From Candidatus Obscuribacteraceae bacterium (lineage in GTDB: Bacteria; Cyanobacteriota; Vampirovibrionia; Obscuribacterales; Obscuribacteraceae): 64,000 nucleotides of DNA. Each line of letters starts with the position of its first letter. Within the stretch, counting starts at the first letter, position 1. Below, piece by piece: positions 1 to 64,000 of this stretch. The translations under genes were made by a program, and so were the position numbers. Below the pieces are notes generated by a model that saw nothing but the letters and a program-made list of their open reading frames with translations, ran no database searches and was not told the origin of the DNA. The DNA lies in assembly GCA_044226015.1 (NCBI GenBank), contig JBGAHS010000005.1, forward strand, positions 384,001-448,000, given 5' to 3'.

Positions 1-2
1 GA

Positions 3-131
3 ATGAGCAAGTCGACACGACACAAGTCGGGTTTCGTTCTTAATCGACCCAGGATATTGCGACTTCGTTCAGATCTAAGTGTCAACAAGGCTGACGCCCT
101 CGACAAGTTGAACCAATTTTGCGAACTATAG
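3..131 (+). CDS. 3' end of a probable ATP-dependent DNA ligase (partial, C-terminal OB domain)
   Basis: Frame 3 reads SKSTRHKSGFVLNRPRILRLRSDLSVNKADALDKL to TAG at 129-131. This resembles the ligase C-terminal motif SxRHKSGxxxRFPRIxRxRxD. Not in the ORF track. Confidence 0.6.
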   Translation: MSKSTRHKSGFVLNRPRILRLRSDLSVNKADALDKLNQFCEL

Positions 132-132
132 T

Positions 133-828
133 TTACTCTTTCTTTTCCGTGGCTTTGAGTAACTCAAAAACCTGAAGTCGAAGCTTTTCCATTTTTCCCA
201 TGTCATCGTGTATTTGCACGCTGAGTACGGCAACCTTCTTATTTCCTAGCTTCGATAATTGTTTCTTGTATCGATAAAGTTCCATATATCGTGCTTTCGC
301 ATCGGCGAAAGGTTGACGCATTTGATCCAGAAGTGCTATCGCCTGTGACTTCGTTGAATCTGGCATGACGAGAGCATCTACATAATCCGCATAGATTGGA
401 AAAAGGCTTGCCATCTGGTTCATGTAATAGTCAAACCATTGTTTTCTAATAGGCAAATAAGGACCAACTGCCATCACACCGGTTTCTGAAGGCATTGCAG
501 GAATTATGATGGTTCCAACGACTGAGGGATCACCAACTCCAATGTAATTTTGACGAGTTGCCTCTCCCATGAGTTCAAGAGAAGCACGCTCAATTTTCTT
601 TAAGCAGTCACCCATTTGACGCAATGCTTCAGCTGCTTCAACATCAATCGATTTAACAGATCCCGCGAGAGTTGCTGACGATGTTGCCGTTTGCGTTGTT
701 GAATTGCCTGGGGCGTCCCCGGTTTTTGTCGCTTGCTTTGTATTTGTGCCCGAGTCGCTAGCTAGCACCATCGGTGATGCCAGCAGATAGAAAGACCAGG
801 CTAAGAAGAGGCTTTTTTTGAAGTTCAT
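133..828 (-). CDS. Hypothetical secreted protein
   Basis: 231 aa ORF with an N-terminal signal-like segment and a T/S-rich linker; lies 6 bp downstream of hemH on the same strand. Confidence 0.7.
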   Translation of the reverse strand: MNFKKSLFLAWSFYLLASPMVLASDSGTNTKQATKTGDAPGNSTTQTATSSATLAGSVKSIDVEAAEALRQMGDCLKKIERASLELMGEATRQNYIGVGDPSVVGTIIIPAMPSETGVMAVGPYLPIRKQWFDYYMNQMASLFPIYADYVDALVMPDSTKSQAIALLDQMRQPFADAKARYMELYRYKKQLSKLGNKKVAVLSVQIHDDMGKMEKLRLQVFELLKATEKKE

Positions 829-834
829 TCTGCT

Positions 835-1884
835 TTATCCTTTACTTTCTTGTTTTGGTGCCATTGTGTGCATAGGTCTGCTTGCGCCGAGCGGGCAGCA
901 TTCAGGCGTGCAATTGTCCGGCAGAGCCCTGAGATTACCAATACAAGCAGCTTCCTTGCCTTCAATTCTTTCGACGATTAGCTCTCTAATCATTTGGATG
1001 AATTTTGGATTAGTACTTGCAGTGCTGGCTCGTTCGAATGTTATTTCTAATTCTTGAGCAAGGTTCTTCGCCTCATAATCGAGGTCGTAGATGACTTCCA
1101 TGTGATCCGAAATGAAACCAATTGGTGCCACTACCACGCTTTTGCAATTGTTTGACTTCAGTCGATTCAACACATCTAAAATGTCCGGTTCAAGCCAGGG
1201 AATTGTGGGAGGTCCACTTCTACTTTGATATGCCAACTCCCAATGATTTACGCCAGCTTTTTCGGCAATAAGTCTGGAAGCCTCTTGAAGTTGATTCGCG
1301 TATTCACAGCCGCTAGACATGCTGTTTGGAATACTATGGGCAGTGAAAACAACTCGTGTTTCCTTTTGCAAATCAGCAGGTATTTTATTCAATGCGTTTT
1401 GCAAGTGTTCAACATTGCATTCTATAAAAAGTGGATGATTAAAGAATGGTCGCAATTTGTCTACCTGTGCAGCGCCCTCACCAACGGCGTCTTGTGCGCG
1501 CTTGATGTCTTCTAAATATTGCTTGCAGCTTGAGTATGAACTGTACGCCGAGGTTACGAATGCGAGCACTTTCTTGATTCCATCTCGTTTCATTTCCTCG
1601 AAAGTGTCTTTGAGGAATGGGTGCCAATTTCTGTTACCCCAGTAGATGGGAAAATGAGGACCTTGTTTTTCGAGAACATCCTTTAGCGCTGCAATTATTC
1701 GCCTGTTCTGTTCGTTGATAGGACTCACTCCATCAAACATTTCGTAATGATGTGCCACCACTTTGAGTCGTTCTGGCGGAACGTTTCTTCCTCGCGTAAC
1801 GTTCTCCAGAAATGGCATAACATCTGCCATTCCTTCTGGTCCACCAAACGAAACAATTAGAATGGCATCATATGAGCTGGACAT
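835..1884 (-). CDS. hemH: Ferrochelatase
   Basis: Motifs SFGGPE, FTAHSIP, YQSRSGP..WLEPD, GFISDHMEVIYDLD. ATG at 1884 has GGAG upstream (the track starts at 1896). Confidence 0.95.
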   Translation of the reverse strand: MSSSYDAILIVSFGGPEGMADVMPFLENVTRGRNVPPERLKVVAHHYEMFDGVSPINEQNRRIIAALKDVLEKQGPHFPIYWGNRNWHPFLKDTFEEMKRDGIKKVLAFVTSAYSSYSSCKQYLEDIKRAQDAVGEGAAQVDKLRPFFNHPLFIECNVEHLQNALNKIPADLQKETRVVFTAHSIPNSMSSGCEYANQLQEASRLIAEKAGVNHWELAYQSRSGPPTIPWLEPDILDVLNRLKSNNCKSVVVAPIGFISDHMEVIYDLDYEAKNLAQELEITFERASTASTNPKFIQMIRELIVERIEGKEAACIGNLRALPDNCTPECCPLGASRPMHTMAPKQESKG

Positions 1885-1942
1885 GGAGTTCTCCAAAAGA
1901 AATTGTGATAGATCTGATCATGTATCTTGTGATAGGTGAGAA

Positions 1943-2329
1943 ATGCCAAGAGGAATCAAATCAGCGCTTTCGCTGTTAGCCATTTTAGCCGGATCTTGTG
2001 CTGCTGGCCTTGCTGCCGACAGCAGGTTTGCAGGTTATCTTATTGATAGGTCTTGTGCTGACAACATGAAAACACTTGTTGACTGTCAGGATATGCTGAA
2101 AGGTCATAAAAAAGAGTGTGCCCTCAATGAGTCGTGCAGCAAAGATGGTTATGCCATTTTCAGTAAAGGGAAGTGGTACAACCTCGACAAGAAGGGTAGC
2201 GAGCTAGCGAAAAATTTATTGAAGGCATCTCGCGCAAAAGAAGGACATTTCGTCATTGTGAACGGTAGTTCGGAAAAGGATGAAATCAAAGTGACTTCTC
2301 TGCGTGAACTTGCAAGCAACGATGACTAG
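1943..2329 (+). CDS. Small secreted Cys-containing hypothetical protein
   Basis: Signal peptide followed by GYLIDRSC...HKKECAL..SC. Confidence 0.7.
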   Translation: MPRGIKSALSLLAILAGSCAAGLAADSRFAGYLIDRSCADNMKTLVDCQDMLKGHKKECALNESCSKDGYAIFSKGKWYNLDKKGSELAKNLLKASRAKEGHFVIVNGSSEKDEIKVTSLRELASNDD

Positions 2330-2388
2330 GTAGCTTAGTCAGAGTCTGAACTCGCTGCGAATTAGTGGTGCTCAGGTTCCGTGCCGAT

Positions 2389-2427
2389 GATCTTCGGAAG
2401 GTCCTCGCCGATGACCTTCCGAGGATC
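2389..2427. terminator. Stem-loop between convergent genes
   Basis: GATCTTCGGAAGGTC / GACCTTCCGAGGATC, 15 bp stem with one G-U pair and a 9 nt loop; no clear U-tract. Confidence 0.5.
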
Positions 2428-2492
2428 CGACTGAACAATTCTCGCTGGGTCCAAAAAAATTGAAAGCAGGCTTTTGGCCTGCTTTCTGAACT

Positions 2493-4265
2493 TTATCGAT
2501 GCCTTGGTTGAGCATGAGGTTGCGCATGGGGCTGCACATGGGGTTGCACTCGTGGAGCCTGAGGGCGGGGCATTTCTCGCGGTTGTACATGAGGTTGAAC
2601 TCGCGGAGCCTGCTGTCTCGGAATTTCAGGACGTTGCGGCTGCATATGAGGTTGGACATGTGGCTGCTGTCTCGGAATTTCAGGACGTTGCGGCTGCATA
2701 TGTGGTTGGACATGTGGCTGTTGTCTTGGAATTTCAGGACGTTGCGGCTGATGTGGCTGTTGATGGTTATCGCGCGGTAGCTGCGGTTGTGGCTGTGTTC
2801 GCGGAATCTCAGGACGCTGCGGCTGATGTGGCTGTTGATGGTTATCGCGCGGTGGCCAGTTTGGCTGACCCGGGCGCGGCAGCGGGTTTTGTTGGTGATT
2901 GTCGCGCGGCGGAACGTTGGTTGGATTGTGTTGGTTCCAATTCTGATGTTGCTGCTGCCACTGCTGACGGTGCTGTTGCTCCTGCTGTTGGCGTTGCTGT
3001 AGTTCCCATTGGCGGCGCTGTGCGTCAGTCCAGTTGTGATTATTGTTGTTCCAATTTTGATTATTGTTGTTATTCCAGTTGTGGTTGTTGTTCCAGTTGT
3101 GGTTGTTGTTCCAGTTCTGATTATTGTTGTTATTCCAGTTGTGGTTGTTGTTCCAGTTCTGATTATTGTTGTAATTCCAATTGTGGTTGTTGTTCCAATT
3201 CTGCTGTTGCTGCTGCCACTGTCTTTGTTGTTGCCACTGTTGTTGCTGCTGCCACTGTTGTTGCTGCTGCCATTGGCGCTGTTGCCACTGTTGTTGTTGC
3301 CATTGCTGCTGCTGCCAGGCTTGTTGCTGCTGCAGGTTGTTGTAGTATCGATAATTGTTGTATTGGTTATTCCAATTATTGTTGTAGTTATTGCCAAAGA
3401 GCGCACGTCCAAGAACTAGCCCTATTGTGCCACCAACCATATTCGCAGGGTTGTTGTAGCCACCGGGATAGTAGCCGCCGCCTATAGGATAGCAACTGCC
3501 ACCAGGGTAATAGTTGCCGCCAGGATAGTAGCTGCCACCAGGGTAATAACTGCCTGGATAACAGGAACCCGGATAATATCTGTTTCCACCAAGCGCGCTA
3601 GCCAGAATGCCACCAAGTACTGCATTGCCCACGTTGCTGCCGATGATGCGACCATCATTGCAGCTGCTAACGCAACTACTAGTGCTTACACAGTCACTAC
3701 TATATGGTTGCTGATACGTGCGGGTGTAGTCTGTGACAGGGGCGCAGTTTGTGTCTATTTGCTGCGGAATATAAGTTGAATCTGTTTGGGTCGGAACAGC
3801 AGGGACATTGTAGCTTGTGTCTTGCTGCGGATAAGTGGTTTGTGGAACCGGAGCCGCTGGCAATTCCGTTGGCGCCTGCATTCTGAGGTCTTGTCCTTGT
3901 TGTAGCTGAGAATATACGCTAGGGTCAATTCTCAGGCTCTGCAAAATTTGAATCTGGCTGGCGTCCATGTTTCCGATAGCGACGGAGGGCGCGAAACTCG
4001 GCGCCGGTTGAGCAGTCTGACTCTGCGGAATTGTTTCCGGTGCCGTTGCTGGCAGATTGGATGGTGCTGTCTCGGGCGGGGACGCTTGAAGATCAGGCGG
4101 AACTGCCTCTGGCGGTGCTGCTTGCACATTGGGCGGTACGTCTGTCTTTACTGCATTTTGATCTGTAGAAACCCTTCCACTGAACAGGTCACTAAAAATC
4201 TGACTTTCATAATTAGGAACTTCGGCTGTAGGAACAGAACCCTCGGACGAATCAATAGGCGACAT
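2493..4265 (-). CDS. Low-complexity Q/N/P-rich repeat protein
   Basis: 590 aa with YYPG, WQQQQ, NWNNNH and QPQRPEIPR repeats. GGAG RBS upstream. It is the longest frame across the repeat. Confidence 0.75.
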   Translation of the reverse strand: MSPIDSSEGSVPTAEVPNYESQIFSDLFSGRVSTDQNAVKTDVPPNVQAAPPEAVPPDLQASPPETAPSNLPATAPETIPQSQTAQPAPSFAPSVAIGNMDASQIQILQSLRIDPSVYSQLQQGQDLRMQAPTELPAAPVPQTTYPQQDTSYNVPAVPTQTDSTYIPQQIDTNCAPVTDYTRTYQQPYSSDCVSTSSCVSSCNDGRIIGSNVGNAVLGGILASALGGNRYYPGSCYPGSYYPGGSYYPGGNYYPGGSCYPIGGGYYPGGYNNPANMVGGTIGLVLGRALFGNNYNNNWNNQYNNYRYYNNLQQQQAWQQQQWQQQQWQQRQWQQQQQWQQQQQWQQQRQWQQQQQNWNNNHNWNYNNNQNWNNNHNWNNNNNQNWNNNHNWNNNHNWNNNNNQNWNNNNHNWTDAQRRQWELQQRQQQEQQHRQQWQQQHQNWNQHNPTNVPPRDNHQQNPLPRPGQPNWPPRDNHQQPHQPQRPEIPRTQPQPQLPRDNHQQPHQPQRPEIPRQQPHVQPHMQPQRPEIPRQQPHVQPHMQPQRPEIPRQQAPRVQPHVQPREMPRPQAPRVQPHVQPHAQPHAQPRHR

Positions 4266-4538
4266 AGAGCCATCTCCGCAACATGGATAACCTGATGTTG
4301 CCAGCTCAATTTCCCTTCACCCTCCCTTATTGAAGGAGAATTGTGCTTTCAGAGCAATGGGAATACCACCACGCCCATGCCCCTGCCGGCGGAAATGTCT
4401 CGTCTCATCATTGCCCTGTGGGAATTCCGAGATTCTGCTGAGAAGATTTGCCATTTTAAAATTTCGCTTATCAATCTATACCCTGTGTCTATTCCTGAAT
4501 GCTAGAATCACACCTGAAGGTTTGTGCTGGGAGGCACG

Positions 4539-5324
4539 ATGAGACTTACTGAAAAAGCTTTACTGGGTTTCTTAGGTCTATTCATGGGCGTTTCCAGCGC
4601 TGCGCCGGTTCTGGCTGAGCCGGGATGGGCTTTGAATCAAGCTGCCAGAGGCGGAGCTGCCCTTAGCGGAAGCATGACCGTTTATGTTACTGCCAACGGG
4701 CTTCGTACATATGAGCCAAAAAATGGTGTCAGTTTGATGACGCATGGTCCCAACTGGAACGTATACATTTACAACTCCAAGACCAAACGCATGTTTAGTA
4801 GCCAATTGCAGCCCTGGCTCTCCTCTTTCAAGACCAGAAATCTGGTCGGAAGGTTTGAAGGCGCTCACTGGCGCAGAGGCAACCAGGGGGTAGTGGCACG
4901 AGTGAGAGCCTATGAGTTTGTAATGGACAAACCACCACCCATCAAGACAAATTCCAAAGCGCTAAATGGAAAAATTAGACCCGTTGGACAGATGCAGACG
5001 GCAAGTCTCTGGCTTGCTTCTGACATTGCTACACCACCTCAGGTGTCCGACATTCTCTGTAAAATCTACGGAATTCCTGATAGCCAGCGCATTCCACTTC
5101 GCTTAACTGCAGTTGAAGACAACAGGCAGAATACACTTGTAGATACAATGAGCTGTGTGCAGCAGAACATTCCTGATAGTGTCTTTGCGGTGCCAGGCGG
5201 AATGACCATGGTGAAACAAGATTCCGATGTGTTCATCGATCAAGAAAGCATGGATACACTCGATGAAATGTTGCAGGACCTCGACTCGCCGTCACCAAAA
5301 CGCAGACCAGGAGCTCGTAGATAA
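4539..5324 (+). CDS. Secreted hypothetical protein (DUF4412-like layout)
   Basis: GGAGG RBS before ATG 4539; signal peptide; ends its folded region with IPDSVFAVP. Confidence 0.7.
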   Translation: MRLTEKALLGFLGLFMGVSSAAPVLAEPGWALNQAARGGAALSGSMTVYVTANGLRTYEPKNGVSLMTHGPNWNVYIYNSKTKRMFSSQLQPWLSSFKTRNLVGRFEGAHWRRGNQGVVARVRAYEFVMDKPPPIKTNSKALNGKIRPVGQMQTASLWLASDIATPPQVSDILCKIYGIPDSQRIPLRLTAVEDNRQNTLVDTMSCVQQNIPDSVFAVPGGMTMVKQDSDVFIDQESMDTLDEMLQDLDSPSPKRRPGARR

Positions 5325-5386
5325 GCATTTTGTACTAGTGCGAAAAAGGCTTGAACAGCCATTTTCTCAGGAATTTGAATTAACAT

Positions 5387-5420
5387 AGCGAAGCGAATTA
5401 ACGCTTCGCTTTTGTTTTTT
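5387..5420 (+). terminator. Rho-independent terminator
   Basis: AGCGAAGCG-aattaa-CGCTTCGCT followed by TTTGTTTTTT, overlapping the ABC-F stop codon. Confidence 0.6.
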
Positions 5421-7014
5421 GTTCCGCTCCACCGACGTTGGATTTGAGAAATTCCTCGTATGGTCCGCGGAAATCGATAAGTCCATTTGGAGTAAATGCC
5501 AAAATTCTTGTCGCAACTTCTGATACCAGATCCCTATCATGGGAAACAATAAACACATTGCCGGGGAACGAAGTAAGCCCCTCAGCCAGAGCGGAAACTG
5601 ATTCGAGATCCAGGTGGTTCGTGGGCTCATCCATTACAAGAATTGGTTTCTTCACGAGCATCATTCGAGCGAGTAAGAGCCTTGCACTTTCTCCACCAGA
5701 AAGTCCTTCAGTCGGTTTGAGCGCATCTTCACCCGAGAACAGCATTCTTCCGAGCAGTCCGCGAACGTGCTGCTGCCCTTCGCCGTGTTCATATTGCATC
5801 AACCAGTCTAGAGCTGTCGAGCCTGGTGTAATTGCATGCATGTGATCTTGAGGGTAATAATTCCATTCACCCTCGGCACCAAAACCCCATTGGATAGACC
5901 CTTCATCACTCTCGAGTTCACCAATTATGCAACGCACCAGTGTTGTTTTGCCTGCTCCGTTTGGTCCGATTATCGCGATTTTTTCACCTCGCATAATTTC
6001 CAGGTTCAGATGCTTGAAGATAACTTTGTCATCAAAAGACTTTGATAGGTCTCTGATTTGAACGGTTTCCTTTCCAGCTTGCTTTTCCTGTTCAAAGCGA
6101 ATAAACGGACGCTGAATGTTTGATCTTTTTAGCTCGGTCATTCCAAGCCGCTGAATCTCTTTCTTTCTTGATTGAACCTGGCTTGCTCTCTGACCCGCAC
6201 CGAATCTTGCGATAAACTCCTGCAACTGTGCGATTTTCTTTGCCTTGTCTTTATTGCTTGATTCGATTTGCTGCCGTGCCTGTATCTTCTGGTCGACCAT
6301 GTCGTCGTAGTTACCAGGGTAATCAATGATGGTCTGGTAGTCGATGTCTGCGATGTGCGTGCAAACTGAATTGAGGAAGTGTCTGTCATGTGAAATAACT
6401 ACCAGTGTGCCCTGATAATTTTTCAAGAATTCTTCCAGCCAGCCAATTGTTTGAAGATCCAAATGGTTTGTAGGTTCATCTAACAACAATGCGTCAGGTT
6501 CGCCGAAAAGTGCCTGCGCCAGCAAAACTCTGAACTTGTAGTCTGTTTGAAGAGTGCTCATCAGGTCATAGTGCTGCTCTTCCAAAATGCCGATGCCGCG
6601 CAAAATCTCGCCAGCTTCAAATTCGGCCATGTAGCCATTCTCGTCGGCGATAACTGTTTCGAGTTCGGTGAGTCTGGTTATTTCTGATTCGGAGTGTTCA
6701 GATTTTTCGCAAAGTTTGTCGCGCTCTTGCATCGCTTTCCAGAGCACTTTGTTGCCATAGATTACGGCATCGATGATTCTCATATCATCAAAGGCATACT
6801 GATCTTGTCTCAGAATGCCCACCTTGCGAGGGCGGCTAATTACGCCTTCGTTTGTTGCGTCATCTTCGCCCGTCAAAATGCGCATGAAGGTAGACTTACC
6901 AGCACCATTGGGACCTGTGAGTCCATATCTGTTTCCAGGGCTGAAGACCACGTTTACGTTTTCAAAAAGAACGCTTGAACCGTAACGTTTAGTGACATTG
7001 CTAACTGTAATCAT
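5398..7014 (-). CDS. ABC-F family ATPase (YbiT-like)
   Basis: Two ABC domains (GPNGAGKS, GPNGAGKT, LLDEPTNHLD, LSGGE) and no transmembrane segments. Confidence 0.93.
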   Translation of the reverse strand: MITVSNVTKRYGSSVLFENVNVVFSPGNRYGLTGPNGAGKSTFMRILTGEDDATNEGVISRPRKVGILRQDQYAFDDMRIIDAVIYGNKVLWKAMQERDKLCEKSEHSESEITRLTELETVIADENGYMAEFEAGEILRGIGILEEQHYDLMSTLQTDYKFRVLLAQALFGEPDALLLDEPTNHLDLQTIGWLEEFLKNYQGTLVVISHDRHFLNSVCTHIADIDYQTIIDYPGNYDDMVDQKIQARQQIESSNKDKAKKIAQLQEFIARFGAGQRASQVQSRKKEIQRLGMTELKRSNIQRPFIRFEQEKQAGKETVQIRDLSKSFDDKVIFKHLNLEIMRGEKIAIIGPNGAGKTTLVRCIIGELESDEGSIQWGFGAEGEWNYYPQDHMHAITPGSTALDWLMQYEHGEGQQHVRGLLGRMLFSGEDALKPTEGLSGGESARLLLARMMLVKKPILVMDEPTNHLDLESVSALAEGLTSFPGNVFIVSHDRDLVSEVATRILAFTPNGLIDFRGPYEEFLKSNVGGAEQKTKAKR

Positions 7015-7203
7015 GCTGTTCCGACGAATAAGGGACGAGTGGCTAATTATATCCTGACATTGTTGGGAGAAGCACAGATTTGCTTGCTTTCTCTTAATGC
7101 TTGAATTCTAGAAAACAACCGAACTGCGCAGTGTATGCGATTCGGGCCTTAAAATGGTACCGAATCTGGTAGCACTTTTTTGCGAGTTTTATTTGCTTCC
7201 TTG

Positions 7204-7506
7204 CTATTCAGGTTCGCTAACCATGCGCATTACATTCAAGTCTGTCGGACCTTCGAATAGGTCTTGGGCTTGCGCACGCAGGTCAAGGAAATGGCGGGTA
7301 TTGAAATGATTGTCGAGCGCCATTTTGCTTACCCAGTTCTCATAAAACAAAAATACTGAGGGGTCTTGATCATCTACGTGTAGGTCATAGTTAATGCAGC
7401 CCTTTTCTTTCCTGGTTTCTTCAACCATGTGAAGCAGGACCTTCTTGACTTTGTCTTCCATTCCGGCTTTTGCCTTCAGCTTGGCTACAACAGTCACTTT
7501 TTGCAT
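7204..7506 (-). CDS. Antibiotic biosynthesis monooxygenase (putative quinol monooxygenase) family protein
   Basis: TRKEKGCINYDLH...FYENW...H pattern in a 100 aa protein. Confidence 0.88.
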   Translation of the reverse strand: MQKVTVVAKLKAKAGMEDKVKKVLLHMVEETRKEKGCINYDLHVDDQDPSVFLFYENWVSKMALDNHFNTRHFLDLRAQAQDLFEGPTDLNVMRMVSEPE

Positions 7507-7580
7507 CTCGTTTTCCTCAATTTCAAATTCGTTCAGGCGGAATCACTATAAAATACCTGGATTAACATCTGGAGGATCAT

Positions 7581-9296
7581 ATGAAGGCAATCTCGATTGC
7601 AATTTTCATGTGCATTTTTGTGCTCGGTTCAGTCCTTCCGGCTCATGCTGACTCAGATCAGCAAACTCATGCTGACATAGTTCTTGTAAACGGTTCCATT
7701 TACACAATGGATTCTTCGAGAAGGTGGGCGCAGGCTGTGGCAATAAGCAATGGGCGAATTGCTTTTGTTGGAACTGACCAGGACGCTGTTCGATTTGCTG
7801 GTCCTCTGAGTAATGTTGTGAACTTGCATGGAAAAATGGTGCTTCCTGGCTTTATCGACTCGCATATCCATCCTATTGACGGAGAAATCGAGGAAAGCGG
7901 GCTTTGTCTGAACGACTACGAAAGCGTTGATTCGATTAAGAGAGTAATTAAAGAATACGCAAAAGAGCACCCTGACGATAAGTGGATTATTGGAGCGGGT
8001 TGGTCCTTGCCGACTTTTGGACCCGCCGGCCCTGGCAAGATGTTGCTTGATGAACTGGTTCCTGATCGTCCTGCCTTTATCCGCTCGCAGGATGGGCACT
8101 CAGCCTGGGCTAATTCCAGAGCCCTGGAAATGTCTGGCGTTAAAGAACTCACGCCAGACCCTAAGGGGGGACGAATAGAAAGACTTGCTGATGGTAAAGA
8201 GCCCTCGGGCTGTTTGCGTGAGTCTGCTTGCGAGTTGATTTCTGTGCTTACACCAAAGCCAAGCGCAGATGAATATCGAGAAGCGGCTTTGAAAGTTCAA
8301 AAGCGCCTCAATGCATTTGGTATTACTGGTGTGCAAGATGCCTGTGCGAGTGAGGACGAGCTCAAGGCATACGCCAGTCTAGATGATTCCAATCTGCTTT
8401 CCATGCGTGTGAGCGCTGCGATGATGTTGCGCGCTGATAAGGGCGAAGAGCAAATCAAGGCATTCAAGGACTTTCGTGACAAATATGATGGAAACGGGCT
8501 GACGGTGAGAGCCGTAAAGATTTTTGCCGATGGTGTCATCGAGTCGAAGACTGCTGCCATGCTGGAACCATATTTGGGTGGTGATGGAAAAGAATTGGGA
8601 ATTCTTGAGTTCGCCCCTAATTTGTTCAAATGGTACGCATGTAAGCTTGATGACGCGGGCTTTCAGATTCACGTTCATGCAATTGGTGATAGAGCTGTGC
8701 GCACCGCCCTTGATGCCATCGAAATTGCACAACGTCTGAATGGACGTTCTGACAAACGCCACCACATAGCCCATCTTGAACTAATTGATGCTAAGGACAT
8801 TAATAGATTTCGAGATGCTAATATAACGGCCAATTTTCAATCATTTTGGGCTTTTAGAGATGATTACATTAGCAAGTTGACTGAGCCCATTCTGGGACCT
8901 GAACGCTGCAAGCACCTCTATCCGATTAACAGTCTCTTGAAGTCTGGCGCCACTGTGGTCGGTGGCAGCGATTGGAATGTGACGACTGCAAATCCACTAG
9001 ATGCTATTCAGGTTGCTGTAACTCGTTGTGGACTAAATGAAACTGCAGATAAAGTATTTTTGCCGGAAGAAAGAGCTTCTCTGCCTGAAATACTCGCGGC
9101 TTACACAATCAACGGTGCCTGGCTTGGACATTGGGAAAGAGAAACAGGCTCTATAGAAGCCGGTAAAAGTGCCGATTTGATCATTCTCGACAAAAACTTG
9201 TTTTCTATAGATCCAAAAGAGATACACAATACGAAAGTGCTATGGACTCTTTTCAAAGGAAGAGTTGTACATCGTGATCCCAACTTCGAGATGTAG
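7581..9296 (+). CDS. Secreted metal-dependent amidohydrolase (Amidohydro_3, YtcJ-like)
   Basis: PGFIDSHIH, DGHSAWANS, VKIFADG, HAIGDRA, GSIEAGKSADL; signal peptide. Confidence 0.92.
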   Translation: MKAISIAIFMCIFVLGSVLPAHADSDQQTHADIVLVNGSIYTMDSSRRWAQAVAISNGRIAFVGTDQDAVRFAGPLSNVVNLHGKMVLPGFIDSHIHPIDGEIEESGLCLNDYESVDSIKRVIKEYAKEHPDDKWIIGAGWSLPTFGPAGPGKMLLDELVPDRPAFIRSQDGHSAWANSRALEMSGVKELTPDPKGGRIERLADGKEPSGCLRESACELISVLTPKPSADEYREAALKVQKRLNAFGITGVQDACASEDELKAYASLDDSNLLSMRVSAAMMLRADKGEEQIKAFKDFRDKYDGNGLTVRAVKIFADGVIESKTAAMLEPYLGGDGKELGILEFAPNLFKWYACKLDDAGFQIHVHAIGDRAVRTALDAIEIAQRLNGRSDKRHHIAHLELIDAKDINRFRDANITANFQSFWAFRDDYISKLTEPILGPERCKHLYPINSLLKSGATVVGGSDWNVTTANPLDAIQVAVTRCGLNETADKVFLPEERASLPEILAAYTINGAWLGHWERETGSIEAGKSADLIILDKNLFSIDPKEIHNTKVLWTLFKGRVVHRDPNFEM

Positions 9297-9522
9297 ATTG
9301 TTTGTCGTCGGGTGATAGAAGTACTTGTAACTTTTCCCGGAGTTCTTCAAAGACATTCATTTCGTTGGCTAGCTAACATTTCTTTTGGAACATACTTTGC
9401 AGTGTGGCGTCTGCTTTGTGGGACGGGCTTGTCTTCCACTAGCTTGTTCAATGTATACGTAAGTGAATTCGTTTGAATTCGCGCGTTTTATGCTGGTCAA
9501 TTTTATAAAAGAGGAATTTTCT

Positions 9523-10083
9523 ATGAATAATAGAACTCGTTTTGCCGCTCATAATTTTTCGAGAATGAGCAAGCTTTTTCTGGCGCTTGCGTTTATTTCA
9601 AATCTAGCTTCTGCCGACGCCCTAGCTGCAGATTCACCCAAGGCGCCTGCTCAGTCTGTCTCGGTTAAAATGGGCTATTTCAATCTGTTTCAAGTAAAGG
9701 CAGCTTATCCCGAGTCAGCTGCTAGCACTGCTCTGGAAGAAAAGGCTAAGGAGATGCTTCGCCGTGCAGTAGAAGATGCGAATAAGCAGTTAGAAGAAAT
9801 GCAAAAAGCAAATAAGCCAAAAGAGGAGATCGAAAAGAAAAAAAACGATCTCCAAATAGAAATTTCAGCCAAGCAACAAGCACTTGCTCAGCTGCTTTCA
9901 GCTAATGCGTCTGAAGCAAATAGAGCCATTGCTGGTGCAGTTGGCACTGTGGCAAAAGAGAAAGGGCTTGACCTTGTAATTGATGGAGCTGGAATTTTTG
10001 CTGGTGGCGAAAAATTCATCAGTAGTGGAGAAGATGTTACTGACGCGATAATCAAAAAGTTGAATCCTGCTCTCATTCACTAG
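9523..10083 (+). CDS. OmpH/Skp family periplasmic chaperone
   Basis: KMGYFN start, coiled-coil body, VAKEKGLDLVID and EDVTDAII. GAGG RBS before ATG 9523. Confidence 0.8.
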   Translation: MNNRTRFAAHNFSRMSKLFLALAFISNLASADALAADSPKAPAQSVSVKMGYFNLFQVKAAYPESAASTALEEKAKEMLRRAVEDANKQLEEMQKANKPKEEIEKKKNDLQIEISAKQQALAQLLSANASEANRAIAGAVGTVAKEKGLDLVIDGAGIFAGGEKFISSGEDVTDAIIKKLNPALIH

Positions 10084-10114
10084 TTGAATTGAACAGTTAC
10101 GGCGTAGCAAGTGA

Positions 10115-10888
10115 CTAATGGTCTGACGATATAGATGCGTAAAGATCTATCATTGGCTGCTGGTTTGTTTTAAGAAAACCCTCTGCTGGTCTGTCCAGAT
10201 CTGCAACCAGCAACAACACAATACTGAAAGTAGAGAGCAAAATTATGCTCTCTGTACGGTTCTTGCTTCCAGCCAAACCGCAATAAAAACCAACGCCCAT
10301 CATTGAGAAGAGTGACACTGCGAAAAGACTCAGCCATACCACTGTGGGAACGCGCGTGTGCAAAACAAGGGTTACCCGCTTTGAATGCAAGTCGATCATT
10401 TCATTTAAAGTAGTGACGAATGAGGCACTAATTGGTGTTGGTTTCTCATGCGCAACGCGTGTTGCAATCTGCCAGAGCTGCTCTTGCATACTGGCAGATT
10501 CCTTCATGATTGAATCGTGGTCATCTTGACCAAGACCACCAAGGCGCTTTTTGACGTACTCACGTAGTATTCGCTTTGTCTCATCTCTGTCTTGCTGGTC
10601 GAGAAAATCCGCTCGCAAGTAAGTCGTACCGATTGCGTTCGCTTCGTCGAGAACTGCGGCTCGACGTTCGTCAAATCTGTTAATGGCAACATTGAAGGTG
10701 AATGCCATCATGAAAGCTAGCAAGCCAAGTATGGCTCCAACCATTGCACCGATTGGTGCCTCTGGCTCATCGGGATCATTGACGCGTTTCCTTTGTCCTA
10801 TGATCCTTCCGCATTCAAGGAAAACTGCCGACATAACGATGGCAATTATCAAAAAAAGCCAGAGCGGTATACCATCAATCATTTGCAT
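10115..10888 (-). CDS. Membrane protein, DUF4239/bestrophin-like
   Basis: LGLLAFMMAFTF...RFDERR...EANAIGTTYLR...DLDRP; about four TM segments. Confidence 0.8.
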   Translation of the reverse strand: MQMIDGIPLWLFLIIAIVMSAVFLECGRIIGQRKRVNDPDEPEAPIGAMVGAILGLLAFMMAFTFNVAINRFDERRAAVLDEANAIGTTYLRADFLDQQDRDETKRILREYVKKRLGGLGQDDHDSIMKESASMQEQLWQIATRVAHEKPTPISASFVTTLNEMIDLHSKRVTLVLHTRVPTVVWLSLFAVSLFSMMGVGFYCGLAGSKNRTESIILLSTFSIVLLLVADLDRPAEGFLKTNQQPMIDLYASISSDH

Positions 10889-10906
10889 GTTTTTCTAATA
10901 TGGAAA

Positions 10907-11368
10907 CTAAGGAACTGTGCCAAGCGCTAAGTTTAGTGCATCCGAATGTCTACCGGCAACCTTTATAACTTCAACACTGCAGGGTGCAATATTAACAACA
11001 TTAGCTGCGACGCTTCCTACATGCGCTGCCCGCACTCCTGTGTCTCCATGCGAACCTATAATCAGCAAGTCTGCCTGCCATTCAGCAGCAGATTCGACTA
11101 TTTTCTCGGCTGGTTTGCCTTCCATGCATTCATGGCGGATTTTGCAATGCGGCAAGTGTTCCTGCAATCGTTTTGCATGAGTTTCAAGTATGATCTGGCA
11201 TTGATGCATATATTGGGATGCCGCCTCCCAGATACGATCTTCTTCGAGCACGGTGATCAATAGAATTTGGGTGTCTTTTGACCAGTTTCTCTTTTGAACC
11301 TGCTCAATGACTTCGCTAGCATATTTTGATGCGTCAATCGCAACAAGTAGTTTGAATGTCTTTTCCAT
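10907..11368 (-). CDS. Universal stress protein (Usp)
   Basis: LLVAIDAS, ADLLIIGSHG, VGSVA..VV..APCSV. Confidence 0.9.
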   Translation of the reverse strand: MEKTFKLLVAIDASKYASEVIEQVQKRNWSKDTQILLITVLEEDRIWEAASQYMHQCQIILETHAKRLQEHLPHCKIRHECMEGKPAEKIVESAAEWQADLLIIGSHGDTGVRAAHVGSVAANVVNIAPCSVEVIKVAGRHSDALNLALGTVP

Positions 11369-11426
11369 GGCAGTTTTCTCGGTTAAACATCATTAGAATA
11401 GACGATTAACACTAAATCTACCTCGA

Positions 11427-11447
11427 CCTTTCGGCCTAACCGAAAGG
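11427..11447. terminator. Intergenic hairpin
   Basis: CCTTTCGG-cctaa-CCGAAAGG, perfect 8 bp stem. Confidence 0.4.
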
Positions 11448-11495
11448 CGTATTCATCAGCATTCTCAAATGCACAAGCGATTGCTGTGCTAAAAC

Positions 11496-12581
11496 CTACC
11501 TCAACGGAGAAACAGTGCCAGAGTCGCTCTGAGCGATGACTTTTTCACCCTCGACCGCCATGCTGAGTTCTAGTAGCATGCGTTTCATTTTTAGAACCTC
11601 AGCGTGCAATTGTCTCAGCATCACAATTCTTGCTGTTAGTGTGCTTATGTTGAGCCCCTTTTTCTTTGAAGCGCTGGCTGTGAGAATGTCTAGCTGTGCC
11701 TTAGATTCCCTATCGGTGAAGGCTGGCATGTTAGCATCAGCAACCCATCGATCAATTAGTTGATTTAGCCGAGTCTTCGCTTTGGGAGCGTCTGCTGGAG
11801 TTTGATGTAAGTACTGCCAGACGGAATTTGGGTAGTCTATTTCGGAGTTGATGGGATAGTTGAAGAGTTTTGCAAGCATATTTGGCTCAACTTCCGATGT
11901 CTTCTTTTTCCCGTTAACGGCTTTAAGCGTGTACATTGAGGCTATCGAGGGGACGATACCAGCTGCGATGCCAACAATTCCGGCAGGAATCGGCCATTGC
12001 ACCACATTTCTGGGGTTTTTCGAGAACGTAGTATTAATGCTTGGAATTGACATGCCTTCGCATGCAGCCCACAAAATTCCGTTACTGATGAAGCTGGCTG
12101 CATTCACTCTGGCAACCAATTTATCTCGGTCTGAAGTGAAAGTAGCAAGAATTTCCTCGTAAACCTGATCTTCAGCTTCGATTTCTGCAATAGTGAAGTC
12201 GATTTCTAGATTTGTTCGTTGTATGAGGTTGTTTGCTCGTTGAGTTGCTTCAATCAAGTCTTGTCGTTTATTGAGATAGTCGGGAGAAATATTTGATGAT
12301 CCTGCTTGTGTCTCAGCTCGAAGCTGCTGCACCGTGTTGATTATTGGGATCAAGCCTATTGTTTCTCCTAGTTGCATGCCGTTGGGTGAAATGTCTCTAG
12401 AATTGAGAACGACTCCACTTTTGAGTATTTGCGTTGGAAAATCCATGCTGTTGGCTGACTTTTCTTCATTCTCTTGCGTCTTGGCTTTAGTTGCTGCGTA
12501 GGAGGCAGTTTGGGTCACTATTATCAATACTTGCAAAATGGCTAATGAAGCGCAAAATATTGGTCTGCGCGAACTTCTCAT
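11496..12581 (-). CDS. Hypothetical exported/membrane protein
   Basis: ATG 12581 with AGGAG RBS; signal-like N-terminus, coiled coil and two hydrophobic segments. Confidence 0.7.
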   Translation of the reverse strand: MRSSRRPIFCASLAILQVLIIVTQTASYAATKAKTQENEEKSANSMDFPTQILKSGVVLNSRDISPNGMQLGETIGLIPIINTVQQLRAETQAGSSNISPDYLNKRQDLIEATQRANNLIQRTNLEIDFTIAEIEAEDQVYEEILATFTSDRDKLVARVNAASFISNGILWAACEGMSIPSINTTFSKNPRNVVQWPIPAGIVGIAAGIVPSIASMYTLKAVNGKKKTSEVEPNMLAKLFNYPINSEIDYPNSVWQYLHQTPADAPKAKTRLNQLIDRWVADANMPAFTDRESKAQLDILTASASKKKGLNISTLTARIVMLRQLHAEVLKMKRMLLELSMAVEGEKVIAQSDSGTVSPLR

Positions 12582-12794
12582 TTTGGCTCTCCTGGTAAAT
12601 TTGTTGCGCTGTAAATATCCTCGAAAAGGGCGTTTCTTATCTATAAAAAAACGGCTTAGCTGCATCAAGAAAGCGTAAATGCTCGAATGTTCAGGCAGGA
12701 ACTGATTCTTGCCGCCTATCCAGAGCCAGGAACGGCTAGAGCTTCTCAAGGTTCAACTGTGCTAAAATCAGCACTTTCGCTCGGGGAAGTAATT

Positions 12795-14936
12795 ATGCGT
12801 TTACATCTCAAACTCCTGTTGAGCTGCACATTGATGCTCAGCGGTAGTTTCTTAGTTCTTGAAAATTCAGTTTCGGCAGCTGTGGCGCTTGAAAAATCGC
12901 AAGAAGTGGCTAAAGGTGACAGCGTGAAAGATCCTTACATCTGGCTGGAAGAAGTATCAGGGCAGAAGGCTCTAGATTGGGTTGAGAAAGAAAACGTAAA
13001 GAGTAAGGCGGCTTTAGAGAGTTTGCCAAATTTCAAATCTACTGAAGAGCGCTTGCTACAAATTCTCAATTCGAAGGATCAGATTCCTTTCGTAGGCAAG
13101 TATGGCGAGCATTACTACAATTTCTGGCGCGATGATAAGAATGTTCGAGGCGTCTGGCGCCGAACAACTATGGATGAATTCAAAAAAGCCAGTCCAAATT
13201 GGGAAACGGTAATTGACCTGGACAAGCTGTCTGAAGCTGAAAAAGAAAATTGGGTCTGGCACGGTCCCACTGTTCTAAAACCAGACAACGACCTTTGTTT
13301 GATAAGTCTCTCTCGTGGAGGTACCGATGCCAGTGTAGTTAGAGAGTTCAATCTCAAGACTAAGAGTTTTGTTGAGGACGGATTTAAGCTGCCCGAAGCA
13401 AAAAGCAGCGTGTCCTGGCGTAATCGCGATACCCTTTACGTGGGCACCGACTTCGGGAAAGGGTCGCTGACAAGTTCAGGATATCCTCGCACGGTGCGCG
13501 AGTGGAAGCGAGGCACACCTTTGAGCGACTCAAAGCAGATCTTCGAAGGAAAAGACACTGACGTCAGTGTCGGCGCATATGTGGATCATGACCATGGTGA
13601 AGTCTACGATTTCATCACCCGCGGTACCACATTTTTCACCAATGAGGCGTATGTCCGACAGGGCGACAGCTGGGTAAAAATTGAAAAACCAGAAGATGCC
13701 GATGTTGGAACGTATGGAAAGAATATTCTGATTACTCTTCGTACTGATTGGAGTACTGGTGGGAAAAACTATAAAGCTGGTTCTTTGTTACTAGAATCTT
13801 TTGACGCCTACATGAAAGGCGAGCGAAAATTTGAGGTGCTTTTTGAGCCAAGCGAACGGCGCTCTCTCGAGGCTACGGGAAGCACTAAGAATTACCTGGT
13901 CTTGACTGAACTAGAGAATGTTCTCTGTCGCCCGTATTTGTTGAAAAATGAAAACGGCAAATGGGTCAAGACAAAAATTGATGCTCCGGAGTTCGCTACT
14001 GTTGGAATTTCTGGAGTAGATCATGAAGAAACTGATGATTACTTTATGACAGTGGAAGATTTCTTGACTCCATCTTCACTTTATCTTGGTACTGCTGGTA
14101 GTGACAAGAGAGAATTGCTCAAGCACCTGCCCGCATTTTTCAATGCAGATAACATTGAAATAAAACAGTACGAGTCTAGCTCAAAAGATGGAACAAGAAT
14201 TCCTTACTTTCAAGTGAGCAAGAAGGGCATTAAACTTGATGGAATGAACCCCACCCTGCTCTATGGCTATGGTGGCTTTGAAGCATCAATGTTGCCCAGT
14301 TATGACCCGCAGATTGGGGCCGCATGGCTAGAGCGTGGCGGCGTTTATGTTCTTGCGAACATTCGTGGCGGTGCCGAGTTCGGGCCGAAGTGGCACAATG
14401 CAGGACGCAAGGAAAATCGGCAGCGAATATACGACGATTTTATTTCTGTGGCTGAAAACCTAATAGAACGTAAGGTCACCTCGCAGAAGCACTTAGGCAT
14501 TCAAGGGCGATCTAATGGTGGTTTGCTCATGGGCGTAATGTTGACCCAGCGCCCTGACCTCTTCGGTGCTGTTCATTGCGGCTCGCCCCTGTTAGATATG
14601 CAGAGGTACAACCACCTTCTTGCTGGGGCTAGCTGGATGGATGAGTATGGCGACCCTGACAAACCAGAAGAGTGGTCTTACATTTCCAAATATTCGCCCT
14701 ATCACAACATCAAGAAGGAACAGAAGTATCCACCTATTCTGATAACGACTTCTACAAAAGATGATAGAGTGCACCCTGGACATGCCAGGAAAATGGTGGC
14801 GCGTCTTGAGGAAATGGGACATCCCGTTTTGTATTATGAAAATACAGAAGGTGGGCATGGTGCCGCTGCTAACAAAAAGCAAAGTGCTTACATGAAGACC
14901 CTTGCCTTTGAATTTTTGTGGGATAAGCTCAAGTAG
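12795..14936 (+). CDS. Prolyl oligopeptidase family serine peptidase (S9A), secreted
   Basis: DPYIWLE, YGYGGF, ANIRGGAEFG, GRSNGG nucleophile, DDRVHPGH, GGHG. Confidence 0.95.
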   Translation: MRLHLKLLLSCTLMLSGSFLVLENSVSAAVALEKSQEVAKGDSVKDPYIWLEEVSGQKALDWVEKENVKSKAALESLPNFKSTEERLLQILNSKDQIPFVGKYGEHYYNFWRDDKNVRGVWRRTTMDEFKKASPNWETVIDLDKLSEAEKENWVWHGPTVLKPDNDLCLISLSRGGTDASVVREFNLKTKSFVEDGFKLPEAKSSVSWRNRDTLYVGTDFGKGSLTSSGYPRTVREWKRGTPLSDSKQIFEGKDTDVSVGAYVDHDHGEVYDFITRGTTFFTNEAYVRQGDSWVKIEKPEDADVGTYGKNILITLRTDWSTGGKNYKAGSLLLESFDAYMKGERKFEVLFEPSERRSLEATGSTKNYLVLTELENVLCRPYLLKNENGKWVKTKIDAPEFATVGISGVDHEETDDYFMTVEDFLTPSSLYLGTAGSDKRELLKHLPAFFNADNIEIKQYESSSKDGTRIPYFQVSKKGIKLDGMNPTLLYGYGGFEASMLPSYDPQIGAAWLERGGVYVLANIRGGAEFGPKWHNAGRKENRQRIYDDFISVAENLIERKVTSQKHLGIQGRSNGGLLMGVMLTQRPDLFGAVHCGSPLLDMQRYNHLLAGASWMDEYGDPDKPEEWSYISKYSPYHNIKKEQKYPPILITTSTKDDRVHPGHARKMVARLEEMGHPVLYYENTEGGHGAAANKKQSAYMKTLAFEFLWDKLK

Positions 14937-15041
14937 CGACTTTTCTTTGAATTGTCAGCCAGGACGATAGGTTAGGAGCGAGATTCCATGCGCATGAAGG
15001 TTCACAGGAACCTTTAAGTGCTACTGGGAAAAAATCTCAGT

Positions 15042-15341
15042 TTAATTGCCGGCGGCTTGCTGAATCAGGCTGAGACCAGATGATGGTTCAGCAACAAGCT
15101 GTAATTTCTGTTTTCGAGGCAGTTGCTTGATCCTATATTCCATGCGCATGGCGTCGCGTTTGTTATCAAATTCCCAACTGGCGGCCAGCTCAACGGGCAA
15201 TCTCGTTCGAGTATACTTAGCGCCGGCTCCGGAATTGTGTGTTTGCACTCTTTCATCCAGTTCGCGAGTCCACCCGGTGTACAAACTGCCGTCAGCACAA
15301 TTCAAAATGTATGTGTAAAATGAGCGTGTTTTCGGTTCCAT
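15042..15341 (-). CDS. GIY-YIG nuclease family protein (UPF0213)
   Basis: [17 protein letters not shown]...[11 protein letters not shown]...E..IK. Confidence 0.92.
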
Positions 15342-15377
15342 TTACTAAATAAGTTCTCTTCACTCGCTCTTTAATTA

Positions 15378-18300
15378 TTAGCACGACTTTGCCGTTGTGC
15401 AAGCAAGAATTTCTTCGGGGCTTATTTTGCCGTCAAACATGAACCGGCAATATAAATTGAGTAATGCTGCTTGTTCGACAGTACTGCATGCAAACTGGCT
15501 CAGGGCTGGGCTTCCGACTACAATGGCAAGTAGTTGAGCTCGCGAAATAGCAACATTGAGTCTTTTCTTGCTAAGTAGGAACTCGGCACCACGGGTGGAG
15601 CTTGCCAGATCGCTTGCTGACATGCTCACAATAACAATCGGTGCTTCGCTACCTTGAAACTTATCAACAGAACCAACTCTCGCCTTTGGCAGTTTAGACT
15701 GGAGGAGCCTGACCTGCTGATTGTAGGGCGCTACGATTAGAATATCGTTCCAGTTCAATGGGCGAGTTTTTTCTCCTAGTCTGATATTTAGCTCTAAGAG
15801 GTTCAGTGTCAGGCTCTCGATGACTTTAGCTTCTTCGATGCTATGTTGTGAGTTTCCTTCATGCTCCACTGGCAGATAAATCAGTCCACTTAACTTCGGC
15901 AAATCTTCTGCTTGACCCGATGCAGGAATGAGTTGTCTGGAAGCCGTGACCTCATCTGCTCGTAGCCTGCCGTCGTAAACAGCAGTTGACACCAGCTCAC
16001 AGAGGTCTGGGTGCATTCTTCTCGATGTCGATAGAAAGACTCCTTGATTGGGATTTATAGTTGATTTGTCACCAAGCAAATACTCCAATGACGAAAGTCC
16101 ACTTTCTCCTGGATGCGATCCCTTCACTGGTTGTTCGAGTTGAAGTTGGTCACCAATCAAAACTATGTTTTTTGTGGCTGGCGCTATGGCAACTATGTTG
16201 GCAAGGCAGACTTGCCCAGCCTCATCTACGAAAATGTAATCGAATTGATTTTTAACATCGTGCCGAGCGAAGAACCAGGCAGTAGCACCAATAAGATCAA
16301 GTTTCGGTAGTTCTTTTAGAATCTTGTTTTCAGTCTTTATTAGCGCAATGTTGTTGTTGCTAAATTCGGGTAAAGTGCCCGAATTGTCTGTTTTGAATTT
16401 TGCGGCACGAAAATCAAACTCAGTTTCCTTTGCAGCTTTACCTACAGCCTCTAGAACATTTTCAATTGCTTTATGGGAATTTGAGCAAATCCCGATCTTC
16501 TTTCCCTTCTTTATCAGCTCTACTATTAAACGGGCAGAGCGGTAGGTCTTTCCAGTTCCCGGTGGACCCTGAATGCAGAGATAGGTGTTATCCATTGCCT
16601 CTATCGTCGGGAAAAGCTTATTCTCGTTTTCGACAACAGGAGTGCCCGGAGTAATGCCTTTTATAGAAGGATAGCGACGAAACAACAGGTGTTCTATACA
16701 GGACTTTAGCCCTTTTCCCTCATAAAAACTTTCTGCCTGATTGGCGATGGAGTCTTCTAGTACTTCATTGTTCATCGTCTCTTTGAGAATCAGATGACCC
16801 TCTTCCGGCAAATGAGCCTTTGTTTCTCCACGCTTCAATACTATCGAGCCGGCGCTTTCATCTAATTCAAATATTTCCGCTTGCTCTCTAGTGTCTGAAG
16901 TAAATACAACAGTGTCACCAGGCTTTAATTTGAGGTCCTGGTTTTGATCGAACGAGTATTCAAAGAGTAGTGACTTCTTGTGAGGAACTGGCGGCTTTGG
17001 GCTGAGTTGAACAAATGCGACGCATTCAGGGTCAGCAAAAAGCTCGTCGTCGCTCATCTCTGCGCGATCATAAAGTTCCCACCAGCCTACTTTTCTTTCG
17101 CGGTTATGAAAGCCGGTCAGGTCAGCCATCAATTCCATTACTCGCCAGTGTTCAGGGGCGGCACTTCTGTCTTCAGGTATGGCTTCTTTTATTTTTGTCG
17201 AAAGAATCTCGTTGCGGGTGGGTGCCTTCTTTGTTGCTGCACCAGATTTAGTGCCAAGCTTGGAATACCTAATACTGTATTTGAGTTGCTGTTTGAGTAG
17301 CCAGTCGTAAAGTTGAGCTGTAGATTCACAATCAATTTGATTGTAATCCCTAATGTCTTTTAGAATGCTTGAGTCTTCAGGGGTGTTGCCGTCTGGTGAT
17401 TCAAGCCAGCGCTCATAGTAAACGATTGAGTCCGTTGCTTTCGCCACTTCCCCCTTTCGTTTCTGCATGTACAGCTGCTCTACTTTCTTGATAGAGTAGG
17501 ACTCACACCCGATGCGAACTCCGTTTCTAACTATTGAATAAAGGTCTACAAATTTCTCTGCGCGAAGCATCTCATCGAGTTCACTTTCTCTGCTTGCGTG
17601 TCTGCTTGCGAGTCTGCGAAGTGCGGATATTTCGTATGCCCCATAATGGAATATGTGCATATCATCATCCTGTTGCCAGCGCGCATGGGACCAGTCGATA
17701 AAATTCTCGAAAGCCCTTTTTTCTTCCTGCCGATCGTGTGCCCACCAGTCATGAAATAGGTACTTGTCTGACTCTATTGTTGTGGCTCCAAACAGATACT
17801 CGAGTCCGCCTTCCACAAGAGGAAAGCCTTCCATGTCGAAGAAAATATCTAGTTTAGAACGTCGTGGCAGAGCGTAGAGTCCTTTAGGATCGGGGATGTC
17901 GCCGAGTTCTATGGGGGAGTCCAGGTTTGAAAGTGCACCATTTTCAGTCAGAACCGAACCTGTGCGCAAAATCACTTCGAATAAAGGGCGCTCTAAGTCT
18001 TTCGAGCAAAGTTGAAGCCAAGCTTGCTCACTCAGCGTTTCGAGAGTGTTGTGCGCCATTCCTGGTACATCAGATTCTTCTTCTATTCTCGCAAGTTCGG
18101 ATAGAGTATTAATTCCAGCTTCCTTCAATTTTCGAATCTGTGATTTGCGAATATTAGCTACTCTAATTAAGTCGTCTCGCTCTTCCAAGATTTTCTCTGC
18201 ATGCGACTTCCACCGGCTGTTGTCGCCTACTTGCACCCAATCTGGTTGGCGACTGGCGTCAAATTGATTTTGAAACTTGAGGAAGCGCTCTTTTAAAGAT

Positions 18301-18872
18301 TGATAGAAAAAATAGAAATCGAGTGTCCTGAATTTTTTGATTTCTTTAGAGCCTAAGACAACTGCGATGAACTCTGGCAGCCGTCCTTGAATTTCTTCAA
18401 GCATTTCAGAGTAGCAGCATAACTGAACCAGAAAATACGGTTTTGGTTTCTTTGCGAGTTTACTGTCCCAGACCTCATAGTGGAAATCGCCGAGTTTTGA
18501 GTTTCCGGGGACTCTTACCAGGAAATCGGATAGCCCAGCAAAGGGCTCTTTTCTAAGGAACCCCTGGTAAATCACATCTTTACCCGCGTGCATCATTTCG
18601 ATTGTTTTTTCGTAGGCGGCATCATCGTTGCCTTCAAGTACGAAAACATTTTTGCCGTCTGTTTGCATGGCGCAGAGGACTTCCTGTTCGTGCAAGATGC
18701 CACGTTTCTGAATCAGCGCCGAACTCTCGTCGTTTTCATCTGGTTGGAATTTGCTGGGACTTTCCAGATAATTGCGATCCATCCATGAGCTAAATGAGTC
18801 GCCCATGAAGGTTATGAGATCGCTTGGAGAATAAAGGAGCGAATGTCCTTTTCTTTGCATGCGCCAGCCCAC
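15378..18872 (-). CDS. TM0106-family RecB-like nuclease / RNase H-like / SF1 helicase fusion
   Basis: GLSDFL..YEVWDSK nuclease motif; FFDMEG..DYNQIDC RNase H-like domain; QGPPGTGKT, DEAGQ, SVDKFQGSE and RLNVAISRA helicase motifs. Confidence 0.9.
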   Translation of the reverse strand: MGWRMQRKGHSLLYSPSDLITFMGDSFSSWMDRNYLESPSKFQPDENDESSALIQKRGILHEQEVLCAMQTDGKNVFVLEGNDDAAYEKTIEMMHAGKDVIYQGFLRKEPFAGLSDFLVRVPGNSKLGDFHYEVWDSKLAKKPKPYFLVQLCCYSEMLEEIQGRLPEFIAVVLGSKEIKKFRTLDFYFFYQSLKERFLKFQNQFDASRQPDWVQVGDNSRWKSHAEKILEERDDLIRVANIRKSQIRKLKEAGINTLSELARIEEESDVPGMAHNTLETLSEQAWLQLCSKDLERPLFEVILRTGSVLTENGALSNLDSPIELGDIPDPKGLYALPRRSKLDIFFDMEGFPLVEGGLEYLFGATTIESDKYLFHDWWAHDRQEEKRAFENFIDWSHARWQQDDDMHIFHYGAYEISALRRLASRHASRESELDEMLRAEKFVDLYSIVRNGVRIGCESYSIKKVEQLYMQKRKGEVAKATDSIVYYERWLESPDGNTPEDSSILKDIRDYNQIDCESTAQLYDWLLKQQLKYSIRYSKLGTKSGAATKKAPTRNEILSTKIKEAIPEDRSAAPEHWRVMELMADLTGFHNRERKVGWWELYDRAEMSDDELFADPECVAFVQLSPKPPVPHKKSLLFEYSFDQNQDLKLKPGDTVVFTSDTREQAEIFELDESAGSIVLKRGETKAHLPEEGHLILKETMNNEVLEDSIANQAESFYEGKGLKSCIEHLLFRRYPSIKGITPGTPVVENENKLFPTIEAMDNTYLCIQGPPGTGKTYRSARLIVELIKKGKKIGICSNSHKAIENVLEAVGKAAKETEFDFRAAKFKTDNSGTLPEFSNNNIALIKTENKILKELPKLDLIGATAWFFARHDVKNQFDYIFVDEAGQVCLANIVAIAPATKNIVLIGDQLQLEQPVKGSHPGESGLSSLEYLLGDKSTINPNQGVFLSTSRRMHPDLCELVSTAVYDGRLRADEVTASRQLIPASGQAEDLPKLSGLIYLPVEHEGNSQHSIEEAKVIESLTLNLLELNIRLGEKTRPLNWNDILIVAPYNQQVRLLQSKLPKARVGSVDKFQGSEAPIVIVSMSASDLASSTRGAEFLLSKKRLNVAISRAQLLAIVVGSPALSQFACSTVEQAALLNLYCRFMFDGKISPEEILACTTAKSC

Positions 18873-18961
18873 CTGTATATTCGCGCTTACATTCTACAGC
18901 TATTCACTGTAAATTCCGGTTACTGTAACGGGAGCCATTGTCTTCATACTAGACTTGTTAC

Positions 18962-19186
18962 TTATGCAGACTTATTCGGCGGATTATCGAGAAATGAGCA
19001 AACACAAGTGTAGACCCAAACGGGTGTAACCCAGCCTAGAAAGAGGTTTAGAAGAATGATTCGTTTTAGATCATGTTTCTTGCGTTTTACAGCGACAATG
19101 CAAGGAAAAAAATAAGTTGCCAGAAACAAGCTGACCGGTATGCCCAGTACGACCAGGGAAGAAACTGTAACGAGCGCTGAATCCAT
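18962..19186 (-). CDS. Superinfection immunity (Imm-like) small membrane protein
   Basis: YFFPCIVA.KRK....IILLNLFLGW...W pattern. Confidence 0.8.
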   Translation of the reverse strand: MDSALVTVSSLVVLGIPVSLFLATYFFPCIVAVKRKKHDLKRIILLNLFLGWVTPVWVYTCVCSFLDNPPNKSA

Positions 19187-19237
19187 TTTCTCTTATGGAA
19201 AAGTCTGAACAAATTAGATACTATCATTTTGCTGTGA

Positions 19238-19528
19238 ATGGTGGGTAGTTCTTTGAATGACTCTGTCTTTAGTTTGTCTCGCATTTCAACGCCAGAGCAA
19301 TTGCTCAGCTTCTATTTGATGGCAGCTCAAATCTATGGATTTCAATTTGGGCTCGGCATTTTCTTTTCTGGGATTATTTTGCTAGCAAAACAAAAGAAAA
19401 AAGCCGCATATGTCCTTATTGCGTTCGGTGCTGTCTGTGCGATTTTCGGATTTAGCGCGATGAACTTAAAAGCATGGCTGCTTGAAGATTATTCAGAAGC
19501 CAAATCTCACAGCAGCCGCCTTCGCTAG
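19238..19528 (+). CDS. Small hypothetical membrane protein
   Basis: Two hydrophobic helices separated by KQKKK; fills the gap between neighbours. Confidence 0.5.
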   Translation: MVGSSLNDSVFSLSRISTPEQLLSFYLMAAQIYGFQFGLGIFFSGIILLAKQKKKAAYVLIAFGAVCAIFGFSAMNLKAWLLEDYSEAKSHSSRLR

Positions 19529-19531
19529 TTA

Positions 19532-20101
19532 TTAAAGGGTGTTGGACTCTACTGATAGTTTTGAAAACCACGACTTGGGAATCATATCCAACGGATTATC
19601 AAATGGATTTGGTAGTTCGTAGGTCTTGTTGTACTTAGAGAAAATTGTATAACTTTGATGGACGCAATTGTTTTTTGCCAGGTGCCAACCGCCTGTGCTT
19701 GTGTCCTCTACGGCAGCTAAAGCAAGCTCAGGAGTGGTGGCGCTCAAGTCGAATTCAATTTCTTTGAATGCGTGATAGTAGATATGGCGACCCTGGTAAT
19801 TTTTGTGCTTGCCGAACTTCATCATCTCAAGCATATCTTGCTGGCTGCCTCTTTCACACCACCAATCTATGTCACCTCCGGCAGGAACGTCCATGTAGCG
19901 AATCCATGCTGCCAGGTTCCACCAGTCATGCTTCCAAAGATGATCACTCGAGCCAAAACAATATGAATTGTCGGGTAGTCTAAAGCCCCAGGCGAGGTGC
20001 CCGAAATTTGCGGCTTGCTTAAAGTTTATGAACGCGTAGATTGCGCCTTTCGTTTCCATTGTGCTCCAATGCTTTGCTCTAAAAGCATACCAATAACGCA
20101 T
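19532..20101 (-). CDS. Hypothetical protein, possible permuted papain-like fold
   Basis: FGHLAWGF near the N-terminus and LAKNNCVH later. The real start may be the internal METKG. Confidence 0.6.
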   Translation of the reverse strand: MRYWYAFRAKHWSTMETKGAIYAFINFKQAANFGHLAWGFRLPDNSYCFGSSDHLWKHDWWNLAAWIRYMDVPAGGDIDWWCERGSQQDMLEMMKFGKHKNYQGRHIYYHAFKEIEFDLSATTPELALAAVEDTSTGGWHLAKNNCVHQSYTIFSKYNKTYELPNPFDNPLDMIPKSWFSKLSVESNTL

Positions 20102-20166
20102 AAATTGTGAGTGTGGGCTGTTCTTGCAAATGCGTTACCATTAGAGCCGTAGCCAGAGGATGCGTC

Positions 20167-20748
20167 ATGTCGTCAGAAGAGCCGGTAGTTGGAATTTGTC
20201 ATGTTGGATCTCCAAGCATTCGTGCTATGTCTAAGCCTATTAAAAGTCAGGCTCAGGCAGCAAAAATCTGCCAGATATTAACTAGCAAACTACGTGAGCT
20301 GAAAGGTGCAGGGCTTGCAGCTCCTCAAATTGGTTTGCCTTATAGAATTTTTGTGATCGAAGTCAAAAAGACTGATCTATTTCCTGAAAGAGAGGAAACT
20401 CCTTTGTACACGGTGATTAACCCTACAATAGAGTTTTTGACTTCAAAAGAGGTCTATGATTTTGAAGGATGCTTCAGCGTTCCAGGTTATGTGGGTCATG
20501 TGCCTCGTGCCTGGAGCCTGCATATGAAATGGACAGACCAGGATGGCGTGGAGCATTCCCAGGATTTTGAAGGATATCTAGCTCGCGTAATTCAGCATGA
20601 ATTCGATCATCTCAACGGTTTGGTTTACCTCGACAGAATGCAAGATATGAAGACATTTATTACGCGTGAACATTATATGCAGCGATGCATGGAAGATCGC
20701 TGCATGACTCTGCGCGTTGTGTCGCCTCAAGAACCCGAACTGAATTAG
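20167..20748 (+). CDS. def: Peptide deformylase
   Basis: GAGLAAPQIG, EGCFS, QHEFDHLNG. GAGGA RBS before ATG 20167. Confidence 0.92.
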   Translation: MSSEEPVVGICHVGSPSIRAMSKPIKSQAQAAKICQILTSKLRELKGAGLAAPQIGLPYRIFVIEVKKTDLFPEREETPLYTVINPTIEFLTSKEVYDFEGCFSVPGYVGHVPRAWSLHMKWTDQDGVEHSQDFEGYLARVIQHEFDHLNGLVYLDRMQDMKTFITREHYMQRCMEDRCMTLRVVSPQEPELN

Positions 20749-20832
20749 ATAAATTCCGAAGACTAGGAATTAACAAAGCAAAATAAGAGAAGTAGAAACT
20801 ACTCCTCTTATTTGTGTTTTACTTTCTCAGTC

Positions 20833-21114
20833 TTAGCGACGAGCGCCTGCTGGTGCGCCTGTGCGTGCTTTGCTTTCAGAGAAGGAAACGAATATTTCGC
20901 GTCCTTGAATCTGATGTCCCTTCAATCCTTCGATTGCTGTTTCAGCTTCGTTTTGAGATTTCATCTCAACGAAAGCAAATCCACGCGATCTTCCGGTGTC
21001 TCTGTCTTTAGGGATGCTTGTTGTGACAACATCACCATATGGTGAGAAGAGGTCTAGAAGATCCTGTTCGGTAAGACGGAACGGAATATTGCGCACGAAA
21101 AGTTTATTTTGCAT
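20833..21114 (-). CDS. RRM RNA-binding protein
   Basis: RNP2 LFVRNI and RNP1 RGFAFVEM; DRDTGRSRGF. GAGG RBS before ATG 21114. Confidence 0.92.
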   Translation of the reverse strand: MQNKLFVRNIPFRLTEQDLLDLFSPYGDVVTTSIPKDRDTGRSRGFAFVEMKSQNEAETAIEGLKGHQIQGREIFVSFSESKARTGAPAGARR

Positions 21115-21341
21115 GTAACCCAACCTCGACCAGAAACTCAATCAAACCAATACGCAGGTTGAGTAACAGCGGTCCTTAGAAATAACCCTGACATTATCCA
21201 CACTATTGGAGACTTTTTGTAGCGAAGATTTCAGAATCTTATCTGAAATTCGAACAACACTTAACAATGTGAACTTGCTCGCTACAAAAAGGAGCCTTCT
21301 GGATATACTAGCGCCCACCCCGCTTTCGAAAAGGTTGAAGA

Positions 21342-22784
21342 ATGTTCATCAGATTAGCTCTTGCGATTTTACTTGCTGCCAGTACTTCAGCAGCATTTGC
21401 TGAAATTGGTGACTGGGCTTCTTATGAGAAAGCCGGTGATGAATCATTCGCTATTGGAGATTTCGCTTCTGCTGAAACTAAGTTTCGTAGCGCTATTGAC
21501 CAATGTAGCGACAAGAGTGAACTGGCAAAACTGCAAGTTAAATACACGAATGCGATGATGAGCCAGGGCAAGTTCAAAGAGTCAGAGAAAGAGCTTAAAA
21601 AGTGCGTTTCGCTTGCAAAGTCTGCACTTGGAACCGACAGCATAACTTATGCTGAGTCTCTCGATCTTCAAGCCTGGATGTCTCAGGGCAAAGGAAAAAT
21701 GAATGACGCGATTGATACTTTAAAGTCATCGATTGTCATTTTTGAAGCTAAAGCCCCGGACTCATCTGATCTTGCTGATGCATACGAGCATATGGGCTTG
21801 CTTTGTGAAACTGTGGGACTCCTTGATCAATCAACAGACAATTATTCTAAGGCGCTAGAAATTCGCAAGAAGCTTCTGGGGGCTCAATCTATCGAAGTTG
21901 CAGATTTGCAGGAAAAGCTGGCTCATGTTGCGCAGCAACGTGGTAATGTTGAGGGCGCGCGGCAATTGTATATGGATGCGCTGCGAGTTAAAGAGAGCCG
22001 TGGGGAAGCCTGGAAACCATTTGCGCCCGAACCAACTGATCGTGTTGTGAAGTTCTCTTATTATGCGGGCGCTCCTAATTGCCAGCAAGGAAGCAGCGAC
22101 GGATTATCCATTCAGAAAATTACTGGAAATGGAATCTCTGTTGAGGCTGCTATAAGTCAGAAGCCATCAGATTTTGCAAAGACAACAAGAGCGCTTGTTA
22201 GAATTCACAATGACAGCCAATATGATGTAGATGTACTTCCCAAGCCGGCTAGCTTTATACAGATAACGCCTTCAATTCAAATTTTGCCCTTAATCAACGC
22301 TGTCGAGCTGGCAAATCGAATCCAGAAAAAAGGTGAATCGAAAGCTAAATGGATTAAGTTCTGGGGCGCAGATGCGATGACTCAAGTAACCAGCATCTCC
22401 GATGTGCAGGGAAGAGGGATGCCGCCCGTTTATGGCTATGTTCCGGGCTCTTTTGGATGGTCGAATTTTGGACCTGCTGGCTATGGATATGGCTATACAA
22501 ACGGTTCTTACAATTATGGAAGAAATAAATATTCTGCTTCCAGTTTTTCTAGCACCATGGTTCCTGACTACCAGGCAAGAGAGGAAGCTTATCGTAAGGC
22601 GGCCGAAGCCACCAGCAAATCGCAGGCCGATGCTGCTGCCGTCAGAGATGGGGCGCTTGGAACGACAAGAGTTCAGTCCGGTGGCTCGATTCAAGGCTCA
22701 CTAGATTTCGAATACAGCAAATACGAAAGTGGCATATTGCGCATTCCAATTGGCAACGCTGTGTTTGAATTTCGATTTCAGTAG
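21342..22784 (+). CDS. Secreted tetratricopeptide repeat protein
   Basis: Signal peptide, TPR helices (YSKALEIRKK), and a beta-rich C-terminal part with a G/Y-rich insert. Confidence 0.8.
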   Translation: MFIRLALAILLAASTSAAFAEIGDWASYEKAGDESFAIGDFASAETKFRSAIDQCSDKSELAKLQVKYTNAMMSQGKFKESEKELKKCVSLAKSALGTDSITYAESLDLQAWMSQGKGKMNDAIDTLKSSIVIFEAKAPDSSDLADAYEHMGLLCETVGLLDQSTDNYSKALEIRKKLLGAQSIEVADLQEKLAHVAQQRGNVEGARQLYMDALRVKESRGEAWKPFAPEPTDRVVKFSYYAGAPNCQQGSSDGLSIQKITGNGISVEAAISQKPSDFAKTTRALVRIHNDSQYDVDVLPKPASFIQITPSIQILPLINAVELANRIQKKGESKAKWIKFWGADAMTQVTSISDVQGRGMPPVYGYVPGSFGWSNFGPAGYGYGYTNGSYNYGRNKYSASSFSSTMVPDYQAREEAYRKAAEATSKSQADAAAVRDGALGTTRVQSGGSIQGSLDFEYSKYESGILRIPIGNAVFEFRFQ

Positions 22785-22835
22785 TTGTCAGTAAAACCAA
22801 AGTGCTACAGCAGGCGGTAAAATCATAGAAGTGAT

Positions 22836-23561
22836 TTGTCGAAAGGCAAGGAGACATTCGTGGGAAAAATTGGCCATCTCAGCCAAATCTGGCTTTATGA
22901 CGAGGAATCGACCTATCGTAAGGTCATGGAATCGCTGATGACGCAGCGTCCTGAGATGAGACGCGTTCTCGCTGACCCGGCTGTGCTCGAACAGGTCAAA
23001 GAATTTGAACAAGACCAACTGAATGATTTGAGTGGCTTTGCCGAAAATACTGCCGAAAATATGGAAAGGCTTGCCATTCTCGACACTCTCACTGTGACTT
23101 ATAACGGGCGCAGCTTCTTGAGAGAACTTGATCAAACCTTGAAGCAAGCGTGGCGCTATACACGACCGGCATCATTATGTATGGTGTCAATTGATGGCTT
23201 CGAGGAAATTCAAGAGCAGTACCGCACTCTTACTGCAAATTCTATATTGCGTATTTGCGCCGACGCCATCAAGAAAACTGTCCGACCAAGCGACATTGTT
23301 GCGCGTTACAGTGGCTCTGACTTTGGCGTAATCTTCCCGAATACTGATACCGCTGCTGCCACCATGATAGCTGAACGTGTACGTGAGACTCTCGGCAATC
23401 AGGTCGTTACGTATAATTGGGACTTTATCAAAGTTACCGGTAGCTTGGGCATCGCGACCTATCCCACGCACGCGTATGATCGTGATGAGCTGATTTCGAT
23501 TTCTATGCAAGCCCTTTATGTATCCAAATCACGCGGTGGCGATCGCGTTTGTACTATTTAG
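22836..23561 (+). CDS. Degenerate GGDEF-domain protein
   Basis: DTLTVTYN, VRPSDIVARYSGSDF, ALYVSKSRGGDRV; the active-site motif is SGSDF. Confidence 0.85.
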   Translation: MSKGKETFVGKIGHLSQIWLYDEESTYRKVMESLMTQRPEMRRVLADPAVLEQVKEFEQDQLNDLSGFAENTAENMERLAILDTLTVTYNGRSFLRELDQTLKQAWRYTRPASLCMVSIDGFEEIQEQYRTLTANSILRICADAIKKTVRPSDIVARYSGSDFGVIFPNTDTAAATMIAERVRETLGNQVVTYNWDFIKVTGSLGIATYPTHAYDRDELISISMQALYVSKSRGGDRVCTI

Positions 23562-24033
23562 TATTGTTTATTGTTCGAAAAAACTTCTAGTCGTGCCATT
23601 TGCCACTGCAAGTGATACCAGTCTATTTTTTTGCATCAAGGGGACGCTTGCTCCACCTAATTTCGCTTTTCTAGAAGTGGATTGTTTGCGCATTACGGAT
23701 CTCAGTTTCAATAAGTTGACAACCATACAGACCGCTCTGAGGTCATCGGCCTGGAATTCTGCCAATCTATACGTAAAAGAGGAGCATAAAGTCCCTTTAT
23801 TTGATGATAGCTGGTGCCTTTCTATCTTTGAAAGTCTGAAAGCTGCAATTCGCTGGTTCGGAGATTAGCTCCGAACCGGGATGTCAAGCGTGGATGTTTT
23901 TCTGAGTTGTAGCTCATGATCCTCCGGCTTGTTGCTAGGCAAGGGTTTTGAGTAAAAAATATTTTTTACAGCGTCCGGCTAATTTCTCAAAAGTCCTCGT
24001 TGATATAGTCACAAGCGGAGGCGAAAAACAAAA

Positions 24034-24432
24034 ATGGCTAGAGTTAACGGAAGAAGCAGAAAAGGACAGGGTCTGGTTGAAGTATTGACCGGAGCAATCC
24101 TCTTCCTCGTTCCAATCTCACTAGGTGCTCTCGATTTGACCACAGTAGTGCTCGTTAACTCAGCAAATGACCATCTGGTTAAGAACTGTGCAAGAGCTGC
24201 CGCCGACCAGGAAGACCAGGGCAAGGCTCAGAAAGCTGTGCAAGATTGTATCTCCAAGTTTCCTAAGTCTTCAGTAATCGTCGACGTTAATCTCGAAGGT
24301 TCGATTGATTACAAAGACGATGAGCAAGTTGCAGTAAAGACCGTAATGACAGTTAAGTTACCAGTTGGTGGTAGCATCAAGTTTCATGCACAAGCTGTCG
24401 AGCCACTAGTTGCCAAACCTTCAAACGTTTAA
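24034..24432 (+). CDS. TadE-like pseudopilin
   Basis: Basic leader, G|QGLVE (E+5), hydrophobic helix, then ARAAA. Confidence 0.75.
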   Translation: MARVNGRSRKGQGLVEVLTGAILFLVPISLGALDLTTVVLVNSANDHLVKNCARAAADQEDQGKAQKAVQDCISKFPKSSVIVDVNLEGSIDYKDDEQVAVKTVMTVKLPVGGSIKFHAQAVEPLVAKPSNV

Positions 24433-24524
24433 TTGAACTCAATTAGCGCGTACTTGAGATGTCGAGCTCTTTATGTTTGAATCGGATGTGATTCCAAAAA
24501 GCGCGCTTAGGACAAAGGTCGAAA

Positions 24525-25022
24525 ATGAGACCCGTGAAGGGAAAATCTAGAAGGCAGTCTGGCAATGTAATTGCTGAAACGCCACCAGCACTATTCATTT
24601 TGTTTATAGTCATCTTTGTTCCAATGTTGAGTCTAATAGCTCTTGGTGTCAAATACGGTGTCTGTTACTCGTTAAATGTAATGCAGTCCAATGAAGCAGC
24701 ATTGATTCCAGCATCTAAAGCCGGTTCAGACTCAGGACCAATTCGCCTTGGTATACCGAAGTCCTGGAAAGATAGTGGAATGGGTGCCTTTGTTGATCTC
24801 AATCAACCGTTGCCGACCACTGTTCTTCGATATGAAAAGGGTGCGATGGGTGCCAACGGTGTTCAGGAACAATTCGTTTACGTAAGCACAACGTTTCAAC
24901 TTCGTCCATTCATTACTAACGACAACGCACCGTTTGCAAATGTACCTGGACTAACTGCCCCATTGAATTTCACTATTGAAAGCAGCCGCCCTTTAGAGAA
25001 TCCAACAAATGCCGATAAATAA
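24525..25022 (+). CDS. TadE/F-like pseudopilin
   Basis: RRQSG|NVIAE followed by a hydrophobic helix. Confidence 0.7.
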   Translation: MRPVKGKSRRQSGNVIAETPPALFILFIVIFVPMLSLIALGVKYGVCYSLNVMQSNEAALIPASKAGSDSGPIRLGIPKSWKDSGMGAFVDLNQPLPTTVLRYEKGAMGANGVQEQFVYVSTTFQLRPFITNDNAPFANVPGLTAPLNFTIESSRPLENPTNADK

Positions 25023-26790
25023 GAGCTTCCTGATAAAAAATGGCAGAACCGAATATGGTGCCACTATGGGTCTGGTGGCCGCCTGTGCCCTTGTTCTTGT
25101 CCTGATTGTTGTTGCATTCTTTTATATATCAATGTTTATCGGTGGGGCAGATGAAGCAAAAAATGCATCAAGTGCCGGAACCTTGAATCTGGGCAAGCAT
25201 CTGCTAACCAATGATGAATTCAAAACTGACCCAGCCACGGTGTCGACGACTAATCAGTTTCAGGATGTCGTTGACAATAAAGGCAAGATTGGCTTATCCA
25301 ATATAAATGCAGTCTGGGGGAAGGTGTTGCTTGCTGAGGCAAACGCCGAGGAAATGTATTCAATGGGTCAAGCTGGTGATGCGAAATCACATGCGGATAT
25401 GATGTTTTCTGATGCAAACAGTATCAATTCTGACCTCGTATCGAAGCTAACTGACGTTAGCAAGCAAATTCCGATATTCGAACATATGGCTACACAGAAT
25501 TCGGTACGAATGTTGGGAACCGACAGTAAGGTATTGGCTTCTAAGGGCGACAACTGGAAAAGTTCGGAAATGAGTCGCGGCGAAATAAGCAATTTAGATG
25601 TACCTGTTAAGTCTGTGATGCCCAGCGATGCGAGCTATTCCGCGCTGCAAATAAAGAACAATCGCATACCAGGTTACACACCTATTTCTATAAATGGGCA
25701 CCAGTTCTGCTTCGTTTCATTTCCCGATAAAGAACGCACCCACCTGGTATCACGAAGTGAATTTGACGAAAACAAATCGTCCACTAAACCGATATCTGCA
25801 GATTGGGCAAAACCGGTACCTAATGCTTTCTCTTGTGAAGGAGCGGCAAAAAATCAGCAGGGGTATTCAGAGAAAGCCGTTGCATTTGTTCAGACAAATC
25901 CGCAGAAAATCTATAAAATGAGTATGCCTCATGGGTTCCTTCATATCGTTCTTGAAGACAATGATGCTACCTGGCTCTTTAATTCTCCGACTCCACCGGT
26001 GGATGCTGCTGCGCAAAAAATTGTCGGCAGTGCACCTCAGAAAATCCAGAATGCTCAGAAAAAGTTGGACGGAATAGATCCTGATCACTTTTCTATTGAT
26101 CATAACGGAGATGGTGATGCAGACCCTCTTAAAGTGGCGATGGAGCAGTATGATGGTAGTTATCCATTTCGCCCTGACCCCCAGACAAAATCGGGAAGTC
26201 CAGCCTCAGCTGTGTGTGGAACCCTGGTGGCGAACATGGTGCCACTCGGTAAAGAATACCTGCCTCCTTGTCTAGACACGGCTCTCTTTGGTTCAAAACT
26301 AGATACTGGTGAATATGATTACCTGGAAAAAATGATGGTTAATCGCATCAACCAGATGATCAGTGTACCTGGTGTTACTTTCGGTACAAAGGATTTGCAT
26401 AAGCTTTTGCAAGACCCTGAAACAACAGGATGGATGCAAGCATCAGTTCACGACTATTACATTTTTAGTCCTGATGGAAAGTCTGTCGAAGTTGGTACAA
26501 AAGAACGAGCCATAATGAAAGCTAATTGGCTTTCTTCGACTATAGACCATGAGCCTGATGGCGCAAACAAAACACGGGCTGAACTCAGTAGCTTCTTTCC
26601 ATTGTTGCCCTTCACTCAGGTGAACGTTATACCTGATCCCTATTGTTTCCCTTATTTTCCGCCCTTTGGCGTTCTATACGTTCAGATTAAGGACAAGTGG
26701 CAGCCAGGTTCTGGATATGATGGTTGCCTTGGCAAAATTACGAGCAAGCACCACACTGATGTGTATTTGTATGGAATTGCCGGACCTTAA
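25009..26790 (+). CDS. TadG-like large pseudopilin/tip protein
   Basis: G|ATMGLVAACALVLVL N-terminus lacking E+5; NASSAGTL; large soluble domain; overlaps the previous gene. Confidence 0.6.
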   Translation: MPINKSFLIKNGRTEYGATMGLVAACALVLVLIVVAFFYISMFIGGADEAKNASSAGTLNLGKHLLTNDEFKTDPATVSTTNQFQDVVDNKGKIGLSNINAVWGKVLLAEANAEEMYSMGQAGDAKSHADMMFSDANSINSDLVSKLTDVSKQIPIFEHMATQNSVRMLGTDSKVLASKGDNWKSSEMSRGEISNLDVPVKSVMPSDASYSALQIKNNRIPGYTPISINGHQFCFVSFPDKERTHLVSRSEFDENKSSTKPISADWAKPVPNAFSCEGAAKNQQGYSEKAVAFVQTNPQKIYKMSMPHGFLHIVLEDNDATWLFNSPTPPVDAAAQKIVGSAPQKIQNAQKKLDGIDPDHFSIDHNGDGDADPLKVAMEQYDGSYPFRPDPQTKSGSPASAVCGTLVANMVPLGKEYLPPCLDTALFGSKLDTGEYDYLEKMMVNRINQMISVPGVTFGTKDLHKLLQDPETTGWMQASVHDYYIFSPDGKSVEVGTKERAIMKANWLSSTIDHEPDGANKTRAELSSFFPLLPFTQVNVIPDPYCFPYFPPFGVLYVQIKDKWQPGSGYDGCLGKITSKHHTDVYLYGIAGP

Positions 26791-26844
26791 GATCGTGTAA
26801 GCACCGCCGGAGCTGTGTCTGGGAGAATTCGAATTCGCTTAGCA

Positions 26845-28140
26845 CTATCGTTTCAGCACTTCCAGCACGCCGTTTCTGTTTCGTGAGTATTCGTAGTGGT
26901 CTGAACAAGCTGGTATCAGTCCGTCATTGCGCGCGATATCTGCCATCACCGCATTCGGTATTGAGTGCAGTGGGTCTACTTTTGATACATCGAGAATTGT
27001 CAGATTCGGATACTCAAAAAACGTCGGTTGCGCAACTCCCAACCTTTGAGCTGGAGCCCAAGGATTAGCCAATTTTCTCATCGTTCCACTAAAATGAAGA
27101 GCCAGGTCATTCTTTGCAAGGTACAAATGCAGCTGTTCGGCAGAGCGTGAGAGTTTTGGCAAATGTGATTTGAACGCTATCAGGTCAACGTCAGGGCGCA
27201 CCATAATTATGTCTTTGTATGCCACAGTGCCGTTGTTTTGCAGGCAATGATCCATAATCAACTGATTTCCGAGACTAAATCCGAGGATAGTAATCTTGTT
27301 AGCAGGTACTTCCTTTCGAAGTTCTGTAAGAAAGCGGTTGAATCGCTCCTGACTGCGTTCACATGCTTGAAGTGAACCAGCATACGCGCCGAACGGTGAG
27401 CCCCAATCATACAAAACAACTGGCGTGTTGAGCCAGGCGGCAGTCATTGCAGCTTCGTGCGCCGCATAGTTGAACCCCATGCAGCAACCATGCACATGAA
27501 TCAAGACCCCCTTTTCTTGAGCGCCTGCATTCTTGAGAGACTGGCAGAGTTCAGCGAACTCCATGCTACCTTTCTGCAAGAGTTGTGCATTAGCCTGCTC
27601 ATTTTGGTTGGAGATAGTCGAATAAGAGCAAGTGCGAAGGGCGGGAGTCTTTGACGGCTGATAGTCACTCAAGGAAAAACAGTCAGTAAACACGCCGTAT
27701 GTAATGTGCTCTACGTTATCTATAACCTGTTCTTTGAAATCGAATGAATTGGAATTAGCACTTGCATTTCTTCTGTCGGTAGCAAAAAACACAGGAACAA
27801 CAAATTTTGCTCCTTTGTTCTGAAACTTACTTTTGGAAAACTTGATGGGTTCTTCGGTAGATTGAGAATGTTGAATGGCTCCCCTAAACTGATTCTCCGC
27901 GAAATTAGTTGCTTGTGATTCTCCCGTTTCGGAGTCACTCGCCTGGGGGTCAGGCTTAGCAGCATTGTCTGCTTTGTCGCTTTTGCTCTCGACGAGGCTT
28001 TGCTCAAGCCCATTTGCCCATGTAGTACTTGGACCACAAATAGCCAGTAAGCAAATAAGGATAGTTGTTTTGGCGAAGCTGCTCATTCGATTCCTGCCGC
28101 AGAGCACGAATATACATTTTATTAGCCGTTCTTGCGACAT
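26845..28140 (-). CDS. Alpha/beta hydrolase (DUF900-like), secreted
   Basis: VFFATDR, VHG, GFSLG nucleophile elbow, PDVD, NDLAL. The start may be the internal MSSFAK. Confidence 0.8.
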   Translation of the reverse strand: MSQERLIKCIFVLCGRNRMSSFAKTTILICLLAICGPSTTWANGLEQSLVESKSDKADNAAKPDPQASDSETGESQATNFAENQFRGAIQHSQSTEEPIKFSKSKFQNKGAKFVVPVFFATDRRNASANSNSFDFKEQVIDNVEHITYGVFTDCFSLSDYQPSKTPALRTCSYSTISNQNEQANAQLLQKGSMEFAELCQSLKNAGAQEKGVLIHVHGCCMGFNYAAHEAAMTAAWLNTPVVLYDWGSPFGAYAGSLQACERSQERFNRFLTELRKEVPANKITILGFSLGNQLIMDHCLQNNGTVAYKDIIMVRPDVDLIAFKSHLPKLSRSAEQLHLYLAKNDLALHFSGTMRKLANPWAPAQRLGVAQPTFFEYPNLTILDVSKVDPLHSIPNAVMADIARNDGLIPACSDHYEYSRNRNGVLEVLKR

Positions 28141-28267
28141 TTGTGCATTTAGATCAGTTAATAAACTGTCCGGGTTTTCCCTGGTTTTTGGCTGGTGCTT
28201 ATCTGGCGGAATGCTCTGAAAACCCGAAATATAATGAGATTGGCGTTTCTTGCTTGCTCATTGAGGT

Positions 28268-29725
28268 GTGCACATGGTTGCAGCAGAGGGTGATCTTCTC
28301 GAAGGAAAACGTATCACGGAAAGATTTCGAATCAAGTCTGTCGAAAAATGGATAGACCAGATTGTTTTTTGTTCTGCTGAGGACCTCGCGAGGCACGATA
28401 CCGTTTTTCTTGTTCTAATAGAATCTGTTGCTATAAAGAACCCGCTTGCTCTCAAGAAGCACCTCGAACTCAGGGCAAAAAACTGTCATATAAATCTCAC
28501 TGAAATAATAGACTATGGTGATACCACTGACGGTGATTTCTTTATTGCTATAAAGAAATTTGGAAACACCTATCTCAGCCAACAAGCCGGGCGAGCCGTT
28601 TCACTCAAAGCAGCAGCTGGCATCATCGATCAAATAATAGATGCTGAACTATTCAGGAAAAAATTGGGATTGCCGCTGGTGCTTCCTTACCCTCAGAGAA
28701 TTAGTGTTGAAGACTTTGGTAAATCTGGAGTATCTCTGAAAATTATTGATTTGGATCTTGCGGCTATCGAAGATCTTGCGATTCAAATTGGTGCGGAACT
28801 CAGCGAAAAAGACAGGGTTGCATACAAAGCACCTGAACTCATAAAAGCTGGAAGCGTTGAAGAGTCTGCTCTTGTTTATTCGTTAGCTTGTTTATTTCAT
28901 CAGTTAATTACTGGTCGTCTTCCTTTCGAATCGGACGATATTGTCGAACTGCAGAGTCAGCATCTCTGCATGGAACCTCCTCGACTTCACGTGTTGCGCC
29001 CTGACTTATATTTTCCTCCAGAGGTTGAGGAGTTTTTGCGAAAGTCTTTGCAAAAGGCTCCTGAGAAAAGATTCTCCGGTCTGCTGACTTTCAAAACTGC
29101 AATGAAAGAAGCAATTCAGCAAAAGAAACCTGCCTCAAAAAATGTGCAGCGCTATGGGAGGGTCGCAGCATTGCTAACACTGCTTGCGTCGGGAGTCTAC
29201 CTGTATTCGTCATTTAGCCCACTCGTACAAAATTCTACTGAAAGCCCCGCGCCATTGAAGGTGCAGCTCTCTCCTGTTCCAGGCACTGGAAGCTTGTTCC
29301 AGTCATTGCCGCCTGTCCCAGCAAACGCCATTAATCTTGGCTCAATTCATTTGCTGAATGACGAAAGCCGAGAGCTTAAATCTGGCGATTACTATTGCAG
29401 CGAGCTGGTTTTAGAAGGTAATGCCCATTTATTTGCCAGAGATAATGTTCAGCTATGGATTCAGCCCAAGAACGGACAATCCACTCAGTTTAGTCTCAAG
29501 GACAATGCGGTGTTGGAATCAAATTCTGAATCCGATGCTTTCAAGATCTACTATCTGAGCACATCTGATATTACAATGGCGGGGCGGTCAAAGCTGAAGG
29601 CCGCCGTACTTGCACCTGCTTCTGCGCTTCATGCGAAGGACAATGCTTTCATTGATGGACCTATAACCAGTAATGGACAAATTCTGGCTCAGCATGCTCA
29701 CTTTAAGCACATTGAGGACGACTAA
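28268..29725 (+). CDS. Membrane Ser/Thr kinase-like protein, probably a pseudokinase
   Basis: YKAPE, VYSLA..LITGRLPF and PEKRF of the kinase C-lobe; no HRD or DFG; one TM helix; beta-rich C-terminal domain. Confidence 0.7.
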   Translation: MHMVAAEGDLLEGKRITERFRIKSVEKWIDQIVFCSAEDLARHDTVFLVLIESVAIKNPLALKKHLELRAKNCHINLTEIIDYGDTTDGDFFIAIKKFGNTYLSQQAGRAVSLKAAAGIIDQIIDAELFRKKLGLPLVLPYPQRISVEDFGKSGVSLKIIDLDLAAIEDLAIQIGAELSEKDRVAYKAPELIKAGSVEESALVYSLACLFHQLITGRLPFESDDIVELQSQHLCMEPPRLHVLRPDLYFPPEVEEFLRKSLQKAPEKRFSGLLTFKTAMKEAIQQKKPASKNVQRYGRVAALLTLLASGVYLYSSFSPLVQNSTESPAPLKVQLSPVPGTGSLFQSLPPVPANAINLGSIHLLNDESRELKSGDYYCSELVLEGNAHLFARDNVQLWIQPKNGQSTQFSLKDNAVLESNSESDAFKIYYLSTSDITMAGRSKLKAAVLAPASALHAKDNAFIDGPITSNGQILAQHAHFKHIEDD

Positions 29726-29832
29726 CATAATTCTTCATTAAGCGAAAACATTGTTCTAAAGCAGTTTTGTAGAACATTCAGTCAAATGCAGTACAATAAG
29801 CTGATTGTTCTTGTTTGCGAGGAACTGCAAGC

Positions 29833-30663
29833 ATGTTGATTCGCGTTGGTTATGAAATCGAGTATGAGTTGCCTGCCCCAACGGCTATGACTCTGCTTTT
29901 GCATGTATTGCCTTCTCGCTCGGAAGATCTCAAAACACCCGATCAACTTCAAATTGAGCCTCACTTGCCTGTTACCGAATTCGTCGATGGTTATGGAAAC
30001 CGTTGTGCTCGGTTAATCGCTCCGGCAGGGCATTTGAGGTTGAGAAATGATTTAGTCATAGAAGACTCGGGAAAGCCGGTGCCGATTTTTGAGGACGCAA
30101 AGCAGCATCAAATCGAGGAAATACCAACCGAGTTCTTGCAGTTTTTGCTACCCAGCAGATATTGCGAAGTAGATAAGCTCAATTTCATAGCAGAAGAACT
30201 CTTTGGCAAAATTCCACCGGGGTGGCAGAGAGTTCAAGCCATTTGTGACTGGGTTCATAGCAATATTGAGTTTGGCTATCAACATGCGAACGCTACGAAA
30301 AGCGCATACGATGTGTATCATGAACGCAAGGGCGTCTGTCGGGATTTCACACATCTAGCAATCACCTTCTGCAGAATTATGGGTGTGCCAGCCCGCTATG
30401 CAACCGGTTATCTGGGTGACATTGGAATTCCACCTGTTGATGCTCCGATGGATTTTAGTGCCTGTTTCCAGGTTTACCTTGGAGGGCAGTGGCATATTTT
30501 TGATGCGCGTCATAATAAGCGCAGAATTGGATGGGTATTGATGGCAACTGGGCGCGATGCCGTTGATTGCGCGATTACGACAACATTTGGACTCCACACT
30601 TTGAAGAAATTTGAGGTGTGGGCTGATGAAGTTGAAAGCGCTGAATTGTGCCAGAGAGTTTAG
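29833..30663 (+). CDS. Transglutaminase-like family protein
   Basis: PSRYC, GVCRDFTH, PARYATGYLGD, MDFSA, W..FDARHN, GRDA.D. Confidence 0.92.
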   Translation: MLIRVGYEIEYELPAPTAMTLLLHVLPSRSEDLKTPDQLQIEPHLPVTEFVDGYGNRCARLIAPAGHLRLRNDLVIEDSGKPVPIFEDAKQHQIEEIPTEFLQFLLPSRYCEVDKLNFIAEELFGKIPPGWQRVQAICDWVHSNIEFGYQHANATKSAYDVYHERKGVCRDFTHLAITFCRIMGVPARYATGYLGDIGIPPVDAPMDFSACFQVYLGGQWHIFDARHNKRRIGWVLMATGRDAVDCAITTTFGLHTLKKFEVWADEVESAELCQRV

Positions 30664-30679
30664 TTCGGGAGATTGAAGT

Positions 30680-32713
30680 ATGAAATCCACATCAGGCGGT
30701 AAGAAAGCAGGAGCTGGCGGCTACGGAAAGAAACGTTCCAATGCGAGCAATTCTTATGGCAAAAAGACTGGTACCGCATCTGGTGGCTACGGAAGATCGC
30801 GTTCCAGCTCTGGTGAAGGTGGCGGCTCCTACGGGCGCAAGAGGAGTGACGAGGGCGGCGGATCCTCATACGGACGCAAGAGAAGTGAAGAGGGCGGCGG
30901 CTCCTCATACGGGCGCAAGAGAAGTGACGAAGGCGGCGGCTCCTCCTACGGGCGCAAGAGAGGCGATGAAGGCGGCGGCTCCTCATACGGTCGCAAGAGA
31001 AGTGACGAAGGTGGCAGCTCCTCCTACGGGCGCAAGAGAAGCGACGAAGGCGGCGGTTCCTCTTACGGACGCAAGAGAAGTGACGAAGGTGGCGGCTCCT
31101 CTTATGGGCGTAAGAGAAGTGATGAAGGCGGAAGCTCATACGGACGAAAGAGAAGCGACGAAGGCGGCAATTCCTCCTACGGAAGATCGCGTTCTAGCTC
31201 TGGCGAAGGCGGCAGTTCCTCCTACGGAAGATCGCGTTCTAGCTCTGGCGAAGGTGGCAGCTCCTCATACGGGCGCAAGAGAAGTGACGAGGGGGGCGGA
31301 TCCTCATACGGGCGCAAGAGAAGTGACGAGGGCGGCGGATCCTCTTACGGGCGCAAGAGAAGCGACGAGGGGGGCGGATCCTCATACGGACGAAAGAGAA
31401 GCGACGAAGGCGGAAGCTCATACGGACGCCAGAGAAGTGACGAAGGTGGCGGATCCTCATACGGACGAAAGAGAAGCGACGAAGGCGGAAGCTCATACGG
31501 ACGCCAAAGAAGTGACGAAGGCGGAAGCTCCTACGGAAGATCGCGTTCCGGCTCTGGTGAAGGTGGCTCCTCCTACGGGCGAAAGAGAAGCGATGAAGGT
31601 GGCAGCTCTTACGGACGGAGAAGCGACTCAGGTGGCAGTTCCTCATACGGACGTAAGCGAAGCGATGAAGGCGGCAGTTCGTCCTATGGCAGAGGACGAC
31701 GTGACGAAGGTGGTTATGGTAGGTCAGGATCGGGACCACGCTCTGGTTCGAGTTCAACATATGGAAGTAGAGAGAACCGCAGTTATGGTCGCAGCTACGA
31801 AGACAAAGGGCGCGCACCATCAGATGAAAAAGTTCAGCAAGAAACTGGAGCTCTAGAAGAAGAGCAACTCAGCGCTAATACTTCGAACGTTGAAGCTGAA
31901 GGGCAGATCGAAGAGGATTTCATCGAATCTCAATCGCTGACCGAAGAAGACTACGAATATGGCGATGACGACGAAGATTCTGATGCCGATGAGGGAAGTG
32001 CAGAAGTAGCTGAAGCAGCCGGCGCTGATTTTGTATCTGAAGTCGATGCGCAGTCGGAAGATGGTCTTGTTGGTGATGCCGGTGACTCTCAAGAATCCAC
32101 GAGAGACATTGAAGCTGCAGCTAATGAGTCTGGAGATGAGTCTGGCAACGAAGAGTCTGGCACCGACGACTCTGCTGACTCTACTCCGCGCAGCGAGAGC
32201 GCAGGACCTCGTCCATATGCTCAGCGTCTTTCCACCTCCAGCCCCTACAAGTCTCGTTCATCTGAAGACAGAGAAACTTACAGAGACGATCGCGGTTCGA
32301 GAGAGGAACGTGGCAATCGAGAAGAGCGCGGCTATCGTGAAGATCGCGGTTCAAGAGAAGATCGAGGCTATCGAGATGATCGCGATTCAAGAGAAGATCG
32401 AGGCTATCGAGATGATCGCGATTCAAGAGATGATCGTGGTCCACGTGGTGGCGCTGGTGGTGGCTTCAGAAAAGCTGAGCGCGAGATAAATGTTCACCTT
32501 GGAATAAGCCCTCGCTTGCTAGACCTGGCTAAAGAAATGGCCGAAGAGATGGGGCTTGACCTGCGAGAATATCTTGAGAGATGTTTAGTTCTCGCGCTCA
32601 AAGCTCATGCTGATAAACTCGGCTACGCCAAGACCACAACATACGTAACTGAGTTCACTAAAGAGCATACGAAGAAGCCGGAAACTCGTGTTTCCAAGAA
32701 GAAGCTCTATTAG
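30680..32713 (+). CDS. Low-complexity repeat protein with possible C-terminal ribbon-helix-helix domain
   Basis: About 23 SYGRKRSDEGGGS-type units, an acidic tract, RDDR/REDR repeats and a short folded tail. GGGAG RBS. Confidence 0.8.
   Translation: MKSTSGGKKAGAGGYGKKRSNASNSYGKKTGTASGGYGRSRSSSGEGGGSYGRKRSDEGGGSSYGRKRSEEGGGSSYGRKRSDEGGGSSYGRKRGDEGGGSSYGRKRSDEGGSSSYGRKRSDEGGGSSYGRKRSDEGGGSSYGRKRSDEGGSSYGRKRSDEGGNSSYGRSRSSSGEGGSSSYGRSRSSSGEGGSSSYGRKRSDEGGGSSYGRKRSDEGGGSSYGRKRSDEGGGSSYGRKRSDEGGSSYGRQRSDEGGGSSYGRKRSDEGGSSYGRQRSDEGGSSYGRSRSGSGEGGSSYGRKRSDEGGSSYGRRSDSGGSSSYGRKRSDEGGSSSYGRGRRDEGGYGRSGSGPRSGSSSTYGSRENRSYGRSYEDKGRAPSDEKVQQETGALEEEQLSANTSNVEAEGQIEEDFIESQSLTEEDYEYGDDDEDSDADEGSAEVAEAAGADFVSEVDAQSEDGLVGDAGDSQESTRDIEAAANESGDESGNEESGTDDSADSTPRSESAGPRPYAQRLSTSSPYKSRSSEDRETYRDDRGSREERGNREERGYREDRGSREDRGYRDDRDSREDRGYRDDRDSRDDRGPRGGAGGGFRKAEREINVHLGISPRLLDLAKEMAEEMGLDLREYLERCLVLALKAHADKLGYAKTTTYVTEFTKEHTKKPETRVSKKKLY
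30787..31716 (+). repeat. Coding tandem repeat, 36-45 bp units (mostly 39 bp)
   Basis: Recurrent TACGG(G/A)CGCAAGAGAAG(T/C)GACGA(A/G)GGCGGC with synonymous variation. Confidence 0.95.
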
Positions 32714-32985
32714 GAAAATACTTTGTCAAGGGTGGGAAGATTCACGCGTAGTTTGCTCAAAAGCTGCGACTGTTAAGGATTGTCATTGACCATTTAGGCT
32801 GAAGCAGCACCGAAGAAGCTTGATGGAATGCTCTCAACTCATGGTTGTCACGCATTTGCTGCTGAAATGCAGTGCTGCCTTGCCTTAACCGGAACTTTCA
32901 GATCTTGGAAATGTGATATAGTTCCTGCTGCGCAAATGTCTTGCGCAGTTTCGTTGTTGAGCTTTAGGCTCGTCAACCGTATTAA

Positions 32986-33432
32986 TTGAATCTGTTCCAG
33001 TCTATGACCAATCTTGCAACTCTAACTGAAGTAGAATTCGCCAGCGAGGATGAATTCAAAGCTATTCTTCCGGCGCTCGAGCGGAAGCAAGGTCCCGCTG
33101 ACCATGAGCTGGATGCTCCTCCTGGCGTAGCCGTGAAAATCAGCGACAGTGTTAGACCTGTTAACGCGAAGACTTCTGGCGAGCTACTGCAAATTCTTGG
33201 CGGACCGCATACATCTGACGCTCATTGGAGAATTGCATGGAGCGAGCTAAATGCCAGGGATGAGTCCGCTGATTCCACCGATACGTTCGTTGTGGGTGGG
33301 CAGCTGTTCTTGCTTTCCTTTATACTTCTTGTTCTCGTCAAAATTCTGTTTTTCAATGGACCTGCCGAGCCTGCCGCGGAGAATCAAATCTCCTCAGCAA
33401 AGTCCGAAGTTTTTCGGTGCATTCTTTTGTAA
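32986..33432 (+). CDS. Hypothetical membrane protein
   Basis: Acidic N-terminal part and one C-terminal TM helix; start uncertain. Confidence 0.5.
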   Translation: MNLFQSMTNLATLTEVEFASEDEFKAILPALERKQGPADHELDAPPGVAVKISDSVRPVNAKTSGELLQILGGPHTSDAHWRIAWSELNARDESADSTDTFVVGGQLFLLSFILLVLVKILFFNGPAEPAAENQISSAKSEVFRCILL

Positions 33433-34130
33433 GTCCTAGTTCAATATGGAGAAATGCGGTGAAGATTCTTAGTGTGATTGTTGCCTTGGGGCTGAGCTTA
33501 GTTAGCAATCCGATTTTTGCTGCAAGCCACGAGACATCTCCATATCAACACGGCGTCAACGCTTACTTGAAGGATGACTATAAATCAGCGCTGCCACATT
33601 TCACCGAGGCAGCAAAAACTGATGCTAAGAATCCAAAGGTTCATTATTACCTGGCACTGTGCTATCAGCAAATGGATGATGACAAAAATGCTGCAGCTGA
33701 ATATGAGCTTGCACTTGCTAACAGCAAGGATGCTGCATTTAAGGAGATCGTTGCCGAGCGACTTTTGAGGACGAAACGGCGGCTGGGAACTGCTCCTAAA
33801 CTTAGTTCCGAAGAAAGTGCTCCTCAAGTTGCAAAACATGAGCCTGTTCAAAAGGTCATCTGGTTTTCAACGAACTGGTGCAGTCATTGCAAGAAGTTCA
33901 AAACAGCATGGGAAGCTGCTAAGACAAAGTTCAATAACAAGCTAACGTTTGAACATCTCAATGCAGAAGATCCATCAGCCTGGAAGTCTGTCGAGACTTA
34001 CAAGCCTAAGGCGTATCCAACCCTCGTTTATCTCGACAAGAAAAACAAAGTTATAGAGAACTTCGCTTCTGCACCAAGTAGTGATGAGTTCATCAAGCAT
34101 CTCCAAGACCTTGGGGCTAAGGTCAACTGA
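33417..34130 (+). CDS. Secreted TPR + thioredoxin-domain protein
   Basis: Signal peptide, TPR (VHYYLALCY), WCSHC redox motif and YPT cis-Pro loop. The start is probably the GTG near 33459. Confidence 0.85.
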   Translation: MHSFVSPSSIWRNAVKILSVIVALGLSLVSNPIFAASHETSPYQHGVNAYLKDDYKSALPHFTEAAKTDAKNPKVHYYLALCYQQMDDDKNAAAEYELALANSKDAAFKEIVAERLLRTKRRLGTAPKLSSEESAPQVAKHEPVQKVIWFSTNWCSHCKKFKTAWEAAKTKFNNKLTFEHLNAEDPSAWKSVETYKPKAYPTLVYLDKKNKVIENFASAPSSDEFIKHLQDLGAKVN

Positions 34131-34184
34131 TCTCCATAATTTCTCCATAGTTTCCATTCTCATTACATAGGACTCTCCTAGAGT
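34131..34184 (+). promoter_or_regulatory. Putative BaeR-type tandem binding site and -10 element
   Basis: TCTCCATAA (34131) and TCTCCATAG (34142) at 11 bp spacing, a weaker TTTCCATTC at 34151, and TAGAGT at 34179. Confidence 0.65.
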
Positions 34185-34233
34185 ATGTGTATTGGGTCAT
34201 CGGTATGCCAGCAATTTATGAGGGTACTGACGA

Positions 34234-34506
34234 ATGGAAAAACAACTGGCTGAGCTTATGAAAACACTGAATAAGTCTCAGAAACTGGCAAAACTTGCTG
34301 TGAGCGAAAGCGGTTTCTTATTCGACCCTGAAACAGGGCAGAGTTTTACTCTGAATAAAACCGGGTTAGTCACGCTGAATCAGCTAAAGCGCGGTTCATC
34401 GATTGAAGAAACAGCAAGTTACTTATCTCAGAATTATATGGTCTCGGTCGAAGCTGCGATGAACAGCGTCGAGGCATTCATCTTGCAACTTGGGAGATAC
34501 CTATAA
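34234..34506 (+). CDS. PqqD-family / RiPP recognition element-like protein
   Basis: 90 aa; LAVSESGFLFDPETGQSFTLNKTG beta-hairpins followed by three helices, with Y.VS.E....V..FI..L. Confidence 0.85.
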   Translation: MEKQLAELMKTLNKSQKLAKLAVSESGFLFDPETGQSFTLNKTGLVTLNQLKRGSSIEETASYLSQNYMVSVEAAMNSVEAFILQLGRYL

Positions 34507-35612
34507 TGCGTAATTCCAAAGCGTGGAAAAATTATACGGTGGCGGTGACTGGAATGAACGCAAGTCCAGAAAGTCCTGGACCAGGTTTCGCAGTGGCAAG
34601 GTGTTTGAAAGAGCATCCAGAATTCGAAGGTCGAGTCATTGGGCTTGGATATGATGTTCTTGATGCGGGGCTTTATGCGCATCACATTTGCGATGCTGGC
34701 TACCTGGTGCCATACCCGTCGGCAGGACGCGATGCATTGCTAGAGCGACTTCGTGCTGTTCATGCTGTTGAGAAAATTGATGTGATAATTCCCTGTCTGG
34801 ATGCTGAACTTCAGAGCTTTATCGGTTTGAGAAAAGAACTTGAGTCCATGGGAATAAAGATGCTTATTCCGAGTCGAGATCAATTCAATCTACGTGCGAA
34901 GGACCAGCTGGGCAAGTTTTGTGAATCAATAGGTGTGCTTGCACCTGAGAGCAAGACAATTACGAATCCTGCATTCTTTGACGATTGCCACAATCAGGGG
35001 TGGGAATATCCCCTTATTGTAAAAGGCATCTTCTATGATGCGACCATCGCAAGGAATGCTTTTGAAGCCAAAGCCATCATGAATAAGCTGGTAGGGCAGT
35101 GGGGCTACCCGGTGCTCGTGCAGAAAATAGTTCAGGGCGATGAATTCGACTTGTCTGCAATCGGAGATGGGAAATGTCAGATGCTCGGTGCCGTGATGAT
35201 GCGCAAGCGAGCCCTGACAGAGAAAGGAAAAGCCTGGGCGGGAGTGACTGTTGCTGAGCCTGGAATAGCCGAAGTGGCTGGTAAAATCATTCGTGGACTA
35301 GCATGGAGTGGACCGTTTGAAGTAGAGGTCATGCGTACTGCCGACGAGAAGATTTACTTGATTGAGATTAACCCTCGCTTTCCGGCGTGGATTTATCTCA
35401 GTCATGCTGTCGGACGAAACTTGCCAGTGACTTTGCTCAAAGTCATTGCCGGTGAAACCGAACTAGATCTTGCAGAAGAGCGAACAGGAACATTTTTCAT
35501 ACGTCACGCACAGGAGTTGATTGTTAATCTGCCCGAGTTTGAGTCAATGTTGATCAACGGTAGTACAGGTGGATTCTTCGAAGATTCAGCACTGCACCGT
35601 TCAGCAAGTTAG
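34506..35612 (+). CDS. ATP-grasp domain ligase
   Basis: YPLIVKG, LVQKIVQGDEF, GPFEVE, YLIEINPRF. Start overlaps the PqqD stop (TAATG). Confidence 0.9.
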   Translation: MRNSKAWKNYTVAVTGMNASPESPGPGFAVARCLKEHPEFEGRVIGLGYDVLDAGLYAHHICDAGYLVPYPSAGRDALLERLRAVHAVEKIDVIIPCLDAELQSFIGLRKELESMGIKMLIPSRDQFNLRAKDQLGKFCESIGVLAPESKTITNPAFFDDCHNQGWEYPLIVKGIFYDATIARNAFEAKAIMNKLVGQWGYPVLVQKIVQGDEFDLSAIGDGKCQMLGAVMMRKRALTEKGKAWAGVTVAEPGIAEVAGKIIRGLAWSGPFEVEVMRTADEKIYLIEINPRFPAWIYLSHAVGRNLPVTLLKVIAGETELDLAEERTGTFFIRHAQELIVNLPEFESMLINGSTGGFFEDSALHRSAS

Positions 35613-35636
35613 AAAGTGGAAGAGGAGGAGGCATAA

Positions 35637-37097
35637 ATGGGTTTTGATCAAGATGGAAAAAAGGGGCTCTGGGAGCCACCATATATACAACCACATAAGT
35701 TAGGAGCAATAAACAAGTTTGGGCGCCGTCCGGTAAGAGACAACGTTGCAAGTGAACTCTACGGAGTTCCAGTTCAGGAGCTGATTGAGCGCTTTGGTTC
35801 ACCGCTCTTTGTTTTGAGTGAAGAGAAGCTGCGTGCCAATATTCGAAAAATCAAAAGCGCCTTTGAACAGAGATACACTCTTTCGCAGCATGGCTGGTCT
35901 TATAAGACAAACTATACCAGCGCCGTTTGCCGCATTATGGATCAAGAAGCTTCGCTGGCTGAAGTAGTGTCAAACTTTGAGTATGAGAAAGCTCGTGCTC
36001 TAGGTGTGCCTGGTCACCGCATCATTTTCAATGGACCGAATAAGCCTCGTGCAATTCTTGAGCGTGCTATTGCGGAAGGAGCCTTCATTCAAGCAGACCA
36101 TATGGACGAGTTGCGCCTTCTGCAGACCATAGCTGAAGAACAATCGCGCACTGTTGACATAGGAATAAGAATCAATTTTGACACCGGTTTTACTGAGCCC
36201 TGGAGCCGATTTGGTTTCAATCTTGAAAGCGGACAAGCTCGGGAAGCTGCAAAATTTATTTCGCGAAGCAATAATTTGAGGTTGACGGCTTTGCATTCGC
36301 ACATCGGCACTTTCGTGCTTGAGCCTCGAGCATACGCGGCTCAGGTAAAGATAATGTGCGACCTGATGCGCGAGCTTGAAGGTTTTGCAAACGTCGATAT
36401 TCAATGTCTTGATATAGGTGGAGGTTTTCCCTCTCTTAATGCGCTTCAGAGCATCTATTTGCCGCCAGAGCAGGTTGTGCCCGCAATTACTGAATACGCC
36501 GATGCAATCTGTGAATCGCTACAGCAAGGTATTCGTTATAGAAAGGAACAGGGAAAGGAGCTGCCACGCCTGGTATACGAAAGTGGACGAGCAATGGTAG
36601 ATGAATCTGAGTCATTGATCACATCTGTTGTCGGAACAAAGCGCCTTCCAGATGGACGCCGAGCCGCTATTCTAGATGCCGGTACGAATCTTTTGTTTAC
36701 TGCTTACTGGTACAACCATCCTATAAAACTCACCAAAGAAACTTATGGTGCTGAGGAGGAAACTGTATTGTACGGTCCCCTCTGTATGAATATTGACGTC
36801 GTTCGCAGCAGTGTTTGTTTACCTCCGCTCAATGCTGGAGATCAGCTGATCATAGGTAATGTTGGGGCATACAACAACACTCAGTGGCTTCAATTCATTG
36901 AATATCGACCGAACGTGGTTATGGTTTCTCAGAATGGTGAGTGTCACGTCATCAGATATGCTGAGGATCTATCAGTAATGATGTCGCAAGATTCCATTCC
37001 AGATCATTTGATGCCCAGGCAAATGAAGAAGCTGAAGGAAAGTGGACAGATAGCTATTCTCCGACCAAACTCATCGATGAAAAAGGTCAGGGAGTAA
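35637..37097 (+). CDS. Fold-III PLP-dependent decarboxylase (diaminopimelate/ornithine decarboxylase family)
   Basis: GSPLFV, SYKTN PLP lysine, FNGPNK, SRFG, LHSHIG, DIGGGF, ESGRAMV, GPLCMNID, NVGAY. Confidence 0.9.
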   Translation: MGFDQDGKKGLWEPPYIQPHKLGAINKFGRRPVRDNVASELYGVPVQELIERFGSPLFVLSEEKLRANIRKIKSAFEQRYTLSQHGWSYKTNYTSAVCRIMDQEASLAEVVSNFEYEKARALGVPGHRIIFNGPNKPRAILERAIAEGAFIQADHMDELRLLQTIAEEQSRTVDIGIRINFDTGFTEPWSRFGFNLESGQAREAAKFISRSNNLRLTALHSHIGTFVLEPRAYAAQVKIMCDLMRELEGFANVDIQCLDIGGGFPSLNALQSIYLPPEQVVPAITEYADAICESLQQGIRYRKEQGKELPRLVYESGRAMVDESESLITSVVGTKRLPDGRRAAILDAGTNLLFTAYWYNHPIKLTKETYGAEEETVLYGPLCMNIDVVRSSVCLPPLNAGDQLIIGNVGAYNNTQWLQFIEYRPNVVMVSQNGECHVIRYAEDLSVMMSQDSIPDHLMPRQMKKLKESGQIAILRPNSSMKKVRE

Positions 37098-37100
37098 AAG

Positions 37101-39257
37101 ATGTTTATTAGAAAAATAAATCAAGTGCTTGATGGGTACGGTTCATTTTTCGGTCTTTCGCATCCAGCCTCTCGCCTTTTGATTTTTCTTTGTGCGATTC
37201 TTAATCCCTTCTCTGGAGTTTGTGGAGTATTGGGCGCCATTTCTGTAGTCGCCTGGCGCTCTCTACTCCAGTTCAGAAGTGATACAGAACGAATTGAGAT
37301 AATCAACGGCATTCTTTTGGGCAGCTTGATGGGATCAATGTTTGCCTTCACTCCCGCATCTGTTGCATTGACCTTTTCTGGTGCACTGCTGGTAGTGCTG
37401 TTTAGCGCTGTGTTTTCGGATACTGTGGGAAAGATGTTTCGTCTGCCGCTACTGGGCTTACCCTATTCGGTGGTCGCATTTTTAATCTTGCCTGCAGCTG
37501 CGGCTCTGCATATACAGCATGTGGTTGTACCGGTTCCCCAATGGTTGTTGATTCCCTGTGATGCAGTTTTGCCTCTGGGCGCGATGTACTTCAATGGCAC
37601 TGGTGCTGGTGGCTTGCTCGTGGTGTTAGCATTTTTGCTTTCTTCACGTTACTTAGCTCTTCTTGCACTCTTGTCGAGTGTAGCATCATCCTTGTTTCTT
37701 CATGCGCTGGGTTTGCCTACTGACTCAATACTTTCGCTTGTAGCTCGCATGAACAGTGTTCTGGCTGCGTGTATCATTGGCGGATTGTTCGCTGTGCCTG
37801 GACGCAAGAGTATGGCTGTCTCTGTGGGGGCAGCTGTCTTCGCTGCCGGGCTTACGCTAGCGTTGAATCAGCTGCTATCGGTTTTGAGTCTGCCGGTGCT
37901 GGCGCTTCCGTTTGTGATTGTGACATACATCTCTATGCTCGTTTTCAATTCGCAAAGAGGACCTGCCTGGACTTATTTCTGGTTAAGCACTCCTGCTCTG
38001 CCAGAAAGCAGTCTGGAGTTTATTCAAGTTGCACAAGCTCGTGGAGTTGACTATCGCAGCATTGCCTTGAAGGCGCCGTTCAAAGGTACCTGGCAGGTAT
38101 ATCAGGGCTTTGCTGGAAAGCATACTCATAAAGGTGTCTGGCAATATGCTCTGGACTTTTTTCAAACGGAGGGCGAGAAGAGTTTCGCGGGTGACGGCGC
38201 CCTCTTGAATGATTATCATTGCTTCGGCAAGCCGGTTTTGTCGCCGGCTTATGGAACAATCGTTGAAGTTCAAAATGGAATTGCCGATAATGTACCTGGT
38301 GAAGTTGACACAATCAATAACTGGGGGAATTACATTCTGGTCAGGCTTGATTGTGGTGCCTATGTGATACTAGCCCACTTGAAGCAGGGCAGTGTTAGAG
38401 TAAATGTCGGTTCTCGAGTGATGCCTGGCGAAATGATTGCCAGCGTTGGAAACTCGGGACGTTCGCCACAGCCCCATCTGCATATGCATGTTCAGGAAAC
38501 GCAGTACATAGGTTCAAAGACGATTCCCTTCCACATCAATGGAATAATCAGGCATCTCGGCGACAGGAATGAATACAGCATGAAGGCAAGTCCTGAGGAA
38601 AATGAAGTTCTCAGTGTACCTGCATTGAACGAGGCTCTTAAGCACTCCTTGCGGTTTTGCGTTGGTAATCGCTATGAATTTGAACTTGAAGAAGCCGATG
38701 GCATAGAGCGCAAAGCTCATCTTGAAGTTAGCCTTGATCTCAATGGTCAGTTCTGGCTGAACAGCTCGTCAGGGGCAAGAGTGGCATTTAGCCAATCTGA
38801 TGAACTACTTGCTTTCTACAACCGACTTGGTCCAGATGATACTTTTCTCGACTCTTTTATTCTTGCTGTCAGCAGTACGCCGTTAGTCGAAGGTGCCATA
38901 AGCTGGCAAGACATGGTGCCACGTCGTTTATTAAACAGAAGCTTCTTGACTCGCCTTCAGCAGAATTTGCTTCATCCAATAAGTCCCTGTGCAACCACAA
39001 CATTTAATCGCCGATGGGATAGTACGCTAAAATTATGGCTGCAAACTGCAGAACATCGAGTTGGCGCGAGCAAATTTACGAGTACAGCTCAGATATGCGA
39101 GGCTCAAGGGTTGATGGAGTTCAGTCTTAGTTCGGATGAAAAGATGCTGATGCGGGCGAAGCTGATCACGCTGGGCTTGCGAGAAGATCTAGGCATACCC
39201 GAGTGGTCTTCGAAGCAGCTTTCTGCTCTACCTCAAGCAACGCGGGGAATGAATTGA
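37101..39257 (+). CDS. Urea-transporter-like membrane domain fused to an M23 peptidase domain
   Basis: About 10 TM helices with NGILLG, LPLLGLPY and LPVLALPF; then HTH....YALDF, WGNY, AHLKQGS, GNSGRS.QPHLH. Confidence 0.85.
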   Translation: MFIRKINQVLDGYGSFFGLSHPASRLLIFLCAILNPFSGVCGVLGAISVVAWRSLLQFRSDTERIEIINGILLGSLMGSMFAFTPASVALTFSGALLVVLFSAVFSDTVGKMFRLPLLGLPYSVVAFLILPAAAALHIQHVVVPVPQWLLIPCDAVLPLGAMYFNGTGAGGLLVVLAFLLSSRYLALLALLSSVASSLFLHALGLPTDSILSLVARMNSVLAACIIGGLFAVPGRKSMAVSVGAAVFAAGLTLALNQLLSVLSLPVLALPFVIVTYISMLVFNSQRGPAWTYFWLSTPALPESSLEFIQVAQARGVDYRSIALKAPFKGTWQVYQGFAGKHTHKGVWQYALDFFQTEGEKSFAGDGALLNDYHCFGKPVLSPAYGTIVEVQNGIADNVPGEVDTINNWGNYILVRLDCGAYVILAHLKQGSVRVNVGSRVMPGEMIASVGNSGRSPQPHLHMHVQETQYIGSKTIPFHINGIIRHLGDRNEYSMKASPEENEVLSVPALNEALKHSLRFCVGNRYEFELEEADGIERKAHLEVSLDLNGQFWLNSSSGARVAFSQSDELLAFYNRLGPDDTFLDSFILAVSSTPLVEGAISWQDMVPRRLLNRSFLTRLQQNLLHPISPCATTTFNRRWDSTLKLWLQTAEHRVGASKFTSTAQICEAQGLMEFSLSSDEKMLMRAKLITLGLREDLGIPEWSSKQLSALPQATRGMN

Positions 39258-40759
39258 AGATATCGCACAAGTTGCTGTTTATGTTTTTGCTAGTGGCCGG
39301 CTTTGTTGTCGGCCTCATTTCCGTGGCAATTCATTTCAGCATCGCAAACGGCTTCTCTTCGTATCTTGCCAAGTCAGAAATCAAAACTCTTGATTTGATT
39401 CCTTCGATTTTGGCTCAATCTTATGAATCTAGTAATGGCTGGAAGAGTTTTGCCGATCCCAAATTTATGGAGTCAGTGATAAGAGAGAACGAAAATCATA
39501 ATAGTCCTCATCCTGGACCCTTTCCTCCTGATGGAGGTCCGCAGGGGAGTGATTTACAGCTTTCAGCAGAGTTGCCGACATCTTCCGGAATGCTACCTGA
39601 GCAGAAGGAGGAGTTCCCGCCAGCTTTTGAACCACCACCATTTCCTCCGTTTCGAATAGAGCTTTTCAAGCGCATCGGCATTTTTGATGAGAAGAAACAG
39701 CTACTGTGGGGAGAGGCAAAAGCTTTCGACTCCCGAGCCAGCCTGCCTATCATAAGTAAGGGTCAAATCGTTGGCTATGTGAATCTGGCAGCACCAGAGA
39801 AATTGAGTAGAGACCTCGAAAATGATTTTGTCGCTGAACAGAACAAAGCACTTATGGTGGTGGCAGTGCTCTCCTTTGGCTTAGCCACCATTTCTGCAAT
39901 CGTTTTGTCTCGCGATATTGTGAATGCAATTCAAGAATTGGTTCTTGCGACCCGCAGAATGAGTGCTGGTGATCTTTCGCATCCCCTGGATATTGTGAGA
40001 ACCGATGAGTTAGGACAATTAGCGAAAGACCTGAATTTTTTAGCTGCTACGCTCGACCAACATGATAGAGCTCATAAACAGTGGATCGCGGATACTTCTC
40101 ATGAGTTGCGAACACCGGTCGCTGTTTTACGAGCGCAGGTTGAGGCAATACAAGATGGAATTCAGGAACCTAATGAAAAGACAGTATCTATTCTTCACGA
40201 CGAAGTAATGACTCTGGGCAAGTTGATAGACGACTTGTACGATTTGGCAAGATATGATGTGAAGCAGCTGTTTTTTCAATTCGGACCTGTCGAGATTGGC
40301 AGTTTGTTGGCCGAAACAATTGATTCCTTCTCAGAGCGATTTGAAAAGAAAAGGATTCAAGTGCAGGTGTCTGAGCTTTCAAACACTAAGTTAGTAGTTA
40401 ATGCTGATGCTGCACGTTTGAAACAACTATTTGCAAATATCTTGGAGAATTCATTGAGGTATACAAATGAGGGAGGGCGATTAAAAATTCTCTGTAGTAT
40501 GGTGGCAGATTGGGTAAAGGTGTCATTCGATGACTCTGAACCCGGAGTGTCCGAAGATGCGCTTTTGAAAATATTTGAACGATTTTACAGGGTAGAGTCA
40601 TCACGTTCGAGAGTTTATGGTGGAAGTGGACTTGGGCTGTCCATTTCAAAAACAATCGCGGAAGGACATGGAGGAGTGCTGAAAGCTTCTCCCTCGGAAT
40701 TAGGTGGGTTGCGTTTGGAATTTAGTATTCCTGTAGCAGAGGTGAGCAAGAATGGCTGA
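39254..40759 (+). CDS. BaeS-like sensor histidine kinase
   Basis: Two TM helices, HAMP (DELGQLA), ADTSHELRTP..AIQDG, NILENSLRYT, GSGLGL. TTG start overlaps the upstream TGA. Confidence 0.9.
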   Translation: MKISHKLLFMFLLVAGFVVGLISVAIHFSIANGFSSYLAKSEIKTLDLIPSILAQSYESSNGWKSFADPKFMESVIRENENHNSPHPGPFPPDGGPQGSDLQLSAELPTSSGMLPEQKEEFPPAFEPPPFPPFRIELFKRIGIFDEKKQLLWGEAKAFDSRASLPIISKGQIVGYVNLAAPEKLSRDLENDFVAEQNKALMVVAVLSFGLATISAIVLSRDIVNAIQELVLATRRMSAGDLSHPLDIVRTDELGQLAKDLNFLAATLDQHDRAHKQWIADTSHELRTPVAVLRAQVEAIQDGIQEPNEKTVSILHDEVMTLGKLIDDLYDLARYDVKQLFFQFGPVEIGSLLAETIDSFSERFEKKRIQVQVSELSNTKLVVNADAARLKQLFANILENSLRYTNEGGRLKILCSMVADWVKVSFDDSEPGVSEDALLKIFERFYRVESSRSRVYGGSGLGLSISKTIAEGHGGVLKASPSELGGLRLEFSIPVAEVSKNG

Positions 40760-41435
40760 AGGGGAAGAGCACATTTTGATTGTGGAGGACGAAACTACAA
40801 TCGCTCAGATTTTACGAGAGTATTTAAGCAAAAATGGCTATAGAAGCACTCACTTGTCAGATGGACTCAATGTGATTGAAACTATAAAGTCTGATCCACC
40901 AGATTTGGTGCTTCTCGACCTTATGCTGCCTGGCAAGGATGGTCTGGAGGTCTGCAAGGAAATCAGGAAGTCTTCGTCCGTTCCTATCTTCATGCTCACT
41001 GCAAAAGTGGAAGAGATAGATCGTCTGTTAGGACTGGAATTGGGTGCGGACGATTATATTTGTAAGCCATTTAGCCCGCGTGAAGTAGTAGCTCGAATCA
41101 AAGCATTATTCCGTCGTATGAAGCAAGCCTCACATCCTGAACCCAAGAAAACTGGTTTTGAAATTGACGAAGCAGAAATGCGAATTTTCTATCAAGGTCA
41201 GCGACTTGATTTGACGCCAACTGAGTTTCGGCTCCTGCGATTGTTCATAAGTAATCCTGGGCGCGTTTATTCGAGGTCACAGTTGCTTGATTTGTGTTAC
41301 CAGCAAGAGCAGCTCATCATCGACAGGGTAATTGATAGCCACATCAAAAACCTTCGTAAGAAGATCGCAAAAGTATTAGACGAGCTTGAAGTGATTCACG
41401 CAGTGTATGGAATTGGATATCGGTTCGAGATGTAA
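40752..41435 (+). CDS. BaeR-like OmpR-family response regulator
   Basis: LDLMLPG, TAKVEEIDRLLGLELGADDYICKPFSPREVVAR, DRVIDSHIKNLR. Confidence 0.92.
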   Translation: MAEGEEHILIVEDETTIAQILREYLSKNGYRSTHLSDGLNVIETIKSDPPDLVLLDLMLPGKDGLEVCKEIRKSSSVPIFMLTAKVEEIDRLLGLELGADDYICKPFSPREVVARIKALFRRMKQASHPEPKKTGFEIDEAEMRIFYQGQRLDLTPTEFRLLRLFISNPGRVYSRSQLLDLCYQQEQLIIDRVIDSHIKNLRKKIAKVLDELEVIHAVYGIGYRFEM

Positions 41436-41462
41436 GCTATCGAATCCGTTAATATACCTGAA

Positions 41463-41508
41463 GCCGCCAGGATGGCGGCGCTCCCAGGCTAGTGGGCGGC
41501 GCTCCCAC
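41463..41508. repeat. REP-like palindromic element
   Basis: GCCGCCA-gga-TGGCGGC-GCTCCCAGG plus a second GGCGGCGCTCCCA; related copy at 56528. Confidence 0.55.
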
Positions 41509-41643
41509 GGACTTGAGCAAATGGTCAAATTGAATTGCATCTTTATGGAATCTTGATGCCACAGGACAAAAGGCACTTCCCGCTTATCCTGGCAGGTTTT
41601 CAGCCATCAGGTTCCATAAGTGCGAATCTATGGTTAGCATTCC

Positions 41644-41684
41644 TTTGCGCTTTATTTATACCTATCTTTGCGCCTTCTTTATGC
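41644..41684 (+). promoter_or_regulatory. Putative KdpE binding array
   Basis: TTTGCGC, TTTATAC, TTTGCGC, TTTATGC at 11/12/11 bp spacing upstream of kdpF; resembles the E. coli TTTATA..TTTACA half-sites. Confidence 0.6.
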
Positions 41685-41916
41685 GTGGCAAAACAATATT
41701 CTCACCTTCTTTATGTGTAAGGGGCTTAAATAGATATTGTTTTCCCCCTTTATTTAAGTGCTCTATGGGCGAATCTGAAGTCTTTTGCATTTTGTCAATT
41801 TCCTTTTCACTGATTGCCTTGAAAACAACGCAAGATTGTCTTGACCGAGTTGCCGATGCCATCGTGAAATCGCGAAACAAATCTGAGTGCCAGACTCAAA
41901 AAAGCAGGTGACTGGA

Positions 41917-42006
41917 ATGAACATTTTTGATGTGATTTATCCCACTCTAATGGTTTTGTTCTTTGCTGGTTGTTCTGCATACGTGAAAGCTTGTGAGCGA
42001 CTTTAG
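41917..42006 (+). CDS. Small hydrophobic peptide upstream of kdpF
   Basis: MNIFDVIYPTLMVLFFAGCSAYVKACERL, 29 aa, AGGTG RBS; below the track cutoff. Confidence 0.7.
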   Translation: MNIFDVIYPTLMVLFFAGCSAYVKACERL

Positions 42007-42017
42007 TCGAGCTTGCC

Positions 42018-42107
42018 ATGTCTTTTGATAACACCATTTGTCTTTCTTTTGCGCTGGCGCTGTCAGTGTATCTGTCGTACGCGCTATTGTTTCCCCATAA
42101 ATTTTAG
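42018..42107 (+). CDS. kdpF: K+-transporting ATPase subunit F
   Basis: MSFDNTICLSFALALSVYLSYALLFPHKF matches the KdpF YLxYALxxPExF pattern; immediately before kdpA. Confidence 0.85.
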   Translation: MSFDNTICLSFALALSVYLSYALLFPHKF

Positions 42108-42109
42108 TT

Positions 42110-43909
42110 GTGAGTCTTATGACCTCTTTTGGATGCTTGCAAATACTTTGTTTTTGTCTTGCTTTGATAATCGCCAGCAAACCACTTGGCTCGTATATGT
42201 ATCGTGTGTTTGAAGGTGCCTCTGGGTTAGAGTTCCGAATTCTTGGTCCCTTAGAGAAACTTTGCTACAAGCTGTTTGGCGTTGATGCGGAAGAGGAAAT
42301 GAGTTGGAGAGAATACGCTCTAGCTCTTTTAGCTTTCTCATTAGTTGGTGGGCTCTTCACTTATTTTGTGTTGCGACTACAAGGCTTCTTGCCTCTGAAT
42401 CCCATGCATTTTTCGACATCCAACGCGCCTTCCTTTGCTAGTTCTATGTCGCCCGACCTGGCGTTCAATACGGCAGTGTCGTTTTTGACGAATACTAACT
42501 GGCAAAACTATTCTGGCGAGAGCACACTTTCCTATTTGAGCCAGATGCTTGGTCTTTCTTATCATAATTGGATTTCAGCAGCTGTGGGAATGGTTGCGTG
42601 TGTTGCTCTTTCTAGGGGCTTTTGCAGGCATTCGGCAAGTACAATTGGGAACTTTTGGAAGGACCTAACTCGAAGCCTGCTCTATATCTTTCTTCCTATT
42701 CTTTTCGTTTATTCACTCTTTCTTGTGTCTCAAGGCGTAATTCAAAATTTTGAGCCTTATACGGTGGTGAAGACTGTTGAAGGCGCATCACAGGTGCTTC
42801 CTCAAGGTCCCGTGGCTACACAAGAAGCAGTCAAAATGCTGGGTGTAAACGGGGGAGGTTTTTTTAACGCGAATAGTGCACACCCGTTTGAAAATCCGAC
42901 TCCAATTTCTAACTTCGTACAGATGCTCTCGATCTTTCTCTTGCCTTCTGCGATGACTTTTATGTTCGGAAAAATGGTGAAAGACACCCGGCAGGGTTGG
43001 GCGCTTTTCGCTGTGATGTTTGCCTTGTTCTTGGCTGGAACACTGTTTTGCTACAACGCTGAGTCATACCCTTCTTCCCAATTTGAGAAGAACAAGATAG
43101 AGACTTCTACAGCTGTACTTGGGGATCTTGGTGGCAACATGGAGGGGAAGGAGCTTCGATTTGGACTTGCAAATTCAGCGCTATTTGCCTGCGTCACAAC
43201 TGATGCTAGTTGTGGGGCAGTAAATTGTATGCATGATTCCCTAACTCCAATTGGTGGTCTAGTAACTTTATTGAACATTCAATTGGGAGAAATTGTATTT
43301 GGTGGTGTAGGCTCAGGCTTATACGGAATGCTGGTATTTGCAGTGATTACTGTTTTCATAGCAGGGTTGATGGTTGGAAGAACGCCTGAATACCTCGGTA
43401 AGAAAATTGAGCAAAAGGACGTGAAGATGTGCATGCTATTTGTGTTGATTGCATGCTTTTCGATTCTCTTTTTTAGTGCTGTTGCTGCTGTTACTGTGTT
43501 GCCACAGAACAGCGTATTGAACGCCTTTGGTCCGCTCTACAGAAATACAGGCAACGCGGGACCTCACGGACTCTCTGAACTGATTTATTGTTTTTCGTCA
43601 GCCACTGGAAACAATGGCTCTGCATTTGCCGGACTTTCTGCAAATACACCGTTTTACAATGTCGCAATTGCAATCGCGATGTTGCTCGGACGTTTTCTCA
43701 TGATGGTGCCGGTTCTGGCTCTGGCGGGAACACTTGCTTCAAAGAAATACACGCCACCCACACCAGGTACTTTTCCTACTCATGGTCCGCTGTTTGTTGT
43801 CCTGCTCATAAGCATCATTTTGATCGTTGGGGCGCTGACATTCTTTCCTGCTTTGACATTGGGCCCGATAGCAGAACATTTTCTGATGCAGTCAAATCGA
43901 CTCTTTTAA
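42110..43909 (+). CDS. kdpA: K+-transporting ATPase subunit A
   Basis: [51 protein letters not shown]. The start may be ATG 42119. Confidence 0.97.
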
Positions 43910-43919
43910 GGACAGAACA

Positions 43920-46061
43920 ATGGTTGAAACAATTTCAATTACTCCTCAGACCGAGAAAAAGAAGAAGGCTATTCTCAATAACAGGGACGTTCTTAAACGT
44001 GCTGTTTTTGAAGCTTTTAGAAAGCTGCACCCGGCTAACATGGCAAAGAACCCCGTCATGATGGTAGTTGAGGTGGGGTCATTCTTAACAACGGCTTTCT
44101 TTGTTCGAGACTGTGTACAACATGCTAGCTCTGCACCGCTTTTATTTGAGGGACAGATTTGTTTCTGGCTCTGGAGTACTGTTTTATTTGCAAACTTCTC
44201 CGAAGCTATTGCCGAGGGGCGTGGCAAAGCCCAAGCCGATACTTTGCGAAAGAGCCGTAAGGACACAACGGCAAGGCGAGAAATTAAGAAAGGACAGTAT
44301 GAAACTGTAGCGGCTACACAACTTCAGAAGAACGATATCGTTTACGTCGAGGCAGGAGAAATAATACCGAGTGACGGAGACGTCATCGAAGGAGTCGCTA
44401 GCGTCGACGAAAGCGCTATAACCGGTGAATCAGCCCCGGTTATTCGCGAGAGCGGTGGCGATCGAAGCGCCGTCACAGGTGGTACCACAGTTTTGTCTGA
44501 TTGGCTGAGAGTCAAAATCACTGTTCAGCCAGGTGAGACTTTTATGGATCGTATGATCTCTCTGGTTGAAGGCGCAGAACGGCAGAAAACGCCTAACGAA
44601 ATAGCGCTCAATATACTTCTTGCGGGTTTGACTCTAGTCTTTCTGCTTGCGGTGGTGACTCTTTTGCCGTTTTCCCTATTCTCAGTGAGGGAAGCTCAGT
44701 CTGGCTCCGCTCCTGACTCGTTCTCACTAATAGCTCTGTTAGTTTGTTTGATTCCCACGACAATAGGTGGGCTTCTGTCTGCAATTGGAATCGCCGGAAT
44801 GGACAGAGTCTTGCAACATAACGTACTTGCAATGAGTGGTAAAGCTATCGAAGCAGCCGGCGATGTAGATACACTCTTGCTCGATAAGACAGGAACCATC
44901 ACTCTGGGAAATCGGCAGGCGGTAGAGTTTATTCCAGCGCCTGGTGTGAGCATAAATGTTTTGGCTGATGCTGCACAGCTTTCTTCACTTACTGATGAGA
45001 CACCAGAAGGACGCTCTATCGTTGCTCTGGCTAAGAACCAATTCAATCTTCGTGAAAGACAGCTGGCCTCAATAGATGCCGAATTTATCTCATTTAGCGC
45101 TCAGACCAGAATGAGTGGTGTGAATGTTGAAGGCAAAATGATAAGAAAAGGTGCGGCTGATAGTATCTTCAAATTTGTTAAAGAGTTGGGTTTAGCTATT
45201 CCTCGCGAAGTAGAGATGGAAGTAGCCAGGGTTGCTCAAGCGGGCGGAACGCCGCTGGTGACAGCTGACAATCAAAAAGGTGTGTTGGGCGTCATCTATT
45301 TGAAGGATGTCGTCAAAGGTGGAATGAAGGAACGGTTTTCACAGCTTCGTGAGATGGGCATTCGCACCATAATGATTACCGGAGACAATCCGCTAACTGC
45401 CGCTGCAATCGCTTCAGAAGCTGGTGTAGATGACTTTCTTGCTGAAGCAACACCTGAAAACAAAATGCAATTGATAAGGCGCGAACAGGCTGGGGGAAGG
45501 CTGGTCGCTATGACGGGCGACGGTACAAATGATGCTCCTGCACTGGCTGCAGCCGATGTGGGGTTAGCGATGAATTCGGGAACCCAGGCTGCCAAAGAGG
45601 CAGGCAACATGATTGACCTTGATTCTAACCCTACGAAGCTAATCGAGGTTGTACAAATTGGAAAGCAATTGTTGATGACTCGTGGTGCTTTAACTACATT
45701 TTCAATTGCAAATGATGTAGCAAAATATTTCGCTATTTTGCCAGCTATGTTTGCTGCTATTTATGTTCTTCCGGAGACGAATAAAGGTGCTCTCTGGGCG
45801 CTGAATATCATGGGACTTCACTCTCCTCAGTCTGCTATTTTGGCTGCGGTAATTTTTAATGCTTTGATTATCGTCGCTCTCATACCACTTGCTCTGAGAG
45901 GAGTGGCTTATAAGCCCATGAGCGCCGAATCACTCTTGTGGAGGAACCTTCTAGTTTACGGGTTGGGAGGACTGATTGTTCCTTTTCCAGGAATTTGGTT
46001 TCTTGACCAGTGTCTTGTAATTTTCGGACTGGCACCGGCAACGGTGGCGGGAGGTGTCTAA
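43920..46061 (+). CDS. kdpB: K+-transporting ATPase subunit B
   Basis: [29 protein letters not shown]. Confidence 0.98.
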
Positions 46062-46681
46062 TGTTTCGTCATTTGCTTCCAGCAATAAGGGCAACTATTT
46101 TAATAGCATTACTGACTGGTATCGTTTTTCCAATCTCTGTGACTATCTTGAGCACTGTATTTTTCAATGAGCAAGCCAAAGGTTCATTGATTCGAAATGC
46201 GACTGGCGAAGTCATTGGGTCAAGTCTTATTGGACAAGGATTTTCGCGTCCTGAGTATTTTCATCCGCGTCCGTCGGCGGCAGGCTCTGGTTATGCCGGC
46301 GAGGCGTCTGCAGGCAGTAACTTGGGACCCACGTCGCGAAAGTTGTTTGAAGGGCTAACGGATGACCCCGCAACCGCTGCCAATGAGTCGTTTGATGGCG
46401 TCAAACAATTGAGTGACACCTATAGAACGGAAAATCGTCTTTCTGAAAGTGAGAAAGTTCCGGTCGATGCTGTCAGCAGGTCTGCGTCAGGATTAGATCC
46501 ACACATTTCCTTTGCCAATGCACTCTTTCAATCTCGCCGGGTATCGGAGTGTCGTAAAGTACCAATTGAAAAAATTCGAGCGTTAGTAGAAAGCCATCTG
46601 GAAGGGAGGCAACTAGGTTTTATTGGCGAACCTCGAATAAATGTTCTTCAGTTAAATTTGGCGCTTGATCAGGCAAGGTGA
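46061..46681 (+). CDS. kdpC: K+-transporting ATPase subunit C
   Basis: GSSLIGQ, YFHPRPSA, SNLGP, SASGLDPHIS, INVLQLNLALD. ATG overlaps the kdpB TAA. Confidence 0.96.
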   Translation: MFRHLLPAIRATILIALLTGIVFPISVTILSTVFFNEQAKGSLIRNATGEVIGSSLIGQGFSRPEYFHPRPSAAGSGYAGEASAGSNLGPTSRKLFEGLTDDPATAANESFDGVKQLSDTYRTENRLSESEKVPVDAVSRSASGLDPHISFANALFQSRRVSECRKVPIEKIRALVESHLEGRQLGFIGEPRINVLQLNLALDQAR

Positions 46682-46690
46682 TTATAGAAA

Positions 46691-49393
46691 ATGAACCCGC
46701 GTCCCGACCCTGAAGCTCTATTGTTTCGCATCTCACAAAGTGATGCGCACGATAAAAAGGGTCGGCTAAAGATCTTTTTTGGTGCTGCAGCCGGAGTTGG
46801 AAAAACTTATTCCATGCTTGAGGCCGCTCATAAGATCAAGGCTCAGGGGCGCGACGTGCTTGTTGGATTTGTTGAAACGCACGGACGCAAAGAAACAGAG
46901 AGTCTTCTGCTTGGGCACGAGGTTTTGCCTCCGCAACAAGTTGAATACAAAGGTACGTCAATCAAAGAGTTCGATATTGATGCCGCACTGCGGCGAAAGC
47001 CCGAACTCATACTTGTTGATGAGTTGGCTCATACGAATGCTTTTGGTTGCAGGCATGCAAAACGCTGGCAAGATGTTCAGGAACTGCTAGAGAACGGAAT
47101 TGATGTATACACGACACTAAATGTGCAGCACGTTGAAAGTTTGCATGATGTTGTGGCGCAAGTAACTCGTGTCTCTGTTCGTGAACGAGTCCCGGATGTT
47201 TTTCTTGAGAAAGCTCAGGAAATTGAGCTGGTTGATTTGCCACCAGATGAATTGCTGCAGCGTATGCGAGAAGGGAAGGTTTACATCCCCGAAAAAGCAA
47301 AGTCTGCACTCGAGAATTTTTTCCGAAAAGGAAACTTGATTGCTCTGAGGGAATTGGGGCTTCGATATCTGGCAACTCGAGTTGAATCCGATATGGATGC
47401 CTATCGGCAGAGCCATGCAATCAAGCATCCATGGCCAGCTAGCGAGCGAATATTGGTTTGTATTAGTCCGAGCCCGTTGGCTTTTCGTTTGGTTCGAGCA
47501 GGAAAGAGAATGGCCGATGCGTTAAGAGCACGCTGGACTGTCTTGTATGTAGAGGGGCTCAGTAACGGACCTATTTCACGAAGCGACCGAGATTCTGTAG
47601 TTCAAACCTTACGCCTTGCAGAGCAGTTGGGTGCCGAGACAATTGAGCTATCTGGTGTGAATATAGCAGAAGAGATCATTCGCAGTGCTCTCCAATACAA
47701 TGTATCCAAAATAATCATAGGTAAATCTTGTCGCTCAAAGTTGCGCGAAATTATCTATGGAAACATCGTAGATAGCGTCATCAGGCAGAGTGGTGCCATC
47801 GATGTTTATGTAATTACAGGCGATGACTTAGCACCTGTTCCCACTAAAGAGCCCATATTTAGAAATGGTAGTGCACCTGCTTATGATTCTTATCCTCAAG
47901 CGTTTGCTGTCATAATTTTTTTCACGCTTATTGCAAAATGGATGACCAATCACTTTGAATTATCAAATGTCGTCATGTTCTATTTGCTTGGTGTCATCTT
48001 CGTGGCTATGCGCTTCGGGCGGGGTCCATCTATCATGGCTTCCATTTTTAGTGTGGCTGCATTCGATTTTTTCTGTGTCCCTCCCTATTTCACATTCGCT
48101 GTATCAGATACGCAATATCTAATCACATTCATGGTTATGCTTATCGTTGCGCTGATAACGAGCACTCTCATGGTGACCATAAAGGCCCAGGCAGAGTCTG
48201 CTCGCTTGCGTGAGATTCGCACAGCTGCATTGTATTCAATGAGCCGCGACCTTTCATCTGCTCTGGATACAAATAACCTATTGAGCATAGGACTAAAGCA
48301 CCTTTCTGATGTTTTCAATTGTCAGTGTGCAGTGTTCTTGATTGCTGCCAACGGTGAGTTGAAACTGGCGTGCCAGGCGGAAGGAGAACATTGTTTAAGT
48401 GATTTTTCAGAGGGGATTGCATCCTGGGTCGTCCAGAACCGTCAGTCAGCTGGTTTAGGTACAGCTACTCTTCCAGGTGGTTCTGAACTCTATCTTCCAT
48501 TGCTATCTGGTCAAAACTGTATGGGAGTACTTGTTGTTAAGCCGGTTCATAAAGACAGGCTCGGGACCAGTGAGCAATTTAGATTGCTTGAGACTTTCGC
48601 TAATCAAATTTCTTTAGCATGCGGACGCTCAATACTTGCTGATGAAAGTGAGCGGGCTAGATTGCAGGTGAAGACTGAGCAGATGCGAAACTCACTCCTG
48701 AGCTCCGTTTCGCATGATTTAAGAACTCCACTTGCCACCATTGCTGGAGCCGCAAGCAGCATCTTGGAAGAGAAAGAGGTGTTCGACAAAGTTCAGTGTT
48801 TAGAGCTTGTCAGTGAAATCTACTCAGAATCGATGAGGTTGAATCGCCTTGTTTCAAATCTGCTTGAGATGACAAAGCTGGAGTCAAAAACTCTCATACT
48901 GAAGAGGGAATACCTTCCCGCAGATGAAGTTGTTGGAGCTGCGCTGACCTACATGGAAGACAGGTTGGGAGATCATCCCATTGAAACCGATATTCAGCCA
49001 GGGTTGCCACTTCTTGTGGTTGATTCCATTCTGATTCACCAGGTACTAATTAACCTGCTAGAAAATGCTGTCAAATATTCCGATGATGGCAGCACAATTA
49101 AAGTGGGTGCCTATGAACATGACGACGTAGTTGTGTTGTTTGTAGCCGATCATGGTTCTGGTATTCAATTACAGGATAGAGAGAAGGTTTTTGAAAAGTT
49201 CTATAGAGCTGATAACGCGAGGTCAAAAGGTGCAGGATTGGGGCTGGCAATATGCTTTGGCATTGTTGAGGCCCATGAAGGAAAAATATGGGTTGAAGAC
49301 ACCGCTGGGGGTGGTGCGACTTTCAAGTTTACAGTTAAGACCATGCAAGAAAGCAGTTTCTTGCCATCAAGCGAAGAAAATGAGTTGGAGTAG
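46691..49393 (+). CDS. kdpD: Sensor histidine kinase KdpD
   Basis: GAAAGVGKT, VDELAHTN, Usp domain, four TM helices, GAF, SHDLRTPL. Confidence 0.97.
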   Translation: MNPRPDPEALLFRISQSDAHDKKGRLKIFFGAAAGVGKTYSMLEAAHKIKAQGRDVLVGFVETHGRKETESLLLGHEVLPPQQVEYKGTSIKEFDIDAALRRKPELILVDELAHTNAFGCRHAKRWQDVQELLENGIDVYTTLNVQHVESLHDVVAQVTRVSVRERVPDVFLEKAQEIELVDLPPDELLQRMREGKVYIPEKAKSALENFFRKGNLIALRELGLRYLATRVESDMDAYRQSHAIKHPWPASERILVCISPSPLAFRLVRAGKRMADALRARWTVLYVEGLSNGPISRSDRDSVVQTLRLAEQLGAETIELSGVNIAEEIIRSALQYNVSKIIIGKSCRSKLREIIYGNIVDSVIRQSGAIDVYVITGDDLAPVPTKEPIFRNGSAPAYDSYPQAFAVIIFFTLIAKWMTNHFELSNVVMFYLLGVIFVAMRFGRGPSIMASIFSVAAFDFFCVPPYFTFAVSDTQYLITFMVMLIVALITSTLMVTIKAQAESARLREIRTAALYSMSRDLSSALDTNNLLSIGLKHLSDVFNCQCAVFLIAANGELKLACQAEGEHCLSDFSEGIASWVVQNRQSAGLGTATLPGGSELYLPLLSGQNCMGVLVVKPVHKDRLGTSEQFRLLETFANQISLACGRSILADESERARLQVKTEQMRNSLLSSVSHDLRTPLATIAGAASSILEEKEVFDKVQCLELVSEIYSESMRLNRLVSNLLEMTKLESKTLILKREYLPADEVVGAALTYMEDRLGDHPIETDIQPGLPLLVVDSILIHQVLINLLENAVKYSDDGSTIKVGAYEHDDVVVLFVADHGSGIQLQDREKVFEKFYRADNARSKGAGLGLAICFGIVEAHEGKIWVEDTAGGGATFKFTVKTMQESSFLPSSEENELE

Positions 49394-49397
49394 ACCT

Positions 49398-50093
49398 ATG
49401 GCAGAGAGTCATCAAATTTTGGTTATTGAAGATGAGGTTCCCATCAGGCGCTTCTTACGTCTTGCTCTTATGGATAAAGGCTATCGATTTTCTGAAGCCT
49501 CTTCGGGTAAGGAAGGCTTAGTGAAAATTGCTAACGACCAGCCCGATCTTGTGATTCTTGATCTGGGCTTGCCTGATATGGATGGATTAGAGGTCACCAG
49601 GCAAATTCGCGAGTGGAGTCAAATTCCAGTAATTGTCTTATCAGCCAGGTTGACCGAGCAGGATAAAGTAAATGCTCTTGATTCTGGGGCAGATGACTAT
49701 TTGACTAAACCATTTGGCGTGCCGGAGTTGCTTGCAAGAATTAGAGTCGCATTGAGACATTTCAGGCAAAGTGAGGTGGGTTCTGAACTTTCTGAATTCT
49801 CTTTTGGTAACGTGACAGTGGACTTTGGACGCAGGCTGGTTATGCTTGATGGAAACGAAGTAAAGCTTACTCGAATTGAGTACAAGCTGTTGCAGACTTT
49901 AGTCAAGTATGCCGGTAGAGTTGTGACTCACAACCAGCTCTTGCGAGAAGTCTGGGGAATCAACTTCAATGAAGACAGCAACTATCTTCGTGTTTATATG
50001 GCACATCTGAGGAGAAAGCTTGAGGCAGACTCGGCAAGACCGAAATACCTTGTCACCGAAGCTGGTGTCGGATACAGATTGAAGACGGGATAG
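49398..50093 (+). CDS. kdpE: Response regulator KdpE
   Basis: LDLGLPDMDG, GADDYLTKPF, YLRVYMAHLRRKLE. GGAG RBS before ATG 49398. Confidence 0.95.
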   Translation: MAESHQILVIEDEVPIRRFLRLALMDKGYRFSEASSGKEGLVKIANDQPDLVILDLGLPDMDGLEVTRQIREWSQIPVIVLSARLTEQDKVNALDSGADDYLTKPFGVPELLARIRVALRHFRQSEVGSELSEFSFGNVTVDFGRRLVMLDGNEVKLTRIEYKLLQTLVKYAGRVVTHNQLLREVWGINFNEDSNYLRVYMAHLRRKLEADSARPKYLVTEAGVGYRLKTG

Positions 50094-50209
50094 TTAGTTG
50101 CCGCTCCGTACCCGCGCAGCGGTGTCAGATTTTTCCACAAATCTATGGAGCGCCTGGCAGTCCTTTTGAATCTGCTAAAACAGCCCCGCGTTGATTCTCG
50201 GTCTTAAAC

Positions 50210-50506
50210 TTAAGTGGTATGTTCAAGCAAGTCTTTCACTACTTCGAGCTGAAATAGAGTGCTAATGTCTGTACAACAGTCTCTCACTCGCTTTCCTGCT
50301 GGAGTTGAAGATGGTTCCAGTGTTTCCCATTGTTCCTTAGACTTCCATTGAGCGTAGCCTACATATTTGCCGTCCGAGTTGCGGTGAAGGCGAGAACCGA
50401 GTGACTTATACGTTTCTTTGATTTCGATAGTTCTTTCTGTCCATGCCTCTTCAAATTCTTGTTCTTTGCCAGGTATGACTGAGAATGTATAAAACGCGAT
50501 GAACAT
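50210..50506 (-). CDS. Antibiotic biosynthesis monooxygenase-like small protein
   Basis: F.V.PGKEQEFEEAW...GSRLH...YAQW. Confidence 0.8.
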   Translation of the reverse strand: MFIAFYTFSVIPGKEQEFEEAWTERTIEIKETYKSLGSRLHRNSDGKYVGYAQWKSKEQWETLEPSSTPAGKRVRDCCTDISTLFQLEVVKDLLEHTT

Positions 50507-50516
50507 CTGTTCTCCC

Positions 50517-51818
50517 CTACTTTTTGTAGACCTTGCCTTCTTTCATGACGAACGTAATTCTTTCCAGTTGGTGAATATCGGTTAACGGGTCTCCATCAAC
50601 TGCCACCAGATCAGCAAATTTTCCAGGACTGATTGAGCCTATGTCCTTTGGCTTTCCAATGAGATCCGCCGACCAAATTGTTGCAGATTGGATTGCTTGC
50701 ATGGGGGACAGTCCATACTTGACCATGTAGGGAAACTGTTTTGCATTCCACCCATGTGGAAAGACTCCAGCATCGGTTCCAAAGGCGATTTTTACACCTG
50801 CCTTCACTGCGCGAGCAAAGTTCTCTCGCTGAATGCGCCCGAGGTCTGACTCATGTTGTTGGAAGTCTTGAGGAATACCTTTGTCTTTCCCCTCTCCAAG
50901 AATGTAGTCATCATCGTAGATGTCAGCCACCAGATAAGTGTTGTTCTTCTTCATGAGTTCGATGCCCTCATCATCAAGGTATGTTCCATGCTCGATAGAG
51001 CTGGCACCAGCTTTGATGGCGTCCTTTATTCCTCGGGCGCTATGGGCGTGTGCTGCAACCTTTAAGCCAAACTTGTTAGCCTCATCGACTGCCGCGTTAA
51101 TCTCTTCTGCTGTAAATTCAGTGGCTGACGGGTTGCTTCCATGAGTAAGAACGGCTCCGGTGGCAATTACTTTAATATGGTCTACTCCGGCATTGGCAAG
51201 GCTTCTAATGCGTTTCCTTACTGTCCATGGGTCGTCTGCCTCTCCGAAATGAAGATCCCAGGGCAGCTGTATGTCTGGTGCTATGCCGGTTACGGCGCCA
51301 CCACCTTTGGTGACGGTTATGTATGCTCCTGCGACGTACATGCGAGGACCAACAACGTCTCCCCTATTTATTGCATCGCGAAGTGCTATGTCGACTAGTG
51401 CTCTATAGCATCCCACATCTCTTACTGTGGTAAAGCCTGCTTCTAAGGTATTCCTGGCGTTTGGAATCGACTCAAATGCTCGCTGGGCTGCTGATTTTTG
51501 GAGTTCCGCCAGAGGGTCAGGGTCAGCTGAGCCAACAAGGTGTGTGTGGCAGTCGATAAGACCGGGTAGCACAGTCTTCTTAGAAAGATCGAGAAGCTCG
51601 GCGTCCGGCGGTGCCTTGAATCCATCACTCAATGCTTTGATTCGCCCGTCTTCTATCAATATTGTTTGATTTTGGAGAACCCTTCCTTGTTCAACATCGA
51701 TTAGTCTTCCGGCTTTGACCGCGATGGTTTTTGCCATCGATGGCGCGGTGAACAGGAACGGAACAACAAGTACACATGTGATAGAAATGAGTATTCTTAA
51801 TTTCTTGTCGAAATGCAC
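50517..51818 (-). CDS. Amidohydrolase family protein (Xaa-Pro dipeptidase-like), exported
   Basis: PGLIDCHTH, GFTTVRDVG, AAHAH, SIEHG, FGTDAG. GTG 51818 with AGAGGT RBS. Confidence 0.9.
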   Translation of the reverse strand: MHFDKKLRILISITCVLVVPFLFTAPSMAKTIAVKAGRLIDVEQGRVLQNQTILIEDGRIKALSDGFKAPPDAELLDLSKKTVLPGLIDCHTHLVGSADPDPLAELQKSAAQRAFESIPNARNTLEAGFTTVRDVGCYRALVDIALRDAINRGDVVGPRMYVAGAYITVTKGGGAVTGIAPDIQLPWDLHFGEADDPWTVRKRIRSLANAGVDHIKVIATGAVLTHGSNPSATEFTAEEINAAVDEANKFGLKVAAHAHSARGIKDAIKAGASSIEHGTYLDDEGIELMKKNNTYLVADIYDDDYILGEGKDKGIPQDFQQHESDLGRIQRENFARAVKAGVKIAFGTDAGVFPHGWNAKQFPYMVKYGLSPMQAIQSATIWSADLIGKPKDIGSISPGKFADLVAVDGDPLTDIHQLERITFVMKEGKVYKK

Positions 51819-52040
51819 GTATAGACCTCTTTTATCCGAACGAAAGAAGGCGTTTATTCCTTCCAAGCTCTGTCGCGTCCCACATCGTCTAGCCTTCAGC
51901 ATGACAATCTCAGAAACGCTCGACGCCATTCTAGCATCTGCAAATCTTGCTTCATTGAGACAAAAAATCAATAATATATTCAGACCCACTTCAAGCCTGT
52001 TTGCTAATGCGACAATAGAGCTGAATTTGGGGGAGAAGAT

Positions 52041-53882
52041 ATGAAGTCTTTTGTAAACAAGCATTTGGGAATTTGTCTTAGCTTGAGCCTGCTCTCTTAT
52101 TGTGCGGCTCAATCACAAGCGGCAGTGAGCGAAACTTCGAAGGACTCTCCTGCATTTGCAAGACTCGCAGATCAATTTATGAAGGATTCACTGGCGCTGG
52201 TTCCGTCAACTGCATCGCAAGCCGGCTATCACAAGCACGTTGATAAGGCTGGAAAAGAAATTGAACTGGACGCAGTTTTAGATGATGTAAGCTCTGTTGC
52301 TTATGCAAAACAAAAGACTTTTTATGAAGAATGGCAACAACGACTTCGCAAGGACGCACCTCTAGCCAGTCTTTCCGAAGAAGATGCCGCAGATTGGCGC
52401 TTAATTGATGACCAAATTTCGCTCTCTTTGCTTGAGTTGGACAAAATTCAAAATTATCGGCATAACCCTGCGTTGGTTGTTGAGATGATCGGAAGTGCGC
52501 TGTTTCAGCCACTGACGGAAGATTATGCCCCCAAAGAGAAGCGACTCTCGCACATCATTTCGCGCATTGGGCAAATCCCGAGAGCACTGTCAGATGTGAA
52601 AACGTATCTGAGCAATTCCAATGAGGTATATGTTAAGTCTGCAATCGACGAGAATGATGGAAATATCGAGCTGATTGAAAACACTATCAAAGCAGAGATT
52701 CTGCCCGGTTCAGCTCAGATGCTCGAATATGATAAGGTTGCACCATTAGCGGTGGCAGCTCTAAAGGATTATAAGAAGTGGTTAGAAACCTATCTATCTA
52801 AGCAGCCTTGCGATAGAAGTTGGAGATTGGGCGACAAGCTGTACCAAGAAAAATTTAGATATGTTATGGAGTCAGATCATTCCCCTGCGCAAGTACTTGC
52901 TGATGCTGAAAGTGATCTCAAATCTGTACGAGCTGAGATGCTTAAATTAGCTTTGCCTATGCATAAGAAAATGTATCCTGAACATTCTGAACATTCAGAT
53001 TTGAAAGAGCACGCAAAAGAGAATCAAATAATTGGCGAAGTCCTGAAGAAAATTTCGGATGAACATCCAAAGCGAGAGGACTTACAAAAGGCTATTGAGG
53101 CTGATCTGGAAGGCATTAAGGCTTTTATACGAGAAAAGAAAATAGTGGCACTCAGTGACCGAGATAATCTCAAGGTTGTTCCAACCCCTGTTTTTCAGCG
53201 AGCAGTTCTTTCTGTTGCGGCATTCCACAGCGCACCTGCGCTGAATCCCAAAGCTGAGGCTCAATACTGGGTAACGCCAATCGATAGCTCAGTTAGCAAT
53301 GAAAGAGCGGAATCCAAACTTCGTGAATATAACAACTTTACTCTCAAGTGGTTAACTATTCACGAGGCACTGCCTGGTCATTACATTCAGTTTGAACACT
53401 TGAATGATCTGAAGCCTGAGTGGCGTAGACTGTTGCGTTCTCTCTGTGGAAACGGAGCCTACATCGAAGGATGGGCTGAGTACATAGCTCAAGTTATGAT
53501 GGATGAAGGCTATATGGCGGATGACCCGCGTTTCCGCATGATAATGAAAAAGATTCGCTTGCGCTTGCTCTGCAACGCAATCTTAGACATCAAAATGCAC
53601 ACGCAAAACATGTCTGACAAAGAAGCGCTTGATTTGATGATGGTTGATGGATTCCAAACTCAAGCTGAGGCTGAGGGCAAATTGCGCCGTGCGCAACTGA
53701 CGTCGACACAGTTGCCAACCTACTATGTTGGTGTGCGTGAATGGCTTTCTTTCAGGAAGAAATATCAGGCTGCCGCTGGCGGAAAATTCGATATGTTGAA
53801 TTTTCACAACATGGCGCTCGATGAGGGACCACTATCGGTACCTGCTGTCGAGAAGATCATGATGGATCGTTTGAAGCACTAA
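52041..53882 (+). CDS. DUF885 family protein (metallopeptidase-like), secreted
   Basis: HEALPGH, EGWAEY, Q..TYYVG, FH...L..G; signal peptide. Confidence 0.88.
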   Translation: MKSFVNKHLGICLSLSLLSYCAAQSQAAVSETSKDSPAFARLADQFMKDSLALVPSTASQAGYHKHVDKAGKEIELDAVLDDVSSVAYAKQKTFYEEWQQRLRKDAPLASLSEEDAADWRLIDDQISLSLLELDKIQNYRHNPALVVEMIGSALFQPLTEDYAPKEKRLSHIISRIGQIPRALSDVKTYLSNSNEVYVKSAIDENDGNIELIENTIKAEILPGSAQMLEYDKVAPLAVAALKDYKKWLETYLSKQPCDRSWRLGDKLYQEKFRYVMESDHSPAQVLADAESDLKSVRAEMLKLALPMHKKMYPEHSEHSDLKEHAKENQIIGEVLKKISDEHPKREDLQKAIEADLEGIKAFIREKKIVALSDRDNLKVVPTPVFQRAVLSVAAFHSAPALNPKAEAQYWVTPIDSSVSNERAESKLREYNNFTLKWLTIHEALPGHYIQFEHLNDLKPEWRRLLRSLCGNGAYIEGWAEYIAQVMMDEGYMADDPRFRMIMKKIRLRLLCNAILDIKMHTQNMSDKEALDLMMVDGFQTQAEAEGKLRRAQLTSTQLPTYYVGVREWLSFRKKYQAAAGGKFDMLNFHNMALDEGPLSVPAVEKIMMDRLKH

Positions 53883-53889
53883 CTACTTG

Positions 53890-56370
53890 CTAGTAGAAGA
53901 GTAGGCGGCTTCCAGCAAGGTCTCCGCTATCAACATGTTCAATCTTATACTTGAAATTCTTGAATTGCGCGTCACCGCATTTCTTGTCGGCTGTGTAGCC
54001 GCAGAAGTCTAGCCATGGACCTGGGTAGGCAGCTATATAGATGGACTGCTCGCCTTCGGCCAATAACTTCGCCGGCATAGTGTCTTGGATGACAAAATGG
54101 CTCCAGCTTGCTTTGTTGTAGGGGACGTTTTGTGGTGCCATGTTCAGTACCACTGCCGGGCTTTGTTTGCCTGGCTGAAGTGCCACCACTACTTCAGCTT
54201 TACCATCGTTCTTTCCGACGACATCGCCTTCAACTGTCACCTTCAACCAGCCTGTTTTTGGCAGGCTTGGTAGTTTCGCTACAGCACCTGTGCTTCGAGC
54301 CGCTTTCATATTTACGCGGTTCACTCTAATGCCATCTACAGTTGGGTCTTGAACGTATAAATCAAAATCCTTTGAGACTAAGGACTTTTCGCAAATCTGC
54401 AGTTTTGTCTGTTTGCTTTCGGAGATTGAGTCCCCTTTGTTTGGATTGATGGCAAAGACAAGCCTTATTCGCAGCGACTCTTTCACTGGTTTTCCATCGA
54501 CAATTGAAATGGTTTTGACATTACCAGTTTTGATTGGACTGGGTACTCTCAAGTCAAAGCTGCTATCTGAATTGCAAAGACTGTTTACTGAGAAGTAATT
54601 GACTGCGAGCATATTTCTTTCTGGGTTGAGATCAGCAAATATCCGGCACAGCTCGGCATTGCCTGCGCTCAGCACTATTGAGTTTTCCCCTTCGAGGTTC
54701 AGATAATCAAATGGTATTGATGCTGCTCTCCAGTGCCTGAATTGATCAGTTGAAATTCCAGCAGGATAGCCTAGCGACCTGAGTTCGAAAGATTGCTTGT
54801 ACAGCTCTGACTCAAATGATCGTATGTGCTGAAGCTGAGGAAGTCTGTGTCCGTTTATGCTCAGTACGCCTTTCTCGATTGCGTCATCGCCATCAACGAG
54901 TACGAGTACGTCGGAATATCTTTCCCTCTCGAACGGAATATTTGCGAGGTCAATCTTCTTTTCGACCATCTTGCCTGGAGCAAGCGTGATGGTGCTTTCT
55001 GATTGTTCAAACAATGGAGATAGAGAAGTTCCCTTTGCCAGTAATACTACTAATAGTGCTGATATTCCGACAAGTGGCAAGGTGCCGCGAACTTGTTCTC
55101 TGTTTATCAGGCGTGAAAATATCAGCGAGCCGAAAATCAAAAAGAAAGGCATCGCAGTCATGCCATATCGAGCAGCTGGAGTAAAGAGAATGTAGCAAAA
55201 GTGCGTGGCAATCAAAATCAAGCTAGCATAAGCTGCAACCTGCTGTGGAAGCTCGTGAAACTTCTTGCGTTGCGCTAAGAATGCAAAAATTCCGCTCAAG
55301 CCGAGAATCAAAAGCAATTGTTGCCAGATGTTTTGTGATTGCGGGCTCAGCCCGAAAAAACTCTGTCTGAAATCATTTGCCTGGCGGGTCCACAGAGAGG
55401 ATAGTTTCACCGTAGCCATGCGCACACAATCAAGAGTATGGAACTCCCATTGAGATAAAGGAAACGCATACGGAGATTGATCGTCTTTGCTGAACATTGT
55501 GGTAAGTGGTGGTGCTGGTGATACCAGGCAGCCATCCACCTCTGAGTCCGAACCCATGGCAAGATTGAAAGCAGGGAATCGATTTGCTGTTATTTTTGCC
55601 TGCCCTGTCATCACTTTTGTGTATGCCATCCAAGGAGCAAGCGCAAGAAGAATTCCAAGTCCTGCAATCAGGAAATGCTTCTTTGAAAAACGCAGTTGCA
55701 AGAGTGTTGCTAATGCTGCAGCCGGTAATAAAGCCGGTTTTAACAATGCCACCACACCAGCCAGTATGCCCGCGATTGCTGATCTTAGAACTCGTTTTGA
55801 GCTCACGAGTGAAGTTACAAACAATAGTGTGAAGAGAATAACAGTTGTTTCAGTGTAAAGAATTCCAGACCAGAAAATTGCAGCCGGGTAAAATGCCCAT
55901 GCCAAGCCCGCGAATAAGGCAGCACTTCTTTTCTTGCTAAATACGTAACTTAGATTGAAAATCAACGTGGCTGATAACGCGTGCATAAATGATTGAATCA
56001 TTTCAATAGCACGGCAGTCCTGAATTCCTGGTGCATGTCCGAGCATGGCAAAAATCGAGGCGAAAATCGATGGGAACGCAGGACCATCGACAAGAATTGA
56101 TGTGAGGAAATCGGCGTCTGTTATGAGCTTGAGATCCAGTTTGCCGTGCAATGCGGAAAGCAAGAAATCTGTGATGCGGGCTGTGTCAAAAATGTATTGC
56201 CGCGCATCAAAGCATAGGGTCCGCTTTGGCCCATCAGCTGTGAAATGGAATACTACAGCGCAACACAGAGCCGAAAAGAAAACCAGCGCGGCACAACGCC
56301 ACTGTTCTTTTTTGAGGTTTTTTTCTGCTGCGGACTGCGAGTAGCTTTTGTCAGCTGAAATCGTTTGCAA
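53890..56370 (-). CDS. GT-C fold membrane glycosyltransferase (ArnT/GT39-like) with C-terminal soluble domain
   Basis: Many TM helices, FDARQY, YPAAIFWSGILYTE, LLKPA, ARY. Confidence 0.75.
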   Translation of the reverse strand: MQTISADKSYSQSAAEKNLKKEQWRCAALVFFSALCCAVVFHFTADGPKRTLCFDARQYIFDTARITDFLLSALHGKLDLKLITDADFLTSILVDGPAFPSIFASIFAMLGHAPGIQDCRAIEMIQSFMHALSATLIFNLSYVFSKKRSAALFAGLAWAFYPAAIFWSGILYTETTVILFTLLFVTSLVSSKRVLRSAIAGILAGVVALLKPALLPAAALATLLQLRFSKKHFLIAGLGILLALAPWMAYTKVMTGQAKITANRFPAFNLAMGSDSEVDGCLVSPAPPLTTMFSKDDQSPYAFPLSQWEFHTLDCVRMATVKLSSLWTRQANDFRQSFFGLSPQSQNIWQQLLLILGLSGIFAFLAQRKKFHELPQQVAAYASLILIATHFCYILFTPAARYGMTAMPFFLIFGSLIFSRLINREQVRGTLPLVGISALLVVLLAKGTSLSPLFEQSESTITLAPGKMVEKKIDLANIPFERERYSDVLVLVDGDDAIEKGVLSINGHRLPQLQHIRSFESELYKQSFELRSLGYPAGISTDQFRHWRAASIPFDYLNLEGENSIVLSAGNAELCRIFADLNPERNMLAVNYFSVNSLCNSDSSFDLRVPSPIKTGNVKTISIVDGKPVKESLRIRLVFAINPNKGDSISESKQTKLQICEKSLVSKDFDLYVQDPTVDGIRVNRVNMKAARSTGAVAKLPSLPKTGWLKVTVEGDVVGKNDGKAEVVVALQPGKQSPAVVLNMAPQNVPYNKASWSHFVIQDTMPAKLLAEGEQSIYIAAYPGPWLDFCGYTADKKCGDAQFKNFKYKIEHVDSGDLAGSRLLFY

Positions 56371-56527
56371 ATGCTTATTTCCCGGATAATCGGAATGATC
56401 TTACGGGATCTACTTGAAATCGTAATTAAGGCGGGATAATTCTTCTCGAAACATAAATCATGTGGCGCCAGCATGCAACGATCTCCGCGCGAAGCCTTCA
56501 GGGGTGCATATTCCCAGTCAAAACAAG

Positions 56528-56598
56528 AGGATGCCGGCGTTCCCAGTTCGGAATCCGGCATCCTGCTTAAGCTAAGTTTAGTGTTAGCGCTCCCAGGG
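56528..56598. repeat. REP-like palindromic element
   Basis: AGGATGCCGG...CCGGCATCCT inverted repeat. AGGATGCCGGCGTTCCCAG matches 41469-41487 at 17 of 19 positions. GCGCTCCCAGG at 56587. Confidence 0.5.
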
Positions 56599-56743
56599 TT
56601 CTGGGTCGTCGTAGTCGTAGGTAGGTATTGAAATTGGATTGGAGCCATCTCATGGCTGCTAAAACTACGAATAAATAAGACAAAGCTGTTTAGATAAACC
56701 AGAATTAGCTTTGGATGCTCAGAAATTTCGTTAATTCTAGTTA

Positions 56744-58096
56744 TTAGTGGTTCAGTTTACGCGCTGCCTCTTTCAATTTTGAGATTGGAATACTGACTGG
56801 CATCATTGTTCCGTCCGGTCCTTTTAGTTCGAGCTTAACTTTGTCGTTTTCGACGGTTACTTTTGTAGGAACGATTGTTGTCTCCAATTTTCCTATTTGC
56901 ACATTTGCTTTGATGCCAGATATCTTTTCAAGACTAACGGAGTCTTTTTCCTGGTTGAGGCTGGCTGACAAGCTCTTTTCGAGGTCCAGGGACTTGACGG
57001 TTACTGGTATCTTGATCAAGGCATTTTCGTCTGGCTTCGGAGTGAAGTTCAGTTCCACATGCTTTGTTCCTTTCGCTTCCGTGCTGACATCGAATGTGGT
57101 GCCATTTCTCTTGATGCCCATTTTTGAGATATCTTCTGTGCCTTGAAATAGGCGCATCATACCTTCAACCTTTTTCAATGAATCAGGATGCTGCATCAGC
57201 GCCTTCATAGGACTGTTTTCAGGTAAGTGTTGCTCTCGCAAGGTTGTGGTGCTAGTGTGGATTCTGCGTCTCATGTGTAAATCAGAGGTGGTGTTTATGA
57301 ATCCTCCTTGAGCATCTTTTCCAACAAACATAGAACCTGTTTCGCTATGGCGAAGGCGTCCGAGCGGACCCTGCACGGTTCCAGAGAAGCCCTCCATGTT
57401 CGAGATGGAAAAGCCGTTCTGCTGTGGTTTTAAGTCAAAAGATAGATGTGAATCGAGGTGAGTTTGAATTGGTCTGAAACCGCGAACCGAAATATTTGGT
57501 GCCGCTGCGTTTTGCGCTTGCATCAGGTTAATATCGACATGGCTGGAGCCGTTGTTTACAGTAACAGTCGCATCTCTAAGATTGTCCAGCTTTTTAAGTG
57601 CTTCTTTGATTTCAGAGACTGGAGAGGTCGAATCTGTAATTCTGTTGACGATATTGCTTGCGATTTCCTTTTGTTGAAAATCGCGTGGTTGTTGGTTCCT
57701 GCTTGCATCAACTGCTGATTTCCCGGCGGCGTCTTTTGTCGCAGTCACAGTGGGAGGTGATTTGATTTGAGCTTCGGGATTTGCTAACTGATGCGGCGGT
57801 TTCGTTTCTGCGGGCAGAACGTATATTTTGGGTTTGTCATCATCGGCTGATTTGGGTTTGCCTTTTTCGCCTGACTTGTCCGGAGCTTTCGTCTCCTCAG
57901 CTTTCTTTTCCTTGCTATCGAAGGTCTGCAACGATGGCAAACTTTGCGCCTCTGTGCTTTTCGGGGTCAGTGACTTGAAAAAGCCCTGTGCGTCGTTTAA
58001 TAGTTTGAATGCATCAAAGTTAGGACTTTTTTCTGAAGGAGAGTCTTGCGCTTTATCGCTTTCTTCGACCTTCGGGCTTTTTATGTCTTTGTCCAT
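56744..58096 (-). CDS. Hypothetical protein
   Basis: Long ORF with a disordered K/S/P-rich N-terminus and two similar beta-rich halves; likely ATG at 58096. Confidence 0.7.
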   Translation of the reverse strand: MDKDIKSPKVEESDKAQDSPSEKSPNFDAFKLLNDAQGFFKSLTPKSTEAQSLPSLQTFDSKEKKAEETKAPDKSGEKGKPKSADDDKPKIYVLPAETKPPHQLANPEAQIKSPPTVTATKDAAGKSAVDASRNQQPRDFQQKEIASNIVNRITDSTSPVSEIKEALKKLDNLRDATVTVNNGSSHVDINLMQAQNAAAPNISVRGFRPIQTHLDSHLSFDLKPQQNGFSISNMEGFSGTVQGPLGRLRHSETGSMFVGKDAQGGFINTTSDLHMRRRIHTSTTTLREQHLPENSPMKALMQHPDSLKKVEGMMRLFQGTEDISKMGIKRNGTTFDVSTEAKGTKHVELNFTPKPDENALIKIPVTVKSLDLEKSLSASLNQEKDSVSLEKISGIKANVQIGKLETTIVPTKVTVENDKVKLELKGPDGTMMPVSIPISKLKEAARKLNH

Positions 58097-58313
58097 GGGC
58101 GTCCCCTGAGCAAGTTGGAGTAATGCTATTTCCGAAGCCGCGCTTCGAGAATAGACCAACCGATCAGAAAAACCCGCCTTCCTGGGTTCATTATTGAACA
58201 GTAATGAAGGTTTGATCAATGTGGATTTGTGCAGTTCGAAAGATTAAACCGTGCAAGTGACGCTGAGCTTCCGAAATGGGAGAATGCTGCAATGGCAAAT
58301 TTGGGAGATAGAC

Positions 58314-59129
58314 ATGAATTGGCTTCGTAAACTCTGTTTTTTGGCGATTATCGCGTCGACTATGTCCGCCAATCTGATGGTCTGCGGAGCTGAATCATAC
58401 AAACCAATTATTGGAATAAACACTGATGTAGACGGTGAAAAGCCTGAAAAATCCTCGGTTAATTCGCAATATGTTGCCGCTGTAAGGAACGCAGGCGGAG
58501 TTCCAATTCTATTGCCCCCCTTATCTGCTCCTGAACTCGATGAAGTACTCACTCATCTTGATGGGGTTTTGATGATCGGTGGGGCTGACTATCCGCCCGA
58601 GCTGTATAAACAAGAACAACATAGCGCAGTTAGCTTGATGAAAAAGAGCCGCTCTGATTTCGATTTGCTGCTGGCCAAACGTGTACTCGGTGCAGATGAG
58701 CAAATTCCAGTGCTCGGAATTTGTGCAGGCTGCCAGGCTCTCAATATTGCGTCTGGTGGCTCGCTGCTTCAAGATATTCCAGCTCTAAAACCAGATTCGA
58801 AGGTTCAGCACTCAAGCCCAGAAGGCTGGAAGAAAGGTTTTAACACTCATGATGTGGAATTTGCAGATAAAAGCAAGTTGGGAAAGATTTTTGCTGCCAA
58901 AGGGCTGACCGTTGTTTCCTCGCACCATCAGTGTGTTGATTCTGCGGCAAAGGGTTTTCTTGTCACAGCGAAATCGCCAGACGGACTAACTGAAGGGATA
59001 GAACGTCAGGGTGACCGCTTTGTTGTTGGAGTGCAGTGGCATCCCGAAAGAGATTTTGAACATAATAAAGCACTCTTTGCCGAGCTGATTAAACAAGCTT
59101 CCGAGTATCATGAGAAGCGAACGAAATAG
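58314..59129 (+). CDS. Peptidase C26 / gamma-glutamyl-gamma-aminobutyrate hydrolase family protein
   Basis: KPIIGI, AGGVP, GGAD, PVLGICAGCQ, SSHHQ, GVQWHPE. GGGAG RBS before ATG 58314. Confidence 0.9.
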   Translation: MNWLRKLCFLAIIASTMSANLMVCGAESYKPIIGINTDVDGEKPEKSSVNSQYVAAVRNAGGVPILLPPLSAPELDEVLTHLDGVLMIGGADYPPELYKQEQHSAVSLMKKSRSDFDLLLAKRVLGADEQIPVLGICAGCQALNIASGGSLLQDIPALKPDSKVQHSSPEGWKKGFNTHDVEFADKSKLGKIFAAKGLTVVSSHHQCVDSAAKGFLVTAKSPDGLTEGIERQGDRFVVGVQWHPERDFEHNKALFAELIKQASEYHEKRTK

Positions 59130-59976
59130 CTCGGGCGATCGCGAATGCATCCCTCCCAATTTCAGGGAGCGCTTTGCTTGTGTAAGTTCAATTTTTCTCT
59201 CTGTCATGTGCATCATGTCAGTTCTGGTGCTGTCGCTGCCAGGTGTGTTGAAGCAGCGACAGGTTCTTGCCAGGCTGGGTGCTGAGCCTCCCGTGATGGT
59301 GTGGGTCTGGGAACGAGCAACTGAATTGAGCTGTATCGATCCACAATCGACAGGGGCTGCAGTCTTGATCTCTACCCTGACCCTGAAAGGGCGAGATATA
59401 ATCAATCGAGGTCGGCTTCAACCTTATGTCATTCCTGATAGTGCCTATAGACTGGCTGTTATTCGAATTGAGCTTGATCAGAGTGATCCACCGGTACTAT
59501 CTGTGGTGCAACGCGATGCGTTGTCCGCGCGTATTTTGCTTGCATTTGCGAAGGTGAAGGCAAATGGGCTGCAAATTGATTTTGATGCGAAATTGCGTGA
59601 ACGTGATTTCTATATGGGGTTGCTTCAAGTTCTCCGAGCAAAGTTAAATCCAGCGGTGCCTCTTTCGATGACAGCTTTATCTTCATGGTGCCTTGATGAT
59701 GTGTGGATTCGAAATTTGCCTGTCGATGAAGTGGTGCCTATGTTCTTCTCCATGGGTGCTGGCACAGAAGAAGGCAAGAAAAGATTGCTCACTGGAAAAA
59801 TTTCGAAAATACCCCAGCGATTAAGTATGGGTTTCTCTGTGGCTGACCGTGAGTTGTTTGAACGTGCGTCCAAGTTGAGTAAGAATGTGTTTTTATTCTC
59901 GTCACAGGGTTGGGGAAATAGCTCCAGTCGAATCGCCCTGAAGAGCCTCACACTGCGTATGAAAAGCCATCATTAG
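59110..59976 (+). CDS. DUF3142-like protein
   Basis: WVWER, GLQIDFDA..RER.FY, LSMTALSSWC, VDEVVPMFF. Confidence 0.75.
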   Translation: MRSERNSSGDRECIPPNFRERFACVSSIFLSVMCIMSVLVLSLPGVLKQRQVLARLGAEPPVMVWVWERATELSCIDPQSTGAAVLISTLTLKGRDIINRGRLQPYVIPDSAYRLAVIRIELDQSDPPVLSVVQRDALSARILLAFAKVKANGLQIDFDAKLRERDFYMGLLQVLRAKLNPAVPLSMTALSSWCLDDVWIRNLPVDEVVPMFFSMGAGTEEGKKRLLTGKISKIPQRLSMGFSVADRELFERASKLSKNVFLFSSQGWGNSSSRIALKSLTLRMKSHH

Positions 59977-60037
59977 CATCCGAGCCAGTGCTTGTTTCGG
60001 AATCGCGAGCGAACAACAGTTGTGCAAAACTTCTATT

Positions 60038-60580
60038 CTAGTGTGAGGATTTGCCAGCTGAGTGGGATTCGTGGGATGGCGATGATTTAGCCTCAGTGCC
60101 ATTGAGCTTTGTAGCATTGCCATTTTTCACAGGCGTTTGTTTAAGCTCCGCGTTTTGCTTAGGAGTCTTGTTGTCTGTTGCGCCAGACTTTGAATGTTCT
60201 TTATCGGCGTTGTGAATTATTTTTTCGATTTCCGATGGGTGCGCTTTTGCGTAAATCAAAAATGAGTGCAAGTCTCTGAGCCGTTTATCGTCATGGGCTA
60301 GGCTCGTGAATGGTGGCATTTTTCCATTCTTCCTTCCCAGAAATTCCTTCAGCTTGCTGAGGTCATCTGCAATCATGGAATTTTGAATTTCCTTTTCCGG
60401 GTTGACTAGATTGCGTCCAATCAAGTGGCAGATCTCGCAGTTGGTCATGTAGATTTTTTCGCCATGTTCAATGTCTATGGCTTCGTTTTTGCTGGGGCTG
60501 GCGATTGAGGTGAAAGGTGCGGCGAAAAGCAGTGCGGTTGTTGCTGCCAGTGTTATCCTCAAAACATTTTCGCTTGCCAT
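60038..60580 (-). CDS. Class I monoheme c-type cytochrome, c6-like
   Basis: Signal peptide, GEKIY..NCEICH..G.N.VNPEK, GKMPPF Met ligand; disordered tail. Confidence 0.85.
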   Translation of the reverse strand: MASENVLRITLAATTALLFAAPFTSIASPSKNEAIDIEHGEKIYMTNCEICHLIGRNLVNPEKEIQNSMIADDLSKLKEFLGRKNGKMPPFTSLAHDDKRLRDLHSFLIYAKAHPSEIEKIIHNADKEHSKSGATDNKTPKQNAELKQTPVKNGNATKLNGTEAKSSPSHESHSAGKSSH

Positions 60581-60875
60581 TGGAGTTCCTTTCGAAAGCA
60601 AATTCAGTCACTGTTCCAAGCATAAACTATTAGAAGATGCGGGACCACAAAGATAATTAAGTAGCTGTTAATTTTTGGCTAGCAACAGACTGCGACAACT
60701 ATGCTGAAAAAAACGAGGCAGTAAACAAGCTTATTTAACTTCGAAATTCTTATTTCCACAGAAGCAATTCTCCTCATCATAGTGTTTCACAAAACAGGGC
60801 TAAAATTCCCTGTTCAAGCCATTGTTACTAAACTTTCCCTGCTTTAATAGGCAGGTTGTTGTGGTGCTTCCTAAT

Positions 60876-62357
60876 ATGAAAATAACCAGAGACAAGAGTT
60901 CTTTGAGCTTCTCAGACTGTTTGCACAGCAGCGAGCTCAAGAAGAAGACGTTGTTTACATTACTGTTTCTCGCTTTATATAAGCTCATTTCCTTGATTGC
61001 TGTTCCTTTTATTCCGAAAGAGATTTTGTTGAACAATCCATTTCTCACAAGTAAGTTGGCAGAGATGTACGACTTGTTTACGGGCGGAACTTTGACTTCG
61101 CTTTCAATATTGTCTCTGGGTATAGGTCCCTACATATCAGCATCGATAATTATTCAGCTCTGGAGTAGTGTTTCAGAAAGACTGAAAGCCCTGAAGGAAG
61201 AGGGGTCGAAAGGGCGTGAGAAGCTGCAGCAGATTACCTGGGCACTCGCCTTCGTCATTGCTGTTATTGAAGCTATTGGTCTGGCGAAAACGGTATGTAC
61301 GGCCGCGCTGGCGCCAGGGGCTCCACTGCTGATAATGTTCCTGTCGATTGCTTTGAGTTTGACCCTCGGTGCTGCGATTTGTGTGTTGTTGTCAGAATTA
61401 ATCAGCAAGAAGGGTATTGGCAGCGGTTCTTCATTGCTTATTTGCGTCGGCATAGTGGGGCGTATCCCCATGATGGTGAAGGACACTATCACAGCTTTAG
61501 ATGCACATATTACGTCACCGCTGGCAGTGACAGCTATGTTACTTGTTCTAGCTGCGGCGACCTATGCTGCTGTGCTCATGCAGAAAAGTATGAAGCGCTT
61601 GCTAATCGTTGGTGGTAAAGCCCCCGTTGGTAAGTTGCCTATGCCCGAAAATCATCTGTATCTTCCGGTGAACCCTGCCGGAGTAATGCCAATTATTTTT
61701 GCATCGCAAACACTCTTCTTCTTGCAGATGCTGTCACATTTTGTTGTGGATAAGCTTGCTGCGTTTCACGCAGGTTTGCTTAGCGACAAAATTTGTGGTG
61801 GCGCCTATAGCGCGCTTTCATCAAATCAGATCTACCAAGCCATTGTGCTGTCTCTTTGGGCAGAGAGCAGTAATTTATTCGACTATGGGCACTGGGAGTA
61901 CTATGTTCTTTTTACAATTTTGATTCTCACATTTTCGGTGTTTTACACTGATATTGTTTTGCCGCCCAAAGATATAGCTGAGAATCTTCGCAGCAGAAAC
62001 AAGATCATAGCCGGCGTGCGCCCAGGTAGACCTACGCTCAGCTATCTAAAAAAGACCTGTAAGAAGCTTGCGCTAGTCGGAGCTGCAGCTACGGCGCTAA
62101 TTTCATTGATTCCAACACAGGTTGCTCACCTCACGCAGGTTGAATCATTGTTGGGGTTTGGAAGTACATCCTTGTTTATTCTCACTGGGGTGGTGCTGGA
62201 CACGCAGAGACAGATGATTGCATGTGTCTCTAGTTCAAAGACACATCGTCGTTATTTGTTGACTCCACCGAAAGTTGACAAAGCACTTAACAATAAAGAA
62301 GAGCAATCTTACAGTGACAAAGATAACGACGATGATAGCCTTAAACTTACCGTTTAA
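60876..62357 (+). CDS. secY: Preprotein translocase subunit SecY (stand-alone copy)
   Basis: LGIGPYISASIIIQL, KGIGSG, AGVMPIIFA, GVRPG, GFGSTSL. The track start is 60822. Confidence 0.88.
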   Translation: MKITRDKSSLSFSDCLHSSELKKKTLFTLLFLALYKLISLIAVPFIPKEILLNNPFLTSKLAEMYDLFTGGTLTSLSILSLGIGPYISASIIIQLWSSVSERLKALKEEGSKGREKLQQITWALAFVIAVIEAIGLAKTVCTAALAPGAPLLIMFLSIALSLTLGAAICVLLSELISKKGIGSGSSLLICVGIVGRIPMMVKDTITALDAHITSPLAVTAMLLVLAAATYAAVLMQKSMKRLLIVGGKAPVGKLPMPENHLYLPVNPAGVMPIIFASQTLFFLQMLSHFVVDKLAAFHAGLLSDKICGGAYSALSSNQIYQAIVLSLWAESSNLFDYGHWEYYVLFTILILTFSVFYTDIVLPPKDIAENLRSRNKIIAGVRPGRPTLSYLKKTCKKLALVGAAATALISLIPTQVAHLTQVESLLGFGSTSLFILTGVVLDTQRQMIACVSSSKTHRRYLLTPPKVDKALNNKEEQSYSDKDNDDDSLKLTV

Positions 62358-62412
62358 TCTGTAAAAATTTTGTTCTGCTAGAATGACCCTTCGCCAAATA
62401 TGGAGAGATAAA

Positions 62413-62988
62413 ATGGCTTTGACAAATTCAACAATGCTGCCACTAGGAACTCAGGCTCCCGACTTCCACTTACCTGATGTGCTGAGTGGAAAAACTATTA
62501 GTCTTGCAAATTTTTCTGGAAAACAGGGACTGTTGGTGATGTTCATCTGCAAGCACTGCCCTTACGTCAAGCACATAGAAAACGAGTTGGCTTTAATTGG
62601 CAGAGATTACGCTTCGAAAAACATTGGTATAGTCGCAATTTCGAGCAATGACGTTACGACTCATCCAGAAGATTCTCCTGAGAAATTGAAAGGCTTTGCT
62701 GAGGCGCTCGCGTTTAATTTCCCGCTTTGTTATGACGAGTCGCAGGCTGTGGCAAAAGCCTACACAGCAGCTTGTACACCCGATTTCTTTTTATTTGATG
62801 CAAACTTCAAGTTGGTTTATCGTGGGCAGCTTGATGAGAGCCGACCCGGAAATGATAAACCTGTTACAGGCAAAGATTTGCGCGCTGCCCTTGATGCGGT
62901 TGCCAGTTCTTGTGCGGTTAATGCTGATCAAAAGCCCAGTGCTGGCTGCAACATCAAATGGAAAGCAGGTTCTGAACCTAAGTACTAA
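62413..62988 (+). CDS. Thioredoxin/AhpC-TSA family protein
   Basis: MFICKHCPYV, AISSND, AACTPDF, YRGQLD, GCNIKW. Confidence 0.92.
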   Translation: MALTNSTMLPLGTQAPDFHLPDVLSGKTISLANFSGKQGLLVMFICKHCPYVKHIENELALIGRDYASKNIGIVAISSNDVTTHPEDSPEKLKGFAEALAFNFPLCYDESQAVAKAYTAACTPDFFLFDANFKLVYRGQLDESRPGNDKPVTGKDLRAALDAVASSCAVNADQKPSAGCNIKWKAGSEPKY

Positions 62989-63057
62989 GATGCAATTATC
63001 GAGATGTCGGGCAAGCCTCTGATACTTCGATAAATGTTTCGCCTGACGACAGTTCGC

Positions 63058-63091
63058 AAAAAAAAGCAGTGCTAATTGCACTGCTTTTTTA
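63058..63091. terminator. Bidirectional rho-independent terminator
   Basis: A9-GCAGTGC-taatt-GCACTGC-T6 between convergent genes. Confidence 0.85.
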
Positions 63092-63108
63092 ATTTCACGG
63101 TTGGAAGA

Positions 63109-63675
63109 TTATTTCTTAGTTGTTGTGCTTGGTTTGCTTGCTGCCGCGCCGGCGTTTTGAAACCCTGTCTGATTTGCCTTCAAATAATCGACGACAAATT
63201 GATTGCTGAGTTCTTCAACAACTGTATCCGGCTTGCCTTTGGTGAAGGACTTTTCTGAGTAGGTCACAGCGCGAATTGCAATTTTAGGGTTGCGTTCTAA
63301 TGTTGCCCACTGCATCACCTTAAGCTCACCAACAGTATGACTGCCGAATTTGTTGAACGAAATTTGTACGATAGCATCGGCGCCTTTCTTCGAAGAAGCC
63401 ATCTTAACCATTGGCTCGCAGCTTATATTGAGTTGCGCCAACTTCGCTCCCATTATTTTTTCGAGAGGTCCAAAATCATGAAAACCGACGACCCGATATG
63501 CGATTGAGCGAATGCCAGTAAGCGATGGCAACATCAAATCTTGCCTGATCGCTCTTCTTTTTGCTGTGACTTCATCAGGACTCATGGGAGGTTCACTTCC
63601 ACTTGCAGCTTGAACCGCTGGCGAGAGAAGTGCCATTAGCAGCGACAGAACACTTAAAGCTTTTATTGCTGACAT
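63109..63675 (-). CDS. Secreted hypothetical protein
   Basis: MSAIKALSVLSLLMALLSPAVQA signal peptide from ATG 63675. Confidence 0.7.
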   Translation of the reverse strand: MSAIKALSVLSLLMALLSPAVQAASGSEPPMSPDEVTAKRRAIRQDLMLPSLTGIRSIAYRVVGFHDFGPLEKIMGAKLAQLNISCEPMVKMASSKKGADAIVQISFNKFGSHTVGELKVMQWATLERNPKIAIRAVTYSEKSFTKGKPDTVVEELSNQFVVDYLKANQTGFQNAGAAASKPSTTTKK

Positions 63676-64000
63676 CGGTAAGTTCCCGTATTGAATGGTG
63701 CGGCTTGCGAGTATATCACCTTGTTTTCCAGTTCCAAAGTTAGGACTGAGCGCGAAATTAAGCTTCAGAATCTTAGACCAAACCTCGATATAATATTGTT
63801 GAGGGTCAAGTTGCTGCCAAGGAGAGCGTACTATGCGCCAGAAAATTTGGATATTGCTTGGGTTGAGTTTGATTGTAGGGTCATTCAATGCAAGTACAAC
63901 ACGAGTTTTAGCTCAAGGAGCTGAAACAGCAGCCGACCAGAGTGCTTTTCAAGATGATGAGGAAATGATGCGTCTCAATGGCGCTCAAGTTAACCAGGTA

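Follow-up and report, generated by a model that had tools for sequence, protein, structure and literature searches.

A widespread gene cluster with a PqqD-family RRE and a leader-like tag on its decarboxylase

We report a six-gene operon from Candidatus Obscuribacteraceae, lying in a stretch of 64,000 nucleotides that was analysed as a whole (the window), whose first four genes form a widespread pathway for which we found no function in print. Its small PqqD protein very probably grips a leader-like tag at the N-terminus of the pathway's own decarboxylase, and the operon is predicted to make an amine-bearing amide that passes out via a modified urea channel. We tentatively read the operon as a tethered assembly line of ligation, decarboxylation and release. 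The features taken from the sequence on which this reading would stand are the gene order, the tag, its covariation with the RRE, the intact catalytic residues, the loss of the pore threonines, and a regulatory box common to the operon and an exported TPR gene.

Operon organization and distribution

The six genes are all on the plus strand and encode PqqD (34234-34506; 90 aa; Pfam PqqD, 3.7e-9), an ATP-grasp enzyme (34506-35612; 368 aa; ATPgrasp_Ter, 6e-9), a decarboxylase (35637-37097; 486 aa; Orn_Arg_deC_N, 6.8e-30), a fusion of urea transporter (UT) and M23 domains (UT-M23; 37101-39257; 718 aa; UT, 1e-26 and M23, 1.4e-13), a BaeS-like sensor kinase with a TTG start (39254-40759; 501 aa; HAMP/HisKA/HATPase), and a BaeR-like OmpR-family response regulator (40752-41435; 227 aa; REC/Trans_reg_C). 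Pfam backs every label that an earlier note on this DNA had given to the genes, and the tight junctions described there are present at matching coordinates: a TAATG overlap between PqqD and ATP-grasp (34504-34508), a 24-bp gap with a strong SD before the decarboxylase, a 3-bp gap before UT-M23, a TTGA overlap before the kinase (39254-39257), and an 8-bp overlap between kinase and regulator (40752-40759).

The first four genes had also been proposed to co-occur across phyla, and they form a core of fixed order. In 80 metagenome loci chosen via the ATP-grasp gene alone, and counting only those in which the contig has room, PqqD lies before ATP-grasp in 73/73, the decarboxylase follows ATP-grasp in 66/66, and UT-M23 follows the decarboxylase in 48/49; the recurrence of this order in loci chosen in this way shows that the arrangement is not due to chance. 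The system is present in 44 of 107 genomes of the order (Obscuribacterales) and in 26 of 301 genomes of a sample from another phylum. The regulators do not belong to this core as had been supposed; they are a lineage-specific addition, the BaeSR pair lying directly after UT-M23 in 1/80 metagenome loci versus 17/19 loci of this order. Nor is the operon quite self-contained, since an exported TPR gene elsewhere in the genome (C1:811101-811862) has a similar upstream box. A TPR-thioredoxin gene upstream of the operon was rejected as a member, as the box and the predicted -10 hexamer described below come after its stop codon; it also adjoins the cluster in few loci. A single-protein scan of the genome contigs yielded two true loci and no more; L003 and L004 proved to be CarB and were left out. 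There was no plasmid match.

The earlier statement that no functional description was known agrees with our literature searches. Searches on the cluster's domains and enzymes in combination returned no paper beyond one on a fragment from a relative, the soil clone βLR16, in which a UT-M23 and a BaeR-like regulator are described and their host function is stated as not known (PMC4364456); the three genes upstream are not in that paper's description. The main text of the RRE-Finder paper (PMC7470986) has no mention of ATP-grasp, decarboxylase, M23 or urea. Homologues of the cluster genes are routinely labelled lysA, carbamoyl-phosphate synthase or urea transporter.

PqqD and the decarboxylase N-terminal tag

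PqqD is a discrete RRE of the PqqD family whose profile matches the lasso B1 proteins best (TbiB1, 4.4e-11; TfuB1, 3e-8). In PMC13381572, lasso B1 RREs are described as binding a [Y/W]xxPx[L/V/I] motif, in which an Asp holds the leader Tyr, an Asn fixes the Pro kink, and a Phe lies four residues on. In the window PqqD N41 and F82 are kept, S78 stands at the Tyr-binding Asp position, and the tag of this lineage has Trp. This tag, W12-x-x-P15-x-I17 (35670-35687), is a lasso-type [Y/W]xxPx[ILV] leader motif within the N-terminal arm of the decarboxylase (residues 1-30, 35637..35726), which is unstructured and of low confidence in the structure model (pLDDT 46-49) and which also carries Lys27 (35715-35717).

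The tag is present in 69/69 anchored cluster decarboxylases, against a background of 70 of 4485 genome ORFs (1.6%) and 0/83 ATP-grasp N-termini. It is missing from a closer paralog without PqqD (L115), from most lower-scoring representatives, and from the decarboxylase of a phage contig (L190) that encodes PqqD and ATP-grasp as well. Where the tag is regularly spaced, a Lys is found at +15 in 109/109, corresponding to Lys27. This residue is replaced (by T, P, R, H, S or I) in about a dozen divergent tag-bearing representatives, which were counted without known gene context, and also in cluster locus L027 and, by Arg, in a fusion of ATP-grasp and decarboxylase; a universally essential role for Lys27 was rejected for this reason.

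Tag and RRE also covary. Among 112 unique decarboxylase/PqqD pairs a Tyr tag is paired with the PqqD Asp in 59/59, this Asp is lost in 4/4 pairs with a Phe tag, and the position is mixed with Trp tags. Only the Asp column, of 16 conserved PqqD columns, changes in all Phe-tag cases. The four Phe/non-Asp cases belong to a single small clade that also contains one Tyr/Asp member, and so perhaps represent two events only.

PqqD is no acyl carrier of the BtrI type; its closest relatives are the lasso B1 RREs, and its likely ligand is the decarboxylase N-terminus. It has in common with the lasso-type RREs (TfuB1, TbiB1, PbaB1, LppB) the family, the motif and the Asn, Phe and Tyr-binding Asp, the last being relaxed in Trp lineages here. 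The systems differ in that the motif here is on the N-terminus of a 450-490-residue enzyme rather than on a short precursor, and in that the B2 leader protease and C cyclase are not among the six genes and were not recognised among recurring neighbours. No separate short precursor gene is conserved in the surroundings of the cluster, and no conserved small-ORF family was found among cluster neighbours at least 60 aa long. Upstream ORFs of 20-80 aa with the motif occur in 27/80 loci and look unrelated to one another, and there are none in the window at 31500-34240 or 41436-42100. No longer PqqD fusions were found at 1e-8, which is weak evidence. RREs serve as a marker for finding RiPP precursors. 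Here the evidence favours a tag on a pathway enzyme as the RRE's ligand, and such an arrangement would account for some RRE clusters without a precursor. The RRE-tag pair would also offer a portable protein-tethering module.

The ligase and the decarboxylase

The ATP-grasp enzyme belongs to the PRK12767/ATPgrasp_Ter/PylC-like group, has an intact EINPR motif, and carries a basic patch (R130, K132, K234, K240, K242 and R333) each residue of which is kept by 120 or more of the 121 sequences compared. Carbamoyl-phosphate synthase or biotin carboxylase chemistry, for which a Glu or Arg-Ser after EINPR is the criterion, was considered and rejected, as there is a single ATP-grasp domain and neither Glu nor Arg-Ser follows the motif. 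The 90% cluster that holds the fusion of ATP-grasp and decarboxylase (P0248/P0398) also contains a split form of it.

The decarboxylase is a fold-III PLP enzyme whose closest solved relative, by sequence and by fold, is N-citrylornithine decarboxylase (7KH2; 7.3e-57, versus 2.9e-35 for LysA and 1.6e-22 for BtrK). Residues K90, H220, E315, R318 and C383 are intact (37/37 each), and the amine-binding acid after the catalytic Cys is replaced by M384, a Met in 37/37. The PLP residues and the Cys-Met pair are common to FigC of the FigA/FigC (FslA/FslC) rhizoferrin route, whereas the citrate-binding His and Arg there (H357 and R387) are replaced here by I386 and Q416 (37/37 in the alignment), an extra N-terminal arm is present, and the partner is an ATP-grasp enzyme rather than an NIS synthetase. 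The match to the FslC model is 221.5 bits (cut-off 500).

In butirosin synthesis BtrJ and BtrK act on BtrI. CtaD and CtaF act on CtaE in closthioamide synthesis, in which an ATP-grasp enzyme and a PLP decarboxylase contribute to a carrier-bound poly-beta-alanine backbone (PMC7898593). These two enzyme types are common to both systems and to the cluster. The other systems differ in having a carrier protein, whereas here no acyl or peptidyl carrier family recurs and the small gene is PqqD-fold; they have no counterpart to the RRE, UT-M23 or envelope parts, and BtrK is a much weaker match to this decarboxylase than FigC. The ligation-decarboxylation logic of the earlier note we count as supported.

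A proposed pathway

In the tethered assembly line the RRE probably grips the decarboxylase arm and would hold it out to the ATP-grasp ligase. An amino acid attached by the ligase to Lys27 would then be decarboxylated, and the product, once cleaved off by M23, would leave through the channel; the putative purpose is envelope protection. More loosely, the Lys27 amine may be linked to Glu or Asp through the side-chain carboxyl of that amino acid, which would leave the alpha-amino acid free for PLP, and decarboxylation would then yield 4-aminobutyryl or beta-alanyl. Loading and decarboxylation might be repeated, as on the closthioamide carrier protein, and an oligo-amide might be released at the pore's inner mouth and meet the periplasmic TPR protein and then, in lineages having one, an outer-membrane barrel. 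That the operon is a ribosome-derived assembly line whose precursor peptide is the enzyme's own tail, secreting an oligo(4-aminobutyrate) or oligo(beta-alanine) polyamide under envelope stress, is speculative and in this specific form unlikely.

The tethered assembly line is supported by the constancy of the tag in cluster decarboxylases and its rarity elsewhere, the likeness of PqqD to lasso B1 proteins, the covariation of tag and PqqD, the unstructured arm, the lack of a conserved small ORF around the cluster, the Lys at +15, the ATP-grasp-decarboxylase fusion, a pocket without the amine-binding acid or citrate-binding His/Arg, the closthioamide precedent, and the M23 zinc ligands, envelope partners and regulatory box described below. 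Against it stand the Lys27 replacements, the small number of Phe-tag events, the tagless phage locus, the split form of the fusion, the failure to find a barrel in this genome, the low short-matrix score of the box at the exported TPR gene, and the orientation of the closest solved enzyme, as N-citrylornithine decarboxylase acts on free N-acyl-ornithine, the reverse of a glutamyl-lysine tether.

The same observations bear on a second reading, possible if somewhat doubtful, in which the tag is a docking handle by which the RRE clamps decarboxylase and ligase into a complex acting on free small molecules. The ligase would acylate the side-chain amine of ornithine or lysine to give, after decarboxylation, N-acyl-putrescine or N-acyl-cadaverine, and M23 would trim or recycle this product at the channel before export. 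The closeness of the decarboxylase to the N-citrylornithine enzyme and the Cys-Met common to both argue for this, as do the persistence of the tag beyond Lys27 in divergent homologues and the ligase-decarboxylase fusion. The ligase has a weak likeness to PylC, which acylates the side-chain amine of lysine. Docking leaves unexplained the invariant Lys in regularly spaced tags on an arm of low model confidence, as well as an intact amide hydrolase fixed to the exit pore. The regulatory box would serve as an induction handle and the tag-Asp pair would give exact mutants, so that the question of the product is directly testable.

UT-M23 and the envelope partners

UT-M23 (37101..39257) has three domains: a UT fold (residues 1-314), M23, and a C-terminal curved beta-sheet (514-696). 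The first has all ten helices of the UT fold and shares the entire fold with the urea transporters dvUT, UT-A and UT-B (Z 35; rmsd 2.3-2.5 across some 300 residues). It differs from these in the loss of the pore threonines of both LTxPF motifs and in the fusion to M23 and the beta-sheet domain, and scores 47.8 bits against the urea-transporter model (cut-off 274.6). Among 120 homologues, position 119 is Gly in 78, Ser in 36 and Thr in 1, and position 268 is Ala in 117 and Thr in 0; we found no paper giving an account of this pore motif. A UT fold without the urea filter and with a protease would extend what the channel family does. The M23 zinc site and catalytic His are intact, with H343, D352, H426 and H459 in 120/120 and H461 in 119/120. 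The C-terminal domain has a middling likeness to lipid-carrier folds, of which vitellogenin/ApoB/LolA (Z 8-11) are a lead only, and its Atlas leads are all below 0.9. The βLR16 UT-M23 (P0012) is 60% identical to that of the window.

Elsewhere an outer-membrane barrel and a TPR gene come after the core (barrel in 24/28 and TPR in 26/28 metagenome loci with room). Neither type of outer-membrane barrel turned up in this genome; the exported TPR gene was found only in operon-bearing genomes (40/40). Synthase-dependent exopolymer secretion of the PgaA/AlgKE type uses a TPR protein and a beta-barrel, and relatives of the window similarly combine an inner-membrane unit, an exported TPR protein and a YaiO/OmpG/Slam-like barrel. 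The differences are that there is no glycosyltransferase here, the inner-membrane unit is a UT fold, and this genome gave no barrel.

A flow in the opposite direction was considered, in which a peptide or amide from outside is captured by barrel and TPR protein, enters through the channel, is cut by M23, and is detoxified or converted by ligase and decarboxylase. UT pores conduct passively in both directions, import would be well served by a hydrolase at the inner mouth, and the barrel is no less like OmpG porins than like YaiO or Slam. BaeR regulons, moreover, deal with toxic compounds (PMC4364456). We regard import as improbable: a ligase that spends ATP and an RRE paired with a tag are hallmarks of biosynthesis, the cluster neighbours include no recurring catabolic genes, and the genome yielded no barrel.

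Regulation

A tandem BaeR-type box with 11-bp-period repeats lies upstream of PqqD (34131..34170, plus strand) and is the predicted site of the operon's own regulator. The first copy, at 34131, is an exact match to the published BaeR consensus TCTNCANAA (PMC3799227), and the box fits a longer BaeR consensus at 13/18 positions. A matrix derived from 12 relatives and not from the window ranks the box first in the 8.19-Mb genome at 44.4 bits, followed by sites at 33.6, 29.6 and then 17.5. The box at the exported TPR gene scores 29.6 with this long matrix and 13.6 with a short one, and a BaeR-type box lies ahead of 26/30 copies of that gene. A predicted -10 hexamer (34179..34184, plus strand) follows at a fixed distance, with TAxxxT in all 13 aligned sites. 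A consensus sigma-70 scan found no promoter at the box or predicted -10, and there is no -35 consensus; we infer that the promoter is activator-dependent.

The box is conserved across the order and lends support to the BaeSR-type control proposed earlier. The best NCBIfam matches of the pair are BaeS (NF012163; 382 bits, cut-off 500) and BaeR (302 bits, cut-off 380), both scores being below the cut-offs, and the kinase has two hydrophobic stretches that are predicted membrane spans. The BaeR-like regulator is present in 45/107 genomes of the order and in 40 of the 44 that have the decarboxylase. The regulator very probably activates both the operon and the exported TPR gene through the box, and the operon is likely switched on by envelope stress. 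E. coli BaeSR acts on an efflux pump, whereas the predicted targets here are this operon and the exported TPR gene. The βLR16 regulator drives E. coli BaeR targets, raising mdtA, mdtB and acrD 11-13-fold (PMC4364456).

A signalling relay would have the altered UT domain as ligand sensor, M23 clipping the decarboxylase arm or removing a modification from it, and the RRE controlling enzyme activity or transcription according to the arm's state. It would accord with the lost pore threonines, with TetR-PqqD fusions in L009, L011 and L023, and with the many different kinds of upstream regulator in other lineages. It is quite improbable, as ligase and decarboxylase strictly retain every catalytic residue, and barrel and TPR protein suggest that material passes through.

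The earlier note had also allowed for a change to cell-wall stem peptides, and a pathway altering these or their precursors would fit the envelope-stress-type control and the M23 fold, which matches wall hydrolases (Z 14). Urea transporter termini are cytoplasmic, and M23 is predicted to be cytoplasmic here since it comes after a complete ten-helix UT fold with a K/R-rich last loop (positive-inside bias), which argues against a wall-facing role. Furthermore, no cell-wall genes recur among the cluster neighbours, the ligase is remote from the Ddl/Van enzymes (1.7e-5 or weaker), and the βLR16 UT-M23 alone left carbenicillin resistance unchanged in E. coli (PMC4364456), making this reading very improbable. 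That the decarboxylase is an ordinary LysA with incidental neighbours, as the name 'diaminopimelate decarboxylase' given to many homologues in the sources would have it, can be set aside: the synteny is fixed, Met follows the catalytic Cys throughout, the LysA model (TIGR01048) gives 214.4 bits against a cut-off of 297.9, and a true lysA scoring 456 bits lies on C11, so that this gene is not the genome's LysA, a possibility raised in the earlier note.

Organization and conservation of the cluster

The earlier note had described six co-oriented genes joined by five tight junctions, and re-reading of the sequence gives the same picture. Pfam and NCBIfam likewise return its labels: PqqD (34234-34506), ATP-grasp ligase (34506-35612), fold-III decarboxylase (35637-37097), a urea-transporter (UT) plus M23 fusion (UT-M23; 37101-39257), BaeS-like kinase (39254-40759) and BaeR-like regulator (40752-41435), all on the forward strand; none of the enzymes reaches an NCBIfam equivalog cut-off. 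The genome comprises 8.19 Mb in 13 contigs, and the two closest named loci, titled Candidatus Obscuribacterales, contain the same six genes.

Co-occurrence of the four enzyme genes elsewhere, as stated in the earlier note, is borne out by the best 80 of 565 metagenome loci, picked by ATP-grasp alignment. Their order is fixed: among loci with room, PqqD is upstream of the ligase in 73/73, the decarboxylase downstream of it in 66/66, and UT-M23 next in 48/49. Twenty-eight of these loci have 2.5 kb behind UT-M23, of which 24 contain an outer-membrane barrel-like gene (similar to YaiO, OmpG and Slam barrels; TM about 0.67) and 26 an exported tetratricopeptide-repeat (TPR) gene; the barrel gene was not found in the window's genome. 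Upstream regulators differ among loci and include LytTR pairs, AraC, ECF sigma and TetR-PqqD fusions (L009:7168-7986, L011:2949-3746, L023:1497-2297). In L011 the operon also includes a free-standing PqqD besides the fusion.

Within the window's order, Obscuribacterales, the decarboxylase is present in 44 of 107 genomes and the four-gene core in all 19 fetched cluster loci. A sample of another phylum has the decarboxylase in 26/301 genomes, with PqqD in all 25 positive genomes apart from the centre genome. Only 3/301 in an own-phylum sample are full-strength matches, the remaining 38 (near 1e-63 to 1e-69) being LysA-like. The locus counts point to a core of four genes with barrel and TPR proteins as usual envelope partners and BaeSR as a lineage add-on. 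The regulators were earlier taken as integral to the operon, which does not hold generally: a kinase directly follows the core in 1/80 metagenome loci, although kinase and regulator do so in 17/19 loci of the order.

A leader-like tag on the decarboxylase

The PqqD profile is nearest to lasso B1 proteins (TbiB1, 4.4e-11; TfuB1, 3e-8). No recurring small-ORF family was found among neighbour gene clusters; motif-bearing short ORFs occur upstream in 27/80 metagenome loci but show no apparent relation to one another, and the window's operon has none next to it. The decarboxylase has a 30-residue N-terminal arm with the motif [YWF]xxPx[LIVM] in 69/69 anchored cases, and in four further proteins that could not be anchored the motif is visible by eye; the background is 70/4485 genome ORFs and 0/83 ligase N-termini. 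The monomer model shows no structure in the arm (pLDDT 46-49 vs 84 overall). It is absent from most weaker decarboxylase representatives and from a close paralog in a different cluster (L115:5742-11092, genome G056), which lacks PqqD and includes a MetRS-like protein, a GntR regulator and another ATP-grasp.

Discrete RREs bind a [Y/W]xxPx-type motif in published structures (PMC13381572 and PMC6784204), in which an Asp holds the Tyr, an Asn fixes the Pro and a Phe lies four residues after the Asp (PMC13381572). Among 112 unique tag-PqqD pairs, Tyr tags accompany this Asp in 59/59 and Phe tags in 0/4, and Trp tags have no single partner (Asp 20, Ser 21, other 8), the window's pair being Trp12 with Ser78. 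Sixteen columns are conserved in Tyr-type PqqDs, and the Asp position alone among them changes in all Phe cases. These cases count as perhaps two events because they form one clade with a single Tyr/Asp member inside. We infer that the ligand of PqqD is probably this tag. Counter-evidence comes from a phage contig (L190:3444-5922) that encodes PqqD, ATP-grasp and decarboxylase; the tag is missing there, as is UT-M23. These genes lie near PolA, DUF4406 and dATP/dGTP diphosphohydrolase genes, and their role is possibly DNA-base modification.

Enzymes and membrane protein

The decarboxylase is nearest to N-citrylornithine decarboxylase by fold and by sequence (7.3e-57, vs 2.9e-35 for LysA and 1.6e-22 for BtrK). 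It is very unlikely to be the genome's LysA, as a true lysA (456 bits) is on contig C11. All PLP residues are invariant. The acidic residue responsible for binding a free distal amine is Met here (37/37), and Ile and Gln replace (37/37) the His and Arg proposed as citrate binders (PMC7857480); these replacements suggest an amino acid substrate whose side chain is uncharged and probably amide-linked. Among solved structures the ligase has only distant relatives (2PN1, 1e-15; CarB, 5e-12; PylC, 1e-3), and it keeps a basic patch. The arm lysine, Lys27, is kept in 109/109 regularly spaced tags, and is replaced in roughly twelve divergent representatives with the tag, in locus L027 and in 871-aa ATP-grasp-decarboxylase fusions (P0248, P0398) that retain the tag internally with Arg for Lys27; the split form of the fusion (P0396/P0397) falls in the same 90% cluster.

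In the UT-M23 model (pLDDT 91.7, pTM 0.87) a whole UT fold (Z 35) is joined by an M23 domain (Z 14) and by a curved sheet whose matches to vitellogenin, ApoB and LolA are middling (Z 8-11). UT termini are cytoplasmic. The loop that follows the last UT helix is assigned to the inside by its Lys/Arg bias, and with the whole fold this places the M23 domain, by prediction, in the cytoplasm. Its zinc site is intact (119-120/120), and both pore threonines (UT pore residues as in PMC10541013) are lost, Thr occurring in 1 and 0 of 120.

A tethered pathway, in which the RRE would grip the decarboxylase arm, is the reading we favour, tentatively. The ligase would couple a Glu or Asp, through its side-chain carboxyl, to Lys27; the decarboxylase would then act on the loaded unit, and the cycle may repeat. 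M23 would cut the amide, and the product would pass through the widened pore to the TPR protein and, in genomes that have one, to the barrel. It may stop in the periplasm in the window's genome, since the barrel was not found there. Closthioamide is a precedent for such chemistry, on a carrier protein (PMC7898593). The main rival, in which the RRE is merely a clamp and free N-acyl-ornithine or -lysine is the substrate, is possible if rather doubtful. Import, signalling and wall modification are less likely.

A probable box-defined regulon

Repeats with an 11-bp period (34131-34170) directly follow the stop of an exported TPR-thioredoxin gene (33417-34130), which ends one base before this box, is one of many paralogs and adjoins the cluster in few close relatives only. 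The first copy, at 34131, matches exactly the BaeR consensus TCTNCANAA (PMC3799227), and a -10-like hexamer lies 3′ of the box. The same element precedes PqqD in 11/19 order loci as well as in L001. Seven further loci have their best site before an extra first gene, a TPR gene in six; most of these sites show altered spacing and score low with the long matrix. In the remaining order locus, L116 (genome G058), no box was found; its cassette is of the other lineage's type, with a Tyr tag, two TPR genes and no BaeSR, probably through transfer or a binning error.

With a long matrix built from 12 relatives, the window left out, the window's box ranks first genome-wide (44.4 bits; next 33.6, 29.6 and 17.5), and 79 other metagenome loci score at most 16. 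The 29.6-bit site is unlinked from the operon and lies upstream of a 253-aa exported TPR gene (site and gene together, G000:C1:810958-811862) homologous to the in-operon TPR. This family is present in 40/107 order genomes, every one of them belonging to the 44 that carry the decarboxylase. A shorter matrix exceeds its 17-bit threshold upstream of 26/30 family copies vs 0/2000 random segments, these genomes being kin and not independent; the C1 site itself scores only 13.6 bits. A TPR paralog has a degenerate box (G000:C3:353776-354411, minus strand). The 33.6-bit site (G000:C8:105209, minus strand) is flanked by an XRE-type HTH gene on one side and a divergent Gln-rich exported protein on the other, with no -10 at the usual distance. 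The regulator occurs in 45/107 order genomes, 40 of them with the decarboxylase (again kin, not independent). Kinase gene space about 400 bp shorter than the window's in seven loci (L117-L120, L128, L132, L133) suggests loss of the periplasmic sensor domain.

Relation to known systems and flanking features

On tested features the cluster is outside the lasso, LysA, FigC, Btr/Cta and UT families, although its predicted working resembles parts of each. No paper on it was found in the open-access literature, only a fragment in soil clone βLR16, whose UT-M23 is 60% identical to the window's. In PMC4364456, E. coli mdtA, mdtB and acrD rose 11-13-fold under the βLR16 BaeR-like regulator, resistance was unaffected by the peptidase alone, and the authors state that the function of these genes in the native host is not known. 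New from the window are the box-defined regulon with its unlinked TPR gene, the covariation of tag and Asp, and the connection to βLR16.

Upstream, a 677-aa ORF (30680-32713) has long Gly/Ser/Arg/Tyr repeats and an acidic tract, a composition suggesting an RNA-binding or condensate-type low-complexity protein. Just 3′ of the regulator is a GC-rich, hairpin-like stretch with a 13-bp direct repeat (41461-41507), REP- or terminator-like, and directly downstream (42110-49393 onward) is what we take, from sequence likeness, to be a kdpABCD-like potassium uptake operon.
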